A stretch of DNA of 52,485 nt, the filler included, from Mitosporidium daphniae (Eukaryota), in assembly GCF_000760515.2 (NCBI RefSeq). It is 2 parts of 2 records of this genome, joined end to end, with 100 filler letters (N's around TTAATTAATTAA, not from the genome) between each part and the next. Parts side by side here need not be neighbours in the genome. Positions count along the whole stretch, not along the records: positions 1 to 26,249 come from NW_013546152.1; 1 more part is not named here. One strand, written 5' to 3'. The first letter of the stretch is position 1, and every line of letters begins with the position of its first letter. The position numbers were made by a program, and so were the translations under genes. The notes below the pieces were generated by a model that was not told the origin of the DNA, searched no databases, and saw nothing but the letters and a program-made list of their open reading frames with translations. Shown piece by piece: positions 1-52,485 of the stretch.

Positions 1-355
1 ATGTAATGTACCTGTGCAGTAGTAATGCAGCAAATTATGATCGAATTCAAACCATCTCTTCCAGGATTAAGGTAGATTTAACCCATTCACAGTCTAGTAT
101 ATTTTGCAAGTAATTTTGTCTGACTATGAATTTCTTGCCTTTTCTTCGATCGAAATAGCGGAGGCTCTTTGTAGAGTCTTGAATATTCCACCAAATTCCG
201 ATCTCTATTCTAATTTATTGCGAAAAAATGGAAACTCCATATCCTCTGACCTTCTTGAAAAGATTGAGCGGATAATAGAAACAGATTATACCATGGAATT
301 GCCAGGAATTGTATCCAGATATCAGACCAAATGTTGTAAAATTGAAGCAAAATAA
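1..355 (+). CDS. 3' end of a cyclin-like gene (cyclin C-terminal fold), partial; intron 72-97
   Basis: Splicing gtagat...tctag (72-97) gives ...SSRIK|YILQVILSDYEFLAFSSIEIAEAL, resembling the cyclin_C pattern 'YLxELSLxDYxFLxYxPSxIAAAA'. The frame is open to the window start. Confidence 0.5.
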
Positions 356-401
356 ATAAAAATTTAAATTAAATTTGTGGTCAACCATTCTGTTTGGCGT
401 A

Positions 402-2517
402 ATGGATTCTCGCAGTCTTCTGCTTCCTATTAGTGCGTCTAAAGAGGAGATCGTTTGCGCATTAGAATCTTCGGATACCCTAATCATCACTGGAGAAACA
501 GGAAGTGGAAAATCTACCCAAGTGCCCATTATCATATATGAAGCCTTCCTCAGTGCAGCATCCAAAAATGCCATCATTTGCGTCACACAGCCAAAGAGAA
601 TAGCAGCCATGACACTTGCCAAAAGAGTCTCCTATGAAATGTCTGTTAAGTTGAAAGACTCCTCAATCGATACCAAACTTGGTGGGCTTGTTGGCTATTC
701 TGTTCGGTTTGATGATAAGACATCATCGTCTACCAGGATCAAGTATGTGACAGATGGCATGTTGCTTCGAGAATATCTTATAGACCATACACTTTCCACA
801 TACGCTTACATTTGCATTGACGAAGTTCATGAGCGATCCATGAGGACAGATATCCTTTTGGGCCTGCTCCGAGATCTTCAGAACTCAAGAAAGCTCAAGA
901 TAATTCTCATGTCCGCTACGATGGAATATGAAAAGTTTTTCAATTTTTTTTCCAGGCCATCCCTTCCAAAAGAATTGAGCGTAAAGAAAGTCCATGTCAT
1001 TGGGCGTCAGTTTCCGGTCTCGATTTTTTATACTGAAGAGCCTCAAAAGGACTATGTAGAGGCAGCCGTTTTGACCGTTTTTCAAATCCACTTTGAAAGT
1101 CCGCCTGAAGGGGATATTTTAGTTTTTCTTACAGGGCAAGAAGACATCGAGGCGGCCCGTTCCATTATAATTTCCAATAGCCCGAAGGACAATAATTGGA
1201 AAGGATCTCCTTCTTTGAGCATTGTCCCTATTTATGCAGCGCTTCCACCTCATCAGCAAATGGAGGCATTTAAAAGATCGCCCCCAGGAACAAGAAAAGT
1301 GATATTGGCAACCAACATTGCCGAGTCTTCAGTTACCATTCCTGGGATCAGATATGTTGTTGACTGCGGGCTTTCAAAGTCTCGGGCTTTTCATAGCAAT
1401 TTTGGTAAGCGAAAGCGACAGAAGTTTATTTGTCTACTTTAGGCCTGGAAAGTTTGATAATATCGCCAATATCGAAAGCATCTGCTTTACAGCGTGCAGG
1501 TAGAGCGGGAAGAGAGGTAACGAGCGTTGAAATTTACGGTAGGGACCCGGTTATTGCTATCGCCTTTATACTGAGAGTTGCTTTTCCTCTCTGGTTCCTT
1601 CTACGGTTCCGGAAATCAAAAAGTATTTGCAATTTGTAACCGATCGATAGGGCCAATTTGTCAAACATCATTTTGTTCATGAAAGCATCTGGAATCTCCG
1701 ACATTCTTTCTTTTGGTTACATAGACCCGCCACATCGGTCTTCTATTGTATCTGCATTGGCGTCCCTGCATTCTCTTGGCGCGCTTGATAAGTGTGGTAA
1801 CATTACAGAGCTTGGGAAAAAAATGTCTTTATTCCCGTTGGATCCCTTTCTTTCGAGGACCATCTTGGCAGCGGGAGATCTTCAATGTGCAGAGCAAGTT
1901 TTGTCAATTGTGGCTTTGCTTTCCGTTGAAAATCTAGTTTTCAAATCCAAAAAAGAGCTATCAGTGGAGGTTGACAGCGGCGATTCTTATGAGCCAATTA
2001 GCTCACTCGATACGGAACAGAACGTCCCTGCTCTTATTGACTTTTACCATCCAAGGGGTGACCATCTTACTTTGTTGAACATTTACGAGTCATACGCCAA
2101 AGCAACGGATAAAAAAACGTGGTTCAGCTCCCATCCTTCAATAAACAGAAAGTCATTTGTAATGGCATTGAGGACTAGGGAGCAGCTCTGGGGGTTCTGC
2201 AAAAAGGCCTCCATTACAACATCGTCAAATGCAGCGGACTCGGAGACAATTCTGAAGGCATTTATTGAGGGCTTCTCTTCAAATATTTCTGTACTCACAC
2301 TGCCTTCTAAAAGATATAAAGGTCTGTCGTCAAACCAGGTATTTTAACGCGGTCTTATTGTGATTAGGAAGTTTCCATCCACCCTTCTTCGGCTCTTTTT
2401 TACAAAAAGTCTAAAGCCAAATATTTAATGTTTAATGAACTTGTATTCACATCCAAGTCATTTATGAGAGGGGTTTCCATCATTGATGGGCTGATTGGAA
2501 AGGAAGCTGCAATGTAG
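402..2517 (+). CDS. DEAH-box RNA helicase (DHX33/Dhr2/Prh1-like), 5 exons
   Basis: Motifs [40 protein letters not shown], plus HA2 and OB-like 'SIHPSS'. Introns 1405-1442, 1517-1542, 1623-1650 and 2339-2367 restore one frame. No N-terminal extension. Confidence 0.9.
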
Positions 2518-2538
2518 TATACGGATTGAAGACTGGGG

Positions 2539-5500
2539 TTAAATTAAGCATAAGTTATCTAGCAAAAGCTCATGGCATATCTTTGAAATTTTGTGTTCAT
2601 CAATGCCCTCCTCATCAAATAAAACATTTTTCATATGCGAGGGGTCAAGTTTGCGGTTATTCGTTAGCAGAAAACAAAAATATAACTTGTCCATGGCCAT
2701 ACTTCGTATCTGCTCATATGGGCTGCTTACACCAAATTGCTGCACCAACGAGCGCAAAGCAACATTTGCACCGTGGAAATAAATGTACAATTCAGTGGAT
2801 ATCTCCATTAGCTTGAACATCTTTTTTTCATTTTCAAAGCCACAATTTGCCATGCAGTTCAAGCCATCGATCAAGAGCGAAACGTGTCTAAGTAAAATAC
2901 ACAAAGCTTACTGAGAGCAATCGGGACTGGCCAGGAATGATCGAAGGCCATCCATTGAAAAGAGAAATAGAAAAAATGAGCAAAATGAATCAAACGCAAT
3001 GCTATTCAGCTTACACTGAGCGAAAAGTTCAAAAACGAGAGGATAAAGCGACCGATCGAGTTGTAACGAATCCAAGATTTCGGTGTGCAAAGGAGATGCA
3101 ATGTCCCCCAAAAAGAAGATTATCCCCTTCAGAATGGATGCCTTCAAAGGGGACGGGAAAAGGTGTAGATTGGACACAATCGACGAAAGAGATGGCGATG
3201 GCCCAACAAACGGATATTTTTGTGCTATATTCGGCAACAGCTTGATGGCAGAATTTCTTGTAACCTCGTTGCGGTCAAAGCAGAGTCTCAAAATGTAATG
3301 CTCGGCATTATCCCGCGCAGGAGAGGGGGGTGTAAAGACCGAGCCCAGTTCCATTGTTAATAACAAGGCGAGGTTTCTTATCTGGTATCCTTGCTCGCCA
3401 TTTTTGGTGTATTTGTAAAAAAAGATGGCCGAGTTTAGAGATTCATACACCTGATCGAGTAATGCCTCACTGACCACATGGGTGCATTTTGGCATCAAAT
3501 GGCGCAAACATTTAATGGAATAAAGAGAAAGCACGTGAGTATCGGAAAGAGAAACCGTCTATCGTGGTGGTTAATTAAACAAGCAAAGTACCTTTATGAA
3601 AAAACAAAACCGCATCAACACACTCAGGAGATCCGAATTTCTTTCCAGTAAATAATCACATGGGAAGTACGAGAACATCAACAAATACCCAACCTTTACG
3701 GATGAAGACGAAATTTTAGCAAGCAGAGCCGAAAATATCTTTTGAAGCAAATCGCCATTCTTTGCTTTGAGGCGATCGGTAAAAAGGGAGAACCCACGCT
3801 GGGCAAACGGATAAACTGCCCTTTCAATGAAATTAACGTTTTCAATGTCAAATAGAAATACACAAAACCTTGCAACGTGAAGGGCAAGGTCGTCTGTGAT
3901 GGAAAAGTGTGGAGCCTCCCGCATCAAGACCTCAAGTAGCTCGCAAATAGAACATAACAGAGGTATGGCATCGGAATTTTCCAAAAGAAGCTTTGTTGAT
4001 GCCCAGGAAAAAGTAGTGCATAACAAGGAAACAATGGACTCGCGAAAAGGTACCAATGGACCCGGGAAATTCAAAACGTAATATTTCAAAAGCAAAAAGG
4101 CCCCGTGTTTATCTGAATAGCTGGGCGATAATATACGAGGAAGCTAAAGTTAATACAACATCAAGACACTACCAAGTATTTGAATTCGTCAACATTAAAC
4201 TGCTCAAGCGAACTAAAATTTTCGGACGATAACACTCGGATGCGAATATCCCAATGAAAAGCACCTATTTCAAGAAGGTTCTTTCGAAGTGCACATGCAG
4301 CTGAGGGGTGACTAAAATCAAAGCAGGCGATTACCTATCAAGATCAACCATGCTTGCTCGAAGGCACTCTTTCGGATTGCTAACGGAATAATAATTGATC
4401 AAAGGCAGCAGGTTAATGTAATGGTTAAGACCAGCTTTTCGGCCAACGAGCTCTTGAAAAGCAGAGGCAGCAGCACGACGGATTTGGATTTCTCTATCGA
4501 CAAATGAAACCGATATTAGAGCGTCCAACAGGCGCTGGAGATGCTCCGTGTCGTTGAAAGGGGTATTTCTTGCAAAAGACCATGCACAAAAGCAGGCTAA
4601 ATCTCTAACATTGACACCATGTGCGACACCATCTAAGAAAACCTCAAAAAAAAGGAGCTATAAATCAGATTTGCCCCCGCGAAAACGAACCTTATTTACA
4701 GACGAAATAATCTCTGGTGATGGCAAGGTCAATGAAAGTCGATAGATTTGCGACAAAAGCAAAAGGCATCCACAGATCCCCGAAATGATATCAATATTCC
4801 AGGAACAATGCGAGGAAGAAAGAGTTAGACTGCAGCTTTCAATAATGAAAGTTTTCTCTGCACACCCGAGCTTTGCAAAAAGGCGCGATAAGGTCCGAGA
4901 TGCCGTATATCTTACTAAAGAATCCTATACGCCAATAAAGATGCCGATTAACGTACCCTACACTTTAAACTTTCCACACAAGCTTCCAAAATACGGCTTT
5001 TGGAAACAACATTTTCTTCAAAGCACAAATAAAATGCAGAATACAACTTTAGGAGCACTCTTTGGACGGCAGTGCACTGTGGGCTTATACATAGTTTCTC
5101 CGATATGGCAAATACCATTCGCTGATCTAAACACTGACTATCACATGACTTTGCATAATAGTATAGCAGATAAGCACACCCAATGGCTTGAGAATCCTCT
5201 AGCAAAGGGGCTCCCTCATATAAAAACGATAGCAATTTCGTTTGGTCCCACCCGTATGTGATTGAATCTGGTCTTAGAGAAAGAGACACCAATAACTTGC
5301 AAAGGCTCTTTTGAATGGGCGAGTTGCAAAGGGCTCTTTTTTTAAAACATGAAAGAATGGATGTAAAGATGGAGCCCTAGGTTTTAAAATACACACGACC
5401 AACCTTTGAGGGGTCCAAATCAAGCAGCTTAAACGGTAGTTTCAGTAGCTGATCCATCCAAAGAACGGTACAGTATTTGAGTTCGATGAGGTCTTTACAA

Positions 5501-5949
5501 GATCCCGATTCAAGTACATATAGTTGGTAGGTCACATTCAAATTATATCTGAACCACTCGATTGACGTGGGAAAATAGTGAGAGAATGCCTTATGGCCTC
5601 TGATTCGGGAGCAAAGATAAAGGAGGTTATAGCAGAAAATGGACCGAGGATCTTCATATGCAAGCCCGGTGGAAAAATTTGCAAAAATGCGCTCCACAAT
5701 GGGATGCAAATACGCGTCAAATACAATTGCATTGTTTGAAAATCCCTCAATTAAAAGGTAGAGCCTGCTGATTGGATCAATGGGCTTGGTGATGTTCTTG
5801 GCCGCTGAAAGGCTCAAGACAGGACGCGAGTGGAGAAGCTTCCCATCAAATATCTGAGACAAAAGATTGTCGACATTCGAGGGAGAGGTATCCGGCACAT
5901 GCATCTGCTCTTCTTCGGCCTGTTCATCGATGCTGTGATTGCAGGACAT
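2539..5949 (-). CDS. TBCD: Tubulin-folding cofactor D, multi-exon
   Basis: Hallmarks 'SRIRGHK', 'NVRDLACFCAWSFAR' and 'DREIQIRRAAASAFQELVGR' across consecutive minus-strand ORFs joined by short GT-AG introns. Confidence 0.85.
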
Positions 5950-5963
5950 GCCACTGCCCGGTA

Positions 5964-5988
5964 AATTAAAGTTTAGTAAACTTTAATT
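5964..5988. promoter_or_regulatory. Palindrome in the 39-bp divergent TBCD/APC11 spacer
   Basis: AATTAAAGTTTA-G-TAAACTTTAATT has perfect 12-bp arms and lies between ATGs at 5949 (-) and 5989 (+). Confidence 0.55.
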
Positions 5989-6348
5989 ATGCAGCCGACA
6001 TCCTTATGTACCGAGGGATCTGTACAGCCGTTAAACATAGTAATCAGCAAGTATTCTTTGCAAGTTAAGCTGAATGCATAGAGTACGTATTGCAGCCCAA
6101 TGGCGGTGGGATATCGATGAAGACGAGCTATGTGGGATCTGCCGGTCCGCATTTGGAGGTTCATGTCCTGAATGCAAGCATCCGGGCATAGGATGCCCGC
6201 CTGGTAAGTTTGACGCTGCTGAAAATTAGTTATGGGGCAATGTAAGCATTTCTTTCATGTCCATTGTCTTGGACGCTGGATAGAGACATGTCCACAGTGC
6301 CCGCTTTGCCGCCGCGTATGGCAGGTTTCCACGGAATGGCCGAAATAA
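5989..6348 (+). CDS. APC11: Anaphase-promoting complex subunit 11 (RING-H2), 3 exons; not in the ORF track
   Basis: Introns 6051-6081 and 6204-6229 give ...WRWDIDEDELCGICRSAFGGSCPECKHPGIGCPPVMGQCKHFFHVHCLGRWIETCPQCPLCRRVWQ, the Apc11-type RING-H2. Confidence 0.9.
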
Positions 6349-6426
6349 ATTGTTTATATTTTATTCTTGGCGAAGACATGGGTGTAATGGCAGCCGATGC
6401 CGTATCTGGCCTTTTGACGTACACGG

Positions 6427-6976
6427 TCATTCTCTTGAATTCTTTTCTGGCATTGTATTTCTGTCTCGCCTTGGCGCTGCACCCTTCCACTCCCTTCCTT
6501 TTGATCCCATTTCTGGGTATTTGCGCATTGGCTTACCGCCGGACACCGTAGAAGCCGAAGCGTGGAATTTCGAGTTTTCCTTTTTTGCCCGCTCAATTAC
6601 CTACCGAAAATAAGTGGTGCAGGTATGTGCAACCTTTTCGTCAAGTCGAATATACTTGATGGTGACGCCTCTGATCATCACTTCCGGGAGCTTCCAAAAC
6701 GTCTCTCCATCCTACTAGTCAGCTGATCAGAGAATCTCACCGAGGAGGTGTATATGGCATCTGAAAGGTGCAGGTTCATCCACGGATCGACATTGAGGAG
6801 CTTGCCGTTGTATGCCTCGCCGTTTTTTAATTCAACCAGCTTGGGTGTAAGAAGGGGACACGCTTACCAGGGGAACGCCCTTTGAGATGGAAAGCAAGTT
6901 GATCGGTAGCTAAGCAATAAAGATTTCAAATACAAGAAAGCCATTTGGGCCAGAACAAAAGGCCACTTACCACCAT
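6427..6976 (-). CDS. LSM4: U6 snRNA-associated Sm-like protein LSm4, 5 exons; not in the ORF track
   Basis: Spliced product [72 protein letters not shown]. Introns include 6910-6970 and 6840-6867. Confidence 0.9.
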
Positions 6977-7101
6977 CGGAAAATTTAAAATTCCCCATAA
7001 AATTAGACATTGTAAACTTCGAGTACAACAACTGCAATGACAACTACACTCCCATGTGGGGACGGTATTGTTTATTTTGGACTTTGACGCATCCTCATCA
7101 A

Positions 7102-7616
7102 CTAATTGACATTCATCATCTTTTTGAATTCTTCAAAGTCGATGAGATTGTTTCCATCTAAATCAGCGTCCTTGATCATGCGCGCAACATCAGCCCCACT
7201 TGCGGGCTCCCCAAGATTCTTCAGCACTAGCGCCAGCTCTTCGGACGATATGAATCCATCGCCATTTTTGTCGAACACGTCAAAAGCCTCCTTGAGTTCA
7301 GCCTCGGCATCTACATCCTTGACCTTGCGAGCCATCATGGTAAGAAACTCAAAGAAATCAATTGTGCCATCCCCGTCGGCATCGACCTCATTGAGCATGT
7401 CTGAGATTTCAGATTCGCTTGGATGCTGACCCAATGCATGCATCACTCGACCGAGCTCTTGAATGGTGATTCTTCCATCGTTGTTCTTGTCAAAAAGCGA
7501 AAAGGCTTCTTTCAGTTCAGCAATCTGCTCCTCGCTCAGCTGGTGCTGTCCAGTCGAACGATTGACGGCGGACGGCGGCTAAGGTTACCCAGTCAGCGAT
7601 CACCTACCGATCCCAT
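7102..7616 (-). CDS. CMD1: Calmodulin (divergent), intron 7579-7607
   Basis: [25 protein letters not shown]..., four EF-hand loops, central 'EFLTMMARK'. Confidence 0.85.
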
Positions 7617-8087
7617 TCTGATGCAATTAAAAACAACAATTAAATGGACTATTAAAATGTATTACACCAAGGTGACGGCCATGGCGCGCGTGACCCAACA
7701 TTATGTATTTACTTTTAAATATTTCGACCGCCACCGTAAGAATAACTTTCATGGAGAGGTCAGACATTGATGACGGTCGAATGACGGATGGGAATAGCCC
7801 ATGGGCGACGCATTGAAATAGTCCATTTCTCGCACACAGCTCTTTGGACGTGGTTTGTTGTGATTGTTTATGTGAACACAATTGCCAACTAGGTATCGAT
7901 CAGTCAAATATACTGGTATCCAACGGATATCGTCGATCGCCGAAATCAAATCCACCCAGTGTAGATATTTAAGAAGCCAAAGGTATCACTGCTCATCATG
8001 TTCTAAATGTAACCACCAGGCTGCTCGCTCATGCCATGCCATGCCACAAAATCATGTTAATTTAGTTGCTATACATGAATCGATTAT

Positions 8088-10478
8088 TCAGCAGGGGAAC
8101 CCATCAATAAGCACGATTTCCTTGTCATCATTCACAGATGCAGCCGCTGATCTCGCCGAAGCGATATTAGCTGGAGAATCCTGCAAAGTGATGTCCACAG
8201 TGTGGTTCAATTGGCTTGCCGAACTTTGCGGGGGAGAATCGATGGCTGGCTGCAGAGACAAAATGTTGATGCATGGAGCGCTCGATGCCATATCGGTCAC
8301 ATGTACACTTTGCTTGAGCATTTCCGAAAGAATCTCTTTCAAAGTGGCCCTAGAGTATTTCATCTCTTTCGGATCAAACCAGTTTTGAAAAGATACACGT
8401 TCTTCGATCTGCCGAGCAACCTTTTCTGGATCTTGAAAGAACATATATGCATAGTTGAGAAGAAAAAGACCGCAGTCGGCGCTATTTTTTTGCATGGGCG
8501 CGTTGATGTATCTAGTATTGATCAGAGCGGAGTTTATCATCCAAACAGGGTCTGTACCCGCTTCAGGGCAATCGGTCTCCAGCAACGAGGCTTCTTGCTC
8601 GATGAACCTATCCAATTACAGCAGGAGAAACTGACCTTTTTAATATGCGAACAGTTCTAAACTTGTGCTTCCCGCCAAGAGAGTCAAATATGCATATTCT
8701 CGTCAACGGGGGCTCTGCACCAATCTGTATTTGTGCATGATCTTCATTGGCCGCAATTGAAAAATCTGAGCCAAAATCCTCGTTAGTTTCTACTATTTCA
8801 AGAGGTGATTCGCCATCAGGGGAAGAGGGCTGCTCCTTCTTGAAAAGTGATGCAGAGGGATTGCATATGATGCACAGATACCAGTGATTGCTATGAAAGA
8901 AACGGTGATAAGTACCATTCATTTACAGGAATGACCACATAGTTATAGAAGAAGATTCGCATCGGCTTATATACACGACCTTCACCTTCACTCAGCAATT
9001 GACGAAAGAAAAACGAATTTGTGAGTCTGATGCGTGGCCTCATGTTTTCCAATATCTTATGATCTGATTCTCCGCACAAAGCGTTGGGGCTATCTTGATT
9101 GAGAAAAAGCCTCAGGAAAAAGTCAACAATGGTATCATTCAAGAAAACACCATCGTCTAGCCTAAGGAACTCCTCTTCCGTAATGGTATATGCAATCCTG
9201 CCGCTGAACCGGTAAAGAAAAAGACTACCATCAAATTTTTTTCGTACCTTTTATGAGAAATCTGGGATAGACAATCTTGGGCCACGCTTCCATCATCAAG
9301 GGCAACGCAGTCTGCATCGTAGCGGGCTCTTTCTCCTTTATTGGAGACTCTGCTGCTCGATCGCCGTAAAGGGCTAGCTTTCGTGCTGTACTTTCGCAAA
9401 AGACAAGATCGAGTCTCTTGAAAAATCTCCTCTTGTAAAAGTGGCGCCCTGCATTCGTCGGGATACTCCGAAAAAAGGGTGCAAAGATGCTCTTTAGATG
9501 GGCTTATCTCTAAAATGGAAAATGCAGAGTATCATACCAATGACCGATCCGTAAAGCCCTCCCAACTTGGCATAAATTTCCTCGCATGTTATCTGGGTGG
9601 AAACGGTGAGCAGAATCTTTTGGCCTCGGATTGGAGAATCTTAAAATTGAACATTGTACCGTGATACCTTGAAAAAGAAATCAATCTTTTTACCTTTTTC
9701 GAATAGACGATGTTCCGAAGCGGATTTAGGCAAGCTATTGGCGTTATTTTCGGCCCCAGGAACACCCACAAGCAGAAAAACAAGGGATGGAAATCCGGCA
9801 TCCGAGTTTTTAGCGACCTATGGTAATTCTAAAAATAAATACCAAAATCCGATCAATTGACGCAAGCCCTGCTGAGCACTTCCAAGCAGCAGAGTCGGAG
9901 AGGCAATTGTGTAAAACCAAAAATTCGATTGAAATCCCATGCTGCTCGAAAACCAACGAGGCATGGAGCTCCGCACTCACAAACTGGGTTGCCTGTTTTG
10001 CGCTGAGGAAAGCGAGCAAGACTGTAATGTTTTTCCCTCCCCGACAATAAAACCCTGACGCAGACAAGAGAGAAATATTTGTAACCACAAACTTGAGACT
10101 GCGCTGCGAACAGACTGGGTGTGTAAATTCAGCGGTAGAGTGATCGTCCTCGCTAGCTTTCACAGCGCCATCATAGTTTGGAGCTGGTGTTTTGGCAAGA
10201 AAGTCTTGAGAGTCATCGGCTTTCGTATATGCGGCAGGTAAAAGTGAATGCATGGGTACAAATCCTTCCGGGGCCTGTTGAACAGCTCTCCTATGTCTGG
10301 CAAGTGGTATTTCCCGGCTTGCCCATTGGGCCGGTAAGGGGGCATTTTGCAAATGTGGCCCAGAAAGATTAATCGATTTTGAGGACGTATCGAACGAATT
10401 GGTTGCCCGTGAAAGCGGATTGGAGACAGGCATGGGTATCCGCCGCGCCGATGATGGGGTGTCATCATTGGAGTCCAT
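8088..10478 (-). CDS. Ulp/SENP SUMO protease (peptidase C48; Ulp2/SENP6/7-like), multi-exon
   Basis: 'FLNDTIVDFF', 'NSFFF', 'HWYLCII', 'IFDSL' and 'QKNSADCGLFLL' (His/Asp/Cys triad). Linkage of the long N-terminal exons is inferred. Confidence 0.8.
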
Positions 10479-10551
10479 GAAACTGAAAATCCAACCCTAA
10501 GTCCAAAATGTATGGCTTGAAACTTTTATTGCCAAGCCTGGTAGGCTGTAT

Positions 10552-11494
10552 TCACGAACTAGTTGACATCGAAGCCTGGACGATAGTAGCAAAGTCAGAC
10601 GTCAAAGAGGCGCCGCCAACAAGAAAGCCGTCAATATCTGGTTGCGTGGAGAGGACCTCGCAATTCTTGGCGTTCACAGAGCCACCATAGATGATACGGA
10701 TCTGCGATGCAACCTCCACACCGAGATTCTCTGCCAATGACTTGCGAATCAGTGCATGTATCTCTTGCGCCTGTGAAGGTGTGGCAACTCGACCTGTGCC
10801 AATGGCCCAGATCGGTTCGTAGGCCAACAGGAGGCGTTCGAGGATCTTTGTGCGTGCAGCGGCATCCCACGCCTTTTCAATCGATACAAAGAGGGCTTTA
10901 AGCTGGGCCGATACATACTCCCAAGTCATTCCTGCTTCACGTGTCTCCAAAGGTTCCCCAAAACAGAAGATCACAGAGAGCCCGCTATTGACAGCACTTG
11001 CGGTTTTCGCACACACAAGCTAAAGGAAAGAGAACACTCGTACCTATTTCTATTAAAAATTGTCGCTACCTAACCACAGTTATTTTAAAAACTAACCTCA
11101 TCGCTCTCGCAAAAAAGGGAACGGCGCTCTGAATGTCCCACGATGGTCCACGTCACGCCAAGCTCACGAAGCATTTCAGCGCTGGAATCAAAGGCGTTGA
11201 CTTACCTGTGCTCGCCTGTGAATGCACCAGAAGCCTTTTCATTCAGATTCTGTGCAGAAACCGCCATGATGGCCCCAGGAAATGTATTCATAGCTGGAGC
11301 AAGAAATGGGGTCGGTGGAGCAATCACAATATCCACTACGAAAGTGAGAAGCCGAGGGCACCTTTTGCAGGGTCTATTTCGTGACGTTCTACAGCACCTT
11401 TGAACTCTGCAGCTACCTGTTTGATTTTCAGCAGAGTGCCATTCATCTTCCAGTTTCCACCTACAAAGGGCTTTCTAGAGTGTGCGAGTTCCAT
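10552..11494 (-). CDS. TPI1: Triosephosphate isomerase
   Basis: RKPFVGGNWKMNG, GHSERR, AYEPIWAIGTG, YGGSV, GFLVGGASL. Two intervening sequences, 26 nt and 77 nt. Confidence 0.97.
11020..11096 (-). other. TPI intron composed of three abutting GT..AG units (27+26+24 nt)
   Basis: Minus strand: GAG|gttagtttttaaaataactgtggttag|gtagcgacaatttttaatagaaatag|gtacgagtgttctctttcctttag|CTT. Full removal restores ESDE-LVCAK. Confidence 0.8.
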
Positions 11495-11636
11495 GCAAAA
11501 CAAGTAAAATTTAAAAACCGTTTAATTTGACCACCTCATCATTTAAATGGGGACGCGTCCACAATTTGTAATTTCATCAGACCTTAGCCTAGGGTTAGGG
11601 GTAGAAATCATCCAGCACACAAATAAAGCTGGTTGC

Positions 11637-14600
11637 TTAGTCAATATGGAAACGCCGTTTTTCAAGTCGGTACGGCGTTGAGATGGAGTTTCGCCGCGGT
11701 TTGATGTTTGGATGGGGAATCGGCATTTTTTCTTTTTCTTTTTCTTTATCTTCATCTTCATCTTTAGCATTCCCATTTCTGCGAGATCTACGGCGGAAGC
11801 AGCAGAAAAGGCGCCGAACTATCCAAAGCGCCAGTTTGTATATGCGGCGCCATCGATGCAAGTAGATAAAGATGTAAATGATAAGTACGGCGATCACCAC
11901 CAAAAGGACGATGATGACAAAAATCAGGAAATTGTGGTTACCCTGGACATCATGAGGGTCGTCACCCTTAAACCTGATGCCCATGGAAGATTCTGAGGAG
12001 AAATTTTTTACCCAGTTCAAAATGCGGATGATGCTTGCAGTGGTACCGGACTTTGGGAACCCTTCTGGCGGCTTGACACACTTGCGCTCACGCACCATGA
12101 TTTGGGCCGTGGGTTCGAGACCTAGAAATTCCCTGGTTCCGTTCGCTTCAACATTCAGTGTAGTTTCATTTTCGCCGCTTTTTTTTCGGGCCGCGAAACA
12201 GTCAAGTATGGGTATCGGGTCGCACTTGGGCAAAGGGCAGAGAGCCGTCAAATTGTGATCAGCCCCAGAATTTTTCTCCTTTAAGTCACACGCTGGCCCT
12301 TCAAACCCAGGCATACATATGCACTCAAATGCGTGAATACTGTAGCTCTTTTGCAGCATCCGTCCATTTTTGCAGTTGGCGATATCACATCTCGGTCTCG
12401 ATAGGTCGGATGAAATCCAGCCGTCATAGCAATAGGCACAAAAAAGCGTTCTGGGATCTGTCTGCCCGTGTTGACAAACAGAGGAATCGCAGAAACGCCC
12501 CTGGCCAATGCGGCACGAGCCACTTAAGCAAGAACCATCGAGCGAATTTTCATCCAGGATCCCATGTATGCATCGTGCGATGCGCGTACATTTGGGTCCA
12601 TATCGCCCCAAGGGACATTGCAAGCACTTTTGTGTGAGTGGATCCATCTCTGTAACAGGATTGCATCCAGGAGTCGAGCAATCTGGCCCAGACCAATCTC
12701 CCAAGCAGGCAAGACAGAGCGGTTCTTCCTTGGATGAGAATTCTCTCCAAAGCCATTGGGAAGGTTTTGAAGATCCCCCCTCAATAAGTGCCTTCGGGTT
12801 AAAAATTCCATTCTTGCAAGCCATTTCTTCACAGGTTAGACTTTTCAACCAGCCATCGTGACAGCGGTAACAACCGCCATTCTCCAAATCTGGAGAGCCG
12901 TGTATGCATAAGGGTAAATTGCAGAGATCGCCAGTCCAGCCTGGCGGGCATTGACCGCAAGTATGACTGGCAATGATTGTGGCATAGCCTGGACGCCATG
13001 GCGGCTTCAGTTGAACTTCCACCCCGAAAGTGTCCGTTATCTGAGTGGTATTTGAAGCAGGGCACCATTTGCGTGGCTTGTCGCAGGCCTGGCCACCCCA
13101 AAAAGAAGGATTGCAAGAACCCTCCTTGCAATATCCATGTTCAAGGTCGGGAATCCCATGCACGCAAATTGGAATGTCGCAATAGTTGCCAAGTCCGGTG
13201 TTCGGCACTGGCAATGTCTGCCAGCCAGGCAGGCAGCCATGTGAGCAGCCATCCTGGATCCCCAGGGCGGGGATAATGCATCGTGTTTCATTACAAAACC
13301 GCCCAAAGTAGTACGGTGGGTTGCAGCGGGGCCTATTCAGGGCCTGATCGACCTTGCATAATCCTTGTTCACTCTCCAAATCGAGATCACCATGTATGCA
13401 ATTCGATTTCCATTGGCAGAGGTGGCCATGGTGCCCTGGGCTACATCGCCGACACCTGCTACTATCAGGATCCCACTCTAAGCACCAAGTTCGTTGACAT
13501 CCCGTCCCATAAAAACCAGGAGGACAGGCCATTTCCTCAGGTACCTGGACCCCCATCCTACGGAACGAATCTACAACTGATTTTTCGGAAGACTTCATTA
13601 ATGGACCCTCTATCGTCTCTTTGCAGAAGGGCAGCTCTGGATTTCCATGAACGACCTCGAGTATGCCCTTACGAATATCATCCGGTTCTTGCGTAACCCT
13701 GGATTTCCAACAAAAGCTACACTGCCCAAAGTCATTCTCGCTGGGAACAAGTAGCGCATCGGAAAAATTCGGGTTCAGATCTAATAGCTCTTTTCGTTGA
13801 AGGATTCGTCTGATGATAGCTAGATGGTTCTGCTGAACTTTTCTCTTAACACCCTCAGGTTCGACTACTGACTCTGTTACCATGAAAAGATCTTTAGCAC
13901 CGGAGATACGTTGTACCCGTATGCCGCCTGGCAAGCATCGCAACGGAGAAAAGCTTGTTGGTAAGATGATCTCTGATCTAGGCAAAGTTTCCTCGAGAGA
14001 TTTTTTCCAATGATTGTAATTATCGATGGGGAAGATCCGTCTCTGTGCTTCTGGAATCGCTTCAAAAAGTACTTTAGTGAGATGGTATTCCGTGAGTTTG
14101 AAGACGAAGCGGTCTGTTTTTTGATCCCGCTGCGAAAAAACGAGCACACGAAGCAGATGCATGAACCCTACAGGCAGGATATCCTCTGCTCGCCGTTCTA
14201 AACTTGCCATTCGATGCTGCAATAGGGCAGAGGAGGCGCTGTGGGCTTCACCAGCTTCGAGTTTAAGAGCTTCAAGAAAGGACTCTAAGAGGCTGCGCCC
14301 ATCGCTTGCTACCTTTCTCCAGGAAAGCCAGGAGGTACTAGATGCCTCAATGAGCGGTTTTAGCTTTTCACCCTCAAGAACCACATCCATTGAGAGAAAC
14401 CGGATACGGCTGACAAGTGCTTGCAGGAGACTATCTACATTCTGTATTAGGTCAAGGGCGTTCGCTGAAAGTGTTGCTGATTCACCTATTGCTAGTAGCG
14501 CCTGAACAAGCTCATCACGATTTTCTGGAAAATACCGCGGGATAAGGTTCCCAGAGGAACTCATATCGGACACCTTCTTCAATATGTGGGCACACGTCCA

Positions 14601-17600
14601 TTTTTCGCAGTAAGGCCCCTTAAATCCAGGCCTACATTGACACCCGACACCCGGCTCTGGGTCAAGGACACCATTTCCTTGACTTTGGGCAAGTGCCAGT
14701 TGCGCTAAGGTCAAAGGGACACCTCCACGTGTGGAGCACAATGAAAAATCACATCCAGGCGCTCTAGCCATTGCTGGATGGAGACATTGACTGTCTTCCT
14801 TGGATACTTTTGCTTCAATCGATAGCCACCCTTTAACAAGGGCATTTGGAGATATGGGCGCCGCTAATCTTTCCTTCCTGCCTGTAGAATGGTAAACAAT
14901 GTTATTCCCGCCAGAGTCTGGAAAAAGGCTAGCTGTGCCTGCACGTAGATCCATAAGCAATGCTTCAATCCAGTGTGCTGTTTCCAGCACCTGTGAGGGT
15001 ATTTTATCCGGATCTGGGAGACTCGACTGAAATAGGACCTGGTTTGGCTGCACAATTAATGGCTGGTCGCAATATGGTCCCGTCCATCCGGCTATGCACG
15101 TTTCCTCGTAGCAATAGAGAAGCGGATGCATCATATTTGGCAATCCATGCTCGCAGGCCAAGTCCCAGCAGTACGGGCCCCTCCAACCGGCCTTGCAAAT
15201 ACCAAGCTCACGATTTTGGAAGTTTTTTTTAAGCGAATGAAGAGGAGATGCCTCATCTGTTTCCGAAGAGGAAGAGGCTTCAAGTTGGCAGAAAGGACCA
15301 TAAGCATCCTCGCGCCTGCAAGGCGTTCCTTCCAAGCAAGCCCCGGAGCCTGAATCTAGATCTGGAATGCCCCACTCGCAGCGTGAAACCCATTGGCAAA
15401 GCAAACCAAATCTTTTCAACGTGGTGCATTTGGCGCATTTGATATAAAGAATATCCCAATGCTCGCAAAAACTCTCATTGCAAAGTGGCCCCCAAAAGCC
15501 CGGGAAGCACGGCCCACAAAGCTTAAGATGGGGGTCCCAAAGCCCATGATAACACGGCAAGTCATCTGCATCCAACTCACAGTATGGATTGAAAACCTGG
15601 TTTTTGTTGTCTAAAAGGGGCTCCCCCAAATTTTTTTGGTGACTTTGTGTTTCCGGTTGATGATAGCATGCTGAGCAGCGCCCATCCTGTGGGGCGCGAA
15701 TGATAAAATTGTCCGTACTACCACTGAGCAGCCTCCACATTTTCAACAAGTTTTTGTTCAAGTAATCACTCTCATATGAGCACCCATTTGAGCTCTCAAC
15801 CGCAACAAGTTTGGGTGGGAAGGGAAGTAATGCACCATTTTCGCTGAAATGGTCTATGCGCATCCCATCCGATCTGCAGATAAATCCGAATTGGCAGAGA
15901 GGAACATCGCATGCAGCGCCCTTCCAGCCTTGTTTGCACTGGAGGCAGTATCCGGTGGCTGTATCTAACATCCCATTAGCACAAATCGGTTCAGAACATT
16001 CGGAACCTCGCCAACCATATTTGCAGATGCACTTTCCGGTGAAGCGGTCTATCTCCGCCGTATGTTGCTTCTCGCAATGTGGAGATATAAGTGTGCAGAA
16101 GGTACCCCAGTACGGAAAAAGGCAATCGGAAGATCCTGGATTCGCGCCATCAACATAGGCCTGCATATTGCACCAAGACCCAAAGAAGCCCTTGCGGCAT
16201 GCTTTGCACCCATCTTTCGTGGTCGCTCCTATGCTATTGATGGAGCAAGAGGCTGCAAGCGAAGAACCGCACCATTTTCCAAGCTCTTCAAGTGTCATCA
16301 GAGGAAGTGCATCAGCATTACAACCATCAGTGCATGCGCTGACATCTTTGTTGAATAGTGTTTTGATGCCTGACCACCATGAGCTAGAGCTAGTCAAATG
16401 ATCATCCTCATCATGGGCACTAAGAAGGGGACTGTCCTTTTTTTCCGGTGTAACGCACATAGGTATTTCGCAAAAGTTGCCCAAGAAGCCTGGAGGGCAT
16501 CTGCCCTTACACCCAATCTCTGAGGTATCAGCTGAAACAGGGCAACGAGATCTCTGGCAGATGGGACCGGTCCAGCCGCGCTTACAAGCCTGCGCCCATA
16601 TTTGGCCCTCCGAAACTATAGACATCGATTGATCATCGTCATCAAGCTCTCCAACATCCATGAAGAGCCCATTGCTTTCAAAACAGTCTTTCCCAAAAAA
16701 TAGCGGATCTCGCCAGCAAGGATCAATGCATATGCCGTCTTTAGAGGCGGTATCGGTTTCTCCAGCCTGTTCATTGCATGATGTTGGTCTCGCTCTTTTA
16801 TATTGGAGTTCTTCGCCAGTTGCCTCAATTTGAACAGAACAGTGCTCGCCTGTACGTCCCGGCATGCAAAGTGTCCCATAGCAGGCAGCACTCAGATATG
16901 CATCCTTACCTCCATTCAGGGGTTCTGTGATCGGGATGATTGTGTCATCTTTTCCTAAGAGCACCGGCTGGATACAACCAGTCTCCTGGCAAAGATTTCC
17001 TCCAAAGATTTCGTGGTAGCAAATGCATCCATCATTTGTTGGAGAGGGTACACCATGTTGACAGGTGCTTTGCAAACAGTAGGGTCCTCCCCATCCAGGC
17101 TCGCATTGAGCGCACCACCTGGGGTCAATATCACCTCCCTGTTGTTCCCACATCATCGGCCACTGCATACACGTGGATCTCTCACATTTTGAGCCCATCC
17201 ATCCAGGATCACACTTGCAACCATGGCCATTTGGCAAGATCTTGCCATGTCCCCCGCAAATGAATTCGCTACCTTCGCAGTATGGCAGTGAATATTGCCT
17301 GGAATCACACGAAATGCATGTTCCATCTTCCCAATTAACGACGCCGTTCTGACACCGAGGCTTATCGCAATAAAACCCTTCAAATCCTGGCTTCAAGCAT
17401 GGCTGAATGCAGGGCAGTTCCGGCCATTTTTCGTAGTTCGGATTTCCATGCACACAGTGGAGCTTGCAGTCCTTTGTGCAGCCGCTTCCAGGTTTTCCGT
17501 TCATTTCAGAACCCAAATCGCATTGTTCACTGGTGCCCTCCATGAAGAAATAGTAATGTCCTGGGTGGGTGTGGCCCCAGTTACAGAAGATCGGAACCGT

Positions 17601-18452
17601 CATAAACGGATCCTCGTAACCACAGATGAGAGCATGGGGCATCAGACTTGTATAGCGACGACCATATCCGTGTGAAAGCCCTGCATGTGGTGCTGTTAGC
17701 TCTACAATACCGTTTCCGCAGTAGTGCAAAAAAACATTCCGAGTCTCCATGCCTGAATTACAGGCACTTGCAACCAAAGGTCCCCAGCGGCACTCCCGCC
17801 AACAGCCTACCTTTTCGCCATATGGACAATCATAGTTCATTGGAGGTGTGAGCATTGGAGCATATGGGCCCCCCATGGCACTGCGAGCGCCATCGCCAAG
17901 TTGCTCAAGTGCCTTGAATTCACAAGATTCTCCGGTGTTAATTACCCCGTCTCCACATACTGCTGGGCGTAACTCGTCTGAAAATACTGAGCGTAAATAG
18001 TGTAACACAGGCATTGGTGTGCCAGCAGGCGCACACTTGGCTTTTTCCAGCAACCCGATAGCGTATTGTTTCCCGGATCGAGGAAGCGAGTGCAAATGGT
18101 AGAATAAATCCAGATTCCATCCATCATAAATATTGCCATCTCCGCCTGCAGATGCAAACGACTTATCTGGGTCATATCTATTATCGGGCCTGATGATATT
18201 CTGCATATAAAGCCCATAGTCAATGGGTAAGTAAAACTCCGAATAAATTCGCCTATGAAATAAGGTTTGCGGAGAAGGAAATGCATTTAGCCTTGCTCCT
18301 GAGTAAGAGTCTATGGATCTCCAATTGAGAGGTTTATATCTTTTTTCCCTTGCCAACTCATGGAAGCATATTTGATTTGAAGAAATGATATGGTCCTTGT
18401 TGAAAAGAACGCAAACGAAAAGAAAAAAAAAGCAGATTCCCTTATGGGACAT
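11637..18452 (-). CDS. Giant (~2271 aa) Cys-rich, EGF/laminin-EGF-like repeat type-I membrane protein
   Basis: Single ORF. ATG 18452 begins a signal-like MSHKGICFFFLFVCVLF, followed by many CxxGW/FxGxxC repeats, CGDG/CGNG Cys-rich motifs, a C-terminal hydrophobic helix FLIFVIIVLLVVIAVLIIYIFIYL and a basic tail. Confidence 0.85.
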   Translation of the reverse strand: MSHKGICFFFLFVCVLFNKDHIISSNQICFHELAREKRYKPLNWRSIDSYSGARLNAFPSPQTLFHRRIYSEFYLPIDYGLYMQNIIRPDNRYDPDKSFASAGGDGNIYDGWNLDLFYHLHSLPRSGKQYAIGLLEKAKCAPAGTPMPVLHYLRSVFSDELRPAVCGDGVINTGESCEFKALEQLGDGARSAMGGPYAPMLTPPMNYDCPYGEKVGCWRECRWGPLVASACNSGMETRNVFLHYCGNGIVELTAPHAGLSHGYGRRYTSLMPHALICGYEDPFMTVPIFCNWGHTHPGHYYFFMEGTSEQCDLGSEMNGKPGSGCTKDCKLHCVHGNPNYEKWPELPCIQPCLKPGFEGFYCDKPRCQNGVVNWEDGTCISCDSRQYSLPYCEGSEFICGGHGKILPNGHGCKCDPGWMGSKCERSTCMQWPMMWEQQGGDIDPRWCAQCEPGWGGPYCLQSTCQHGVPSPTNDGCICYHEIFGGNLCQETGCIQPVLLGKDDTIIPITEPLNGGKDAYLSAACYGTLCMPGRTGEHCSVQIEATGEELQYKRARPTSCNEQAGETDTASKDGICIDPCWRDPLFFGKDCFESNGLFMDVGELDDDDQSMSIVSEGQIWAQACKRGWTGPICQRSRCPVSADTSEIGCKGRCPPGFLGNFCEIPMCVTPEKKDSPLLSAHDEDDHLTSSSSWWSGIKTLFNKDVSACTDGCNADALPLMTLEELGKWCGSSLAASCSINSIGATTKDGCKACRKGFFGSWCNMQAYVDGANPGSSDCLFPYWGTFCTLISPHCEKQHTAEIDRFTGKCICKYGWRGSECSEPICANGMLDTATGYCLQCKQGWKGAACDVPLCQFGFICRSDGMRIDHFSENGALLPFPPKLVAVESSNGCSYESDYLNKNLLKMWRLLSGSTDNFIIRAPQDGRCSACYHQPETQSHQKNLGEPLLDNKNQVFNPYCELDADDLPCYHGLWDPHLKLCGPCFPGFWGPLCNESFCEHWDILYIKCAKCTTLKRFGLLCQWVSRCEWGIPDLDSGSGACLEGTPCRREDAYGPFCQLEASSSSETDEASPLHSLKKNFQNRELGICKAGWRGPYCWDLACEHGLPNMMHPLLYCYEETCIAGWTGPYCDQPLIVQPNQVLFQSSLPDPDKIPSQVLETAHWIEALLMDLRAGTASLFPDSGGNNIVYHSTGRKERLAAPISPNALVKGWLSIEAKVSKEDSQCLHPAMARAPGCDFSLCSTRGGVPLTLAQLALAQSQGNGVLDPEPGVGCQCRPGFKGPYCEKWTCAHILKKVSDMSSSGNLIPRYFPENRDELVQALLAIGESATLSANALDLIQNVDSLLQALVSRIRFLSMDVVLEGEKLKPLIEASSTSWLSWRKVASDGRSLLESFLEALKLEAGEAHSASSALLQHRMASLERRAEDILPVGFMHLLRVLVFSQRDQKTDRFVFKLTEYHLTKVLFEAIPEAQRRIFPIDNYNHWKKSLEETLPRSEIILPTSFSPLRCLPGGIRVQRISGAKDLFMVTESVVEPEGVKRKVQQNHLAIIRRILQRKELLDLNPNFSDALLVPSENDFGQCSFCWKSRVTQEPDDIRKGILEVVHGNPELPFCKETIEGPLMKSSEKSVVDSFRRMGVQVPEEMACPPGFYGTGCQRTWCLEWDPDSSRCRRCSPGHHGHLCQWKSNCIHGDLDLESEQGLCKVDQALNRPRCNPPYYFGRFCNETRCIIPALGIQDGCSHGCLPGWQTLPVPNTGLGNYCDIPICVHGIPDLEHGYCKEGSCNPSFWGGQACDKPRKWCPASNTTQITDTFGVEVQLKPPWRPGYATIIASHTCGQCPPGWTGDLCNLPLCIHGSPDLENGGCYRCHDGWLKSLTCEEMACKNGIFNPKALIEGGSSKPSQWLWREFSSKEEPLCLACLGDWSGPDCSTPGCNPVTEMDPLTQKCLQCPLGRYGPKCTRIARCIHGILDENSLDGSCLSGSCRIGQGRFCDSSVCQHGQTDPRTLFCAYCYDGWISSDLSRPRCDIANCKNGRMLQKSYSIHAFECICMPGFEGPACDLKEKNSGADHNLTALCPLPKCDPIPILDCFAARKKSGENETTLNVEANGTREFLGLEPTAQIMVRERKCVKPPEGFPKSGTTASIIRILNWVKNFSSESSMGIRFKGDDPHDVQGNHNFLIFVIIVLLVVIAVLIIYIFIYLHRWRRIYKLALWIVRRLFCCFRRRSRRNGNAKDEDEDKEKEKEKMPIPHPNIKPRRNSISTPYRLEKRRFHID

Positions 18453-18906
18453 ATGATAGAGGTGAATATGAGGAATCAAGTGCTAGGATTTGTCGCTGCA
18501 TAATGATAAGTACACCTGTTCGATTTCATCTGACAATCGGTCACATGGCAAAATGGCAAGGCGAATTGCAAATCGAATGGCTACGGTTTATCAAAACACC
18601 AACTGAGGATGTTTATACTGCAATTGCGCATGCCAACCCTAAAAGTAAATTCTACCAAATGTAGGGTTGGAATCCATATTTGGAGATCAAATCGATCTTG
18701 TGCAAAAATTAATCTTATCGCGAAATGGATGTTGTGGCGAAAATTGCGGCCATATAAACTTTTGTCTGCTTGGATTTACATAAATAACTGTGGACCTGCA
18801 TATCGAATACATGGGTGCATGGCAGGCATCGCGCTACATGGCCCAGCGTGATGTATGTGTTGTATTCAATTCGGATTTGAGTTCGAGCTTAAAGTTGAAT
18901 TTTCTA

Positions 18907-21900
18907 CTACCAGAAGGGACACCTAAAGTGAGAAAAACATACTTGCTTACCATCCGACATAACACTGGCACAGATTTTCAATATCTGTAGCCTGGTCGAT
19001 AAGCAAAGACACCTGGCTTTTGTAGTCCAAAGGCTTTTCTTGATGCTGGAAATCGGTTCCCGCCAGTTTTTCGGAAACTCTACTTATGGCCTTGAGCACC
19101 TTTATCGTGGCATGATCTTGAGGCATGCCATCTTCTTCAGCGACGGGCAAAAGGTCATCTATCCCTAACCAATATGCAATAAATACCTTTTGGCCTGTTA
19201 TTTACATCATGGTCAACAATAGAAGAGGGCAATTCAATGAAAAAGGAGGAAAAGGCCTTTTTCGATAACTCGGGTGGATATGTTGACATTTGATCAGATA
19301 TCGGTTCCGGAGTGCTTGATAGCCGCATGCTGATAAGGGGATCATAGATGAAGGCCTCCAGAACCGCCAATAGGCTCTCTTTGTTTGAGCGCAAAACGCG
19401 AAGAACGTGTTCGCAAATTATGCGAAACATTCCTCTGGTCTTTGACACCTCCATAGCATTTACAAGCATTCGAGTAAGCCGAAACGGGACCTGCTCTGGA
19501 AACTTTTCGCGATGAATGGACACCTACGGTAAATGATAAAAGCAGCCGATCCTAACCTCAAAGCAGTCTCCAAAATCGATATGTATGATGCGGCCGCTTT
19601 CGCGGTCGACCAGCAAATTTGACGGGTGACGGTCGCCTAGCCCAAGAACATATCCGACCATAGACATCAAGGCAAGGCTTTTCTGATACAAAGTACGCCT
19701 TTCAAGCCAATGTTCGGTGGACTTTGATTGCAGCCAAAAGATTTTAGACAGCTCATCTCCCGGAAATGTATTCAAAGCCGAAGTGAAGATCTCAATCTTG
19801 TGCAACATTGGGAGAGAATCATAATTTGACGAGTTCTACATCGAAAATGATAAATAGGCGCCGAAATACCTTGAGCATGTGCTGGTGCTCATCAATCAGG
19901 GGAATGTTGCGTTCCGAACGGTAACTCTTCAAAAGATCATGAATGGTATCGCAGCGCCTGACCCAACCGAGTAGTCCAGTGGTGGGCGAGATCGGAATCA
20001 CAGGATACTTTTGAATTTGAAGATGGCGTCTTTTGGTTTCTGCATCCTCCAACAAAATGCTATTGACAAGGCCAAAAAACTGCATCACCCTTTCATCTTG
20101 TCGAAGATCTCCGTTTCCTACAAAGTGTAATTGTACCACGTACCTTTCAACAGAAATTTGTAAACCAACCCGTCGGAGCCGATTATTTTCAATTTTTTTG
20201 GTCTTTGTTTTGATTGGATCAGATTGATGGTCGGTTGAAATGAAGCTATGCAAACCGCCGCTGTGGGGCCATAAGAATACGTGCCTAATCGCATTAGGGG
20301 CCAAAAATACCTGGAACGGCTAGCTGAAAATCTCGCTGCGAAAATATGGAAGGGCTCACAGAGGAAAGGTTTATATCATGAAAGAGAGCAAGAGTTTGGC
20401 TCAACTGCTCAAATACATTTGTATACAAATCCCAGGCCAGAACTAGATCTTCAGAATTTTTTGAATGCAAGTAAGTAAGAATATATTCTCTCGCCTTTTT
20501 CAGGACAGATCCGTATTGTTCGATAAAATTAGCCTCGTCCTTGGTTTTGGGTTCTTGCTGGATTACTTGGTGGAGATAATCCAGTATTCGTATGGAGCCA
20601 GAAATATCCTTCTGCGCGTGATACAGCCTGCTGGCTTCTTCGAGCCCATCAGACCACAGCTCAGACCATAAAACAGCAACACGAACCAATTCATTGCAAA
20701 TCAGGAGAGTCTATCAGCGGTAAATAAATTGGGGGAATCAAACCTGATCCACCAAAACAGGGGAGGACAATCTGATTTTGTTAAGCAATCCTATGGCAAT
20801 GGACTTTCTTTGTGAATTGGTCGATTTAGATGCAACGGCAAGGCTGTACAGCAACGATTGCGGATGTGAATTATTGATTTCCAACAGCAGCTGATGTACA
20901 ATTCGCCTGATCGAAATATTACTTATTTGGATACGAGCAATGAGCTAAGATGAAAAATGCAAAGTGGACATACTTGAGGTATGACTTGAAGCCATGCATC
21001 GATTGGCAGTATCGAGCATCCATTCAAAAAGGATTTTTGTATAGAGGGGTGCGAGCCATATTTAAATAGCAGTGTCAAGATGCGTAGCAAATCTTGGATC
21101 GACGATTCGTGCTTGTTAAGCGAAATGGACTTTATTAGCCCGGAAATGGCTGAAATGATGATGTTGATCAATGAGGAGCTTGTCTCACCATCACTGGATT
21201 TGGAGTCCTTAAAAAGGGAGTGGGGCGATGCGGGAAAATTTGAGCGAGCCAGTTTTGAGGCCGCTTTTGTCGAATCGTGTTGGCTAATTAGCTCGATGTT
21301 TGACAAAGCCCAGGAATACCATGACTTGTACGAATTGCTATCAAGCTGGATTGAAAATTTTTGAAGAGTGATGATGTCAGATGAAAAGGTACTTTCTTTC
21401 GAAAATAGATTCCGTTCCATATATAAGCCGGTGGTGCCTGCGGACTCAATAGAGCTGCTTCCCATTGCCTTTTTCCATTTAGAATACAACACTAGCAATT
21501 TAGATAAAAAGGCGTGAAGGTTGTTGGACACCGAAACATCGCTGTCTTTGGTGGAAAGAGTTTCCTTCGTAGATAGCTGCTGCAAATTCGACGTGATCGC
21601 CTCAACGCTGTTTTTGTCCGCCAAATTCCGGGATGCCAACATACCGCCATTCAATGGCTCAATTAGCTTCAAAATGTGGCTGCACACCAAAAACCCATTG
21701 CCACTAATGCCGTTGCAATCGCAATCTGGGCACAATGTTGCTATCACAAAAGAAATCAACTTGGACAAAACGGTGATGGACAGCTCATGCTTTTGGAGGT
21801 CGTTGAGGATCTTTGAGAGATTCAAAATCAAATGAAATAACTCGAAATTATTGTAAAATTCGACGAAAAGGCTCGAAATCGAAGATGAGCTAAATGCAGG

Positions 21901-24900
21901 GTCGCAAGACAGGCACAGCTCCAGCAAATTGATGTCGATTTTGAAGGATTTCACAAACAAAAACTCCAACACGCGAATGGATAGAAGAATGGAGCCTTTC
22001 TTTCTGCACATGTTAGCAAAGCGAACCCAATATTTTATGCTGACCGGCGACAATTCCGGAATAATAGACTGGATTTTAAGCAGCTGATACATATGTTCCA
22101 AAGAGGAAGAGCCTGCATATAGCCTTGCCGACCAAACTTGTTCAAGACGACTACGGTTGCCTAAATGCGGATAGCCGGATCTATTGCCAAAAAATTCGGC
22201 GACATCCTCTAACTCGGTGATAAGCTGGCTTTTCACCGTGACCGACAATGACTTTGTGTATTTCTCAAAGATGAAGGGAGAAGTTTCATTGTCTAGAAAT
22301 GTTTTGGCAGACTCGATTGCGACGTCGTACGCTGTCCAGTTCTTAAAATACGTTGCCGTAACTGCATTCAAAAACGAAGAAAAAAAGTTTTCTTTCGAAA
22401 TATATGGAAGGGTTTCGGCCAAAATGTCATACCGGTCAAGTCCCCACGAAGAGATGGCAATGAATGGAGCGAGAGTTTCTCTAAAATTGGTCAATGAAAA
22501 CGATGAAGACTCCTTTATGGGCGTTTGAAACCACAGCAACCTACCAACGGTAATAAGACGACCCCAGTCGTAGGTGTTTTTTAAGCAGCGAAGCGCGCCA
22601 AAGATGTCGTTAAAAAACGGTATCGTTTCAAAAGCGGTGTTGCGTAGCGAGTAATCGAAAAGGGAATCAAAAAGATATTTCTGTGATGTTTGCGATAAGA
22701 TTGATTTGATATTTGCACAGGGGAAGCTCAATACAGGCTTAATGGGCTGTTTTTCAAAGTTGAAGGTCGAGAAAGAAGCCAAAGGATAGCTGCTTGAATC
22801 CAATAGACACAAAAAGGACCCAATCGTTTCCGAAGGCTCCACAGCATCAATTTGGAAGATGTCTTTGAGCGCAGGATTGGCACCCCAATCTTTAGCTGAA
22901 TGTATGGCAGAAATATTTGATTTGTATACAAGAAGCGCATCGTCCCACTTTTGCAGCTTTTCAAACCAATTTTCCTGCAACGGAAATTCATAATGATTTG
23001 CCAACGACAAAACCCCCTCGGCGGAATCATGTAAAGAGGCAAGTGAGTATAGTGTAATCAAGGGTTCAATGAGCTGGGGCGAAGGGGACGCCAAAAACTC
23101 GAGCTCTTTATATCTTAAAGCTTTGACATACAGCGAAGCACTGGCAGCGGCTGATGTTAGGATGGACAAATCGATTTTCAAAGGTTCTGCTCTTCTTTCG
23201 AAAAACTCGACCAAATCAAAAAACAAAAGAAAGATTTCTTCCGGCGCCTGTGGAGAACGAACAGCTTCTACAAAAGACCCTAAAATGTCGTCTTTAAAGT
23301 CCTGTGTCAAGTGGCACCAGCATGAATGGAAAGAAAAAGTAAAGAGTTCTCTCGATATTTTTGGATACATCGTGGCCAAGTTGATGCAGTTTCTTAACAA
23401 AACCGAGGGGGATTGTATCAGTAGCTCAAGGGTTATATTTTTCATCCAATCCAACCAATCCTCTTTGGAAGCGCGAAGAGAAGTATCCCAAGCCTTTTTG
23501 AGGACTAGCTGATTTAGCTTGAAAGCTTCCGGGGGCACCAATGAACATTTTGAAGATGTTAGCCGAGGCAACTGAGGACCGCCGGCAGAAGCCTCTTGCG
23601 GAAATCTTTTCGAAATCAGCGCATAAATACAAGTGGAGGGGGCAAACGAACTTTCATGCAGGCAGTCGGTTTCAAATGAACCGATAATATCCATGTATGC
23701 TTGGTCAAGCAAGCTATTGTTCTTGATCAAATCAGAATAGGAGGAAATTTTTTCCAGAATGTCGGTAAAAATAGAGGTAGCCTGGATCCCAGACATAGAT
23801 ATGATTATAAAAATGCTTTCCAATAGAGCCTCTTTGAACAGATCTTCGGAAGGTTTTGAATCGATCGAAAGAGACCTGAGCGTCCTCATCAGCGGGATAA
23901 TGATTCTGGAAAAATGTCCGGTGATCTTCACTTTTGTACACAATAGTGTAATGCAATCAAGCGCCTGTCGTCGATAGAAAAATTGCAGGGCTGGATTTTC
24001 TACCATGCAAGTTATGTAGCCCAAAAATAGATGAAGATACTCCTCTAAGGATCTTCCCATGGCAGGTAAGATTTCAAAGATCTTTAAAAGTATGTCAATG
24101 CGAATGGACGTCGTACCGGAGTCCATAAGATTTAACGTGCTGTCGTCAACATTTCCATACAAAGGAGGCTTGGCTTGTACATGTTTCAAAGTCGAGGAGC
24201 CATGGGGTGTGATCAAGTGATCCATGATAAATTGGGACGAATCTTCAAGATATCGCAATAGAGCCTTGAAGATTAACTGCACGTATGGAAACATTTCGCT
24301 TGAAAAGATCTTTACCAAAGAATGGAGCAGCGAAAAAATGGTAGAAGACAACGAAAGCTCGTTCAATTCGAGAAGCTTAAATAAGTTTCCAAGAATTCGA
24401 GGCAAATACGGTCGAAAGTTATATTGAGCCACGCATGACAAGGTGATCAAATGATGGCATAAATTTTCCAAAAACGCGGAAGATGAGCTTGAAAACAAAC
24501 CAATAAGCACGGAAAAGATCGGCTCATATAAAGAAGTTGCGGCCTCTCCAAGGGACGTAATAGCAAAGACGATCGTTTGAAGAGTGATTGTGTGATGCTG
24601 ACAAAGCAGCGGGTCTGAAAGGATTTTCAAAAGAATTGAAAAGATATGATAAGCAAAGTGATCCTCGGCAATCATGCTGGATGAGGTTTTATTGCACAGC
24701 AACAAAGGGTGAGCTGCACCGTTGTGGTGCCTCTGACTAGGAATGCTGGAGATTTTGTCGGAAAATGTTTCATAATCAACGGGACCAATGTATCCCAAGT
24801 AAGAGATTGCCAATATCCGCGTTTTCTTATGAAGATCAAATCTAAGGACGGACAGGAGAGCATTTTGAAACTCCGGGAAAGAGGAATGTGCACTTATTTG

Positions 24901-26250
24901 GCAGGTGGAGGAGCGCGATATGTTTATAAAGCAAGATAATATCGACTGTCTGGCATTGTCAGCCTCATCTAGCAAGAATTTATCGACGGCAACGCTTTTT
25001 TGTTTTGGATACGTCAAAATACGTGTGGAGCTGTCCTCCATGGTCTCCAAAAACATTTCAATCAGCAACGACCAAATCAGATTGACATTGAAGCAATCCA
25101 GATCTTCTGAGGAAAGAAATAATTCACCAAGTGTTTCCAATAAGTGGGCTCTGTACGAAGAAAATGCCATGCCATCCGACTCCCTTAAAGAGGCATGCAA
25201 GATATCGAAAAGCTGCTTGATATATGGCCTCATGTATGAGTGAAAGTATTTCAAAAACTGCCTAATCATGTAAATCGAGTTCTGTTTCAACTTTGCATTG
25301 CTAGATGTGGCCATTAAGGTGTTGAGGAGCATCTCTATGCTTTGATGTAGGGACTTCAGGATGATCATGGGGTTTTTTTCCGAAATCTTAGAGATAAGGT
25401 TGACACAAGAATGTTGCACCGTGAACGATTCGTCATTTAACCCAAGAACAATCAGATCTGAATAGTGGGGATAGGAAAGTATTTCGATAAAATTCTTCTT
25501 GTTGAGAGACGTGTAAACGCAATTCCTGATTTCTTCGTTGAAATCAAGAAGCCCCACATTAAGGATACGGCCGATCGTCTCGTTTGGAGGTGCTTGACAC
25601 GACAACAGTACCAAATCAGAACGGTTTATTGTAAAATATACAGATTTCTCAATTACATAACACAGGCAGATAATAGATTCTTCGCGGATCGATTTTGAAT
25701 CATGCTTGATGAAATGCAGAGAGATCCCAAGAGAAAACACATCAAGGGACAGGTTATGAAAGTTAAAATTATACAGAGCCCGAAGGGAGGCGATTATTTC
25801 TTGAAAATTGTCTTTGGGCTTGATGAGGTCCAGATTGAAGGCGAGCAAGTACTTTGAGGTCAAGTTGGAAACCCCGATGTCGAAAAGTGACACCGATATG
25901 ATTTCGAGAAGGTTATTTTGGATGTAGCTTAAATATTCCGGAAACAATGTGCTGATTTCAATCAGACATGACAGCAGTTGCTGCGTCAAGATGGGAATGC
26001 TTTTAGGAAAATAGGACGTACTTGTGGAGAAAATAATCTGAAGTATCTCGCTTACAAATGGGGAAAGCATGTTACTGCCTCCACAACATGATACTGCATT
26101 TTTGAAAAAATCGCATATGTAATCGTCGACCAAATAGGAGGCCGGCTTTTTCTTCAGCCTTCGTGTCAAAAATTCTCTGATGGAATCAAAAATGTCCCTA
26201 AAAAAAACAGTCATCGATTCCTTGAAAATTTGCACAAGTACGTCCTATTN
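18907..26250 (-). CDS. TOR: Target of rapamycin kinase (HEAT, FAT, FRB, kinase, FATC); 5' end lost in the gap
   Basis: WLQVIPQLIARI, FRB '[17 protein letters not shown]...AWDLY', [41 protein letters not shown] '[13 protein letters not shown]' is completed across a final 28-nt intron. Confidence 0.95.
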
Positions 26251-26349
26251 NNNNNNNNNNNNNNNNNNNNNNNNNNNNNNNNNNNNNNNNNNNTTAATTA
26301 ATTAANNNNNNNNNNNNNNNNNNNNNNNNNNNNNNNNNNNNNNNNNNNN
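26251..26349. other. Assembly gap with artificial six-frame-stop linker TTAATTAATTAA (26294-26305)
   Basis: N-runs flank a 12-mer that carries stops in all six frames. Both flanking genes lack their 5' ends. Confidence 0.9.
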
Positions 26350-29300
26350 GGCGGGGCTTGAAAATTTCGGCCTTTTCTGAATCTATCCTTTCAAGCCTGT
26401 TGGAATCGGCGACTTCTGCAGAAAAATCAACTTCATTCCTTCGGAACCAAAAGCTCAATTTGTTTTCTAGCTACATAAAGGAATGCAAACGCCTGGGCCT
26501 GTTAAACTGCGTTCCCGTTGAACTCCAGTCTGGAATCTTATCTCCGCTGTCAAATGGCTTCAACACTTGCTTTTTGAATTATCCCGTGCTTTTGAGCGCT
26601 TTCAAATTGCACGGTAACGATCGGGCTGTTGGCGAAGCCCATGCTCCAAACGAGCTTTATCGGGTGATTTCCAACATTGAGGCCAACTTTGTCGGGTTTT
26701 TTGAATTCATCCCGGGCTTCAAAAAGGCTGTCATATCGATTTCGGGGCTCTCCACGATTGACCAGACGTCCAAGATTCACAGAATCGTTGGTACTCTATT
26801 TGAGTGGCTGTGTATCAATTCTGTTCTTGCAGACTCTAAGGTGTCCAGATTCCATTTGCTGGCCTGCAAACTTGTTGGCAACTGGTCCGTTTGTAATGCC
26901 AGTCAATGCTGCATGTTGGTCAATTCCGCGGATGTTTTTGATGTGTTATGTGTGGTTGAGCTGATTTCAAATAGCATGCCAACGTTGTCAATCGAAAATG
27001 TGTCCAAACTTATTGGCTCCTTGAAATCGGAACTTGTTGACATGCAGCACAAAACCAGGCATTTTGACGGCAAGAATGCCATTTCAAACGAGTTTGTTGA
27101 CAAGCTTGATTTGCTTCTGACCGAAGCTCGGGCATGTGCTTGTAAACATGGCTTTATTACATCGTTGAGCACGAGTCCCTTGTACGAAAAACGGGCTCCA
27201 CTCGAACGCAGCGATTCTTCATCTTGTGCTGCATTTACGGACAAAATTCTGCTGTTGGCGCAACACGTGATTTCGGTGTTGAATTCGATCTCAATACCAC
27301 GGGATGTCGGATTTGGCTCAATTGAAAATACGATTCCGCAGCTTTATGTATTGTTCAAGATGCTATTTTCGGATGCCTTTTATGCCTCGCTCCACGGGCT
27401 ATTAGACATTTCTCCAAATCCATGTGGCTTGCCATTGATGACGATGCTTGTATCGATGCTACACGTGATGGTCCGATTGTTTCTTATTTTTGTAAATTCA
27501 CTCTCCGAGTTATCGATTCACACGATTGCCTCAATTGCAGCGATTTATGAGAACAACTTTGGAGAGGTATCGACATCATCAAAATCGGACCCCACAACAG
27601 CTGATGGCGAAGGTTGTGAAGCGCAACAAGGCCCCATGCGTGCAGATGATGGCACCGAGCTTCCAAAAGGCATGGCAGACTGTAAGGACGTCCCTTCTCA
27701 ACAATCCAAGAACGTTTCAAATGAAATTGAATATGAGGAGCAAATATCCGATGTCAAGCAACAATCGGACGAAAAGCACAGTGAACAAGATCCCGAAGCA
27801 GACAAACAAAACGACATTCAGCCGCAAGCAGAAAATGAGGCTGCCGTAAGTACTAGTGAAAAGATGGATGGCATGCAGGATTGCAGAGACCAATCGGAAT
27901 TTGAGAAAAACACCCGATCCGATCAAAATGATGCTCTTGACGAGGCAGAGACAGAAGGTGCTGATACTTTAGCTGCTTCACAAGAGGACCGCATTTGTGA
28001 CAATCAGTTTAAGGAACAGCTAAATGAGGAAGAAGATTCCAGTGGCATGGCAAATGACGAAATACTGGAAAAACTGAACACCGATTCGTTTCCGCAGCAT
28101 CTTGATCAAAGCATTTGGCAGGATGACCTCTCTTCCGATAATGAATTGTCCGAGGTCGATGAGGGTGGTGATTTTGCACACCAGGACGCTACCCCCGCTG
28201 CACGAGAGAAAGATCTTGCTCGCAGAAATGACAAATCTGTTACGGAAAAACCTGGCTCCTCATCAAGTTGCGAGAGAAAGCCTAAACAGGAAGAGAGTTC
28301 TCTGGCTAATGTCGATTTATTGGACCAGGATAAAGGTATCTGTGGTGTTGATGCGGATGATGTTGATGCGGCTATGGAAGATAATTTATGCAAAGATCGC
28401 ATTTCTATGGACGAAGACGTTGATGCCGATCCAAATGGCTTTGACACCGAATCAAAAAGTCTTGATGCTGACCCAAATGCTTTGCAGGATCATACAGAGG
28501 GTATGGATGATGAGAATATTGAAGCCTCTGCCCAGCCAATGGATCCTTATCAAGAGGAGGCTCTTGCGTATGGCGAAATCCCACAAAACTTGGCCCAATT
28601 TACAGATGAAGAGAAGAGCCCATCACAAGGCACGAATGATGATATTAACTCGGAAAACATCGGCATCGATTGCAACTCGGATAACATCGGCACCGATTGC
28701 AACTCCGAGAAACAGGATCAGTTCGGAAAGGCCTCAAATGGTCAGCTCGATGATGCTTCAAACAAGGAACGTGCGAACCTGATTGATCAACTGCTTGAAT
28801 TACCTCCACAACACAACGACCTGCAGTGTAGGAGGATATTAGGGGATCAGCTGGCCACGTGGAGAGACCTCTTGATGTCGCTGGAAAATTCTGCTCCAAA
28901 CTCTGCACCGGAAAATGGCTCGCAGAATCCAGAGGTCTTTGAATATGATTTGGACGACCCACTCGCGTCCAATGTAGACTCTGCGCACGTTCTTTCTCAA
29001 ATATCGAAAGAAGATTTTAATGATGCGCCATCCTCTTCTGCATTGAATAACCCTATTCAAGGGCAGCGGGGTAAGAGCCTTCCATTACAACAGCCATTTG
29101 ACCAAATTTCTTTGAACAAAGACAATGATGGCTCACATTCGGAAGCTGAAACTTGTAACGCAAACGTTGAAGGCTTGGATTCCTCTTTCTCGACAATTGA
29201 GACTGAACCGCAACATGATTGCATTGAAGATATGGACGATGACCGTCCCTCTGAGATGGTTTTATCCCCCGGCTATAGGAACCATAATTGGCCAGAATAC

Positions 29301-30173
29301 CTGCATGCTACGTATCCACTTGCATGCGAGTTGACAGAGAAACTTAGAATGGTCCTAGATCCTACCATTGCAGGAAAGTTGCAGGGCGACTACAAAACAG
29401 GAAAAAGGCTGAACATGAAAAAAGTTATCCCCTACATTGCTTCTGGCTATCGACGAGACAAGATTTGGCTACGAAGGACCAAGCCATCGAAAAGAAACTA
29501 CCAAATCCTGATTTCGGTCGACCAAAGCCTGTCGATGGAGTCCTCTGGCGCCCCCCATCTACTTTTTCAAGTCATTGCGCTGTTGTCTCAAGCATTTTCG
29601 AAAATCGAGGTTGGCCATGTCGGTTTGGCCGGGTTTGGAGCCGAAACTCATTCTTACATCGCTCTTCCCGGGTGTAGCTCGGACAGCAACTTTTGCTCCC
29701 AATTCAATGAGAACATTGGGGACCAAATTTTGGCAAACTTTCACTTTAACGCGGAATCCACAAATCTCCTTTCTCTGCTTTCAAAATCCTTACAATGGTT
29801 TGAGCAGGCAAAAAGCGCCTCTTTTTCTGCTTGTTCCCAAATCCACTTTATCCTGACAGACGGCATATTTAATAATTCCGATCAAATAAGAAAACTCTTG
29901 AACCAGTTTTCGGCGCAAAGGATCCTGGTTATCTTTTTGCTACTTGACGCCCGTTCTTCGAGAGATTCCATTCTAGAGCTAAAGTCCGTCGCATATGAAT
30001 TTGATGGCACGAAGCCAATCATGAAGATAACCAAATATATCGACCAATTTCCTGCCAAGCACTACTTGGTGATCAGAGATATCTCCACGCTCCCTTCTAT
30101 CTTTTGTAAATGTTTAAGGGAGTGGATTGAAGGCATAAACAGGACCTCTGTCTGTGAAACCTTTCGCTATTAA
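26350..30173 (+). CDS. MDN1: Midasin/Rea1, C-terminal part (linker, D/E-rich region, VWA/MIDAS); partial
   Basis: Long acidic tract followed by 'LQGDYKTGKRLNMKKVIPYIASGYRRDKIWLRRTKPSKRNYQILISVDQSLSM'. Confidence 0.95.
28656..28709 (+). repeat. 27-nt in-frame tandem duplication in midasin (NIGxDCNSx x2)
   Basis: aacatcggcatcgattgcaactcggat / aacatcggcaccgattgcaactccgag. Confidence 0.75.
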
Positions 30174-30264
30174 ATAAATTATTGTTTAACACTACGAGCA
30201 CGCAACTCCACACGTGCGGAGGCCGCCCAAAAAAATTCCACACGTCGGGTTATTTATTTTTAGA

Positions 30265-30330
30265 ACAAAACTCATTCATTTGGGGGACAAAATTCATTCA
30301 TTTGGGGGACAAAATTCATTCATTTTTGGA
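30265..30330. repeat. 22-nt tandem repeat x3 overlapping the CysRS stop codon
   Basis: acaaaa(c/t)tcattcatttggggg twice plus a diverged third copy. Confidence 0.85.
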
Positions 30331-32792
30331 ACGAAATAACTTTTCCTGCTGCTGATATTCTTTTATCAGCTTTTTTATGCGCGATTTTGGCAATTCCTCC
30401 CCTGCAGCATCATGTGTAGGGATTCCCTATAAATAAATTCAAACGCAGTTCCAACCTGTTCGTCAAATTTTGAATACAAAGACAGATCCTTGAACATTTC
30501 CGAAGGGCAAATTAGTGCTCTGGTATGTCTTTGTGCCTGGCGCTGTTGAGATATGGCTGCCATTTCTTTCTTTTTGTGCAGCGAGGCCTGCATGCTCTAC
30601 GTGATTTTAAACTAGTCAAAAAACCTGCTCCTTCTCTTCTTTCATCCTTTTTAAAGTATCCTGGTCAAGGATCTTTACAAGCGCAGCTAGATGGCCACTT
30701 CCTTCAGTGGTCCTATCCTCCAAAATAACGCCAAGATCGGGGCAACCATTGTCTCGAAGCTGATCGCACAATTCGAGAAGCATTTTTGGACTGATTTGCT
30801 GGCCTTTCTGAAGCGCTTCAAAGGAGAGGGCCCTTAGCTTATCCCTGAAGGATGAAATCAGGTGTGCAGATTTGGCAAATAAGGAGCTCTAGTTTAAAGT
30901 AAGCATTGATGGGAAATGCCATACCTGCGACACGGTGCATTGGTCGTTAAGGTTCGCAAAACTAACCCCAAAGGCCTTTAAAATCTTCTCAATATAAGCA
31001 GAGATTTCACTAAGCAATTGCGAGTAAACGGACGCATCTCCCTTGTTTTTCAAGTACACTCTGCAATCGCTCATCAGAGCGTTAAGCGATTTCAAGACAG
31101 AGGGCGTATCAAACGAGTCGCAAAGGGAAGCATGCACGGCTTCTTGGCAAGCAAACAGAGACTGCGACAAGCTTTTCTCTTCATCGCCAAAAAACGATAC
31201 AAATTGGGAGTCTTCTCCAAGGCCTCTAATTACCGCATCAACCTGTGCAAAAAAATTAACAAATGAAGCTTCAAGAGAAACAGTCTCCAACATCGAGGTC
31301 TCTTTGTAATCAAGAGTGGAAGACCATGTATGGGTGAGGAAAAATAATCTCAATTGACGAGAGGTCCATCTAGACAAAGCTTCCTATGATAAAGTTGATC
31401 GGATCCAGGGCACCAACCTTGATGGTGATGAAATTTTTCAAACTCTTGGACATTTTTTGCCCCTCAATGTGAAGATGTCCTGTGTGCAGGAAATAATTAA
31501 CCCATTGCTCACAATCGTACTGTGCCTAATCGTTAATTGCTGTTTTAACCCGATGGACTACCTCTGATTGAGCAAGCTCATTGTCATGATGCGGGAAGGC
31601 AAGATCAACACCACCGGAATGGATGTCAAGAACACCAGGGATCACATCTCCGGCCATTGCCGAGCATTCAATATGCCATCCGGGGCGACCGGGCCCCCAG
31701 GGAGATGGCCATACAGGCTCTCCTGCTTTCGAATGCTTCCAGAGCGCAAAATCGGCATTGGAACGCTTGCCGTGAGATAAATTTCCAAGAGCGCCCTCGC
31801 CCTCTTCAAGGAGCTTTTGGCGGTCAGCAGACTGTGGGCACAGCTTTGCATATGTGTGCTTTGGAGAGTTGTTAAACTTCAAAGTGTCAAAGTAAATTGA
31901 ACCATCGAGCTGATACCTAAAAATAACAGGGCATTGAAAGGCTACCCGTAGCCGTTGTTAATAATTTCCTGGATGCAAGAAACTATCTGCGGAATGTATT
32001 CGCTTACGCGAGTAAGCACAGCGGGCGGTAGCACGTTCAACGCTTCCATATCATCAAAGAACTCTTTTTCCCAATACTCTGGCAATTCCTTGAATATTTT
32101 AGGATCGGAAAGAGTATGTCCATATTGCGAGTCCAAATAGGAGCCCAAAAGCGCGTGAATAGATTCGGGGATGGTGGAGTGTTCTTTTCCTTTGACAAAC
32201 GCAAGGGCATCAATAAGAGCCTCAAGAAATGCAGGAGGCTCTTCAGCAGCATTTTTCGCTCCGTGTGAAAGCAAAAACGAGCGAATGGACTCGGAACAAG
32301 TAAACGTCGATAATTTCGAAAGATCCACTTGATCAGAAGATAGAGCAAGTCGGGAAGAAAGATAATGCGCTACAGCCTTTTCGACTAGCTTTACGATACC
32401 ACTGGGAGCAAGCTCAGGCTTTTCGGCCCCGGACAGCTGGGATAAAAGTTGGGATGTAAGAAACTCTTGACGGGCTCGAAGAATGATCTTATCATCGACA
32501 TCCGTGATGTTCATTACAAACTGGATGTTGTATCCAAAGTAGTCCGTCATAATTCGCCGAATGATATCAATGGTCACATAATTTCTGCATGTAAACTAAG
32601 CTCAAAATGATACCTTGCATGGCCCATATGCGATGCATCATAGACTGTCGGTCCGCAAGAGTACCACCTGATCAGCGCGTCGGCACGTTCGGGGATGAAT
32701 TCGGTCTTTTCTTTGGCAAGCGTGTTCAAAATTTTCAATTTCGGTTGCATCGATTTCGAGGTTGTTGGCATCTTCCATTTGCTTGTGGCCAT
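30316..32792 (-). CDS. CARS1: Cysteinyl-tRNA synthetase, multi-exon; possible upstream in-frame start at 32984
   Basis: [64 protein letters not shown] and KMSKS. All frame breaks fall on short GT-AG introns. Confidence 0.95.
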
Positions 32793-32853
32793 TTTTGACG
32801 TGGTGGAAAGCGCTTTCGACACGGAAATATATTTGAAAAGTTTGGGAAACAGC

Positions 32854-32979
32854 ACTAATGTGATGATTAAGCTTACTAATCTGCAGATTAAACTTGCTAA
32901 TCTGCGGACTAAACTTACTAATCTGCGGCTTAAACTTACCAATGTGCCGATTAAACTTACTAATGTGCCGATTAAACTT
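32854..32979. repeat. 21-nt minisatellite, 6 degenerate copies, upstream of and in frame with CysRS
   Basis: Consensus actaat(c/g)tgc(c/g)gattaaactt starting at 32854, 32875, 32896, 32917, 32938 and 32959. Confidence 0.9.
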
Positions 32980-33085
32980 GCCATTCGGCATTTGATGCCT
33001 CTGAATCTAAAGATGCTCGCGGTTTTATTCAATATGATCGACACATAAAGCAAGCAAATTTGCTTTTTATGAACATATGCCGGCG

Positions 33086-33802
33086 TTAGGAACCGAACTT
33101 TTCTGCTATCCCCATTTTAAACGGAAGATCTTTAAAAATAAAAGAATCAAGGGAGCTGCTTGCAAGCGTTCCTGATTCCAGGGCATTTGCAATGACATCG
33201 TCTGGGCGTGTGATTCTATCGCACCTTGAATATCCAGGACGTATCAGCAACAAGACAATATAAATGTCGTCCGAGTCTTCAATAATATTTACAACAGGCA
33301 ACGAAATCTTCTTTCCCAATACACTGGAGCAATTTTCCCTGGCAAGTTGTCGCTCTTTCCATCTCTCTTTGTCTGGGACAGATAGCTTGGCAACGATATA
33401 AACAAACATGTTGTTATGTCTCAGCTCTTCCAAAAAATTGAGCAAGTTATTAGATGTGTTCATGAGCATAAAAAGACCCGATCCCGGTATCAGTTTGTCG
33501 GGAATATAAGCAGGGGCGCTCATCCGCCGAGCCGCTCTATTGTTCTCAAGAATGTATATGATGTCTTTTGGAGAGTGGCTATTTGCATCCAACAAATCTA
33601 CATTTGCAGGGAAAGAGCCAAATAAAAATCCGGAAGAAAATCTATAATTTAGCAAACTTTCAGGAAAATGGTCAAGGGGCTCTTTAAATACCAAACACAC
33701 ACAGTCATGGAACATTACAACAGCACGTCCCGGGGGAAGCAATTTATTAAAATTTAAGCAAACCCCTTGATTTAACGAAATTGCACTATGGAGATGTTGC
33801 AT
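33086..33802 (-). CDS. Hypothetical protein (238 aa)
   Basis: Long ATG-initiated ORF filling the space between neighbours. No motif recognised. Confidence 0.55.
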   Translation of the reverse strand: MQHLHSAISLNQGVCLNFNKLLPPGRAVVMFHDCVCLVFKEPLDHFPESLLNYRFSSGFLFGSFPANVDLLDANSHSPKDIIYILENNRAARRMSAPAYIPDKLIPGSGLFMLMNTSNNLLNFLEELRHNNMFVYIVAKLSVPDKERWKERQLARENCSSVLGKKISLPVVNIIEDSDDIYIVLLLIRPGYSRCDRITRPDDVIANALESGTLASSSLDSFIFKDLPFKMGIAEKFGS

Positions 33803-33870
33803 TTGGCGAGATCATCATCGGCAACACCAGCAACATCGCGTCCTAGTGATGGCGGAGAGCAGAGCAGGTC

Positions 33871-34675
33871 TTATTTAGGAATATCATTTTTCCTGGATAG
33901 CCTTCTCGATGTGTGTAACGGCGCTTCACCTCCAGAGGAAGTGAACGTGCCTATCATTTTGCATATTTGGCCAAGGGATTGTTTATAAGAAAGCCATTCT
34001 TGTCTATCGCGTAGCGATGTCTCCAGAAGGGATGACTTTTTCTTTTCTAACTCATTAATTTCGGTGAGAATGGCATTTTTTGTGGAAAGAAGTTTGCGTA
34101 GTGTAGCTTTGACCCTGTCATAATCATCACCCAGAAGAAGGATGCCGTAGTCTGGAAAGGCAAGCTCCTGCGGAAGGACATTGACAGGGCAGCCCTCATC
34201 TTCATCCACCATAAAGGGCTCATCACTTCTGAAAACAACACAAAGATCATTTTCCATCGCATTGTGTGGTTCTTGCTGTGGATTTCCCCCAATGTTTTCG
34301 TTGCCATCTTCGGCTCCTTGCCCAGGAGAGATGGTGGGAACCCCTTGCTCCTCTTGCTGCTCCTGCTTGCCAGTATCGAATGCAATTCTGGAGACGTCGT
34401 CAAGAAACTCTGAACCAATCCACATTTTTCTATTGCATAAGATGAGCATGGCTGAGATACCTAAACGAATGGAGCTCCTCAAATTGGGATTTTAGCAGCA
34501 TCAGCTTATACTCTAAATCGGCAATGGTTCTTTTCTTCTCGGCCAATAGCATTTGAAGCTGTTGCATTTGGCTTCGAAGGTGGCGAAACTGGGCCATCTT
34601 TGCATAATGAGACGATGAAAATTCAATCAGCTGGGAATGGCTGAATTTCGACGGGAAGCACACTGGGAATGACAT
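33871..34675 (-). CDS. Hypothetical coiled-coil protein, 2 exons
   Basis: A 31-nt GT-AG intron (about 34430-34460) joins ORFs 34430-34675 and 33871-34482. Two heptad-rich segments flank an acidic linker. Confidence 0.6.
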
Positions 34676-34751
34676 TTTGGAATTTAAATTAAATTTGTGC
34701 TCGTGTCAAAATTAAAATTCAAGAATGCAATTTTTTTGCATTGTAGGACCC

Positions 34752-37499
34752 ATGAGCAGAAGAATTTCATCATCAAAATTTTTCTCCAGAGAAATCGACT
34801 CGGATACTTCGTCCTCCTGCTCATCCTCATCCTCTTCGTCAGGAGAGGATGAAATGGAGATGATGAGCGATTTCAGCCATTCGGAAACCATTACCAACCT
34901 CTGCGCCAAAGTTGAATCGCTTCTTAAGGTTGTTCCGATTGCCAATATCCGCTGGCCAATAGTTAAAAAAGGGGTTGAAGATATGCAGAAGGCTGTCAAT
35001 TCTGCGTCTTCTAGCAAGCCTCTTGAAAAGAGCCTGATTGACCGGGTGGCAAGCCTTTTCATCTCGCTTGAAGACGCCCTGCAAGCCTCAAAGGCCATCG
35101 GGGGCGGTACAGGCTCTGTGGGAGTAGCCGCAAAGCAGGCCTCGCTGCTCTTATCTAGACTGCCGCTACTTAAGCCCTCAGTAATTTCATCCTCGCTTTT
35201 GGCTTCTATTCGCTCTTCTTCCAACTCCACACCCAATCCCACTTCTGATGATCGAAATATGGGTGAGTTTTCCGAGGGCGATGGCAATGATTCTGAATAT
35301 TCATCCGATTCGTCCTATTCTTCATACTCCTCCTCCTCTGAAGATGAGCAATCGTTTTCCGGCTCCTTTTCCCGAAACACAGCCAGTGCTGCGGACAAGT
35401 GGAAGAAAAAAGACTTGACGCCTTCAGCCAGTGCTTCACAAACATTGGCTTCTTCCATTAAAAAGCAACCTCAGCGCCCACAGAATATACCAAAACCCGA
35501 TGGGACACACGCACAAGCGGAAACAGAGCATCACCAAATGTCGTGCGAAGAGCTGACACCGAGAGAAGCGCTGACGCCTAGCGAAGGTCTACAGAGGTAC
35601 ACACAGATTTTAGCGACTCGGGGACGCAAATCTGCAGACAAGGCAATTCAAATCAAAGAGCTGGAGGCCATCTCTTCCATCGTCGATCTCTCTGTGATTG
35701 ATAAAATTCAAATCAAACTGACTCTCCTTTCCTTTTATTTTGAACGCACCGCATCTGTCTCCGCCGCCGCGTGGATGAACATGCTCGTTGCTGCGCTTTC
35801 TGAGCTGATTGAGCTTGGTCTTGGGTCAAAAGCCTCTCTTTCCTCAACCTCAGAGCTGAAGGATATTTCTCTTTCCGCTTCTAGCTCGTCGCTTTTTGCG
35901 TCATTGCTTGCCTCTGTGCAGCGCCTGGACGATGAATATAACAACTTACTGCTTACTTTCCCAGCCCCCAGTTCACAAGGCTCATCGGCGATGGCGGCAG
36001 CCACCATGGAGAGCTCAAACCATCCCCTTGAATATGCAGAACTGCTCCGTCTAGAAAGACCGCTTTATTTGCTTCTTGCAAAAATGCAATCTCTGTGTGC
36101 GTACTTTTTTGATACCAAAGAGGAAGCCCGCGAGGCAATCCATGACTTGACGCTTCGTCGTTTGGGCCACCTCTATCTCAAGTCGGATCGGGGAATCAAA
36201 AGAATGGACACCCTTGAAAGCGGTGACATTACTTTAAGTGCTGCTTCTGAGTCCATGGCTTACAGGCTGCTGGAGATGTCTGGAGAGCCTGCTGTTGGCA
36301 TATGCTCGACATCTGGAATGTCTCCCGTGCCCGCACCTCTTCGTTTGGCCGCTTTTCTTTTACTGTTGCAAGAGGATGTTGCCGAAGTCAAAAGAGCCCG
36401 TACGCTTTTATATCTTGTCTCTTGGATTGTCGGCGACGGATGTCCAATATCCGTTTGCTCGCCTTTTCTTCTGGCAAAAGGTTTGCTAGTCGGGTCGTCT
36501 TTAAGCGAATCCATTATTTGGGCCGATTTGCATACCCAAGTTCTTTATAATAGGACGCTTGCCCTGTTGGGACTGGCTGCCTTCAAAGAGGGCCGCCTCA
36601 AGGCCAGTATGGGCCTTCTGGGCGAGCTTATTGCGTCTGGTCGCTGTCGCGAGCTCATGGGGCAAGCGCAAGGCGGATTTTCGGCATTCGAGGATCCAAT
36701 TACTGCCAGCTCCAGAGCCACTACTATGATGCCATGGCATACTTGGATCCCCACCGAACCTCTTGAAATGGTATACCTTCTATCTTCGGTTTTGGTTGAG
36801 ATCCCGAATGCCATCCTTAGGGGATGTGTTGGCGGATTCCAACAACAAACTTCATTTCCAAAGCCGCTCCGACGTCTTCTTTCTGAACGGACCATGGCCA
36901 TCCAAGGAGCACCAGATCCGGGCTCCGGAGCCTCCTCCCGCGACCTGATTGCTGGAATCGCTCGACTTATCCTGGCAGGGGATTGGAAACATGCAAATGC
37001 CCTTATTGCCCACCTGCGCCTTCCTGTGGTTTCGGTCGGAATTCTTTCAAATATCAAAAGAGCATCTCTTATCGCTTTTTTTGGTAAAAACGCATCCTCG
37101 TGGACGTCTTTGGATGTTTCGTCGTTTTCCGAATTTTTCGAGATGGAGGTGGATGAGGTTTTGGGCTTGATCAAAGGATGGATATTTGAATCCACTTCAA
37201 ATGGCGTGTCATCTATTGTGGAGACACCTTATTTGGATGCCGATCAGAAATGGGTTTATGCACATAAGCAGTTCGCAACAGCCGACAAAAGTACTGATTC
37301 TGCGAAAACAGATAAATTTGCCATGTGGACTTCAGGGCTGCAGTTGGCCTCCACTGTGTCTATACTCTCAGAAAAGCTATCTTCTCTCCTACAGGAGAAC
37401 GAAAAATTCTTCCACAAACGGGGATCCTCCTCTGCAGACAGTAATAGTTCCTTTTCTCAGAAGCACTCGGCAACTTTGAAATCAAAGCCTGCATTTTAA
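34752..37499 (+). CDS. NIP1: Translation initiation factor eIF3 subunit c
   Basis: S/D/E-rich N-terminus with 'SKFF', then 'ILATRGRK', 'TQVLYNRTLALLGLAAF' and 'PWHTWIPTEPLEMVYLLSSVLVEIP'. Confidence 0.88.
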   Translation: MSRRISSSKFFSREIDSDTSSSCSSSSSSSGEDEMEMMSDFSHSETITNLCAKVESLLKVVPIANIRWPIVKKGVEDMQKAVNSASSSKPLEKSLIDRVASLFISLEDALQASKAIGGGTGSVGVAAKQASLLLSRLPLLKPSVISSSLLASIRSSSNSTPNPTSDDRNMGEFSEGDGNDSEYSSDSSYSSYSSSSEDEQSFSGSFSRNTASAADKWKKKDLTPSASASQTLASSIKKQPQRPQNIPKPDGTHAQAETEHHQMSCEELTPREALTPSEGLQRYTQILATRGRKSADKAIQIKELEAISSIVDLSVIDKIQIKLTLLSFYFERTASVSAAAWMNMLVAALSELIELGLGSKASLSSTSELKDISLSASSSSLFASLLASVQRLDDEYNNLLLTFPAPSSQGSSAMAAATMESSNHPLEYAELLRLERPLYLLLAKMQSLCAYFFDTKEEAREAIHDLTLRRLGHLYLKSDRGIKRMDTLESGDITLSAASESMAYRLLEMSGEPAVGICSTSGMSPVPAPLRLAAFLLLLQEDVAEVKRARTLLYLVSWIVGDGCPISVCSPFLLAKGLLVGSSLSESIIWADLHTQVLYNRTLALLGLAAFKEGRLKASMGLLGELIASGRCRELMGQAQGGFSAFEDPITASSRATTMMPWHTWIPTEPLEMVYLLSSVLVEIPNAILRGCVGGFQQQTSFPKPLRRLLSERTMAIQGAPDPGSGASSRDLIAGIARLILAGDWKHANALIAHLRLPVVSVGILSNIKRASLIAFFGKNASSWTSLDVSSFSEFFEMEVDEVLGLIKGWIFESTSNGVSSIVETPYLDADQKWVYAHKQFATADKSTDSAKTDKFAMWTSGLQLASTVSILSEKLSSLLQENEKFFHKRGSSSADSNSSFSQKHSATLKSKPAF

Positions 37500-37576
37500 T
37501 TAAATTTTAACTTGGTGTATTGAAATAAAATTTAAATGATGTAATCATCAAATGAACACCACAATGACGACGATGG

Positions 37577-37630
37577 AGCTGATCACGATGATGAAGCTGA
37601 TCACGATGATGAAGCTGATCACGACGATGA
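37577..37630. repeat. 18-nt tandem repeat x3 in the eIF3c-PPX1 spacer
   Basis: agctgatcacgatgatga twice plus agctgatcacgacgatga. Confidence 0.85.
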
Positions 37631-37773
37631 CGATGATGGCAAATGGGCCAGGATTCACCGCCGCTATTGCCAGGGCATTTCAAGTTTAAAGCTAAAATGC
37701 AAGTTTGGGTTGAAACCGGTGTAGCTCGGTAAAATTGCGTTCGTAGCGCCATTTATTTTACCATTCGAAAAAC

Positions 37774-39237
37774 ATGCCCACTCCACATTTTATCGTTGGC
37801 AACGAAAGCTCCGACTTGGATTCCATTGTATCCTCCATTGTGGTGGCCAAGTATGGTAACGAGCTTTTCGGTCGTGTCGGCGATGTCGACACCAAACATA
37901 TTGCGGTGCTGGTCACACCTGGAGACATGTTCTTTTTTAAAAAGTATTGTTCCTATGTTGTTGAAAATATAATGGATGTCGATTTAACGGATACTTCTGA
38001 AATCCTTTTCATCGATGATTTCATGGCGACCGCAAAATGCTGCGATTCCATTTGTGTTTCCCTCGTGGATGGACCGCAAATTCCATTGTTTCTCCGGCTC
38101 TTTAATTACAACTTCCAAGTGTTCAACATTATCGATCACCATTGCTTTGATGCGAGTGCACGCTATTTGGGTGAGTGTGTTTTTATCGATCCCTGTGCGT
38201 CAAACTGTACCAATGTGTTTCGAGTCATGTGGGAAAAGATTTTCCATAAAAACGCATCGACTAGCACATTGGAGTCTATCTTTTTTGAGCATCCTTCACA
38301 TGCAAAGCATCGATTTTGGGAAAATCCACATTGGTTTGCGGAGCTTCTGGAGGCCAAAAAGGAGCCTGTTGATAGGGTTCTGCTGGCACTTTTGTGCGTG
38401 ATTGTTGTGGACTCCATTGGAATGGACATGGATGGCTCCGATAAGGTTACTATCCACGATGTAAAGGCTTGTCTCTCCATTCTCCAATATCTTCGGATTG
38501 GAAAATTTATTTCTTTGTGTCCAGAAGAATTTGAGCAGCCATTACTATTTGCGTTTGTAAGGGAGAATCATCTGCAGCTCTTCGGCTCCATATTTGCTCA
38601 TCTCAAGGAATACTCGTCTTTTTCGGCGACTGCGTTGCTTGTATCGCCCCAAATTGTGCTGCAGCTTGACTACAAAGATTATTTATACGAGTTTCGGGAT
38701 GCAAAAGAGCGTTTTTTTGCGTACGGCATTTCCAGTATTTCTTGTTCCTTGTACGAGTTCGTTTCTGATTGTAGCGTTGAAAAAGAAACCGCCTCGTTTG
38801 CGGACTTTTCCTCAAAGCTAGTCGCGCACTTTGCGTTGAAAGCAAAATTAATTCCAAATTACTCGTTTCTCTTTGTCATGACCTGTCAGTCGAGAGAGAT
38901 CATGACCAATGACAGCTTGATTGCAGATGACGCCAAGGACAGCTTGATTGCAGATGACGCCAAGAGCAGCTTTATTGGCGCAAGACAATTGTCTTTTTGC
39001 TCGCCTGCCGATTATTTTGGAACCTTGGACATTAACGATGCTGCAGAATGTGTTTTGGAAAATTTTGAACAATTATTTCCTGGGCTGATTTCGAATTTGG
39101 AGTTGAAATTTGTATCTGCTCTTGTGGCAAATTCGTTTGTCACGGTGTCGTTTATTCAAGGTAAATACAAAATGTCCAGGAAAGCCATACAGCCCGTGAT
39201 CCACGAATCGATTGGCCATAGAAGTAAACCACATTAG
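37774..39237 (+). CDS. PPX1: DHH-family exopolyphosphatase (PPX1/Prune-like)
   Basis: GNESSDLDSIVS, IIDHH, ASNCT, LDYKDY, C-terminal SRKAIQP. Contains a 27-nt exact duplication at 38911-38964. Confidence 0.8.
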   Translation: MPTPHFIVGNESSDLDSIVSSIVVAKYGNELFGRVGDVDTKHIAVLVTPGDMFFFKKYCSYVVENIMDVDLTDTSEILFIDDFMATAKCCDSICVSLVDGPQIPLFLRLFNYNFQVFNIIDHHCFDASARYLGECVFIDPCASNCTNVFRVMWEKIFHKNASTSTLESIFFEHPSHAKHRFWENPHWFAELLEAKKEPVDRVLLALLCVIVVDSIGMDMDGSDKVTIHDVKACLSILQYLRIGKFISLCPEEFEQPLLFAFVRENHLQLFGSIFAHLKEYSSFSATALLVSPQIVLQLDYKDYLYEFRDAKERFFAYGISSISCSLYEFVSDCSVEKETASFADFSSKLVAHFALKAKLIPNYSFLFVMTCQSREIMTNDSLIADDAKDSLIADDAKSSFIGARQLSFCSPADYFGTLDINDAAECVLENFEQLFPGLISNLELKFVSALVANSFVTVSFIQGKYKMSRKAIQPVIHESIGHRSKPH

Positions 39238-39399
39238 CGAAATTTACTTGGCCTTCGCCTTCCCCTTTCGCAAACTCTATTTAAATTAAAAGAAGCTTTA
39301 GCTAATTAGATGTTAGGATCCTTAATTGATCATAAGAGACCAATTGAAATACGCGTATTTTGCCTTTGATTCGTATCTTCCTGGTTTTTTAACTCATAT

Positions 39400-40101
39400 A
39401 TGAGGGGACTGATTCTTCAGCTTTCGGCACTTTCTCAGGAAGTTTCACAGGCAGAGCATGAAGATACAATGGCACACCAGCAAGATTTTGGTACCCAACT
39501 TCCAGAGAAAAAGACTAGACCACTTCAAAATGAAAACACCGTTGCAAACATCGATCCAATGGAGCACCTTTCAAAAAAGGAACTAGTCATGTTACTTGAC
39601 AAATCGGGTGAATTTTTCAATCATCAAGACGAGGATTCGTTAAAGTCGATTCAGTCAATGTTTGCACTTCATCATGTCGAAAACGATGGCGAAATAAATC
39701 ACTCCACTCCAACGTCCATATGCAACAAGGCCGAAAAAAATCGATTGGCCCAAAAGGCATATCGAAAACGAAAAGCAGAATACATAAAGATCCTCGAAGC
39801 AAGATCCTCTCTTTTATCGATTCTAGAGAGCGAGCTGAAAGAAATACAAGACCAGTTGTCTCGCGTAAACAGCAATTTATTCGAATGCTATAAGGAAAGA
39901 GACTTGCTACTGGAGGAGTTAAATGCATTGAAAAGGGAAAAAAAATGTAAAGCTTGCTATTGCAAGGGGCATAAGTACTGTTTTAAGGACAAGTGCCCTG
40001 GGAAAAAAAATTCCGATACCTCGAACGGAAGTTCTGGAGATTCGAGTGACAGATCATTTGAATATTCTCCTTATTTGGATGGTGATTTTTGTGCACCTTA
40101 G
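39400..40101 (+). CDS. bZIP transcription factor (Yap/AP-1-like basic region) with a Cys-rich motif after the zipper
   Basis: KAEKNRLAQKAYRKRKAEYIKILE followed by Leu heptads, then CKACYCKGHKYCFKDKC. Confidence 0.8.
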   Translation: MRGLILQLSALSQEVSQAEHEDTMAHQQDFGTQLPEKKTRPLQNENTVANIDPMEHLSKKELVMLLDKSGEFFNHQDEDSLKSIQSMFALHHVENDGEINHSTPTSICNKAEKNRLAQKAYRKRKAEYIKILEARSSLLSILESELKEIQDQLSRVNSNLFECYKERDLLLEELNALKREKKCKACYCKGHKYCFKDKCPGKKNSDTSNGSSGDSSDRSFEYSPYLDGDFCAP

Positions 40102-40260
40102 TTTTTATGTAGAATTTTAATGGCACGCCAATAAATGTTTGGACAGGTGTTTTGCATGGAATTGGCACTTGGATGCATCGATCATGTACATGATGTTGCA
40201 ACAGATTTCGAAATGGCCACTTTTGTAAATTCCATAGTGGCCCTTGTAAAATTTTATTTA

Positions 40261-41297
40261 ATGAAGTCAATGGCTAGGGCCAAGTTTGAGCAGACAATTG
40301 ACGAAAACGTAACCAATGGCCATTCAAAGGGCTCTAAACTATTAGTATGACCATCCTGAGCTTGTTAAACGACACATTATCCAGACTTTGAGGAAATTTG
40401 CCTCGTTGGCTCCGTACTTGGATGGTTTCCAAACAAATGGCATTATCCCACACTTATTTACTATTGTTGCTTTTAGATCCGCATGCTCGTTTAATTGTGG
40501 GCACCCTGACGGTGGAGAACAACGAGAACACATATAGCATTCCGGCCTCCATTTCGCTTTCCTCGACATATCCATTTGGGGGCGATGATGCGGTTCCTGT
40601 GGTCCTTAAAGTGATTCCCACCCCTTTGATGAGCATAAACCTGGATTGCCCCTATATTTTCGAAAATGGAGTGTTCAAATACAGCCACCCATTCCTTTGT
40701 GAAGGAGAAGATGGCAATCTGATTATCCAAGTTATTTCAGAGGCTATAGCTAAATTTGCTGCTATCCCGCCAGTGTTTGCTATTGATGATAGCGGCCAAC
40801 GTGAGCAAGTCGCTTTTGGAAAAGAAACAGACCTCTCGCCTGTGAGTATTGAACATGGTCTCTGTGTGGCTGAAGCAGACGAAAAAGAGGAAAATCCTAT
40901 GCCGGAGAAAGAGGAAAATCCTATGCCGGAGAAAGAGGAAAATCCTATTCCGGAGAAAGAGGAAAATCTTTCCTTTGAAGAAATTTCTGGCTCCTCTTTT
41001 AATTCAGAACATAGAATCAAAGGTAATTTTTATGCCCAGCTTATGGCTGAGCCTCCAGACCTCGCTGCCAAAGACATGGACTATAGGAACATTCCAAATT
41101 CTTCAATTGATGAAGCCATTAGACTCCTTTCAGATAGAATATTTTCCAGAGAAGGTTGCATTGATGACCTCGTTAACGCAAGTTTATCTTTTTTGACTCG
41201 ATCTAGGAGTTACTTGTTTGGACCAAAGCAAAGTTCTACACCACCCTTCGTTCCACTTGAGATTGGAATTTCTTTACACTCCAGCAATAAAATTTAA
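40261..41297 (+). CDS. VPS23: ESCRT-I Vps23/TSG101-like (UEV domain plus divergent C-terminal core), 3 exons
   Basis: GTLTV..NTYSIPASISLSSTYP, NGVFKYSHPFL, FAAIPPVFA. Introns 40309-40345 and 40440 (or 40425)-40476. Confidence 0.7.
40881..40967 (+). repeat. 24-nt coding tandem repeat x3.6 (EKEENPMP)
   Basis: ga(a/g)aaagaggaaaatcctat(g/t)ccg repeated. Confidence 0.9.
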
Positions 41298-41325
41298 CGC
41301 TGTTTAATGAAAATAAATTATCTGG

Positions 41326-43350
41326 CTATTTAAAGTAAGCCCCAAAAAGGGACACCAACTTTTGCAGTATTTCAGAGCGGATGAAATCCGCATCGACCGG
41401 CCCTTTGACCGATATTCCTATGGGGTGTGTGATGAGGCTACCCCCATGGAGCGTTTCCGAATCGTAAATGTCAATGGAAGAGGGGACAAAAAGTGTTAGG
41501 GGATAACAGGAAAACTCCGTCTAGGGAACAGTAAATTTAAACGAGGATACCTTTATCAAGTTGGAAACAATGGAGAGCGGATTAAACCCCGGGAGCATTA
41601 AGGATGATAGAATATCCTCTTGGGTTTGTTTAATCCCCTCGATGTCACAAACAATTGACTCCCTAATGTCAGATAAGAATTTCCCCGATTCGAAGGAAAT
41701 AGAAAAATCAAAAAAATCGTTGACCTTGAACATTTCCAAAAGCAGTGACTCGGAAGGGAGGGGCCTTTTTGGGGGGGATGTAAATAGCAGGGATGCAACT
41801 GAGAGAGATTTTAAGGCCAATTGAGAAATAATTGAAAAGTCGGAGATGGAAACGCCAATTTTTTCCAAAATAGGCGCATTCTCCTGCTGACCTAGAAAGT
41901 GGATTGAATTGATGAAGGCTGAAGTTGGTGAGGTAGGAAATGTCCCCATACTCTGAGATGTTGTTTTATTTTTGCTTGATGGATCAAAAATACTGATTTG
42001 GTGAGTCTCCTTTGCCGATTGGGCACTGTCATCCTCATTTCGAGCTGGCACCATATTAGATTCGATGACAATTTTTTCGACAGCTTCGAATGGAAAAAAA
42101 TCGCTCAGCCTTTTATTGGAAATCCAAAGTAGCAAAAGCTTTATCCCATCAAGAATAGGCTTTGGATGCATTGCATAAATAGAGTTTTTCACAAACGAAT
42201 CATGAGCTAGTGCTTCCGTGAAAATTAGAAAACTAAACTCGTTGCACTTTGACATCCAATTTGCATTTGTTTTGAAGGGGAAATGATCGCTCAATTCTCT
42301 CCACAGAGAAAGATGAATTACATCCTTCTGCAATGTTTCCTCTTTTGGAAGCAGACGGATAGATTTGTTTTCTAAAGAAAGCCATGTTGCCGGTTGGTGA
42401 AAGGCGAAACCAAGGTCTAGGTAGCACCGGAAGACAAATCCGCTGCAAAATACATCCATAAAAGAGGGTCCGGCACCGTTTGTTGAAATTGACGGAACCA
42501 AATCTGGCGTTGTGCGTTGGATCCCAGCACCAAGATTGCCCAAAAACGCGGTAGCCATGGCATGGAACGCCTTTGGCTCCGTTGGCCACCTGTTCGATGT
42601 TTCTAGTATTAAAAGCACGGTGTGCACAGGAATGAAAGCCTGCTTGACATTTATATTTTCTTTACACAAAGACAAATACGCACTAGGGCTTGGGAGGTGT
42701 GGAAAATCGGTGTAAATCGAGCCCCTCATGGACGAGGAGATTGGAAGAATCGACTGGATAGCAAGCGAGCTTTCCAGGCCCATAATAGATGTTTTTAGCT
42801 TTGAAAATGAGCCGTTCAAAAGCGAGGATCCATCCGCTTTATCTAATGGCTGCGAAAGGACATCACTTAAAGGCAGCAATTCCAGTCCACAAATCTGTAT
42901 TTTTCCCGGATCCAGCTTTAAATGCACCTCCATCATATGTTGAACCATGGCCTTCAAAATTTTGCTTCTATCGGTTTTGATTTCAGGTGCATCCCATACA
43001 ACACATTCGATGATGTTGGTATTTTGGAACTTCCTCAGTTGGCTTTTAGAAGGCCCCCAAAATTTCCTAAAAGACTCTGCTGCATTTGGATTGTCTGAAG
43101 GACTGGGCCCCTTATCAACAAGCCTAAATATCTGGTCCGGCTCGAAGAAAAGACCAAAAGCAAGTTTTTTGGAGACCTTGGCATTTTCCAATTCACAAAT
43201 GCCTCTTACCCGGCTGGATAGCCCATATTGAAGCACATTTAAAATGTATTGCGAAAGCGATGTTTCAGTGTCCAAAACGGAGTTCGCGTATGAAATGCTG
43301 TCCTTTGAGATGTCAAAAACTACCACTGCATCGTAAGCCAGGTTTTTCAT
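41326..43350 (-). CDS. UTP22: Utp22/NOL6 (Nrap) homologue, C-terminal half only (~665 aa), 2 exons
   Basis: LVDKGP...AESFRKFWGPSKSQLRKFQNTNIIECVVW, LETSNRWP, FMDVFCSGFVFR and LLWISNKRLS match Nrap motifs. Confidence 0.75.
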
Positions 43351-43402
43351 TAAAAAAAAGGGAGCGCGTCAATTTTATTTTGGACCAATTTACATTTCAA
43401 CC

Positions 43403-44000
43403 TTAAACCCTAATTTGGGAATTGCCAATAACCTTGTCGATGATTTCTAGCAAGCAAGAAGGTTGGAGATGCTTTTACCTTCATAGGAGACGGCCATATC
43501 TACATTTGAATATCCCAAAAGTCTATAAAGGGAATCCACATCTTCAGACGCCATCTTCTCACCGACCGTGGTGAGGATATGCTTAAGATCAGAAAGCTTA
43601 ACCAGCCCGCTCCCTACGGCAATTGGTTCGGCGAGCAATTACCTTCTTTATCCAAAATCTTAAAGCAATTGATAAGATCGGAGCGGTCGGTGACTACATT
43701 GACGGAGGCGCGGTCCATGCCTGAGACGAAGGAAAGGAAACTCTCCTCATCAACCCATCCAGACCCTAATCTGGGAAGGGAACAGGTACATACCTAACGG
43801 ATCGATCATTTTTTCAGTCTCCTTGATTTGGGCTTCAGAAGGAAAATTTCCCATTGCTCGTAAACAATCGCCCACTTTTGCCGTTGGGATTTTAAGGCCT
43901 TCGCCGCCGCCTTGGATGCTGAATATGGAAAACACCTCTTTAGCATCTATACATGAGAGGAGAAGAACACCATAAAGGTACCATAATAGTTCGGCGCCAT
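43403..44000 (-). CDS. MLC1: Myosin light chain (Mlc1/Cdc4-like EF-hand protein), 5 exons
   Basis: Spliced: AKEVFSIF...VGDCLRAMGNFPSEAQI...FKILDKEGSGLVKLSDLKHILTTVGEKMASEDVD. Confidence 0.8.
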
Positions 44001-44095
44001 TGATTAAAGAAATTTAAATTTCAATGTGTTAATTTTTAAAAACCGGCCAATTACAGGTGGTTGCATTGGGAGTACACTTGGTTTATTCTTCCCCT

Positions 44096-45600
44096 ATGAG
44101 CGAGACTTTGGATCGCACCGAAATGATGGCACCACCAGTTAAATTTCCAAAAAAAAAGGTCGCATTGGTTCTAGCCTATTTAGGCACAAACTATCAGGGA
44201 ATGCAAATGTATGTTGGGTGGCCTTTTATTTTAGAAATCCAAATGCCAAAACTATAGAGTCCGCCCTATTCAAGAGCTTGGTTGATTCGGAACTGGTTTC
44301 TGAGCTCAACTCCACGGACCAAAAGAAGGTTTGCTTGGGTTTCTTTCCGCTAGATTGGATTGATGAGAGCCTGTCGCACAGACAAGGGTGTCCATGCAGC
44401 CATGCAAGTGGTGTCTTTGAAGGTTATTTTTAAAGACCCCATTGCGAGCATCATGAGCTCAATCAATTCACATTTGCCCAAGGATATTAGGGTCTGTGGT
44501 ATCCATCCGGTGAGCCAGACTTTCGACTCAAAGTTGCATTGTGATTCGAGATTTTACGAATATTTGCTGCCGACGTTTATGTTTAAATGCGACTCTTCCT
44601 TTGATTTGTCCTTTTTGGAGAACATGGCCGCAAAAAGGGACACTTTAGATGGCAAAAACGAGGCTGCAAGCGACGGTTCTGAATGTGAAGACAATGTTGC
44701 TGGAAATGAAGATCAAGCCTCGATGCAAAAACACAAGCTCGCCGCCGATTTCTATTCCAATAATTTTAAGCCTACTTTGGCCGACATTGAGCAGCTTTCG
44801 GCGTTTCGCCTATCTTCAAAGGAGAAAGACCGACTTGACGCCTTGCTAAAATGCTTTGAGGGCTCCCACTTTTTCCACAACTACACGATCAAAAAGTCGG
44901 CCGTAGATCCCAGTGCATGCAGGAAAATTATCTCCTTTTCGGTGGGTACTTTTTTGCTAACTTTCAGAGCTCGGATCCATTCGTTCTAAATAACAACTGC
45001 ACCGATCGTGCCGACTTGACTTTGGCGTCCTCGGAGTGGATCAAATTGACCATCCACGGACAGTCTTTCATGCTGAACCAAATTAGAAAGCTCATTGGTA
45101 TCCTTTGCCTCTTATCCCTAGGAATGGTGATCATGATTATGCGTCTCGATGTCCAGGATTATTCGATGGTCATTTCCAGGAGTCTTTCGAAATCCGAAAA
45201 AATGAATGTCCCAAAAGCCCCTGGCGTGGGTCTCTTGTTAGCTCAAGTATGAGTGTGCTTTTTACTTTAGGCGTGTTTTTCGCAATACAACAAACGTATT
45301 TCAGAGATAAATCCGCTATCCTATGATACCTATGCGCTCGAGATTGATTCCTTCAAGGAAAAGGAAATTTATCCTGCCATTGCCAGTGAAGAGTTTTCCA
45401 AAAACATATTCATGAATTGGTGGTGTGCTATCTCCCTGCATGCATATGATTTCCAGTATGTCCTACAACAGTGGACACCACCTGATTCTGAAGTATCGAA
45501 AAAAAAAATTAAAAAGGGCAAATACAGTGCCGATCAAGCATCTCAGAGCGAGCCCCCCAAGGTCGAGCAAAAGAATCCGGATCCCAGCATATCTCAATAA
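44096..45600 (+). CDS. PUS1: tRNA pseudouridine synthase 1 (TruA family), 6 exons
   Basis: KKKVAL..YLGTNYQGMQ, RACRTDKGVHA, GSHFFHNYT, GQSFMLNQIRKLIG, PKAPGVGL. Confidence 0.92.
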
Positions 45601-45632
45601 TGAATAGAAATTATTTATTTAATAAAATTCAC

Positions 45633-46672
45633 CTACTCCTTCGTATCTGATTTGCTTTTCTTGGATTTTTTGTTGGCCATCAGAGTATGCATGATATCCC
45701 ATTCTTCTTGGGAGAGCACATTTGCATCCGCAGGCTTTGGAGCTTCCTTTGGCACATTTTCACGGTCAGATGGAGTATCGCTTTCTCCAGAATACTTGTT
45801 TTTGGAGCTGGTTTTGCTTCTTTTGGATTTTGAAACAGTTAGAGCCTCAGCATCCGCATGTTCGATAGATGACAATTGAAGTATTTCCGTCGATGGTGCT
45901 GAAATTTCTTCTTGATGCGACTGTGATTTATCCTTCTTTTTGGACGATTTCTTTTTGGCCGGGAATTCGTTTTCCTGAACTGCGGATGTAGCCTCCTCTA
46001 TGACGGGCTCCATTTCATGAAGTTCTGATTCCTTAATCTCCAAAACCAGGTCCTTTTCCTCCTCGCAGGCAGACGAGGCTGCCAGGATTTCTTCTGCGAG
46101 CGGTGTGGGGAGGAACTTTTTTTTCCTTCTCTTTTGATCTCCATTGTACGCTTCGGGGAATTTAGCCTGGTTAATTTCCATGGCCTTCAAAGAATAGCCC
46201 TAGGGATTCTCGTATGGAAAATGCAAACCCTTTTTTTTTCATCCGATTCTTGCTTCCACAATTCAATGGCCTGGTTATAGATTTCTTTGGAACTTTGCCC
46301 TTCATGAGCTTTATCGAGCCTAGGCTTTACCTCTGAATAATAAATCGTAAATCCATTGACACGGCCCACCCGTTCTCTTGTAGAAGAAACCTCTGCATAT
46401 TGTAAAGATAACCGATTACCTTTTATGGCTTTCTCGGCGCCGTTGGAGAGGGGGGTTTGGGATACACACTCAACATTTGAACATAGGATGTTGAAAATAT
46501 TTTCAAAAGATTTTGAAATGCTTAGAAATTCATTCTTCAGTGCATGTACGGCCTCTTGTGTAAAAAATACATGGTTGCTGGAAGTGCCGGCACCCGCACC
46601 AGCTGTATTTTCCGCATCACTGCTTGACAACGCCGTTTGACCGGCTGATGGTTTTCTGGATGCTTTAGTCAT
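45633..46672 (-). CDS. HMG-box protein with Lys/Glu/Ser-rich tail (Hmo1-like architecture), intron 46200-46228
   Basis: RVNGFTIYYSEVKPRLDKAH...KEIYNQAIELWKQESDEKKR|GYSLKA is an HMG box. The tail is K-rich. Confidence 0.7.
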
Positions 46673-46730
46673 GTTAATTAGTTAAAATTTAATTAATTGA
46701 ATGTTTTTATTTAAACGTTAAAATGGGAAA

Positions 46731-47373
46731 TCAAGTTGATTTGTGCATATTGAATCTCTTGGCGTAAAGTGAAGAGGTGCCGGCAAAGATTTCTGCTATT
46801 TCGTCATATAGGCCTCTCTCGAGATTTCTCACCGTATTGTACTCTCTCTGTGTTGCGGCTTCAACCAGCCATCGAATAGCAATGCCGTTCTGTCTATGGG
46901 GAGTCAATACTCTTGGCAGAGTTTGTTTGCGCCCCATCATGGATTTGTACTCCAATAGTGGCTTGACGCTATCAATGGCCAATTGGATTGGATTATCAAT
47001 TTGATAGTCCAGCTTTAGCCTGGCATTCACTCTTGCAAGAATGGCATTCTGGCTTACTCCACCCTTGATCAACGACCCAAGAAAGTTGGGACACAAGCTG
47101 GTGGGTTTTGTAGCCACATGTCCCGTTTCTAATGCCGGGTTATAAAGCTTCCATATGGCGCGTACCTTTTTCGTTGCTAGCTATGTCCAAGTTTGGATCC
47201 GCTCTGGACAAACTTTCTGTGATCAGTATGCTTGCAGCCATTTCGTCTGCCACAAAATTCCTTTCTTGTTTGATAATTTCTCGCATCGGAATGTCCTTGG
47301 CTGCATAGAACCTCAAGCCAGCTCGAATATGACGGCTTCCCGCTATGCGGGGAAACGCCCTACCTGCCACCAT
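46731..47373 (-). CDS. MRPS7: Mitochondrial ribosomal protein uS7m, 2 exons
   Basis: Arg-rich, acid-free N-terminus MVAGRAFPRIAGSRHIRAGLRFYA, then NPIQLAIDSVKPLLE, QNGIAIRWLVEAA, LYDEI, KRFNMHK. Confidence 0.8.
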
Positions 47374-47381
47374 TTGATTGT

Positions 47382-47452
47382 TAATTAAAAGGACGAATTT
47401 CAAGTGCTAATTAAAAGAACGAATTTCAAGTGCTAATTAAAAGGACGAATTT
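47382..47452. repeat. 26-nt tandem repeat x2.7 directly upstream of the uS7m ATG
   Basis: taattaaaag(g/a)acgaatttcaagtgc starting at 47382, 47408 and 47434 (partial). Confidence 0.9.
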
Positions 47453-47647
47453 TAAATTGACAAATAAATTGATGTTGGTTACCTAATCGGCGCCATCCCA
47501 AAGGAGGGTTACCATAATTGGCGCGTAACTAGGGTGTAAAAGAAGCGAAATGTTATGATCAACACTCGAAACCAATATTTTTTACTGAACTATATGACTG
47601 CCAGTTGTGGATTTTCAATTCCAAATATTTGTAAATTAACGGAAAAT

Positions 47648-48023
47648 ATGAACTGTACATTAATTATGCTTGTGGCCATGGGCATGCTAACGGCGTGTAT
47701 TTTGGGAGCCATGTATTATAACCAATCCAGGAAGCTTAAAAAAGGTACCGATGCGTTCGCTAAATTATGCAGATGATACTGTCGCCAAAAGACTTCGAAG
47801 TTCGAGGAAAGCGGCAAAAGAGAAAGTAAGTTTTGAATCCGACAACGAAGCATCTGATAAGTTGCCGAAAAAGAGCAAGCCAAAAAAGGCAACTACCGAA
47901 TTGACTCGAAGCCAATCGCGAAGAAAATCTGCCGAAATAGCCAACCAAGCCATTGTGGAGGGTGCCGGTGGCATATCGACGCCACGCAAGGCCAAAGCCA
48001 AATCGGTCTCCAGTGCAAAGTAA
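47648..48023 (+). CDS. Small orphan membrane protein (N-terminal TM plus basic K/R/S tail), intron 47745-47772
   Basis: MNCTLIMLVAMGMLTACILGAMYYNQSRKLKK|DDTVAKRLRSSRK...TPRKAKAK; a clean 28-nt GT-AG intron joins two ORFs. Confidence 0.6.
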
Positions 48024-48075
48024 TTGTAATTGTAAGTAAATCGAACAAAGCCACCTATGCCCAATAGTGCCCCAA

Positions 48076-48516
48076 TTACATTGAAATGTTGTATTCCTCA
48101 CCACTGCTACGATCATCCGACTCGATGTCTTCATTCAGGTAGGAGAGATCAGAGGAGCAATCTGGATCTACCGGTACATACGTTTGATGCAGCAGCCTGA
48201 ACAAAGTCTGTTCCAGGACAACCATGTCGATTTTGTATCGCTGCGAAGGATCCTCGGCGTAAATGTACTTCCAACCGAGCAGCGAATCACATCCTTTGCA
48301 AAAAACGTCGCAAACGATATGGATTCCTGTAAGTAGCTTTCTGCTCTCAGCTGTGCCGAAATGCACGTTCAATACTTTTCGAAATAAAAAGGCCTGACCA
48401 AGGGTGCCACTAAAAGAGCGAGAGACGACGTCTGTTGGCGTGGACAGGTGTGTCGAGCATTCGACACACTGAAACACATATCTTGAATCGATGTACTTTC
48501 TTAGCGGAATGCCCAT
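48076..48516 (-). CDS. Yippee-like (YPEL/Moh1) zinc-binding protein
   Basis: CVECSTHL, SRSFSGTLGQAFLF, LLTGIHIVCDVFCKGC, LGWKY, SQRYK. Confidence 0.93.
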   Translation of the reverse strand: MGIPLRKYIDSRYVFQCVECSTHLSTPTDVVSRSFSGTLGQAFLFRKVLNVHFGTAESRKLLTGIHIVCDVFCKGCDSLLGWKYIYAEDPSQRYKIDMVVLEQTLFRLLHQTYVPVDPDCSSDLSYLNEDIESDDRSSGEEYNISM

Positions 48517-48594
48517 TAAAAACACCGAAAGCCGAAGTGTAAAAAGAATGCATCATGCACTGAAATTAAAGTTTGCTAATGCAATGGAAATAGT

Positions 48595-49922
48595 TTATCG
48601 TGAAAATGCTTTTCTTTTCCTACTTGGAATGGGCGTGTAATCAGCTCTGTGTAAGACAGCAGCAAGGTGTTCATCATATGCCTTTTCAGGATCAACATTT
48701 CGGTCGTCCAGCATCGACATCAAATGCTGGTGATAAAAGGAGCGAGACAGAGAAAATCTACTCCACGAGCCAGAAAGGCCCTGGTAAAGCGATCTGAGTG
48801 CTTTTTGCTTTAAATCTTTGTAGCATTCAGATGAAAATTCAAGGCCGTCAAAGGTTGCGTCCCACAGCACCAAGGCGTCCTCGCTTGCCATGTGGTATGT
48901 TGGCTTTTCTGTGCTCTCAAACATATACTGTATTACCTAAAGGTCAACAGCATAGCGTCGTACCGAGGGCTCTTCATGCCCAGTTCCGATCAAAAACAGG
49001 ATTCCCATCATACAGCGGACTTGATGATACAAAAAGCCCTTTCCCGTAACAATGAATACGTACTGCTTAAGAGACGAAATCGAACTAGCTTTGTCATCAA
49101 AAGCTGGCTTACTCTTGGAAGCACTCGACCGGCTCTATTTTGGACGCTATTATGGTTCTTTCAAAGAGCACGTTATCTTTTGATTTGTCGACTTTGCAAA
49201 AGTTTTTAAAATTGTGAATGCCCACATAAAGTGCGGCGGCTTCATTCATTTTCTAATTTGCATTACATACGATGCCACGTTACCTCGATGTCAAGATCTT
49301 CGGCCAGGAAATAATAATGGTACGTTCTGGAGGTGCAATTAAATCTAGCAATTTAGACACCCAAACCACACCGTGCGTCAAAGTCGGCTCCCACATCTTT
49401 CCATCCCAATATCCGGATGTCGCTTGGAAGAACCGAATTTAAGATCGACATGTAGGGCAGCTCCCTTTCCCTTTCTATGGTGGAAAATTGCACGCCAGAC
49501 CCGCAATCAGAGTCGGCCTTTTCGACGGATCGAATGTTTAGCGATATAATTTGTTTAAACGCCGAAACACCCTTATCGGTTCGCCCGCATCTGGAATAGT
49601 TGCACGAATCCACACTTTCAATTAGCTTGGTCTTGATCAACGAGCCAAATAAATGATCCTATTTTGAAAAGGGCCTATCATGTACCTCAATCGTATTTAC
49701 ATTCGTATCTCTCTGCGTGGCCAATCCCTGAAATGAATGGCCAATGTAGCAAAGGTGCATTGCAACTTTCCGTCGTTTAAACGAAGAAAAGTCGAAAGCA
49801 GAGCGTTTGGTTTTATCGTGATAGCCGTTGCCCCTTTTTGATGGCAGTTTAGCCATCTTGGCTTGAAGTTCTCTAATGAGAACAATCAAGCACTCTTTGG
49901 ATAAATTTTGTAAATTGGACAT
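48595..49922 (-). CDS. PUS3: tRNA pseudouridine 38/39 synthase (Pus3/Deg1), 5 exons
   Basis: FDFSSFKRRKVA, YSRCGRTDKGVSAFKQ, ELPYMSILN, FDARFNC, HNFKNFCK, KPTYHMASE. Confidence 0.9.
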
Positions 49923-49958
49923 GAAATTTAAAAAAGTTTCCGTTTTTATGATTTGCTT

Positions 49959-52376
49959 TTATTCGATGCAGACTGCAAAGACCCCGTGAGACAGGGATTC
50001 TGCTGTCAGATACGAACCAAAGTGCTGTTTTAGCCAAAGCATCATGCTCAGCGTTGGAGATGTTATAGCGACAGACCCTTCCATGTGAGAGTATTCCGAT
50101 ACGAAATGCTCGACAAAGTTGATTACCGAGGGATCCTCCTTGAAGGATAGCAATTTTTCCTTTAAAATATCCCAAGCCCAGGGCTCACATGGGTTTTGTG
50201 CAAGAACATCGTTTTCAAGCCAAATGAAGATCGCCTCAAGACCTAATACCTTTCCCTCAAGCAAATGATCAATGACCACTTGAATATATTGGGGAGAAAG
50301 TTTCCAGAAAAACAAAAGATGTCTCAAAAATTCAATCTGGCTCTGCATGTCTAATGGAGAAATACCAAGAAGTTCAAGATATCTATTGGTTATTCCATCA
50401 TAAGTACCTGTCAATGGCATTGATTGTATGCGAAAAGGATTTGGATCCATATAGGAGAACAGACTGGATGATGACTTTTCTTGGATTCGATATGGAGAAC
50501 ACATTGGCGGAAATGATGCCTTCAATCTCTGACACCGGGGTCTTTGATTTTATGCATTCCCCTAGTTTCCTGGAAAGAGCCAGCTCTTCCGGGCTTGCCG
50601 TGGTCGATGCCTCGGAAAATTCAAAACATGGCTCTGGCGATGGCTGTAAATAATTAACGAAAAATTCTGGAATGTTTGCTCTGATTTGTTCGTAGTATGA
50701 TAGTCTATACTGTCATGCGGCTGAAAGGATACCTTATCATTTTGGAAAGCAGAGTCTGTAAAAAGAGGGCTTGAGACCCCACTTGTGGCTCGAGATTGAA
50801 CCCTGTACTCATATTCTCCGAGAGGGTTTCCCTAACGTTGAGACAGTTTCTGAAATTACCATTGCATCCATTGGCTCCATTTATATTCAAACTGGCTAAA
50901 ATGGTGCGCTAGCCAGCCACTTAGAATAACCAGTTGCGAGAATAAAAGTTCGTCAAGAGAGGTAAATAATCCAGTCACAATGGCACCAAGATATTCGCTG
51001 GCAACGTCACATATTGTCAGAATGTCTTTGATAAGCATCGTATAATAAACGGTTGGAAATGGAGGGGGTCGTGGGGCCGCTAGCATTTCCGAAAGGATGC
51101 ACTACACGATAAAATGTCACCACAAATACACTAAGAGCAATTCTAGGGATGTCCGCAGATGGAAATGTGTGTTGAACATCGACGATGATAAAATCGGCAC
51201 ATTTGTGGTAGTTTTCATCAAACGCATTGATGATGTGAGTGACGATATCGGAAAGCAGCCAATGCTCCATGCAATCTCTTTTTATCGTAAACTTGGGGCT
51301 GCCATCATTTGTTCCATCAATAGTTTCAGACTCAGCATGCGGTTTACTGGCGTAGTCTTCGTCCACAGCCTTATGGGACATGTCTTGGTCGGTGATTCGA
51401 AACACTCTCCGAACATGAGGGAAGGTTTGTGTCTCTTTAGGCTCGTACAAAGCCCCAGCGTCAAGATTATGTGGCAAAGTGTGAGCATTTACAGAATCAG
51501 CGGGAGATGAAAATTCTTCTAAAATCACTTGATCAATCAGGTTATTCTGCAAGTAAGTAAAGTATGCAATACCGTCCAGTTGTCCATGTTTGTAAAGAAC
51601 GAGTACAATTCCAAAAGAATGTCAAAAGAAAAAAACCGGGGAACACCGCTACCTGATTGTTCAAGACTTGGGGATGCTGATTTGATTTCCAACATTATGT
51701 TGCCAATGCGAACAAGAAGCGTTCGAAAGACGCCCTCATTTTGTCTCAGCAAAACCGATCCGTTCCAAAGGAAGGATGAAAGAATCGAATACAAAAAGTA
51801 AAATTTTGCTTTTTCCCTGGACGGGTCATTAGAACATTGTTCAATGAAATCAATCAACGGTTCAATTGAATGCAAAAAGGATAGATCATTGACAACATTG
51901 ACGGTGACAAGATCGGCTAAAAATCGAAGAGAAAGAGTAAATTTCGACCAGCTTCCATTGGAAATAAATTTGTCCATTGAGTCAAGCAGCAGCGGGATAA
52001 ACTTTTCGCTCACCATTGCCGGATCTTGTAGATTGAGAAGACCAACGATGGAGGAGTAGATCCTGGGCTTCCATGCCATTTCAGAAACACATTCAATGAT
52101 GGTGGCAAGCAAAGCATCAAAATATGGCTTAGAAGATTCGGACAGCAAAACCTTTGCCAAATTACGAATATTATCAGATAAAGAAGAGGAGCTCTTTTGT
52201 CCGACAAGGAATATTAAATGATGCAGAGTATCCTCAGCAGACTGGGTTTCTCCGCCCTTGTTTCCATGAAATCGCTTGGAGTTTGAGCGTCGCTCCGAAG
52301 GGCCGTGCTTATGCTCTAAAATATAGGGAGTTATTGTACCGTATTCACTGTCATCAAAGCTTCGCTTGGAATTCAT
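49959..52376 (-). CDS. NCBP1: Nuclear cap-binding complex large subunit CBP80 (NCBP1/Sto1), 5 exons
   Basis: N-terminal basic NLS-like segment, 'KPRIYSSIVGLLN', 'PPFPTVYY', 'WLAHHFSQFEYKW' and 'RLSYYEQIR'. Confidence 0.88.
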
Positions 52377-52485
52377 TGAAAATGAAAATGAAAATTTAGG
52401 GTTAATTGAAGGGCCTTATTTGAAAACAAGTTTCCGTAAATTTTCGTATCCTTGCTAATTAATTCTCCCTATATTTTAGAGCATA

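What the first reader, a model, noticed from the sequence alone, without database searches (positions are those of the whole stretch)
11020..11096. TPI intron made of three back-to-back micro-introns: candidate recursive splicing with zero-length exons
Seen: TPI needs exactly 77 nt removed between ESDE and LVCAK, about three times the 23-38 nt typical of introns here. The 77 nt parse into three GT..AG units joined by tAG|GTa junctions: 11096-11070 (27 nt), 11069-11044 (26 nt) and 11043-11020 (24 nt). Each unit has the normal intron size and end sequences, and the units are not copies of each other. Retaining unit 1 or 3 gives an in-frame stop; retaining unit 2 shifts the frame. Known: recursive (ratchet AG|GT) splicing is described mainly for very long animal introns, and fungal stwintrons are nested rather than tandem. 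Inference: a length-measuring micro-intron spliceosome removes this intron in three steps, possibly as a timing or NMD-coupled control.
Basis: partly seen in the sequence, partly recalled or inferred. Interest (0 to 1): 0.9.

Follow-up and report, generated by a model that had tools for sequence, protein, structure and literature searches.

The report
Three stacked micro-introns in Mitosporidium TPI
In the water-flea parasite Mitosporidium daphniae, whose predicted introns are mostly 23-37 bases long, a glycolysis gene carries a 77-base intron made of three intron-sized units placed end to end, which is likely cut out in three successive steps, far smaller ones than any stepwise splicing I found described.

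Summary
Observation confirmed. The gene is Mitosporidium daphniae TPI. Exactly 77 nt must go, and one contig from a probably-RNA run skips exactly these 77 nt. They tile into GT..TAG units of 27, 26 and 24 nt joined by TAG|GTA, unrelated to each other. Chance tiling: 16-601 of 200,000. The two junctions rank 1 and 3 of 90 two-unit chains in the window. A 'first AG at least 23 nt from the donor' rule fits 59 of 63 curated introns and yields exactly these units; one cut would have to pass four TAGs. Against: no intermediate was seen; unit 3 lacks a branch-type A; one-piece long introns exist here (LSM4 61-64 nt; S23 152 nt), so no strict length ruler. Best reading (0.65): three successive cuts by nearest-acceptor choice. 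A timing or NMD role has no support. Zero-length-exon splicing is known in flies, humans and yeasts, in introns of about 200 nt and longer. This scan already noted such stacks, mostly described as copies, in Rozella DNA; here the units have diverged and whole-stack removal is seen.

The parts
11362..11494 (-). TPI exon 1 (ATG at 11494)
   Evidence: equals the public model P0121
11336..11361 (-). TPI intron 1, 26 nt, single
11206..11335 (-). TPI exon 2
11182..11205 (-). TPI intron 2, 24 nt, single; left out in the X20 contig
11097..11181 (-). TPI exon 3, ends ..ESDE; last bases AG, so the outer donor is itself AG|GT
11020..11096 (-). TPI intron 3, 77 nt, phase 0, removed exactly in the X20 contig
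11070..11096 (-). unit 1, 27 nt GT..TAG; donor 37th, acceptor 63rd percentile of single introns; branch-like TAAC at 11082-11079
11067..11072 (-). junction 1, TAG|GTA, zero-length exon; competing TAG at 11066
11044..11069 (-). unit 2, 26 nt GT..TAG; donor 38th, acceptor 63rd percentile; branch-like TAAT at 11055-11052; competing TAG at 11050 (20 nt from its donor)
11041..11046 (-). junction 2, TAG|GTA, zero-length exon; best two-unit chain of the window
11020..11043 (-). unit 3, 24 nt GT..TAG; donor 81st percentile; no A between -18 and -5; most pyrimidine-rich 3' end of all; 20 of 24 bases identical to the PUS1 intron at 45247-45270
10552..11019 (-). TPI exon 4, begins LVCAK.., includes the stop
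6910..6970 (-). control: LSM4 intron 1, 61 nt (64 if the donor is at 6973), no internal AG past the donor; cannot be tiled
   Evidence: predicted, not RNA-shown
44329..44353 (+). control: PUS1 intron, 25 nt, no A before the final AG, yet needed for an ungapped match to yeast Pus1
45247..45270 (+). PUS1 intron, 24 nt, near twin of unit 3

Best explanation
The 77-nt third intron of Mitosporidium daphniae TPI consists of three end-to-end GT..TAG units with no exon between them and is likely removed in three successive splicing reactions, because a donor in this organism is predicted to pair with the first AG at least about 23 nt away. Shown: anatomy, exact net removal, improbability of the tiling. 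Inferred: each cut rebuilds an AG|GT joint, so the six tandem orders all give the same mRNA, and 15 partly nested three-step routes reach it too. Inferred: unit 3 branches at a base other than A, as an A-less PUS1 intron must. Origin, less certain: the intron position is probably ancient (recalled: shared with vertebrate, plant and Aspergillus TPI) and two units were added at the AG|GT joint, either by old tandem duplication whose interiors have since diverged or by insertion of a copy of another intron; the joints were kept because they are used. No regulatory role is needed.
For: Exact 77-nt skip in one contig of a probably-RNA run. Chance tiling 16-601 of 200,000 for AG|GT joints, 0-5 of 200,000 for TAG|GTA. 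All six splice-site scores lie at the 37th-81st percentile of 63 curated single introns. Junctions rank 1 and 3 of 90 two-unit chains in the window; rank 2 is a real intron followed by coding sequence. First AG at least 23 nt from the donor is the modelled acceptor in 59 of 63 introns; iterating the first-YAG rule returns 27/26/24 here and one 61/64-nt piece for LSM4; a single cut must pass TAGs at 27, 31, 47, 53 nt and a GAG at 60 nt, whereas in the 63 introns a TAG lying 22 nt or more from the donor is passed twice, by 3 and 6 nt. Units 1 and 2 each hold a TRAY branch-like motif at -11 and -10. Joints are perfect although interiors are unrelated. Unit 3 is 20/24 identical to a free-standing intron (1 and 16 of 2,000 shuffles) and matches the A-less PUS1 intron at 7 of 8 places at -13..-6, the best of 63. 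Precedent in fungi.
Against: No intermediate junction or lariat was seen; the RNA evidence is one contig of depth 3.6 from a run only guessed to be RNA, and contigs drop rare forms. Unit 3 has no A at -18..-5, true of only 1 of 63 singles, while A at -7/-8 is enriched (45 of 63 against 24.6 expected; 0 of 5,000 shuffles), and its 3' end is more pyrimidine-rich (0.93) than all 63, as for a long-range acceptor. One-piece long introns exist in this species (LSM4 61-64 nt; S23 152 nt, PMC6349667). Depletion of internal YAG in single introns is not significant (3 seen, 6.1 expected). The 23-nt threshold was chosen on the same data, and the gene finder favoured short introns. No relative's DNA was found to test conservation. 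In human introns under 1 kb, ordinary lariats outnumber recursive ones (PMC10156609).
Confidence: 0.65

Rival explanations
1. One ordinary 77-nt intron removed in a single reaction, branching at an A near 11041-11038 and using unit 3 as a long pyrimidine tract; the internal TAG|GTA joints are chance or unused relics of earlier duplications.
For: Only the full skip was seen. Unit 3 lacks a branch A but has the richest pyrimidine tract, with As at -19 and -22. Long one-piece introns exist. The intron was picked after it was noticed.
Against: Must ignore four TAGs, two with their own branch-like motif at the usual distance. Chance tiling is at most 3 in 1,000. Unused joints should decay as fast as the interiors, which no longer resemble each other.
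Confidence: 0.24
2. Two steps: one micro-unit (1 or 2) is cut first, and the remaining 50-51 nt, which include the branch-less unit 3, go as one piece.
For: Units 1 and 2 have branch-like motifs, unit 3 has none; 61-64-nt introns appear possible.
Against: The remaining piece still holds a TAG with a branch-like motif 26-27 nt from its donor, which the first-AG rule would choose.
Confidence: 0.08
3. The stack is a selected regulatory device (delay or NMD switch for TPI), in addition to being cut stepwise.
For: All 7 retained forms end early.
Against: Early stops are expected for any retained intron; no structure (z 0.40), no Rfam match, no conservation or condition data.
Confidence: 0.07
4. Hidden micro-exons lie between the units, or the 77 nt are an assembly error.
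For: Many multi-intron parses keep the frame open.
Against: Those parses insert, drop or alter residues where 20 TPIs have no gap; the X20 contig skips 77 nt with no letters between; the X15 contig carries the 77 nt unbroken.
Confidence: 0.02

Closest known systems
Recursive splicing through zero-length exons in fungi: C. neoformans BOT1 (375 nt = 210 + 165; bioRxiv 10.1101/224170, passages), S. pombe SPNCRNA.445 (336 nt; bioRxiv 10.1101/226894, passages), Candida/Debaryomyces snoRNA clusters (PMC5033589, passages)
   Same: A 3' splice site directly followed by a 5' splice site inside one intervening sequence, net removal exact.
   Different: Units here are 24-27 nt, three in a row, in a coding gene, with no snoRNA cargo; intermediates are shown there and not here.
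Drosophila and mammalian ratchet points (PMC8605326, abstract and Introduction; PMC10156609, passages)
   Same: Tandem acceptor-donor YAG|GT that is regenerated after a cut.
   Different: Those lie in introns of 0.2 kb to hundreds of kb and depend on a cryptic downstream exon; here there is no room for one, and order need not be 5' to 3'.
Fungal stwintrons (PMC7138796, abstract and passages; PMC8469720, abstract)
   Same: Complex intron removed by consecutive U2 reactions, with the smallest possible intron chosen first; families of look-alike 'sister' introns.
   Different: No unit interrupts another's donor, branch point or acceptor; nested routes are possible here (15 of 21) but none is obligatory.
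   Same: Head-to-tail GT..AG units of normal size in a related lineage.
   Different: Several of those notes describe copies of one intron, one says no RNA could test it; here units are unrelated and whole-stack removal is seen in one contig.

Membership tests
Recursive splicing via zero-length exon | Internal YAG|GT: acceptor directly followed by donor | tested here: met
   two TAG|GTA joints, scores within the range of real sites
Recursive splicing via zero-length exon | No internal base kept in the mature RNA | tested here: met
   77-nt skip with no letters between in one contig; no gap in 20 TPIs
Recursive splicing via zero-length exon | Intermediates joined at the internal sites | tested here: inconclusive
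   none in 1 contig of depth 3.6; contigs drop rare forms
Recursive splicing via zero-length exon | A branch point and lariat for each piece | tested here: inconclusive
   motif only: present in units 1 and 2, absent in unit 3; lariats not testable
Recursive splicing via zero-length exon | Internal sites conserved in related species | tested here: inconclusive
   no related locus found: 80 of 80 kept loci were at most 49% identical; no fragment above 62%
Metazoan ratchet point | Very long host intron | tested here: not met
   77 nt
Metazoan ratchet point | Cryptic downstream exon defined before the first cut | not testable with these tools
   joints are 26 nt apart, so an exon of about 50 nt does not fit; inference
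Stwintron | Internal intron interrupts donor, branch element or acceptor of an external intron, forcing an order | tested here: not met
   all six tandem orders reach the product; both outer sites are intact in the DNA
Tandem duplication of a whole intron | Units resemble each other | tested here: not met
   pair scores at the level of unrelated introns; no tandem repeat called there; an old duplication is not excluded
Introner-like / sister introns | Family of similar introns at unrelated sites | tested here: inconclusive
   two look-alike pairs among 2,145; a second pair that high in 0 of 300 null sets, twice; only 52 kb examined
snoRNA-bearing intron | Known RNA family or stable fold inside | tested here: not met
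   0 Rfam matches to E 5; fold z 0.40

The most novel reading that the evidence does not exclude
In Mitosporidium and its rozellid relatives, introns of about 25 nt stack up at existing AG|GT joints, by duplication or by insertion of copies of other introns, and are cut one at a time as the normal route; the joints outlast all similarity between units, and some units branch without an adenosine. Recursive splicing would then be a by-product of intron gain at the smallest intron scale, across a whole early fungal lineage.
Probability: 0.4. Interest if true: 0.8.

Novelty: new variant of a known kind. Interest (0 to 1): 0.6.

Why it matters
The recursive splicing I found described uses pieces of 165 nt and far longer. 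Three abutting 24-27-nt introns leave no room for exon definition or for two spliceosomes at once, so they test directly whether nearest-site choice alone drives stepwise splicing, and all intermediates fit in one short read. They also bear on how introns are gained: a new intron landing at an exon-intron joint costs no coding change. An intron that must be cut with no branch adenosine is a second testable oddity.

Tried and rejected
No whole genome is held, so the genome-wide test was not possible. No listed run is on record as RNA; one guessed RNA run covered only TPI within 8000-14000; RNA support for the window's other introns remains open. Metagenome scan for related loci: 80 loci kept, best 49% identity, none a close relative. 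A 73%-identical TPI fragment (P0002) begins after the junction; a search for shorter fragments across it gave 17 hits, none above 62%. Public gene models for 8 neighbouring proteins were mapped but several are evidently wrong, and P0001 mis-models intron 1, so they are weak support; both TPI models drop the same 77 nt. First gene-finder run fused genes and was redone; it also mis-parsed this intron. A second candidate pair (9693-9640, 26 + 28 nt) could not be tested: no homolog. RNA fold and Rfam: nothing. Unit-to-exon similarity: none notable. The conserved position of this TPI intron could not be sourced and is recalled. The 2014 genome paper is not held.

Full report
Identity. Exon 4 matches Pfam TIM and is 100% identical to triosephosphate isomerase of Mitosporidium daphniae (P0001). 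A second public model (P0121, 271 aa) has the same exon structure as mine. No whole genome is held.

The intron runs 11096-11020 on the minus strand and splits into 27, 26 and 24 nt, each GT..TAG, joined twice by TAG|GTA. All 7 forms that keep one or more units stop early. Twenty aligned TPIs have no gap at ESDE|LVCAK. Of 4 runs laid on 8000-14000, one (X20, guessed RNA) gave one contig of depth 3.6 that lacks the 24-nt intron 2 and skips exactly 77 nt with no letters between; a contig of X15 carries the whole stretch without gaps; no other letter was listed inside the intron. No partial skip was listed, which one shallow contig cannot decide.

Reference set. My gene finder called 81 introns. 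I kept 62 and added 1 by hand, giving 63 (36 in Pfam-matched or recognisably conserved stretches by my reading, 27 by model only). The 19 dropped were 6 in a gene tail, most of them over the opposite-strand helicase, 3 calls at the TPI site itself, 8 at gene ends or with GC donors, and the LSM4 61-nt and Ulp-like 51-nt calls, treated apart; 7 of the 19 were longer than 37 nt. The kept set spans 23-37 nt, median 28; 56 of 63 end in TAG, 47 of 63 start GTA, 34 of 63 follow an exonic AG. The finder had a prior for short introns, so the range is partly selected. Only one of the 63 is RNA-shown.

Chance. A 77-mer tiled into 23-37-nt units in 601, 87 and 5 of 200,000 dinucleotide shuffles (AG|GT, YAG|GT, TAG|GTA), 143, 37 and 1 of 200,000 mononucleotide shuffles, 16, 2 and 0 of 200,000 simulated introns, and 0 of 5,269 intergenic windows. 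Donors score at the 37th, 38th and 81st percentile of real introns, acceptors at the 63rd. Among 90 possible two-unit chains on both strands the two joints rank 1 and 3; rank 2 is a real intron followed by coding sequence, which shows that such scores can arise by chance once. The units resemble each other no more than unrelated introns do.

Mechanism. The first AG at least 23 nt from the donor is the modelled acceptor in 59 of 63 introns (threshold chosen on these data; 53-57 of 63 at 20-22 nt). Iterated, the first-YAG rule returns the three units, and returns one 61- or 64-nt piece for LSM4 intron 1. A single cut would pass four TAGs and a GAG. Internal YAG is not significantly depleted in single introns (3 seen, 6.1 expected). 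With pieces limited to 23-37 nt there are 21 routes to the product, all of three steps: 6 tandem orders and 15 partly nested. So I infer three successive cuts driven by nearest-acceptor choice, not by an upper length limit. The limit is contradicted by LSM4: its exon 3 starts at residue 16 of human LSm4 and exon 2 holds 14 codons, which places a 61-64-nt intron after the start codon with no AG past its donor (predicted; 8,641 of 20,000 shuffles also lack one). A 152-bp S23 intron is reported for this species (PMC6349667).

The weak point is unit 3. A at -7 or -8 is enriched in single introns (45 of 63, 24.6 expected, 0 of 5,000 shuffles); units 1 and 2 have TRAY motifs at -11 and -10; unit 3 has no A from -18 to -5 and the richest pyrimidine tract of all. 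That suits a single cut branching at -19 or -22. But 1 of 63 singles is also A-less (44329-44353), is required for an ungapped fit to yeast Pus1 residues 124/125, and matches unit 3 at 7 of 8 places at -13..-6, the best of the 63. Stand-alone removal of unit 3 therefore has a precedent in the same window.

Origin. Unit 3 is 20 of 24 identical to the PUS1 intron at 45247-45270 (1 of 2,000 shuffles; 16 of 2,000 when ends are fixed). A second look-alike pair exists (20973-20945 and 9537-9510). Two pairs this high arose in 0 of 300 null sets under each of two nulls. This hints at copying of introns between genes but rests on 52 kb, and shared selection on T-rich sequence is not excluded. Exon 3 ends in AG, so the outer donor is an AG|GT site where an inserted or duplicated intron makes a zero-length exon. 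That this TPI intron position is ancient is recalled, not sourced. No related DNA was found to test any of this.

Regulation. No fold beyond shuffles (z 0.40), no Rfam match. Nothing supports a timing or NMD role.

Literature seen. Passages: 10.1101/226894, 10.1101/224170, PMC5033589, PMC10156609 (recursive sites in introns from 0.2 kb, ordinary lariats preferred under 1 kb), PMC7138796 (with abstract), PMC6349667 (and part 2 of its Results), PMC10245619, PMC8476143, 10.1101/2022.06.06.494994 (no mention of Rozella or Mitosporidium in the main text, supplements closed and could list them), PMC12449221 and PMC12534020, both with 0 occurrences of 'intron', PMC12558613 (not relevant). Abstract and Introduction: PMC8605326. 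Abstract only: PMC8469720. Ten searches listed no paper on stacks of micro-introns in this lineage; most subscription papers, including the 2014 genome paper, are not held, and supplements were not read.

Earlier notes. This scan recorded 9 similar findings in other DNA, 8 shown, four naming Rozella allomycis; none in this genome. They are unchecked AI notes and not independent support.

Verdict. Real and non-random anatomy; exact net removal seen once; stepwise removal likely (0.65) but unproven. New variant of a known kind. Interest 0.6.

Noticed in passing
window 6910-6970 (-): LSM4 intron 1 is 61 nt (64 with the abutting upstream GT) with a GTAAGT donor and no internal AG: a long one-piece intron among micro-introns.
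   Followed up: partly
window 44329-44353 (+): A 25-nt PUS1 intron holds no adenosine before its final AG, yet homology requires its removal; suggests non-A branching.
   Followed up: partly
window 45247-45270 (+) and 11020-11043 (-); 20945-20973 (-) and 9510-9537 (-): Two pairs of look-alike introns in unrelated genes (20 of 24; 22 of 29 columns), above 300 null sets; possible intron copying.
   Followed up: partly
window 9640-9693 (-): Second candidate pair, 26 + 28 = 54 nt with an AAG|GTA joint, whose joint removal opens the frame in the Ulp-like gene; AAG acceptors are rare here and a single 36-nt or 51-nt removal also opens it.
   Followed up: partly
window 26250-26349: Two runs of 44 N around a 12-base spacer: the window appears to be two contigs joined (26,249 and 26,136 nt, the contig lengths listed).
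   Followed up: no
window 11336-11404 (-): The older public TPI model (P0001) has a wrong stretch around intron 1; P0121 agrees with my model.
   Followed up: yes
window 11640-18482 (-): Intronless-looking 2,281-codon frame with EGF-like repeats, likely a large surface protein.
   Followed up: no
window 6712-6740 (-): LSM4 intron 3 ends TAGTAG, an in-frame pair of acceptors (26 or 29 nt).
   Followed up: no
window 30263-30337, 32854-32979, 47382-47452: Short tandem arrays (22, 21 and 26-nt units) in intergenic or untranslated DNA; not intron-like.
   Followed up: no
window 10830: G>C difference in three runs, matching the Leu/Val difference between P0001 and P0121.
   Followed up: no

What the first reader, a model, noticed from the sequence alone, without database searches (positions are those of the whole stretch)
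11637..18452. Giant EGF-like/Cys-rich single-pass surface protein in a highly reduced genome
Seen: ~2271 aa with a signal-like N-terminus, dozens of repeats like CxxPxCxHG...GxCxxCxxGWxGxxC, one TM helix near the C-terminus, and a basic tail with a CC pair (RRLFCCFRRR). Known: such ectodomains typify animal and amoebozoan adhesion or phagocytic receptors (tenascin, MEGF10/Draper, laminin-EGF) and are uncommon in fungi. Inference: keeping 6.8 kb for it among core genes suggests a host-attachment, invasion or host-cytoplasm-engulfment receptor.
Basis: partly seen in the sequence, partly recalled or inferred. Interest (0 to 1): 0.8.

Follow-up and report, generated by a model that had tools for sequence, protein, structure and literature searches.

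The report
Giant stripped-down EGF-stalk parasite surface protein
A compact-genome gut parasite of water fleas, an early relative of microsporidia, carries a 2,271-residue protein built of 30 shortened, four-cysteine EGF-like repeats that is predicted to stick out of its cell membrane and likely helps it hold on to its host.

Summary
The ORF is real: 2,271 aa, unchanged in contigs of 4 of 4 runs laid, and identical in sequence to a Mitosporidium daphniae hypothetical protein whose older model lacks the signal-like N-terminus. Only one full-length relative was found (an unnamed metagenome protein, 60% identical), keeping 149 of 151 ectodomain cysteines. The repeats are EGF-like but not canonical: 30 units have four cysteines (EGF C1 and C3 missing) plus 5 two-cysteine half-units, a reduced form of the SCARF/MEGF-type repeat. 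A 290-aa cysteine-poor, predicted helical domain of unknown fold is inserted into one unit. The tail's CC pair is not conserved; a terminal RRNS-containing motif is (16 of 21). It has no EMI domain, NPxY or YxxL motif, so it is not a MEGF10/Draper member, and an engulfment receptor is unsupported. Best reading: a lineage-restricted type I adhesin or tether (about 0.5); rival: a structural part of the spore or polar filament. There is no expression, location or fold evidence, and the deep profile search could not be run, so relatives in Rozella or Paramicrosporidium are not excluded.

The parts
11637..18452 (-). Whole ORF, 2271 aa (P0001), predicted type I membrane protein; no intron needed
   Evidence: no base difference inside the ORF in contigs of 4 of 4 runs; full-length 60% orthologue P0003
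18378..18452 (-). Signal-peptide-like N-terminus, residues 1-25; missing from the older public model P0002
   Evidence: hydropathy in both orthologues at 32% identity; not run through SignalP
17973..18377 (-). N-terminal head, residues 26-160, no family match; candidate ligand-binding region (inferred)
   Evidence: 54% identity over 26-139; no Pfam hit at E<=5; AF2 uninformative
17457..17972 (-). Two CG[DN]G cysteine-rich motifs with internal inserts, residues 161-332, DUF4215-like by pattern
   Evidence: 14 of 14 Cys in 140-333 conserved, 67-69% identity; pattern in both orthologues; Atlas lead DUF4215 score 0.76 only; no Pfam hit
17913..17945 (-). 33-nt in-frame GT..AG stretch removed as an intron in P0002; likely coding
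   Evidence: encodes C177 and a GESCEF motif that P0003 keeps
15069..17456 (-). Repeat block 1, residues 333-1128: 17 four-Cys EGF-like units and 3 two-Cys half-units
   Evidence: residues 790-900 pass Pfam cut-offs for EGF_Teneurin (31.7 vs 24.3) and EGF_laminin (24.9 vs 21)
14787..15068 (-). Cysteine-free linker, residues 1129-1222
   Evidence: 41% identity; no Pfam hit
14592..14786 (-). Repeat block 2, residues 1223-1287: one half-unit, one four-Cys unit and the first Cys of the interrupted unit
13722..14591 (-). 290-aa Leu-rich, predicted mostly helical domain inserted between the first and second Cys of one unit; fold unknown; holds the one unassigned conserved Cys (C1506)
   Evidence: 55% identity over 1290-1640; no Pfam, PDB or confident Atlas match; AF2 pLDDT 33
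12288..13721 (-). Repeat block 3, residues 1578-2055: rest of the interrupted unit, one half-unit, 11 four-Cys units
   Evidence: 46 of 46 Cys conserved, 70% identity over 1641-2058; residues 1910-2060 pass EGF_STAB1-2 (31.9 vs 27)
11928..12287 (-). Membrane-proximal region, residues 2056-2175, four conserved Cys
   Evidence: no Pfam hit
11859..11927 (-). Predicted transmembrane helix, residues about 2176-2198
   Evidence: Kyte-Doolittle 3.74
11640..11858 (-). Basic 73-residue tail: amphipathic stretch after the helix, non-conserved CC pair, variable middle
11640..11702 (-). Conserved terminal tail motif, residues 2251-2271, with an RRxS site and an R-x3-S-x-P site
   Evidence: 16 of 21 identical against 29 of 73 in the whole tail, permutation p 0.002; motifs in both orthologues

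Best explanation
The ORF encodes a 2,271-residue protein with a hydrophobic N-terminus, 30 four-cysteine EGF-like units and one long hydrophobic segment near its end; it is predicted to be a type I membrane protein that likely serves the parasite as a long disulfide-stapled stalk for attaching to host surfaces. Shown: the architecture, the four-cysteine repeat and its conservation in one relative. Inferred steps: (1) it is secreted through the ER, where about 75 disulfides form, two per unit (EGF C2-C4 and C5-C6); (2) the units, mostly joined by four residues, form a semi-rigid rod tens of nanometres long; (3) the non-repeat parts, the N-terminal head (26-332) and the inserted helical domain, are the likely binding or oligomerising parts; (4) because such an ectodomain needs an oxidising compartment, it most likely acts on the spore or sporoplasm surface, in the gut lumen or in a vacuole, rather than bathed in host cytosol; (5) the conserved tail motif is likely phosphorylated and controls trafficking or coupling to the cytoskeleton, without the tyrosine motifs of engulfment receptors.
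For: Hydropathy and charge bias in both orthologues. 149 of 151 ectodomain Cys conserved at 60% overall identity, and the two that are lost (C859, C891) lie in one loop and are lost together, as a disulfide pair would be. Profile of 20 of the 30 units aligns to Notch and SCARF1 EGF with C3 replaced; a profile from a MEGF-type array scores 22.5 bits against at most 6.3 (whole sequence) in 394 reported of 400 shuffles. Long EGF or Cys-rich stalks with one helix are adhesion or phagocytic receptors elsewhere (PMC2651865 and PMC9692275 passages). Spore adherence through surface proteins precedes microsporidian invasion (PMC7040029 passages). No paralogue or other relative among scored candidates.
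Against: No expression, location or binding data. No recognised ligand-binding domain; no RGD and no conserved heparin-binding motif (3 in P0001, 0 in P0003). The ectodomain is well conserved (60-70%) and shows no difference among the runs laid, which is not what a fast-evolving host-contact protein would show, although the whole 11 kb is nearly invariant (3 differences, none in the ORF). Only two sequences support all conservation arguments. EGF stalks also serve as structural spacers, so architecture does not fix the function.
Confidence: 0.5

Rival explanations
1. It is a structural membrane-anchored component of the spore: part of the polar filament or anchoring apparatus, or a linker between plasma membrane and spore wall, cross-linked by disulfides.
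For: M. daphniae has a coiled polar filament (PMC6282948 passage), yet known polar filament proteins were not detected in it by HMMs (PMC5701793 passage). Polar tubes are solubilised by reducing agents (PMC7040029 passage). Apparent single copy and high conservation fit a structural role.
Against: No Pfam match to any polar tube or spore wall family. Cys parity is explained almost wholly by intra-unit pairs, leaving one candidate free Cys, and P0003 has an even number in that domain. A conserved phospho-type tail motif suggests regulation. The spore wall proteins seen in the table passage are 20-107 kDa, far smaller.
Confidence: 0.2
2. It mediates parasite-parasite recognition or fusion (mating, plasmodium organisation) or senses contact or wall stress for the parasite's own signalling.
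For: Conserved ectodomain without sign of diversification; conserved RRxS tail motif; closest solved-structure matches are teneurins and Notch ligands, which are cell-cell contact proteins (their function recalled).
Against: Those matches are limited to the generic EGF half-motif; no Ser/Thr-rich mucin stretch as in fungal wall sensors (maximum 11 of 40; sensor feature recalled); no homophilic domain recognised.
Confidence: 0.15
3. It is an engulfment receptor that works like CED-1/MEGF10/Draper and helps the parasite take up host cytoplasm, a relic of rozellid phagotrophy.
For: Repeats look derived from the SCARF/MEGF-type unit, including two-Cys half-units. Rozella engulfs host cytoplasm and M. 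daphniae lacks the nucleotide transporters of other microsporidia (PMC5701793 passages).
Against: No EMI domain (1 Cys in the first 110 mature residues, no Pfam hit); no NPxY, YxxL or ITAM in either tail; microsporidia are described as lacking an apparent capacity for phagocytosis (PMC6282948 passage); a heavily disulfide-bonded ectodomain suits host cytosol poorly (inference).
Confidence: 0.1
4. The ORF is a host contaminant, a recent transfer from an animal, or an assembly artefact.
For: GC of the gene (0.488) is above that of several neighbours (0.418-0.487), and EGF arrays are typical of animals.
Against: It lies between TOR and triosephosphate isomerase on single contigs in 3 of 4 runs; GC3 0.47 lies within the neighbours' 0.44-0.49; no animal protein scored in three searches; a 60% full-length orthologue exists.
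Confidence: 0.03

Closest known systems
SCARF1 / MEGF10 / CED-1 / Draper receptors
   Same: Type I topology, long tandem EGF array, H/N-G and D-P-x-x-G turns, interspersed two-Cys half-units
   Different: Units lack EGF C1 and C3; no EMI head; no NPxY or YxxL tail motif; inserted 290-aa domain; no orthology-level score
Teneurin / tenascin EGF repeats (PF25024, PF23106)
   Same: Best Pfam and PDB matches: E 4e-15 for the whole protein, below the cut-off; teneurin chains E 4e-5 for a 68-aa fragment
   Different: Their repeats have six Cys; none of their other domains was matched; teneurins are type II and tenascins secreted (recalled)
Acanthamoeba mannose-binding protein MBP1
   Same: Signal peptide, N-terminal head, Cys-rich stalk, one helix, short tail; a protist adhesin (PMC9692275 passages)
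   Different: No DUF4114 hit, only 5 CxC motifs among 155 Cys, no NPLF; nearly three times as long
Giardia VSP / high-cysteine membrane proteins (features recalled)
   Same: Cys-rich type I surface protein of a gut parasite; 14 CxxC motifs
   Different: No VSP Pfam hit; apparently single copy; 73-residue tail; EGF-type C5-C6 motif
Microsporidian polar tube and spore wall proteins (PTP1-5, SWP, EnP1)
   Same: Secreted, Cys-containing candidates for host contact in the same clade (PMC7040029 passages)
   Different: No sequence match; that review's main text has 0 occurrences of EGF; this protein is much larger and repeat-built

Membership tests
EGF-like domain (canonical) | Sequence similarity to EGF profiles above curated cut-offs | tested here: met
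   2 of 15 fragments pass: EGF_Teneurin 31.7/24.3 and EGF_laminin 24.9/21 (790-900), EGF_STAB1-2 31.9/27 (1910-2060); P0003 passes EGF_STAB1-2 27.9/27. Whole P0001 passes none.
EGF-like domain (canonical) | Six Cys per unit, three disulfides | tested here: not met
   30 units with four Cys, 5 with two, none with six; C3 position replaced in alignments to Notch1 and SCARF1
EGF-like domain (canonical) | EGF fold and disulfide pairing | tested here: inconclusive
   AF2 model of residues 25-480 had pLDDT 28
Laminin-type / MEGF-type EGF repeat | Eight Cys per repeat | tested here: not met
   Reference array L001 shows eight-Cys spacing; best P0001 match (777-819) keeps six of eight
CED-1/MEGF10/Draper | N-terminal EMI domain (PMC2651865 table) | tested here: not met
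   No Pfam hit in three N-terminal fragments at E<=5; 1 Cys in residues 26-135
CED-1/MEGF10/Draper | Multiple EGF-like motifs and one transmembrane helix | tested here: met
CED-1/MEGF10/Draper | NPxY and YxxL tail motifs (recalled) | tested here: not met
   0 matches in both tails
Teneurin / tenascin | Domains beyond the EGF block and their topology (recalled) | tested here: not met
   Only EGF families matched; helix is C-terminal
ADAM / disintegrin proteins | HExxH metalloprotease motif and disintegrin domain (recalled) | tested here: not met
   No HExxH in either orthologue; no disintegrin hit; PF00200 count for M. daphniae is 0 in Table S4 of PMC12449221
DUF4215 cysteine-rich repeat | CG[DN]G...E-x-C-D...G-C-x3-C pattern (recalled) and profile match | tested here: inconclusive
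   Pattern present but split by inserts; Atlas 0.76; no Pfam or NCBIfam hit on that region
Acanthamoeba MBP1 | DUF4114 head, CXCXC repeats, NPLF tail motifs | tested here: not met
Microsporidian polar tube / spore wall proteins | Location in the polar tube or spore wall | not testable with these tools
   needs proteomics or immunolocalisation
Type I membrane protein | Cleaved signal peptide by a dedicated predictor or N-terminal sequencing | not testable with these tools
   only hydropathy and conservation were available

The most novel reading that the evidence does not exclude
This is the host-attachment or invasion protein of short-branch microsporidia: an ancestral EGF-stalk receptor, stripped to a new two-disulfide repeat and carrying an inserted domain of new fold, that forms part of the early polar-filament or spore apparatus in which no known polar filament protein has been found, and that long-branch microsporidia later lost or replaced.
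Probability: 0.15. Interest if true: 0.8.

Novelty: new variant of a known kind. Interest (0 to 1): 0.5.

Why it matters
How the earliest microsporidia attach to and enter hosts is open: known polar filament proteins were not detected in M. daphniae (PMC5701793), and a published Pfam census of 29 rozellid and microsporidian genomes has no row for any EGF family searched (PMC12449221 Table S4). This protein is a concrete, conserved, predicted surface-exposed candidate that can be localised in a parasite kept in laboratory Daphnia. A whole stalk of four-cysteine EGF-like units with a large domain inserted in one loop is also of structural interest. The EGF label itself is not new: UniRef already names the truncated model 'EGF-like domain-containing protein'.

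Tried and rejected
No whole genome was held, so copy number rests on homologue searches alone. The deep HMMER search of 1.84 billion representatives never ran (queue full on 10 of 10 tries), so distant relatives are untested; the three word-based searches are of limited sensitivity and proteins longer than 3975 aa were not searched (2 of 3802 candidates; 0 of 3914; 0 of 7993). AlphaFold2 on two-sequence alignments failed (pLDDT 33 and 28); no fold search was run on these models. Atlas lead for the insert towards PI4K/PIK-type clusters (0.84-0.88, recognition low) was not supported by Pfam or PDB and is treated as noise. A PDB hit of the insert to an engineered gp41 helical construct (E 0.067, single stretches E 19 and 44) is treated as chance amphipathic-helix likeness. 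Pattern scans: JGI metagenomes 0 of 598 and 1 of 189 stretches; that one, L001, is a generic eight-Cys MEGF-type array at 22-36% identity, not an orthologue; prokaryote genomes 0 of 34; viral contigs 0 of 62. No RNA holder listed, which says nothing on expression. A covalent dimer through C1506 was considered: it is the odd Cys in P0001, but P0003 has four Cys in that domain, so it is left open. Palmitoylation at the CC pair is not a conserved feature. No calcium-binding EGF, O-fucose or O-glucose consensus. No paralogue in the window. The original species description (Haag et al. 2014) was not held and was not read. Paper searches: Mitosporidium+EGF 1 unrelated listing; microsporidia+EGF-like+polar tube 0; Rozella+EGF 3 listings, one read in passages; locus tag 0; EGF-like+early-diverging fungi+transmembrane 0; four-Cys EGF terms 6 listings, none read, none evidently on such a repeat; two searches gave nothing useful.
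Full report
Observation. The window holds one uninterrupted frame at 11637-18452 on the minus strand, 2271 aa, between a triosephosphate isomerase gene and a TOR kinase gene. Contigs of 4 of 4 runs laid (2 studies; one may be the source) show no difference inside the ORF, and 3 of 4 span the 11 kb in one piece. The protein has 155 Cys; the strict EGF-end motif occurs 18 times against a shuffle mean of 0.03. The N-terminus and residues about 2176-2198 are the two strongly hydrophobic segments, followed by a basic tail.

Identity. The sequence clusters with a Mitosporidium daphniae hypothetical protein (P0002, DI09_71p70) and has no substitution against it; P0002 only lacks 93 residues: the first 82, including the signal-like segment, and 11 removed as a 33-nt intron. 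The one other relative found, P0003, is an unnamed 2296-aa protein from a 109-kb ENA contig, 60% identical over the full length. It has the hydrophobic N-terminus and keeps the 11 residues with C177, so the long intronless model is the likelier one. Its organism is unknown; its DNA could not be fetched, so synteny is untested. M. daphniae is a gut parasite of Daphnia with a polar tube (PMC12534020 passage), 5.6 Mb and 3331 genes (PMC5701793 passage).

The repeat. Assigning Cys by hand between residues 333 and 2055 gives 35 units: 30 with four Cys and 5 with two, leaving only C859, C891 and C1506 unassigned. The last Cys of one unit is followed by the first of the next after four residues in 20 of 29 cases, the last two Cys are 8 or 9 apart in 27 of 35, and C-x-[HNWF]-G follows the first Cys in 15 of 30. 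A profile of 20 of the 30 units aligns weakly (E 0.012-0.09) to Notch1, SCARF1 and Tie2 EGF domains; the four Cys correspond to EGF C2, C4, C5 and C6, C3 is replaced, and the previous unit's last Cys sits where C1 would be. A profile built from 20 units of a generic MEGF-type array (L001) matches residues 777-819 at 22.5 bits, including the two-Cys half-unit, with C1 and C3 replaced; shuffles reached at most 6.3 bits for the whole sequence and 10.3 for one stretch. Two of 15 fragments pass Pfam cut-offs for EGF families, the whole protein passes none. The repeat is thus EGF-like but has lost the C1-C3 pair throughout. The pairing C2-C4 and C5-C6 is inferred from EGF chemistry, not shown. That C859 and C891 are lost together in P0003 while 149 of 151 ectodomain Cys are kept supports disulfide bonding.

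Non-repeat parts. Residues 26-160 match nothing. Residues 161-332 hold two CG[DN]G motifs resembling DUF4215 repeats split by inserts; support is a weak Atlas lead. Residues 1288-1577 are a Leu-rich domain with amphipathic helical stretches lying between the first and second Cys of one unit; a smaller, 72-residue expansion occurs in the unit at 853-958, and both expanded units have a 28-residue last loop. The insert is about 55% identical in P0003, so it is under constraint, but has no Pfam, PDB or Atlas assignment and did not fold. In the tail the CC pair is replaced in P0003, the middle is 25% identical, and the last 21 residues are 76% identical (permutation p 0.002). Both tails hold an RRxS site and an R-x3-S-x-P site, which fit PKA and 14-3-3 consensus motifs (recalled), and neither has NPxY, YxxL, ITAM, dileucine or PDZ motifs.

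Distribution. Three word-based searches found no relative beyond P0002 and P0003, and pattern scans of metagenome, prokaryote and viral contigs found no orthologue. The sensitive profile search could not be run, so absence from Rozella, Paramicrosporidium or other fungi is not shown. Table S4 of PMC12449221 (3363 rows, 29 genomes; searched by term, not read whole) has no row with EGF, laminin, tenascin or DUF4215, nor the six EGF accessions tried, while control accessions were found; it also misses this protein, so it cannot exclude equally divergent ones. GC3 matches neighbouring genes, giving no sign of recent transfer.

Mechanism. The most likely reading (0.5) is an adhesin or tether: a membrane-anchored rod of small disulfide-stapled units presenting a head and a mid-stalk domain to a host surface in an oxidising compartment, with a phospho-regulated tail. 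Every functional step is inferred from architecture and analogy with EGF-stalk and Cys-stalk receptors (PMC2651865, PMC9692275 passages) and from spore adherence in other microsporidia (PMC7040029 passages). Against it: no known binding motif, a conserved rather than variable ectodomain, and no expression data. A structural role in the polar filament or spore wall (0.2) draws on the failure to detect known filament proteins in this species (PMC5701793, PMC6282948 passages). Self-recognition or sensing (0.15) and Draper-like engulfment (0.1) are weaker; the latter fails on EMI and tail motifs.

Comparison and novelty. It works like other EGF-stalk surface receptors in outline but is not a member of the MEGF10/Draper, teneurin, tenascin, ADAM or MBP1 families by the features tested. 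Short EGF variants exist elsewhere (recalled), but my searches of the held library found no description of this protein or of EGF-repeat proteins in microsporidia; the species description was not held, and it or its supplement may mention the gene. Verdict: a real, new variant of a known kind of protein, a good candidate for an open question, with function undemonstrated. Interest 0.5.

Noticed in passing
window 26913-30173 (+): 1086-aa ORF with a long D/E-rich stretch and a C-terminal VWA-like region (VWA_CoxE E 0.028); looks like the C-terminal part of midasin/Rea1 (recalled). No Pfam hit above cut-off.
   Followed up: partly
window 18907-18960 (-): The TOR gene's last codons appear split by a 28-nt GT..AG intron (18923-18950), showing very short introns in this genome and explaining why a 33-nt intron was called in P0002 (read).
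   Followed up: partly
window 9821, 10830, 19164: All 4 runs laid differ from the window by the same single base at these three places: either polymorphisms or errors of the window's assembly.
   Followed up: no
window 11719-11779: Low-complexity, purine-rich repeat within the tail-coding part (E/K/D run), skipped by the read-laying tool; the run is absent from P0003.
   Followed up: no
L001 1-2721: Open frame of at least 906 aa made of about 20 regular eight-Cys MEGF/laminin-type EGF repeats; used only as a reference for the canonical unit.
   Followed up: partly
window 402-52376: The other long ORFs are ordinary core genes by Pfam: DEAH helicase, EF-hand protein, Ulp1 protease, TPI, TOR, CysRS, eIF3c, DHH phosphatase, bZIP, UEV, Nrap, pseudouridine synthase, HMG box, Yippee, MIF4G.
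   Followed up: no

What the first reader, a model, noticed from the sequence alone, without database searches (positions are those of the whole stretch)
32793..32984. Minisatellite builds an in-frame, presequence-like N-terminal extension on CysRS
Seen: ATG 32984 lies 64 codons upstream of, and in frame with, the probable cytosolic start at 32792. Six 21-nt units encode heptads in MASLIGTLVSLIGTLVSLSRRLVSLVRRLASLICRLVSLIITLVLFPKLFKYISVSKALSTTSK, which has no D/E, 9 R/K, and is rich in S/L. Known: mitochondrial presequences have this composition, 7-residue periodicity favours an amphipathic helix, and fungal aaRS genes are often dual-targeted by alternative starts. The uS7m gene here implies mitochondrial translation. 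Inference: a targeting peptide built or extended by tandem-repeat expansion.
Basis: partly seen in the sequence, partly recalled or inferred. Interest (0 to 1): 0.7.

Follow-up and report, generated by a model that had tools for sequence, protein, structure and literature searches.

The report
Minisatellite-lengthened mitochondrial targeting peptide
In a water-flea parasite, a 21-base DNA repeat that varies between isolates lies in frame in front of the only annotated cysteine-tRNA ligase gene, where it likely lengthens and strengthens an older address tag that would send a second form of the enzyme into mitochondria.

Summary
ATG 32984 opens 64 codons in frame with the annotated CysRS start 32792 (0 D/E, 9 K/R), and six 21-nt units encode heptads. 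The window matches Mitosporidium daphniae, whose databases omit this extension.

New here: (1) the array is a live VNTR, with 5- and 6-unit alleles in 2 of 4 runs laid; (2) the closest relative (47/60 identical core) has a repeat-free, D/E-free 29-residue extension, equal to the window's 64 minus five heptads; (3) a published table lists one CysRS-domain protein in this species, plus Tom20 and Tim44; (4) all five arginines and the amphipathic moment come from the repeat. So the peptide was likely extended, not built, by the repeat.

Against: no RNA reaches the region; the two extensions are not significantly similar; the mitogenome lacks tRNA-Cys; an out-of-frame ATG lies 7 nt upstream; the units carry splice-donor-like sites; a non-coding minisatellite abuts the uS7m start in the same window; and no Arg lies near a cleavage site.

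Verdict: probable dual-targeting extension of the yeast CRS1 type with an unusual polymorphic repeat inside it. Untested.

The parts
32982..32984 (-). Upstream in-frame ATG, proposed start of the long (mitochondrial) form; C at -3, G at +4
   Evidence: its use as a start is inferred
32854..32979 (-). 21-nt minisatellite, six diverged units, polymorphic between isolates; encodes heptads that carry all five Arg of the extension
32793..32855 (-). Unique 21 codons (VLFPKLFKYISVSKALSTTSK), Lys/Ser/Thr-rich, no D/E, no Arg; starts with a GTG codon, a possible near-cognate start
32790..32792 (-). Annotated (cytosolic) ATG; A at -3, G at +4
30315..32792 (-). CysRS gene body, 751 aa, 8 exons, 7 introns of 28-36 nt
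32638..32991 (-). Out-of-frame ORF of 117 codons from ATG 32991, reading through the array and overlapping CysRS exon 1; it would come into the CysRS frame if an intron of 3n+1 nt were cut from the array
32871..32981 (-). Six donor-like hexamers (3 GTAAGT, 2 GCAAGT, 1 GTAAGC) at the unit junctions, with YAG acceptors between them
   Evidence: no RNA covers them
33024..33061 (-). AATAAA 45 nt and AAATTT 77 nt upstream of ATG 32984, in the 101-nt gap after the upstream gene's stop at 33086
   Evidence: function not shown
33086..33715 (-). Upstream tandem gene of unknown function (database protein P0229, 209 aa); it limits the room for a promoter
30252..30337 (.). 22-nt minisatellite at and after the CysRS stop codon, non-coding
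46731..47456 (-). Internal control: uS7 gene (ATG 47373, Arg-rich N-terminus, one inferred 37-nt intron) with a non-coding 26-nt minisatellite (47379-47456) ending just upstream of its ATG

Best explanation
The single CysRS gene likely makes two proteins: a cytosolic enzyme from ATG 32792 and a longer form from ATG 32984 whose N-terminal extension is predicted to direct it into mitochondria, and a polymorphic 21-nt repeat has likely lengthened an older extension of about 29 residues to 57-64. Shown: the frame, the repeat, its alleles, the gene structure, and a repeat-free extension on the closest relative's called protein. Inferred: one heptad next to the upstream start was duplicated again and again; point changes gave the middle units arginines on one helical face, so a weak Lys-only ancestral signal became a strongly amphipathic one. 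Inferred by analogy with yeast CRS1: a minor longer transcript, or leaky scanning past the weak-context ATGs 32991 and 32984, sets the ratio of the two forms. Because the mitogenome has no annotated tRNA-Cys, the imported enzyme would charge an imported cytosolic tRNA-Cys.
For: One PF01406 protein in M. daphniae against 2 in P. saccamoebae and 2 in R. allomycis (PMC12449221 Table S4). Tom20 1, Tim44 1, Tim17-family 3, M16 peptidases 6. Yeast CRS1 gives a mitochondrial form from a longer transcript (PMC7600831; PMC7358010). 51 of 212 homologues examined have a presequence-like extension before a Met at the same place, median 25 aa. P0232 is 47/60 identical in the core (next best 36/60 among 261 stored proteins) and has a D/E-free, repeat-free extension of 29 residues to the Met that aligns with 32792 (26 to an earlier Met); 64 minus five heptads is 29. 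A 29-codon stretch that is open, D/E-free and has a start within one codon of a set place occurs at 0.4-1.0% of window positions. Array and unique part each look presequence-like at about the 3-4% level. Six of eight other arrays with a period divisible by three that I examined lie inside long ORFs. Alleles keep the frame and stay free of D/E. Single-sequence AlphaFold2 gives one helix over residues 2-59, block-mean pLDDT 84-95 over residues 1-40.
Against: No RNA covers the extension: the two RNA-like runs stop at or before 32744, which is uninformative. The P0232 and window extensions are not significantly alike (local score 17 against shuffles 20.6 +/- 4.1; global 6 against 4.3 +/- 7.3), so homology rests on position and length. 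P0232 is one automatic gene call whose DNA I could not see; its first codon may not be ATG, and 10 of 39 exon-1 hits have some called extension, 3 of them D/E-free. Its extension is a poor presequence (0 Arg, moment 0.26; only 1 of 44 control extensions lacks Arg). All three Mitosporidium mitogenomes lack annotated tRNA-Cys (PMC12534020 Table 4), and in Sileneae plants loss of an mt-tRNA was not always followed by predicted retargeting, cytosolic CysRS among the examples (PMC10375062). 64 aa exceeds all 51 presequence-like controls (max 55). The window allele has no charged residue before position 20 and no Arg in the last 29 residues. ATG 32991 comes first and is out of frame. Frame-keeping alleles are automatic for a 21-nt unit and show no selection. 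A non-coding minisatellite sits directly before the uS7m ATG.
Confidence: 0.57

Rival explanations
1. The array is neutral promoter or 5' UTR DNA, and there is no long form. Mitochondria get cysteinyl-tRNA already charged from the cytosol, or the core N-terminus carries a cryptic signal.
For: The mitogenome lacks tRNA-Cys. Short minisatellites are common here (17 TRF rows in 52 kb), and two flank genes without coding, one just before the uS7m ATG. Three of six frames read through the array anyway. Both annotations start at 32792. Import of charged tRNA is a recalled model from apicomplexans; my search did not retrieve a passage for it.
Against: It needs several coincidences: a period divisible by three, an open D/E-free frame across both array and unique DNA, an ATG just before the array, and an extension of matching length in P0232.
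Confidence: 0.17
2. A mitochondrial form exists but uses only the unique 21 codons, starting at the near-cognate GTG 32855 (as yeast ALA1 and GRS1 use ACG and TTG). The array lies upstream as non-coding DNA, with the transcript starting inside it.
For: 21 aa is near the control median of 25. The segment is D/E-free with 4 Lys. Non-AUG mitochondrial starts are established for aaRSs. The uS7m array ends just before its start codon, a similar layout.
Against: The segment has no Arg and a moment of 0.23 (last 29 residues). P0232's extension is 26-29 residues, closer to the ATG 32984 reading. The array's own coding-like features would be chance (about 3%).
Confidence: 0.1
3. The array is spliced. 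Unit junctions form donor-like hexamers and YAG acceptors; cutting 3n+1 nt brings ATG 32991 into the CysRS frame, or creates an ATG at the last junction, giving shorter D/E-free basic extensions.
For: GTAAGT occurs 14 times in the window, 3 of them in the array. Every enumerated 3n+1 intron within the array gave an open, D/E-free extension, and one candidate (31 nt) lies within the 28-37 nt range of the eight introns seen or inferred.
Against: None of those eight introns uses GTAAGT. Most candidate lengths (22, 43, 64, 85, 106 nt) fall outside the range, and the 38-nt options leave no in-frame ATG. The hexamer may be a by-product of the duplication junction. No RNA evidence either way.
Confidence: 0.1
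4. The extension is translated but acts as a hydrophobic signal or membrane anchor (ER or outer membrane) rather than a matrix presequence.
For: The first 19 residues are uncharged in the window allele. Kyte-Doolittle 19-mer means reach 2.13 at residues 28-46.
Against: Arginines interrupt the helix, X10 and X14 alleles have Arg at residue 13, P0232 has no long hydrophobic run, and a secreted essential aaRS fits the single-gene need less well.
Confidence: 0.06

Closest known systems
Saccharomyces cerevisiae CRS1 (YNL247W) mitochondrial echoform
   Same: Single cytosolic-type CysRS gene with an in-frame upstream start that adds a basic, acid-free N-terminal extension.
   Different: The yeast extension is 13 aa of unique sequence, and the form is shown experimentally. 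Here it is 57-64 aa, two thirds tandem repeat, polymorphic and untested, and the mitogenome lacks tRNA-Cys.
Yeast VAS1, HTS1, ALA1 and GRS1 echoforms
   Same: Alternative AUG or non-AUG starts add 20-46 aa targeting peptides.
   Different: The passages read describe no repeat origin and no length polymorphism.
Retargeted cytosolic aaRSs in Sileneae plants after mt-tRNA loss (PMC10375062)
   Same: Loss of an mt-tRNA goes with a cytosolic aaRS gaining an N-terminal transit peptide that has no homology to other genes.
   Different: Those peptides are read as arising de novo from upstream sequence; the passages read name no tandem-repeat source, and CysRS was not retargeted there.
Coding minisatellites (VNTRs)
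   Same: Unit divisible by three, variant units, whole-unit gain and loss between isolates.
   Different: It lies in a presumed targeting peptide of a housekeeping enzyme, not in a surface or low-complexity domain (the usual setting, recalled).

Membership tests
Eukaryotic cytosolic-type CysRS (class I, PF01406) | PF01406 catalytic domain with HIGH-like and KMSKS motifs | tested here: met
   Pfam above cut-off; HMGH and KMSKS in P0001, which the window's exons encode. Motif names are recalled.
Eukaryotic cytosolic-type CysRS (class I, PF01406) | Closest relatives are eukaryotic cytosolic CysRSs of about 750 aa | tested here: met
   Best 120 of 7777 hits are 41-48% identical eukaryotic-type proteins, apart from P0001 itself.
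Dual-targeted aaRS echoform (yeast CRS1 type) | One gene for the specificity, no dedicated mitochondrial enzyme | tested here: met
   Published Pfam count of 1 (PMC12449221 Table S4). This counts annotated proteins; I could not search the genome itself.
Dual-targeted aaRS echoform (yeast CRS1 type) | In-frame upstream start adding an N-terminal extension | tested here: met
   ATG 32984; the same frame in the X10 and X14 alleles.
Dual-targeted aaRS echoform (yeast CRS1 type) | Transcript and translation that include the upstream start | tested here: inconclusive
   RNA-like contigs end at 32744, short of both starts; no raw reads were listed.
Dual-targeted aaRS echoform (yeast CRS1 type) | Long form located in mitochondria and needed for mitochondrial translation | not testable with these tools
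   Needs import or complementation assays.
Dual-targeted aaRS echoform (yeast CRS1 type) | Cognate tRNA present uncharged in the organelle | tested here: inconclusive
   No tRNA-Cys annotated in 3 of 3 Mitosporidium mitogenomes; import is implied, its charging state unknown.
Cleavable matrix presequence (TOM/TIM23/MPP) | Net positive charge, no acidic residues, rich in S/L/R | tested here: met
   +9, 0 D/E.
Cleavable matrix presequence (TOM/TIM23/MPP) | Amphipathic helix | tested here: met
   Moment 0.84 against 0.32-0.55 (10th-90th percentile of 44 controls); helix 2-59 predicted. The heptad period inflates the moment.
Cleavable matrix presequence (TOM/TIM23/MPP) | Arg at -2, -3 or -10 of a cleavage site near the mature start (motif recalled) | tested here: not met
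   No Arg in the last 29 residues, only Lys. So it is not filed as a canonical cleavable presequence; it may still work like one.
Cleavable matrix presequence (TOM/TIM23/MPP) | Import machinery present in the organism | tested here: met
   PF02064 1, PF04280 1, PF02466 3, PF00675 6.
Cleavable matrix presequence (TOM/TIM23/MPP) | Positive call by MitoFates or TargetP | not testable with these tools
   Neither program is available here.
Minisatellite VNTR | Head-to-tail units of 10-60 nt | tested here: met
   21 nt x 6.0.
Minisatellite VNTR | Copy number or unit order differs between isolates | tested here: met
   X14 has 5 units; X10 has 6 with another duplicated unit; X12 and X13 match the window. 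X10 and X14 come from one study, one contig each.

The most novel reading that the evidence does not exclude
When Mitosporidium lost its mitochondrial tRNA-Cys and its second CysRS, the cytosolic enzyme was retargeted with a weak Lys-only leader. In M. daphniae a still-mutating minisatellite then supplied the whole Arg-bearing amphipathic helix, so that isolates differ in import efficiency by repeat allele: a VNTR acting as a tuning knob on dual targeting of an essential enzyme.
Probability: 0.2. Interest if true: 0.78.

Novelty: new variant of a known kind. Interest (0 to 1): 0.5.

Why it matters
Dual-targeted CysRS is known, so the gene's likely job is ordinary. The raw material is unusual. 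How targeting peptides arise is usually put down to de novo change of upstream DNA or borrowing from another gene. Here a likely before state (repeat-free relative) and several after states (5- and 6-unit alleles) can be read directly, and each can be tested in a yeast import or complementation assay. It also flags an unannotated long form in two M. daphniae annotations, and bears on how the microsporidian lineage with a remaining mitogenome supplies cysteinyl-tRNA without a mitochondrial tRNA-Cys gene.

Tried and rejected
No whole genome is held, so no genome-wide search for a second CysRS and no genome-wide base rate of upstream in-frame ATGs. No RNA holder was listed as such; the RNA-like contigs X19 and X20 do not cover the extension, and X17 does not either: not evidence either way. 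8 of the 24 listed runs were laid. The metagenome scan returned 80 loci of 30-45% identity and no close relative; the viral scan with P0232 found none. Pfam finds nothing on the 64-aa extension or on the out-of-frame minus-strand ORF; the Atlas gave no usable hit for the extension or the upstream gene. The exact 136-aa ORF is not in the protein collection. An apparent L-x-L-x-P-K match between the window and P0232 extensions did not survive shuffling and is not used as evidence. Frame-keeping alleles were rejected as evidence of selection. Only 5 of 63 single changes to a unit give a stop or D/E, so unit divergence has no power either. The AAATTT motif upstream of 32984 is weak: it occurs 120 times in the window and within 110 nt of 6 of 12 starts examined. 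Three look-ups of earlier findings returned nothing. Nishimura 2019 and Haag 2014 are not held and are cited only through other papers. No complex prediction was run.

Full report
Identity and gene. The first exon's best database match is the CysRS of Mitosporidium daphniae. Both database annotations, P0001 and P0106, begin at ATG 32792. Eight window exons from 32792 translate to P0001 exactly, with seven introns of 28-36 nt; six of these are seen spliced in contigs of runs X19 and X20. The position of ATG 32792 matches the cytosolic start of homologues.

Observation. The frame stays open upstream to 33116 without another ATG. A second ATG at 32991 is out of frame and opens 117 codons that overlap exon 1. 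In a null test with criteria chosen after seeing the data, a random 21-nt array passes (open, no D/E, at least 5 K/R, moment at least 0.6) in 3.0-3.6% of trials, and 21 unique codons pass (open, no D/E, at least 4 K/R) at 3.5-4.0% of positions. Each is modest; together, on a gene with a prior for dual targeting, they exceed chance.

The array is a live VNTR. Of four runs laid on 32450-33500, X12 (possibly the window's source) and X13 match the window, X14 lacks 21 nt at 32941, and X10 has 12 differences, all inside the array. Resolved into units, X14 has five and X10 has six, lacking the first duplicate and carrying an extra hybrid unit near the 3' end. Both keep the frame and stay D/E-free, which any whole-unit change would do. 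X10 and X14 are single contigs from one study (depth 14.7 and 6.2). X15 matches the window over 32577-32970 but does not bridge the array.

An older, repeat-free extension. A near-length search found P0232, an exon-1 gene call on an 86-kb ENA contig. It is 47/60 identical to the window's core, against at most 36/60 for the other non-self proteins among 261 scored. It carries a D/E-free extension without repeats, 29 residues to the Met that aligns with 32792 or 26 to an earlier Met. The window's 64 residues less five heptads are 29. A 29-codon stretch that is open, D/E-free and has a start within one codon of a set place occurs at 0.4-1.0% of positions. The limits are real: the two extensions do not align better than shuffles, the start codon of P0232 could not be seen, and 10 of the 39 exon-1 hits have some called extension, 3 of them D/E-free. 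I read this as moderate support that the upstream start is ancestral and that the repeat lengthened it.

What the repeat adds. The last 29 window residues have 4 Lys, no Arg and a moment of 0.23; the P0232 extension has 2 Lys, no Arg and 0.26. Control extensions of 44 homologues have 0.32-0.55 (10th-90th percentile), and only 1 of 44 lacks Arg. The full 64 residues reach 0.84, and all five Arg lie in the three middle-type units. AlphaFold2 without an alignment predicts one helix over residues 2-59. The uS7 protein in the same window starts with an Arg-rich N-terminus, so this organism likely still uses Arg-type presequences. The extension is atypical in three ways: longer than all 51 presequence-like controls among 212 homologues examined (median 25, max 55), uncharged for the first 19 residues in the window allele, and without Arg near a cleavage site.

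Need for a mitochondrial form. Table S4 of PMC12449221 lists one PF01406 protein for M. daphniae, two for P. saccamoebae and two for R. allomycis, and lists Tom20, Tim44, Tim17-family and M16 domains. I saw rows of that supplement and passages of the main text. Whether the relatives' second protein is a mitochondrial CysRS is untested. PMC12534020 (passages and Tables 3-4) reports mitochondrial protein genes and rRNAs but no tRNA-Cys, -Asp or -Thr in three Mitosporidium mitogenomes, with a caveat on annotation software. So tRNA-Cys is likely imported. It could be charged in the matrix by an imported cytosolic CysRS, as after mt-tRNA loss in Sileneae (PMC10375062, passages), or arrive charged, which would remove the need; in Sileneae the cytosolic CysRS was not predicted to be retargeted.

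Mechanism. By analogy with yeast CRS1 (PMC7600831, section 3.2 part 1 read; PMC7358010, passages), a minor longer transcript or leaky scanning would yield the long form. ATG 32792 has the strongest context; 32984 and 32991 have C at -3. Room is tight, 101 nt after the upstream stop with an AATAAA 45 nt before ATG 32984, but the tandem gene starting at 46672 has an AATAAA 39 nt before its ATG. RNA does not decide the matter: the contigs stop at 32744.

Rivals. (a) Neutral non-coding repeat: minisatellites are frequent here, and a 26-nt one ends just before the uS7m ATG. Of 11 other arrays examined, 6 of 8 with a period divisible by three lie in long ORFs (one straddles a stop, one is unresolved), while 2 of 3 with other periods are non-coding (one unresolved). 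(b) A GTG start at 32855 using only unique DNA. (c) Splicing of the array at junction donors, which would bring ATG 32991 into frame; none of the eight introns seen or inferred uses GTAAGT, and most candidate lengths are out of range. (d) A hydrophobic signal or anchor.

Novelty. Dual-targeted CysRS is known. Three searches for a targeting peptide made or lengthened by a tandem repeat (listings only) showed no such case by title and abstract start; the library lacks most subscription journals. Other papers were seen as passages only: PMC6349667, PMC5381614, PMC5701793, PMC13685798, PMC4589312, PMC8007984 and PMC9978631. PMC5701793 supplied lineage context and PMC4589312 the AAATTT motif; the others added nothing on this locus. 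I rate it a new variant of a known kind: a probable echoform leader with a polymorphic coding minisatellite inside it, confidence 0.57, interest 0.5.

Noticed in passing
window 47379-47456: A 26-nt x 3 non-coding minisatellite ends just upstream of the uS7m ATG; each unit holds an AAATT-type motif, so it may multiply a promoter element.
   Followed up: partly
window 30252-30337: A 22-nt x 3.4 minisatellite begins at the CysRS stop codon, so the gene has a repeat at each end.
   Followed up: partly
window 28647-28714, 38906-38977, 40884-40968, 37564-37638: Further 18-27 nt tandem duplications, three inside long ORFs (a midasin-like ORF by recall, a DHH-domain ORF, a UEV-domain ORF). Short tandem duplication seems a frequent mutation type in this genome.
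   Followed up: partly
window 11637-18452 (minus strand): A single ORF of 2271 aa, very rich in Cys/Gly repeats of EGF-like look, with a C-terminal hydrophobic segment and basic tail; likely a large surface protein. Not scanned.
   Followed up: no
window 33086-33715 and 33871-34449 (minus strand): Two upstream genes annotated as hypothetical (P0229, P0231), with no Pfam hit; the first also has no usable Atlas hit.
   Followed up: partly
window 32695-33048 (plus strand): An antisense ORF of 117 aa runs through the array as a Leu-heptad pattern and was called as a protein on 4 Logan contigs (P0227); probably a by-product of the repeat.
   Followed up: partly
window 31963, 31980, 32068, 32376: Single-base differences shared by X17, X19 and in part X20 mark a second CysRS haplotype.
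   Followed up: no
window 26250-26293 and 26306-26349: Two runs of 44 N in the window, away from the finding.
   Followed up: no
window 31526-31561: The two annotations differ by 2 residues at the 5' end of this intron; the RNA-like contigs support the 36-nt intron of P0001.
   Followed up: yes
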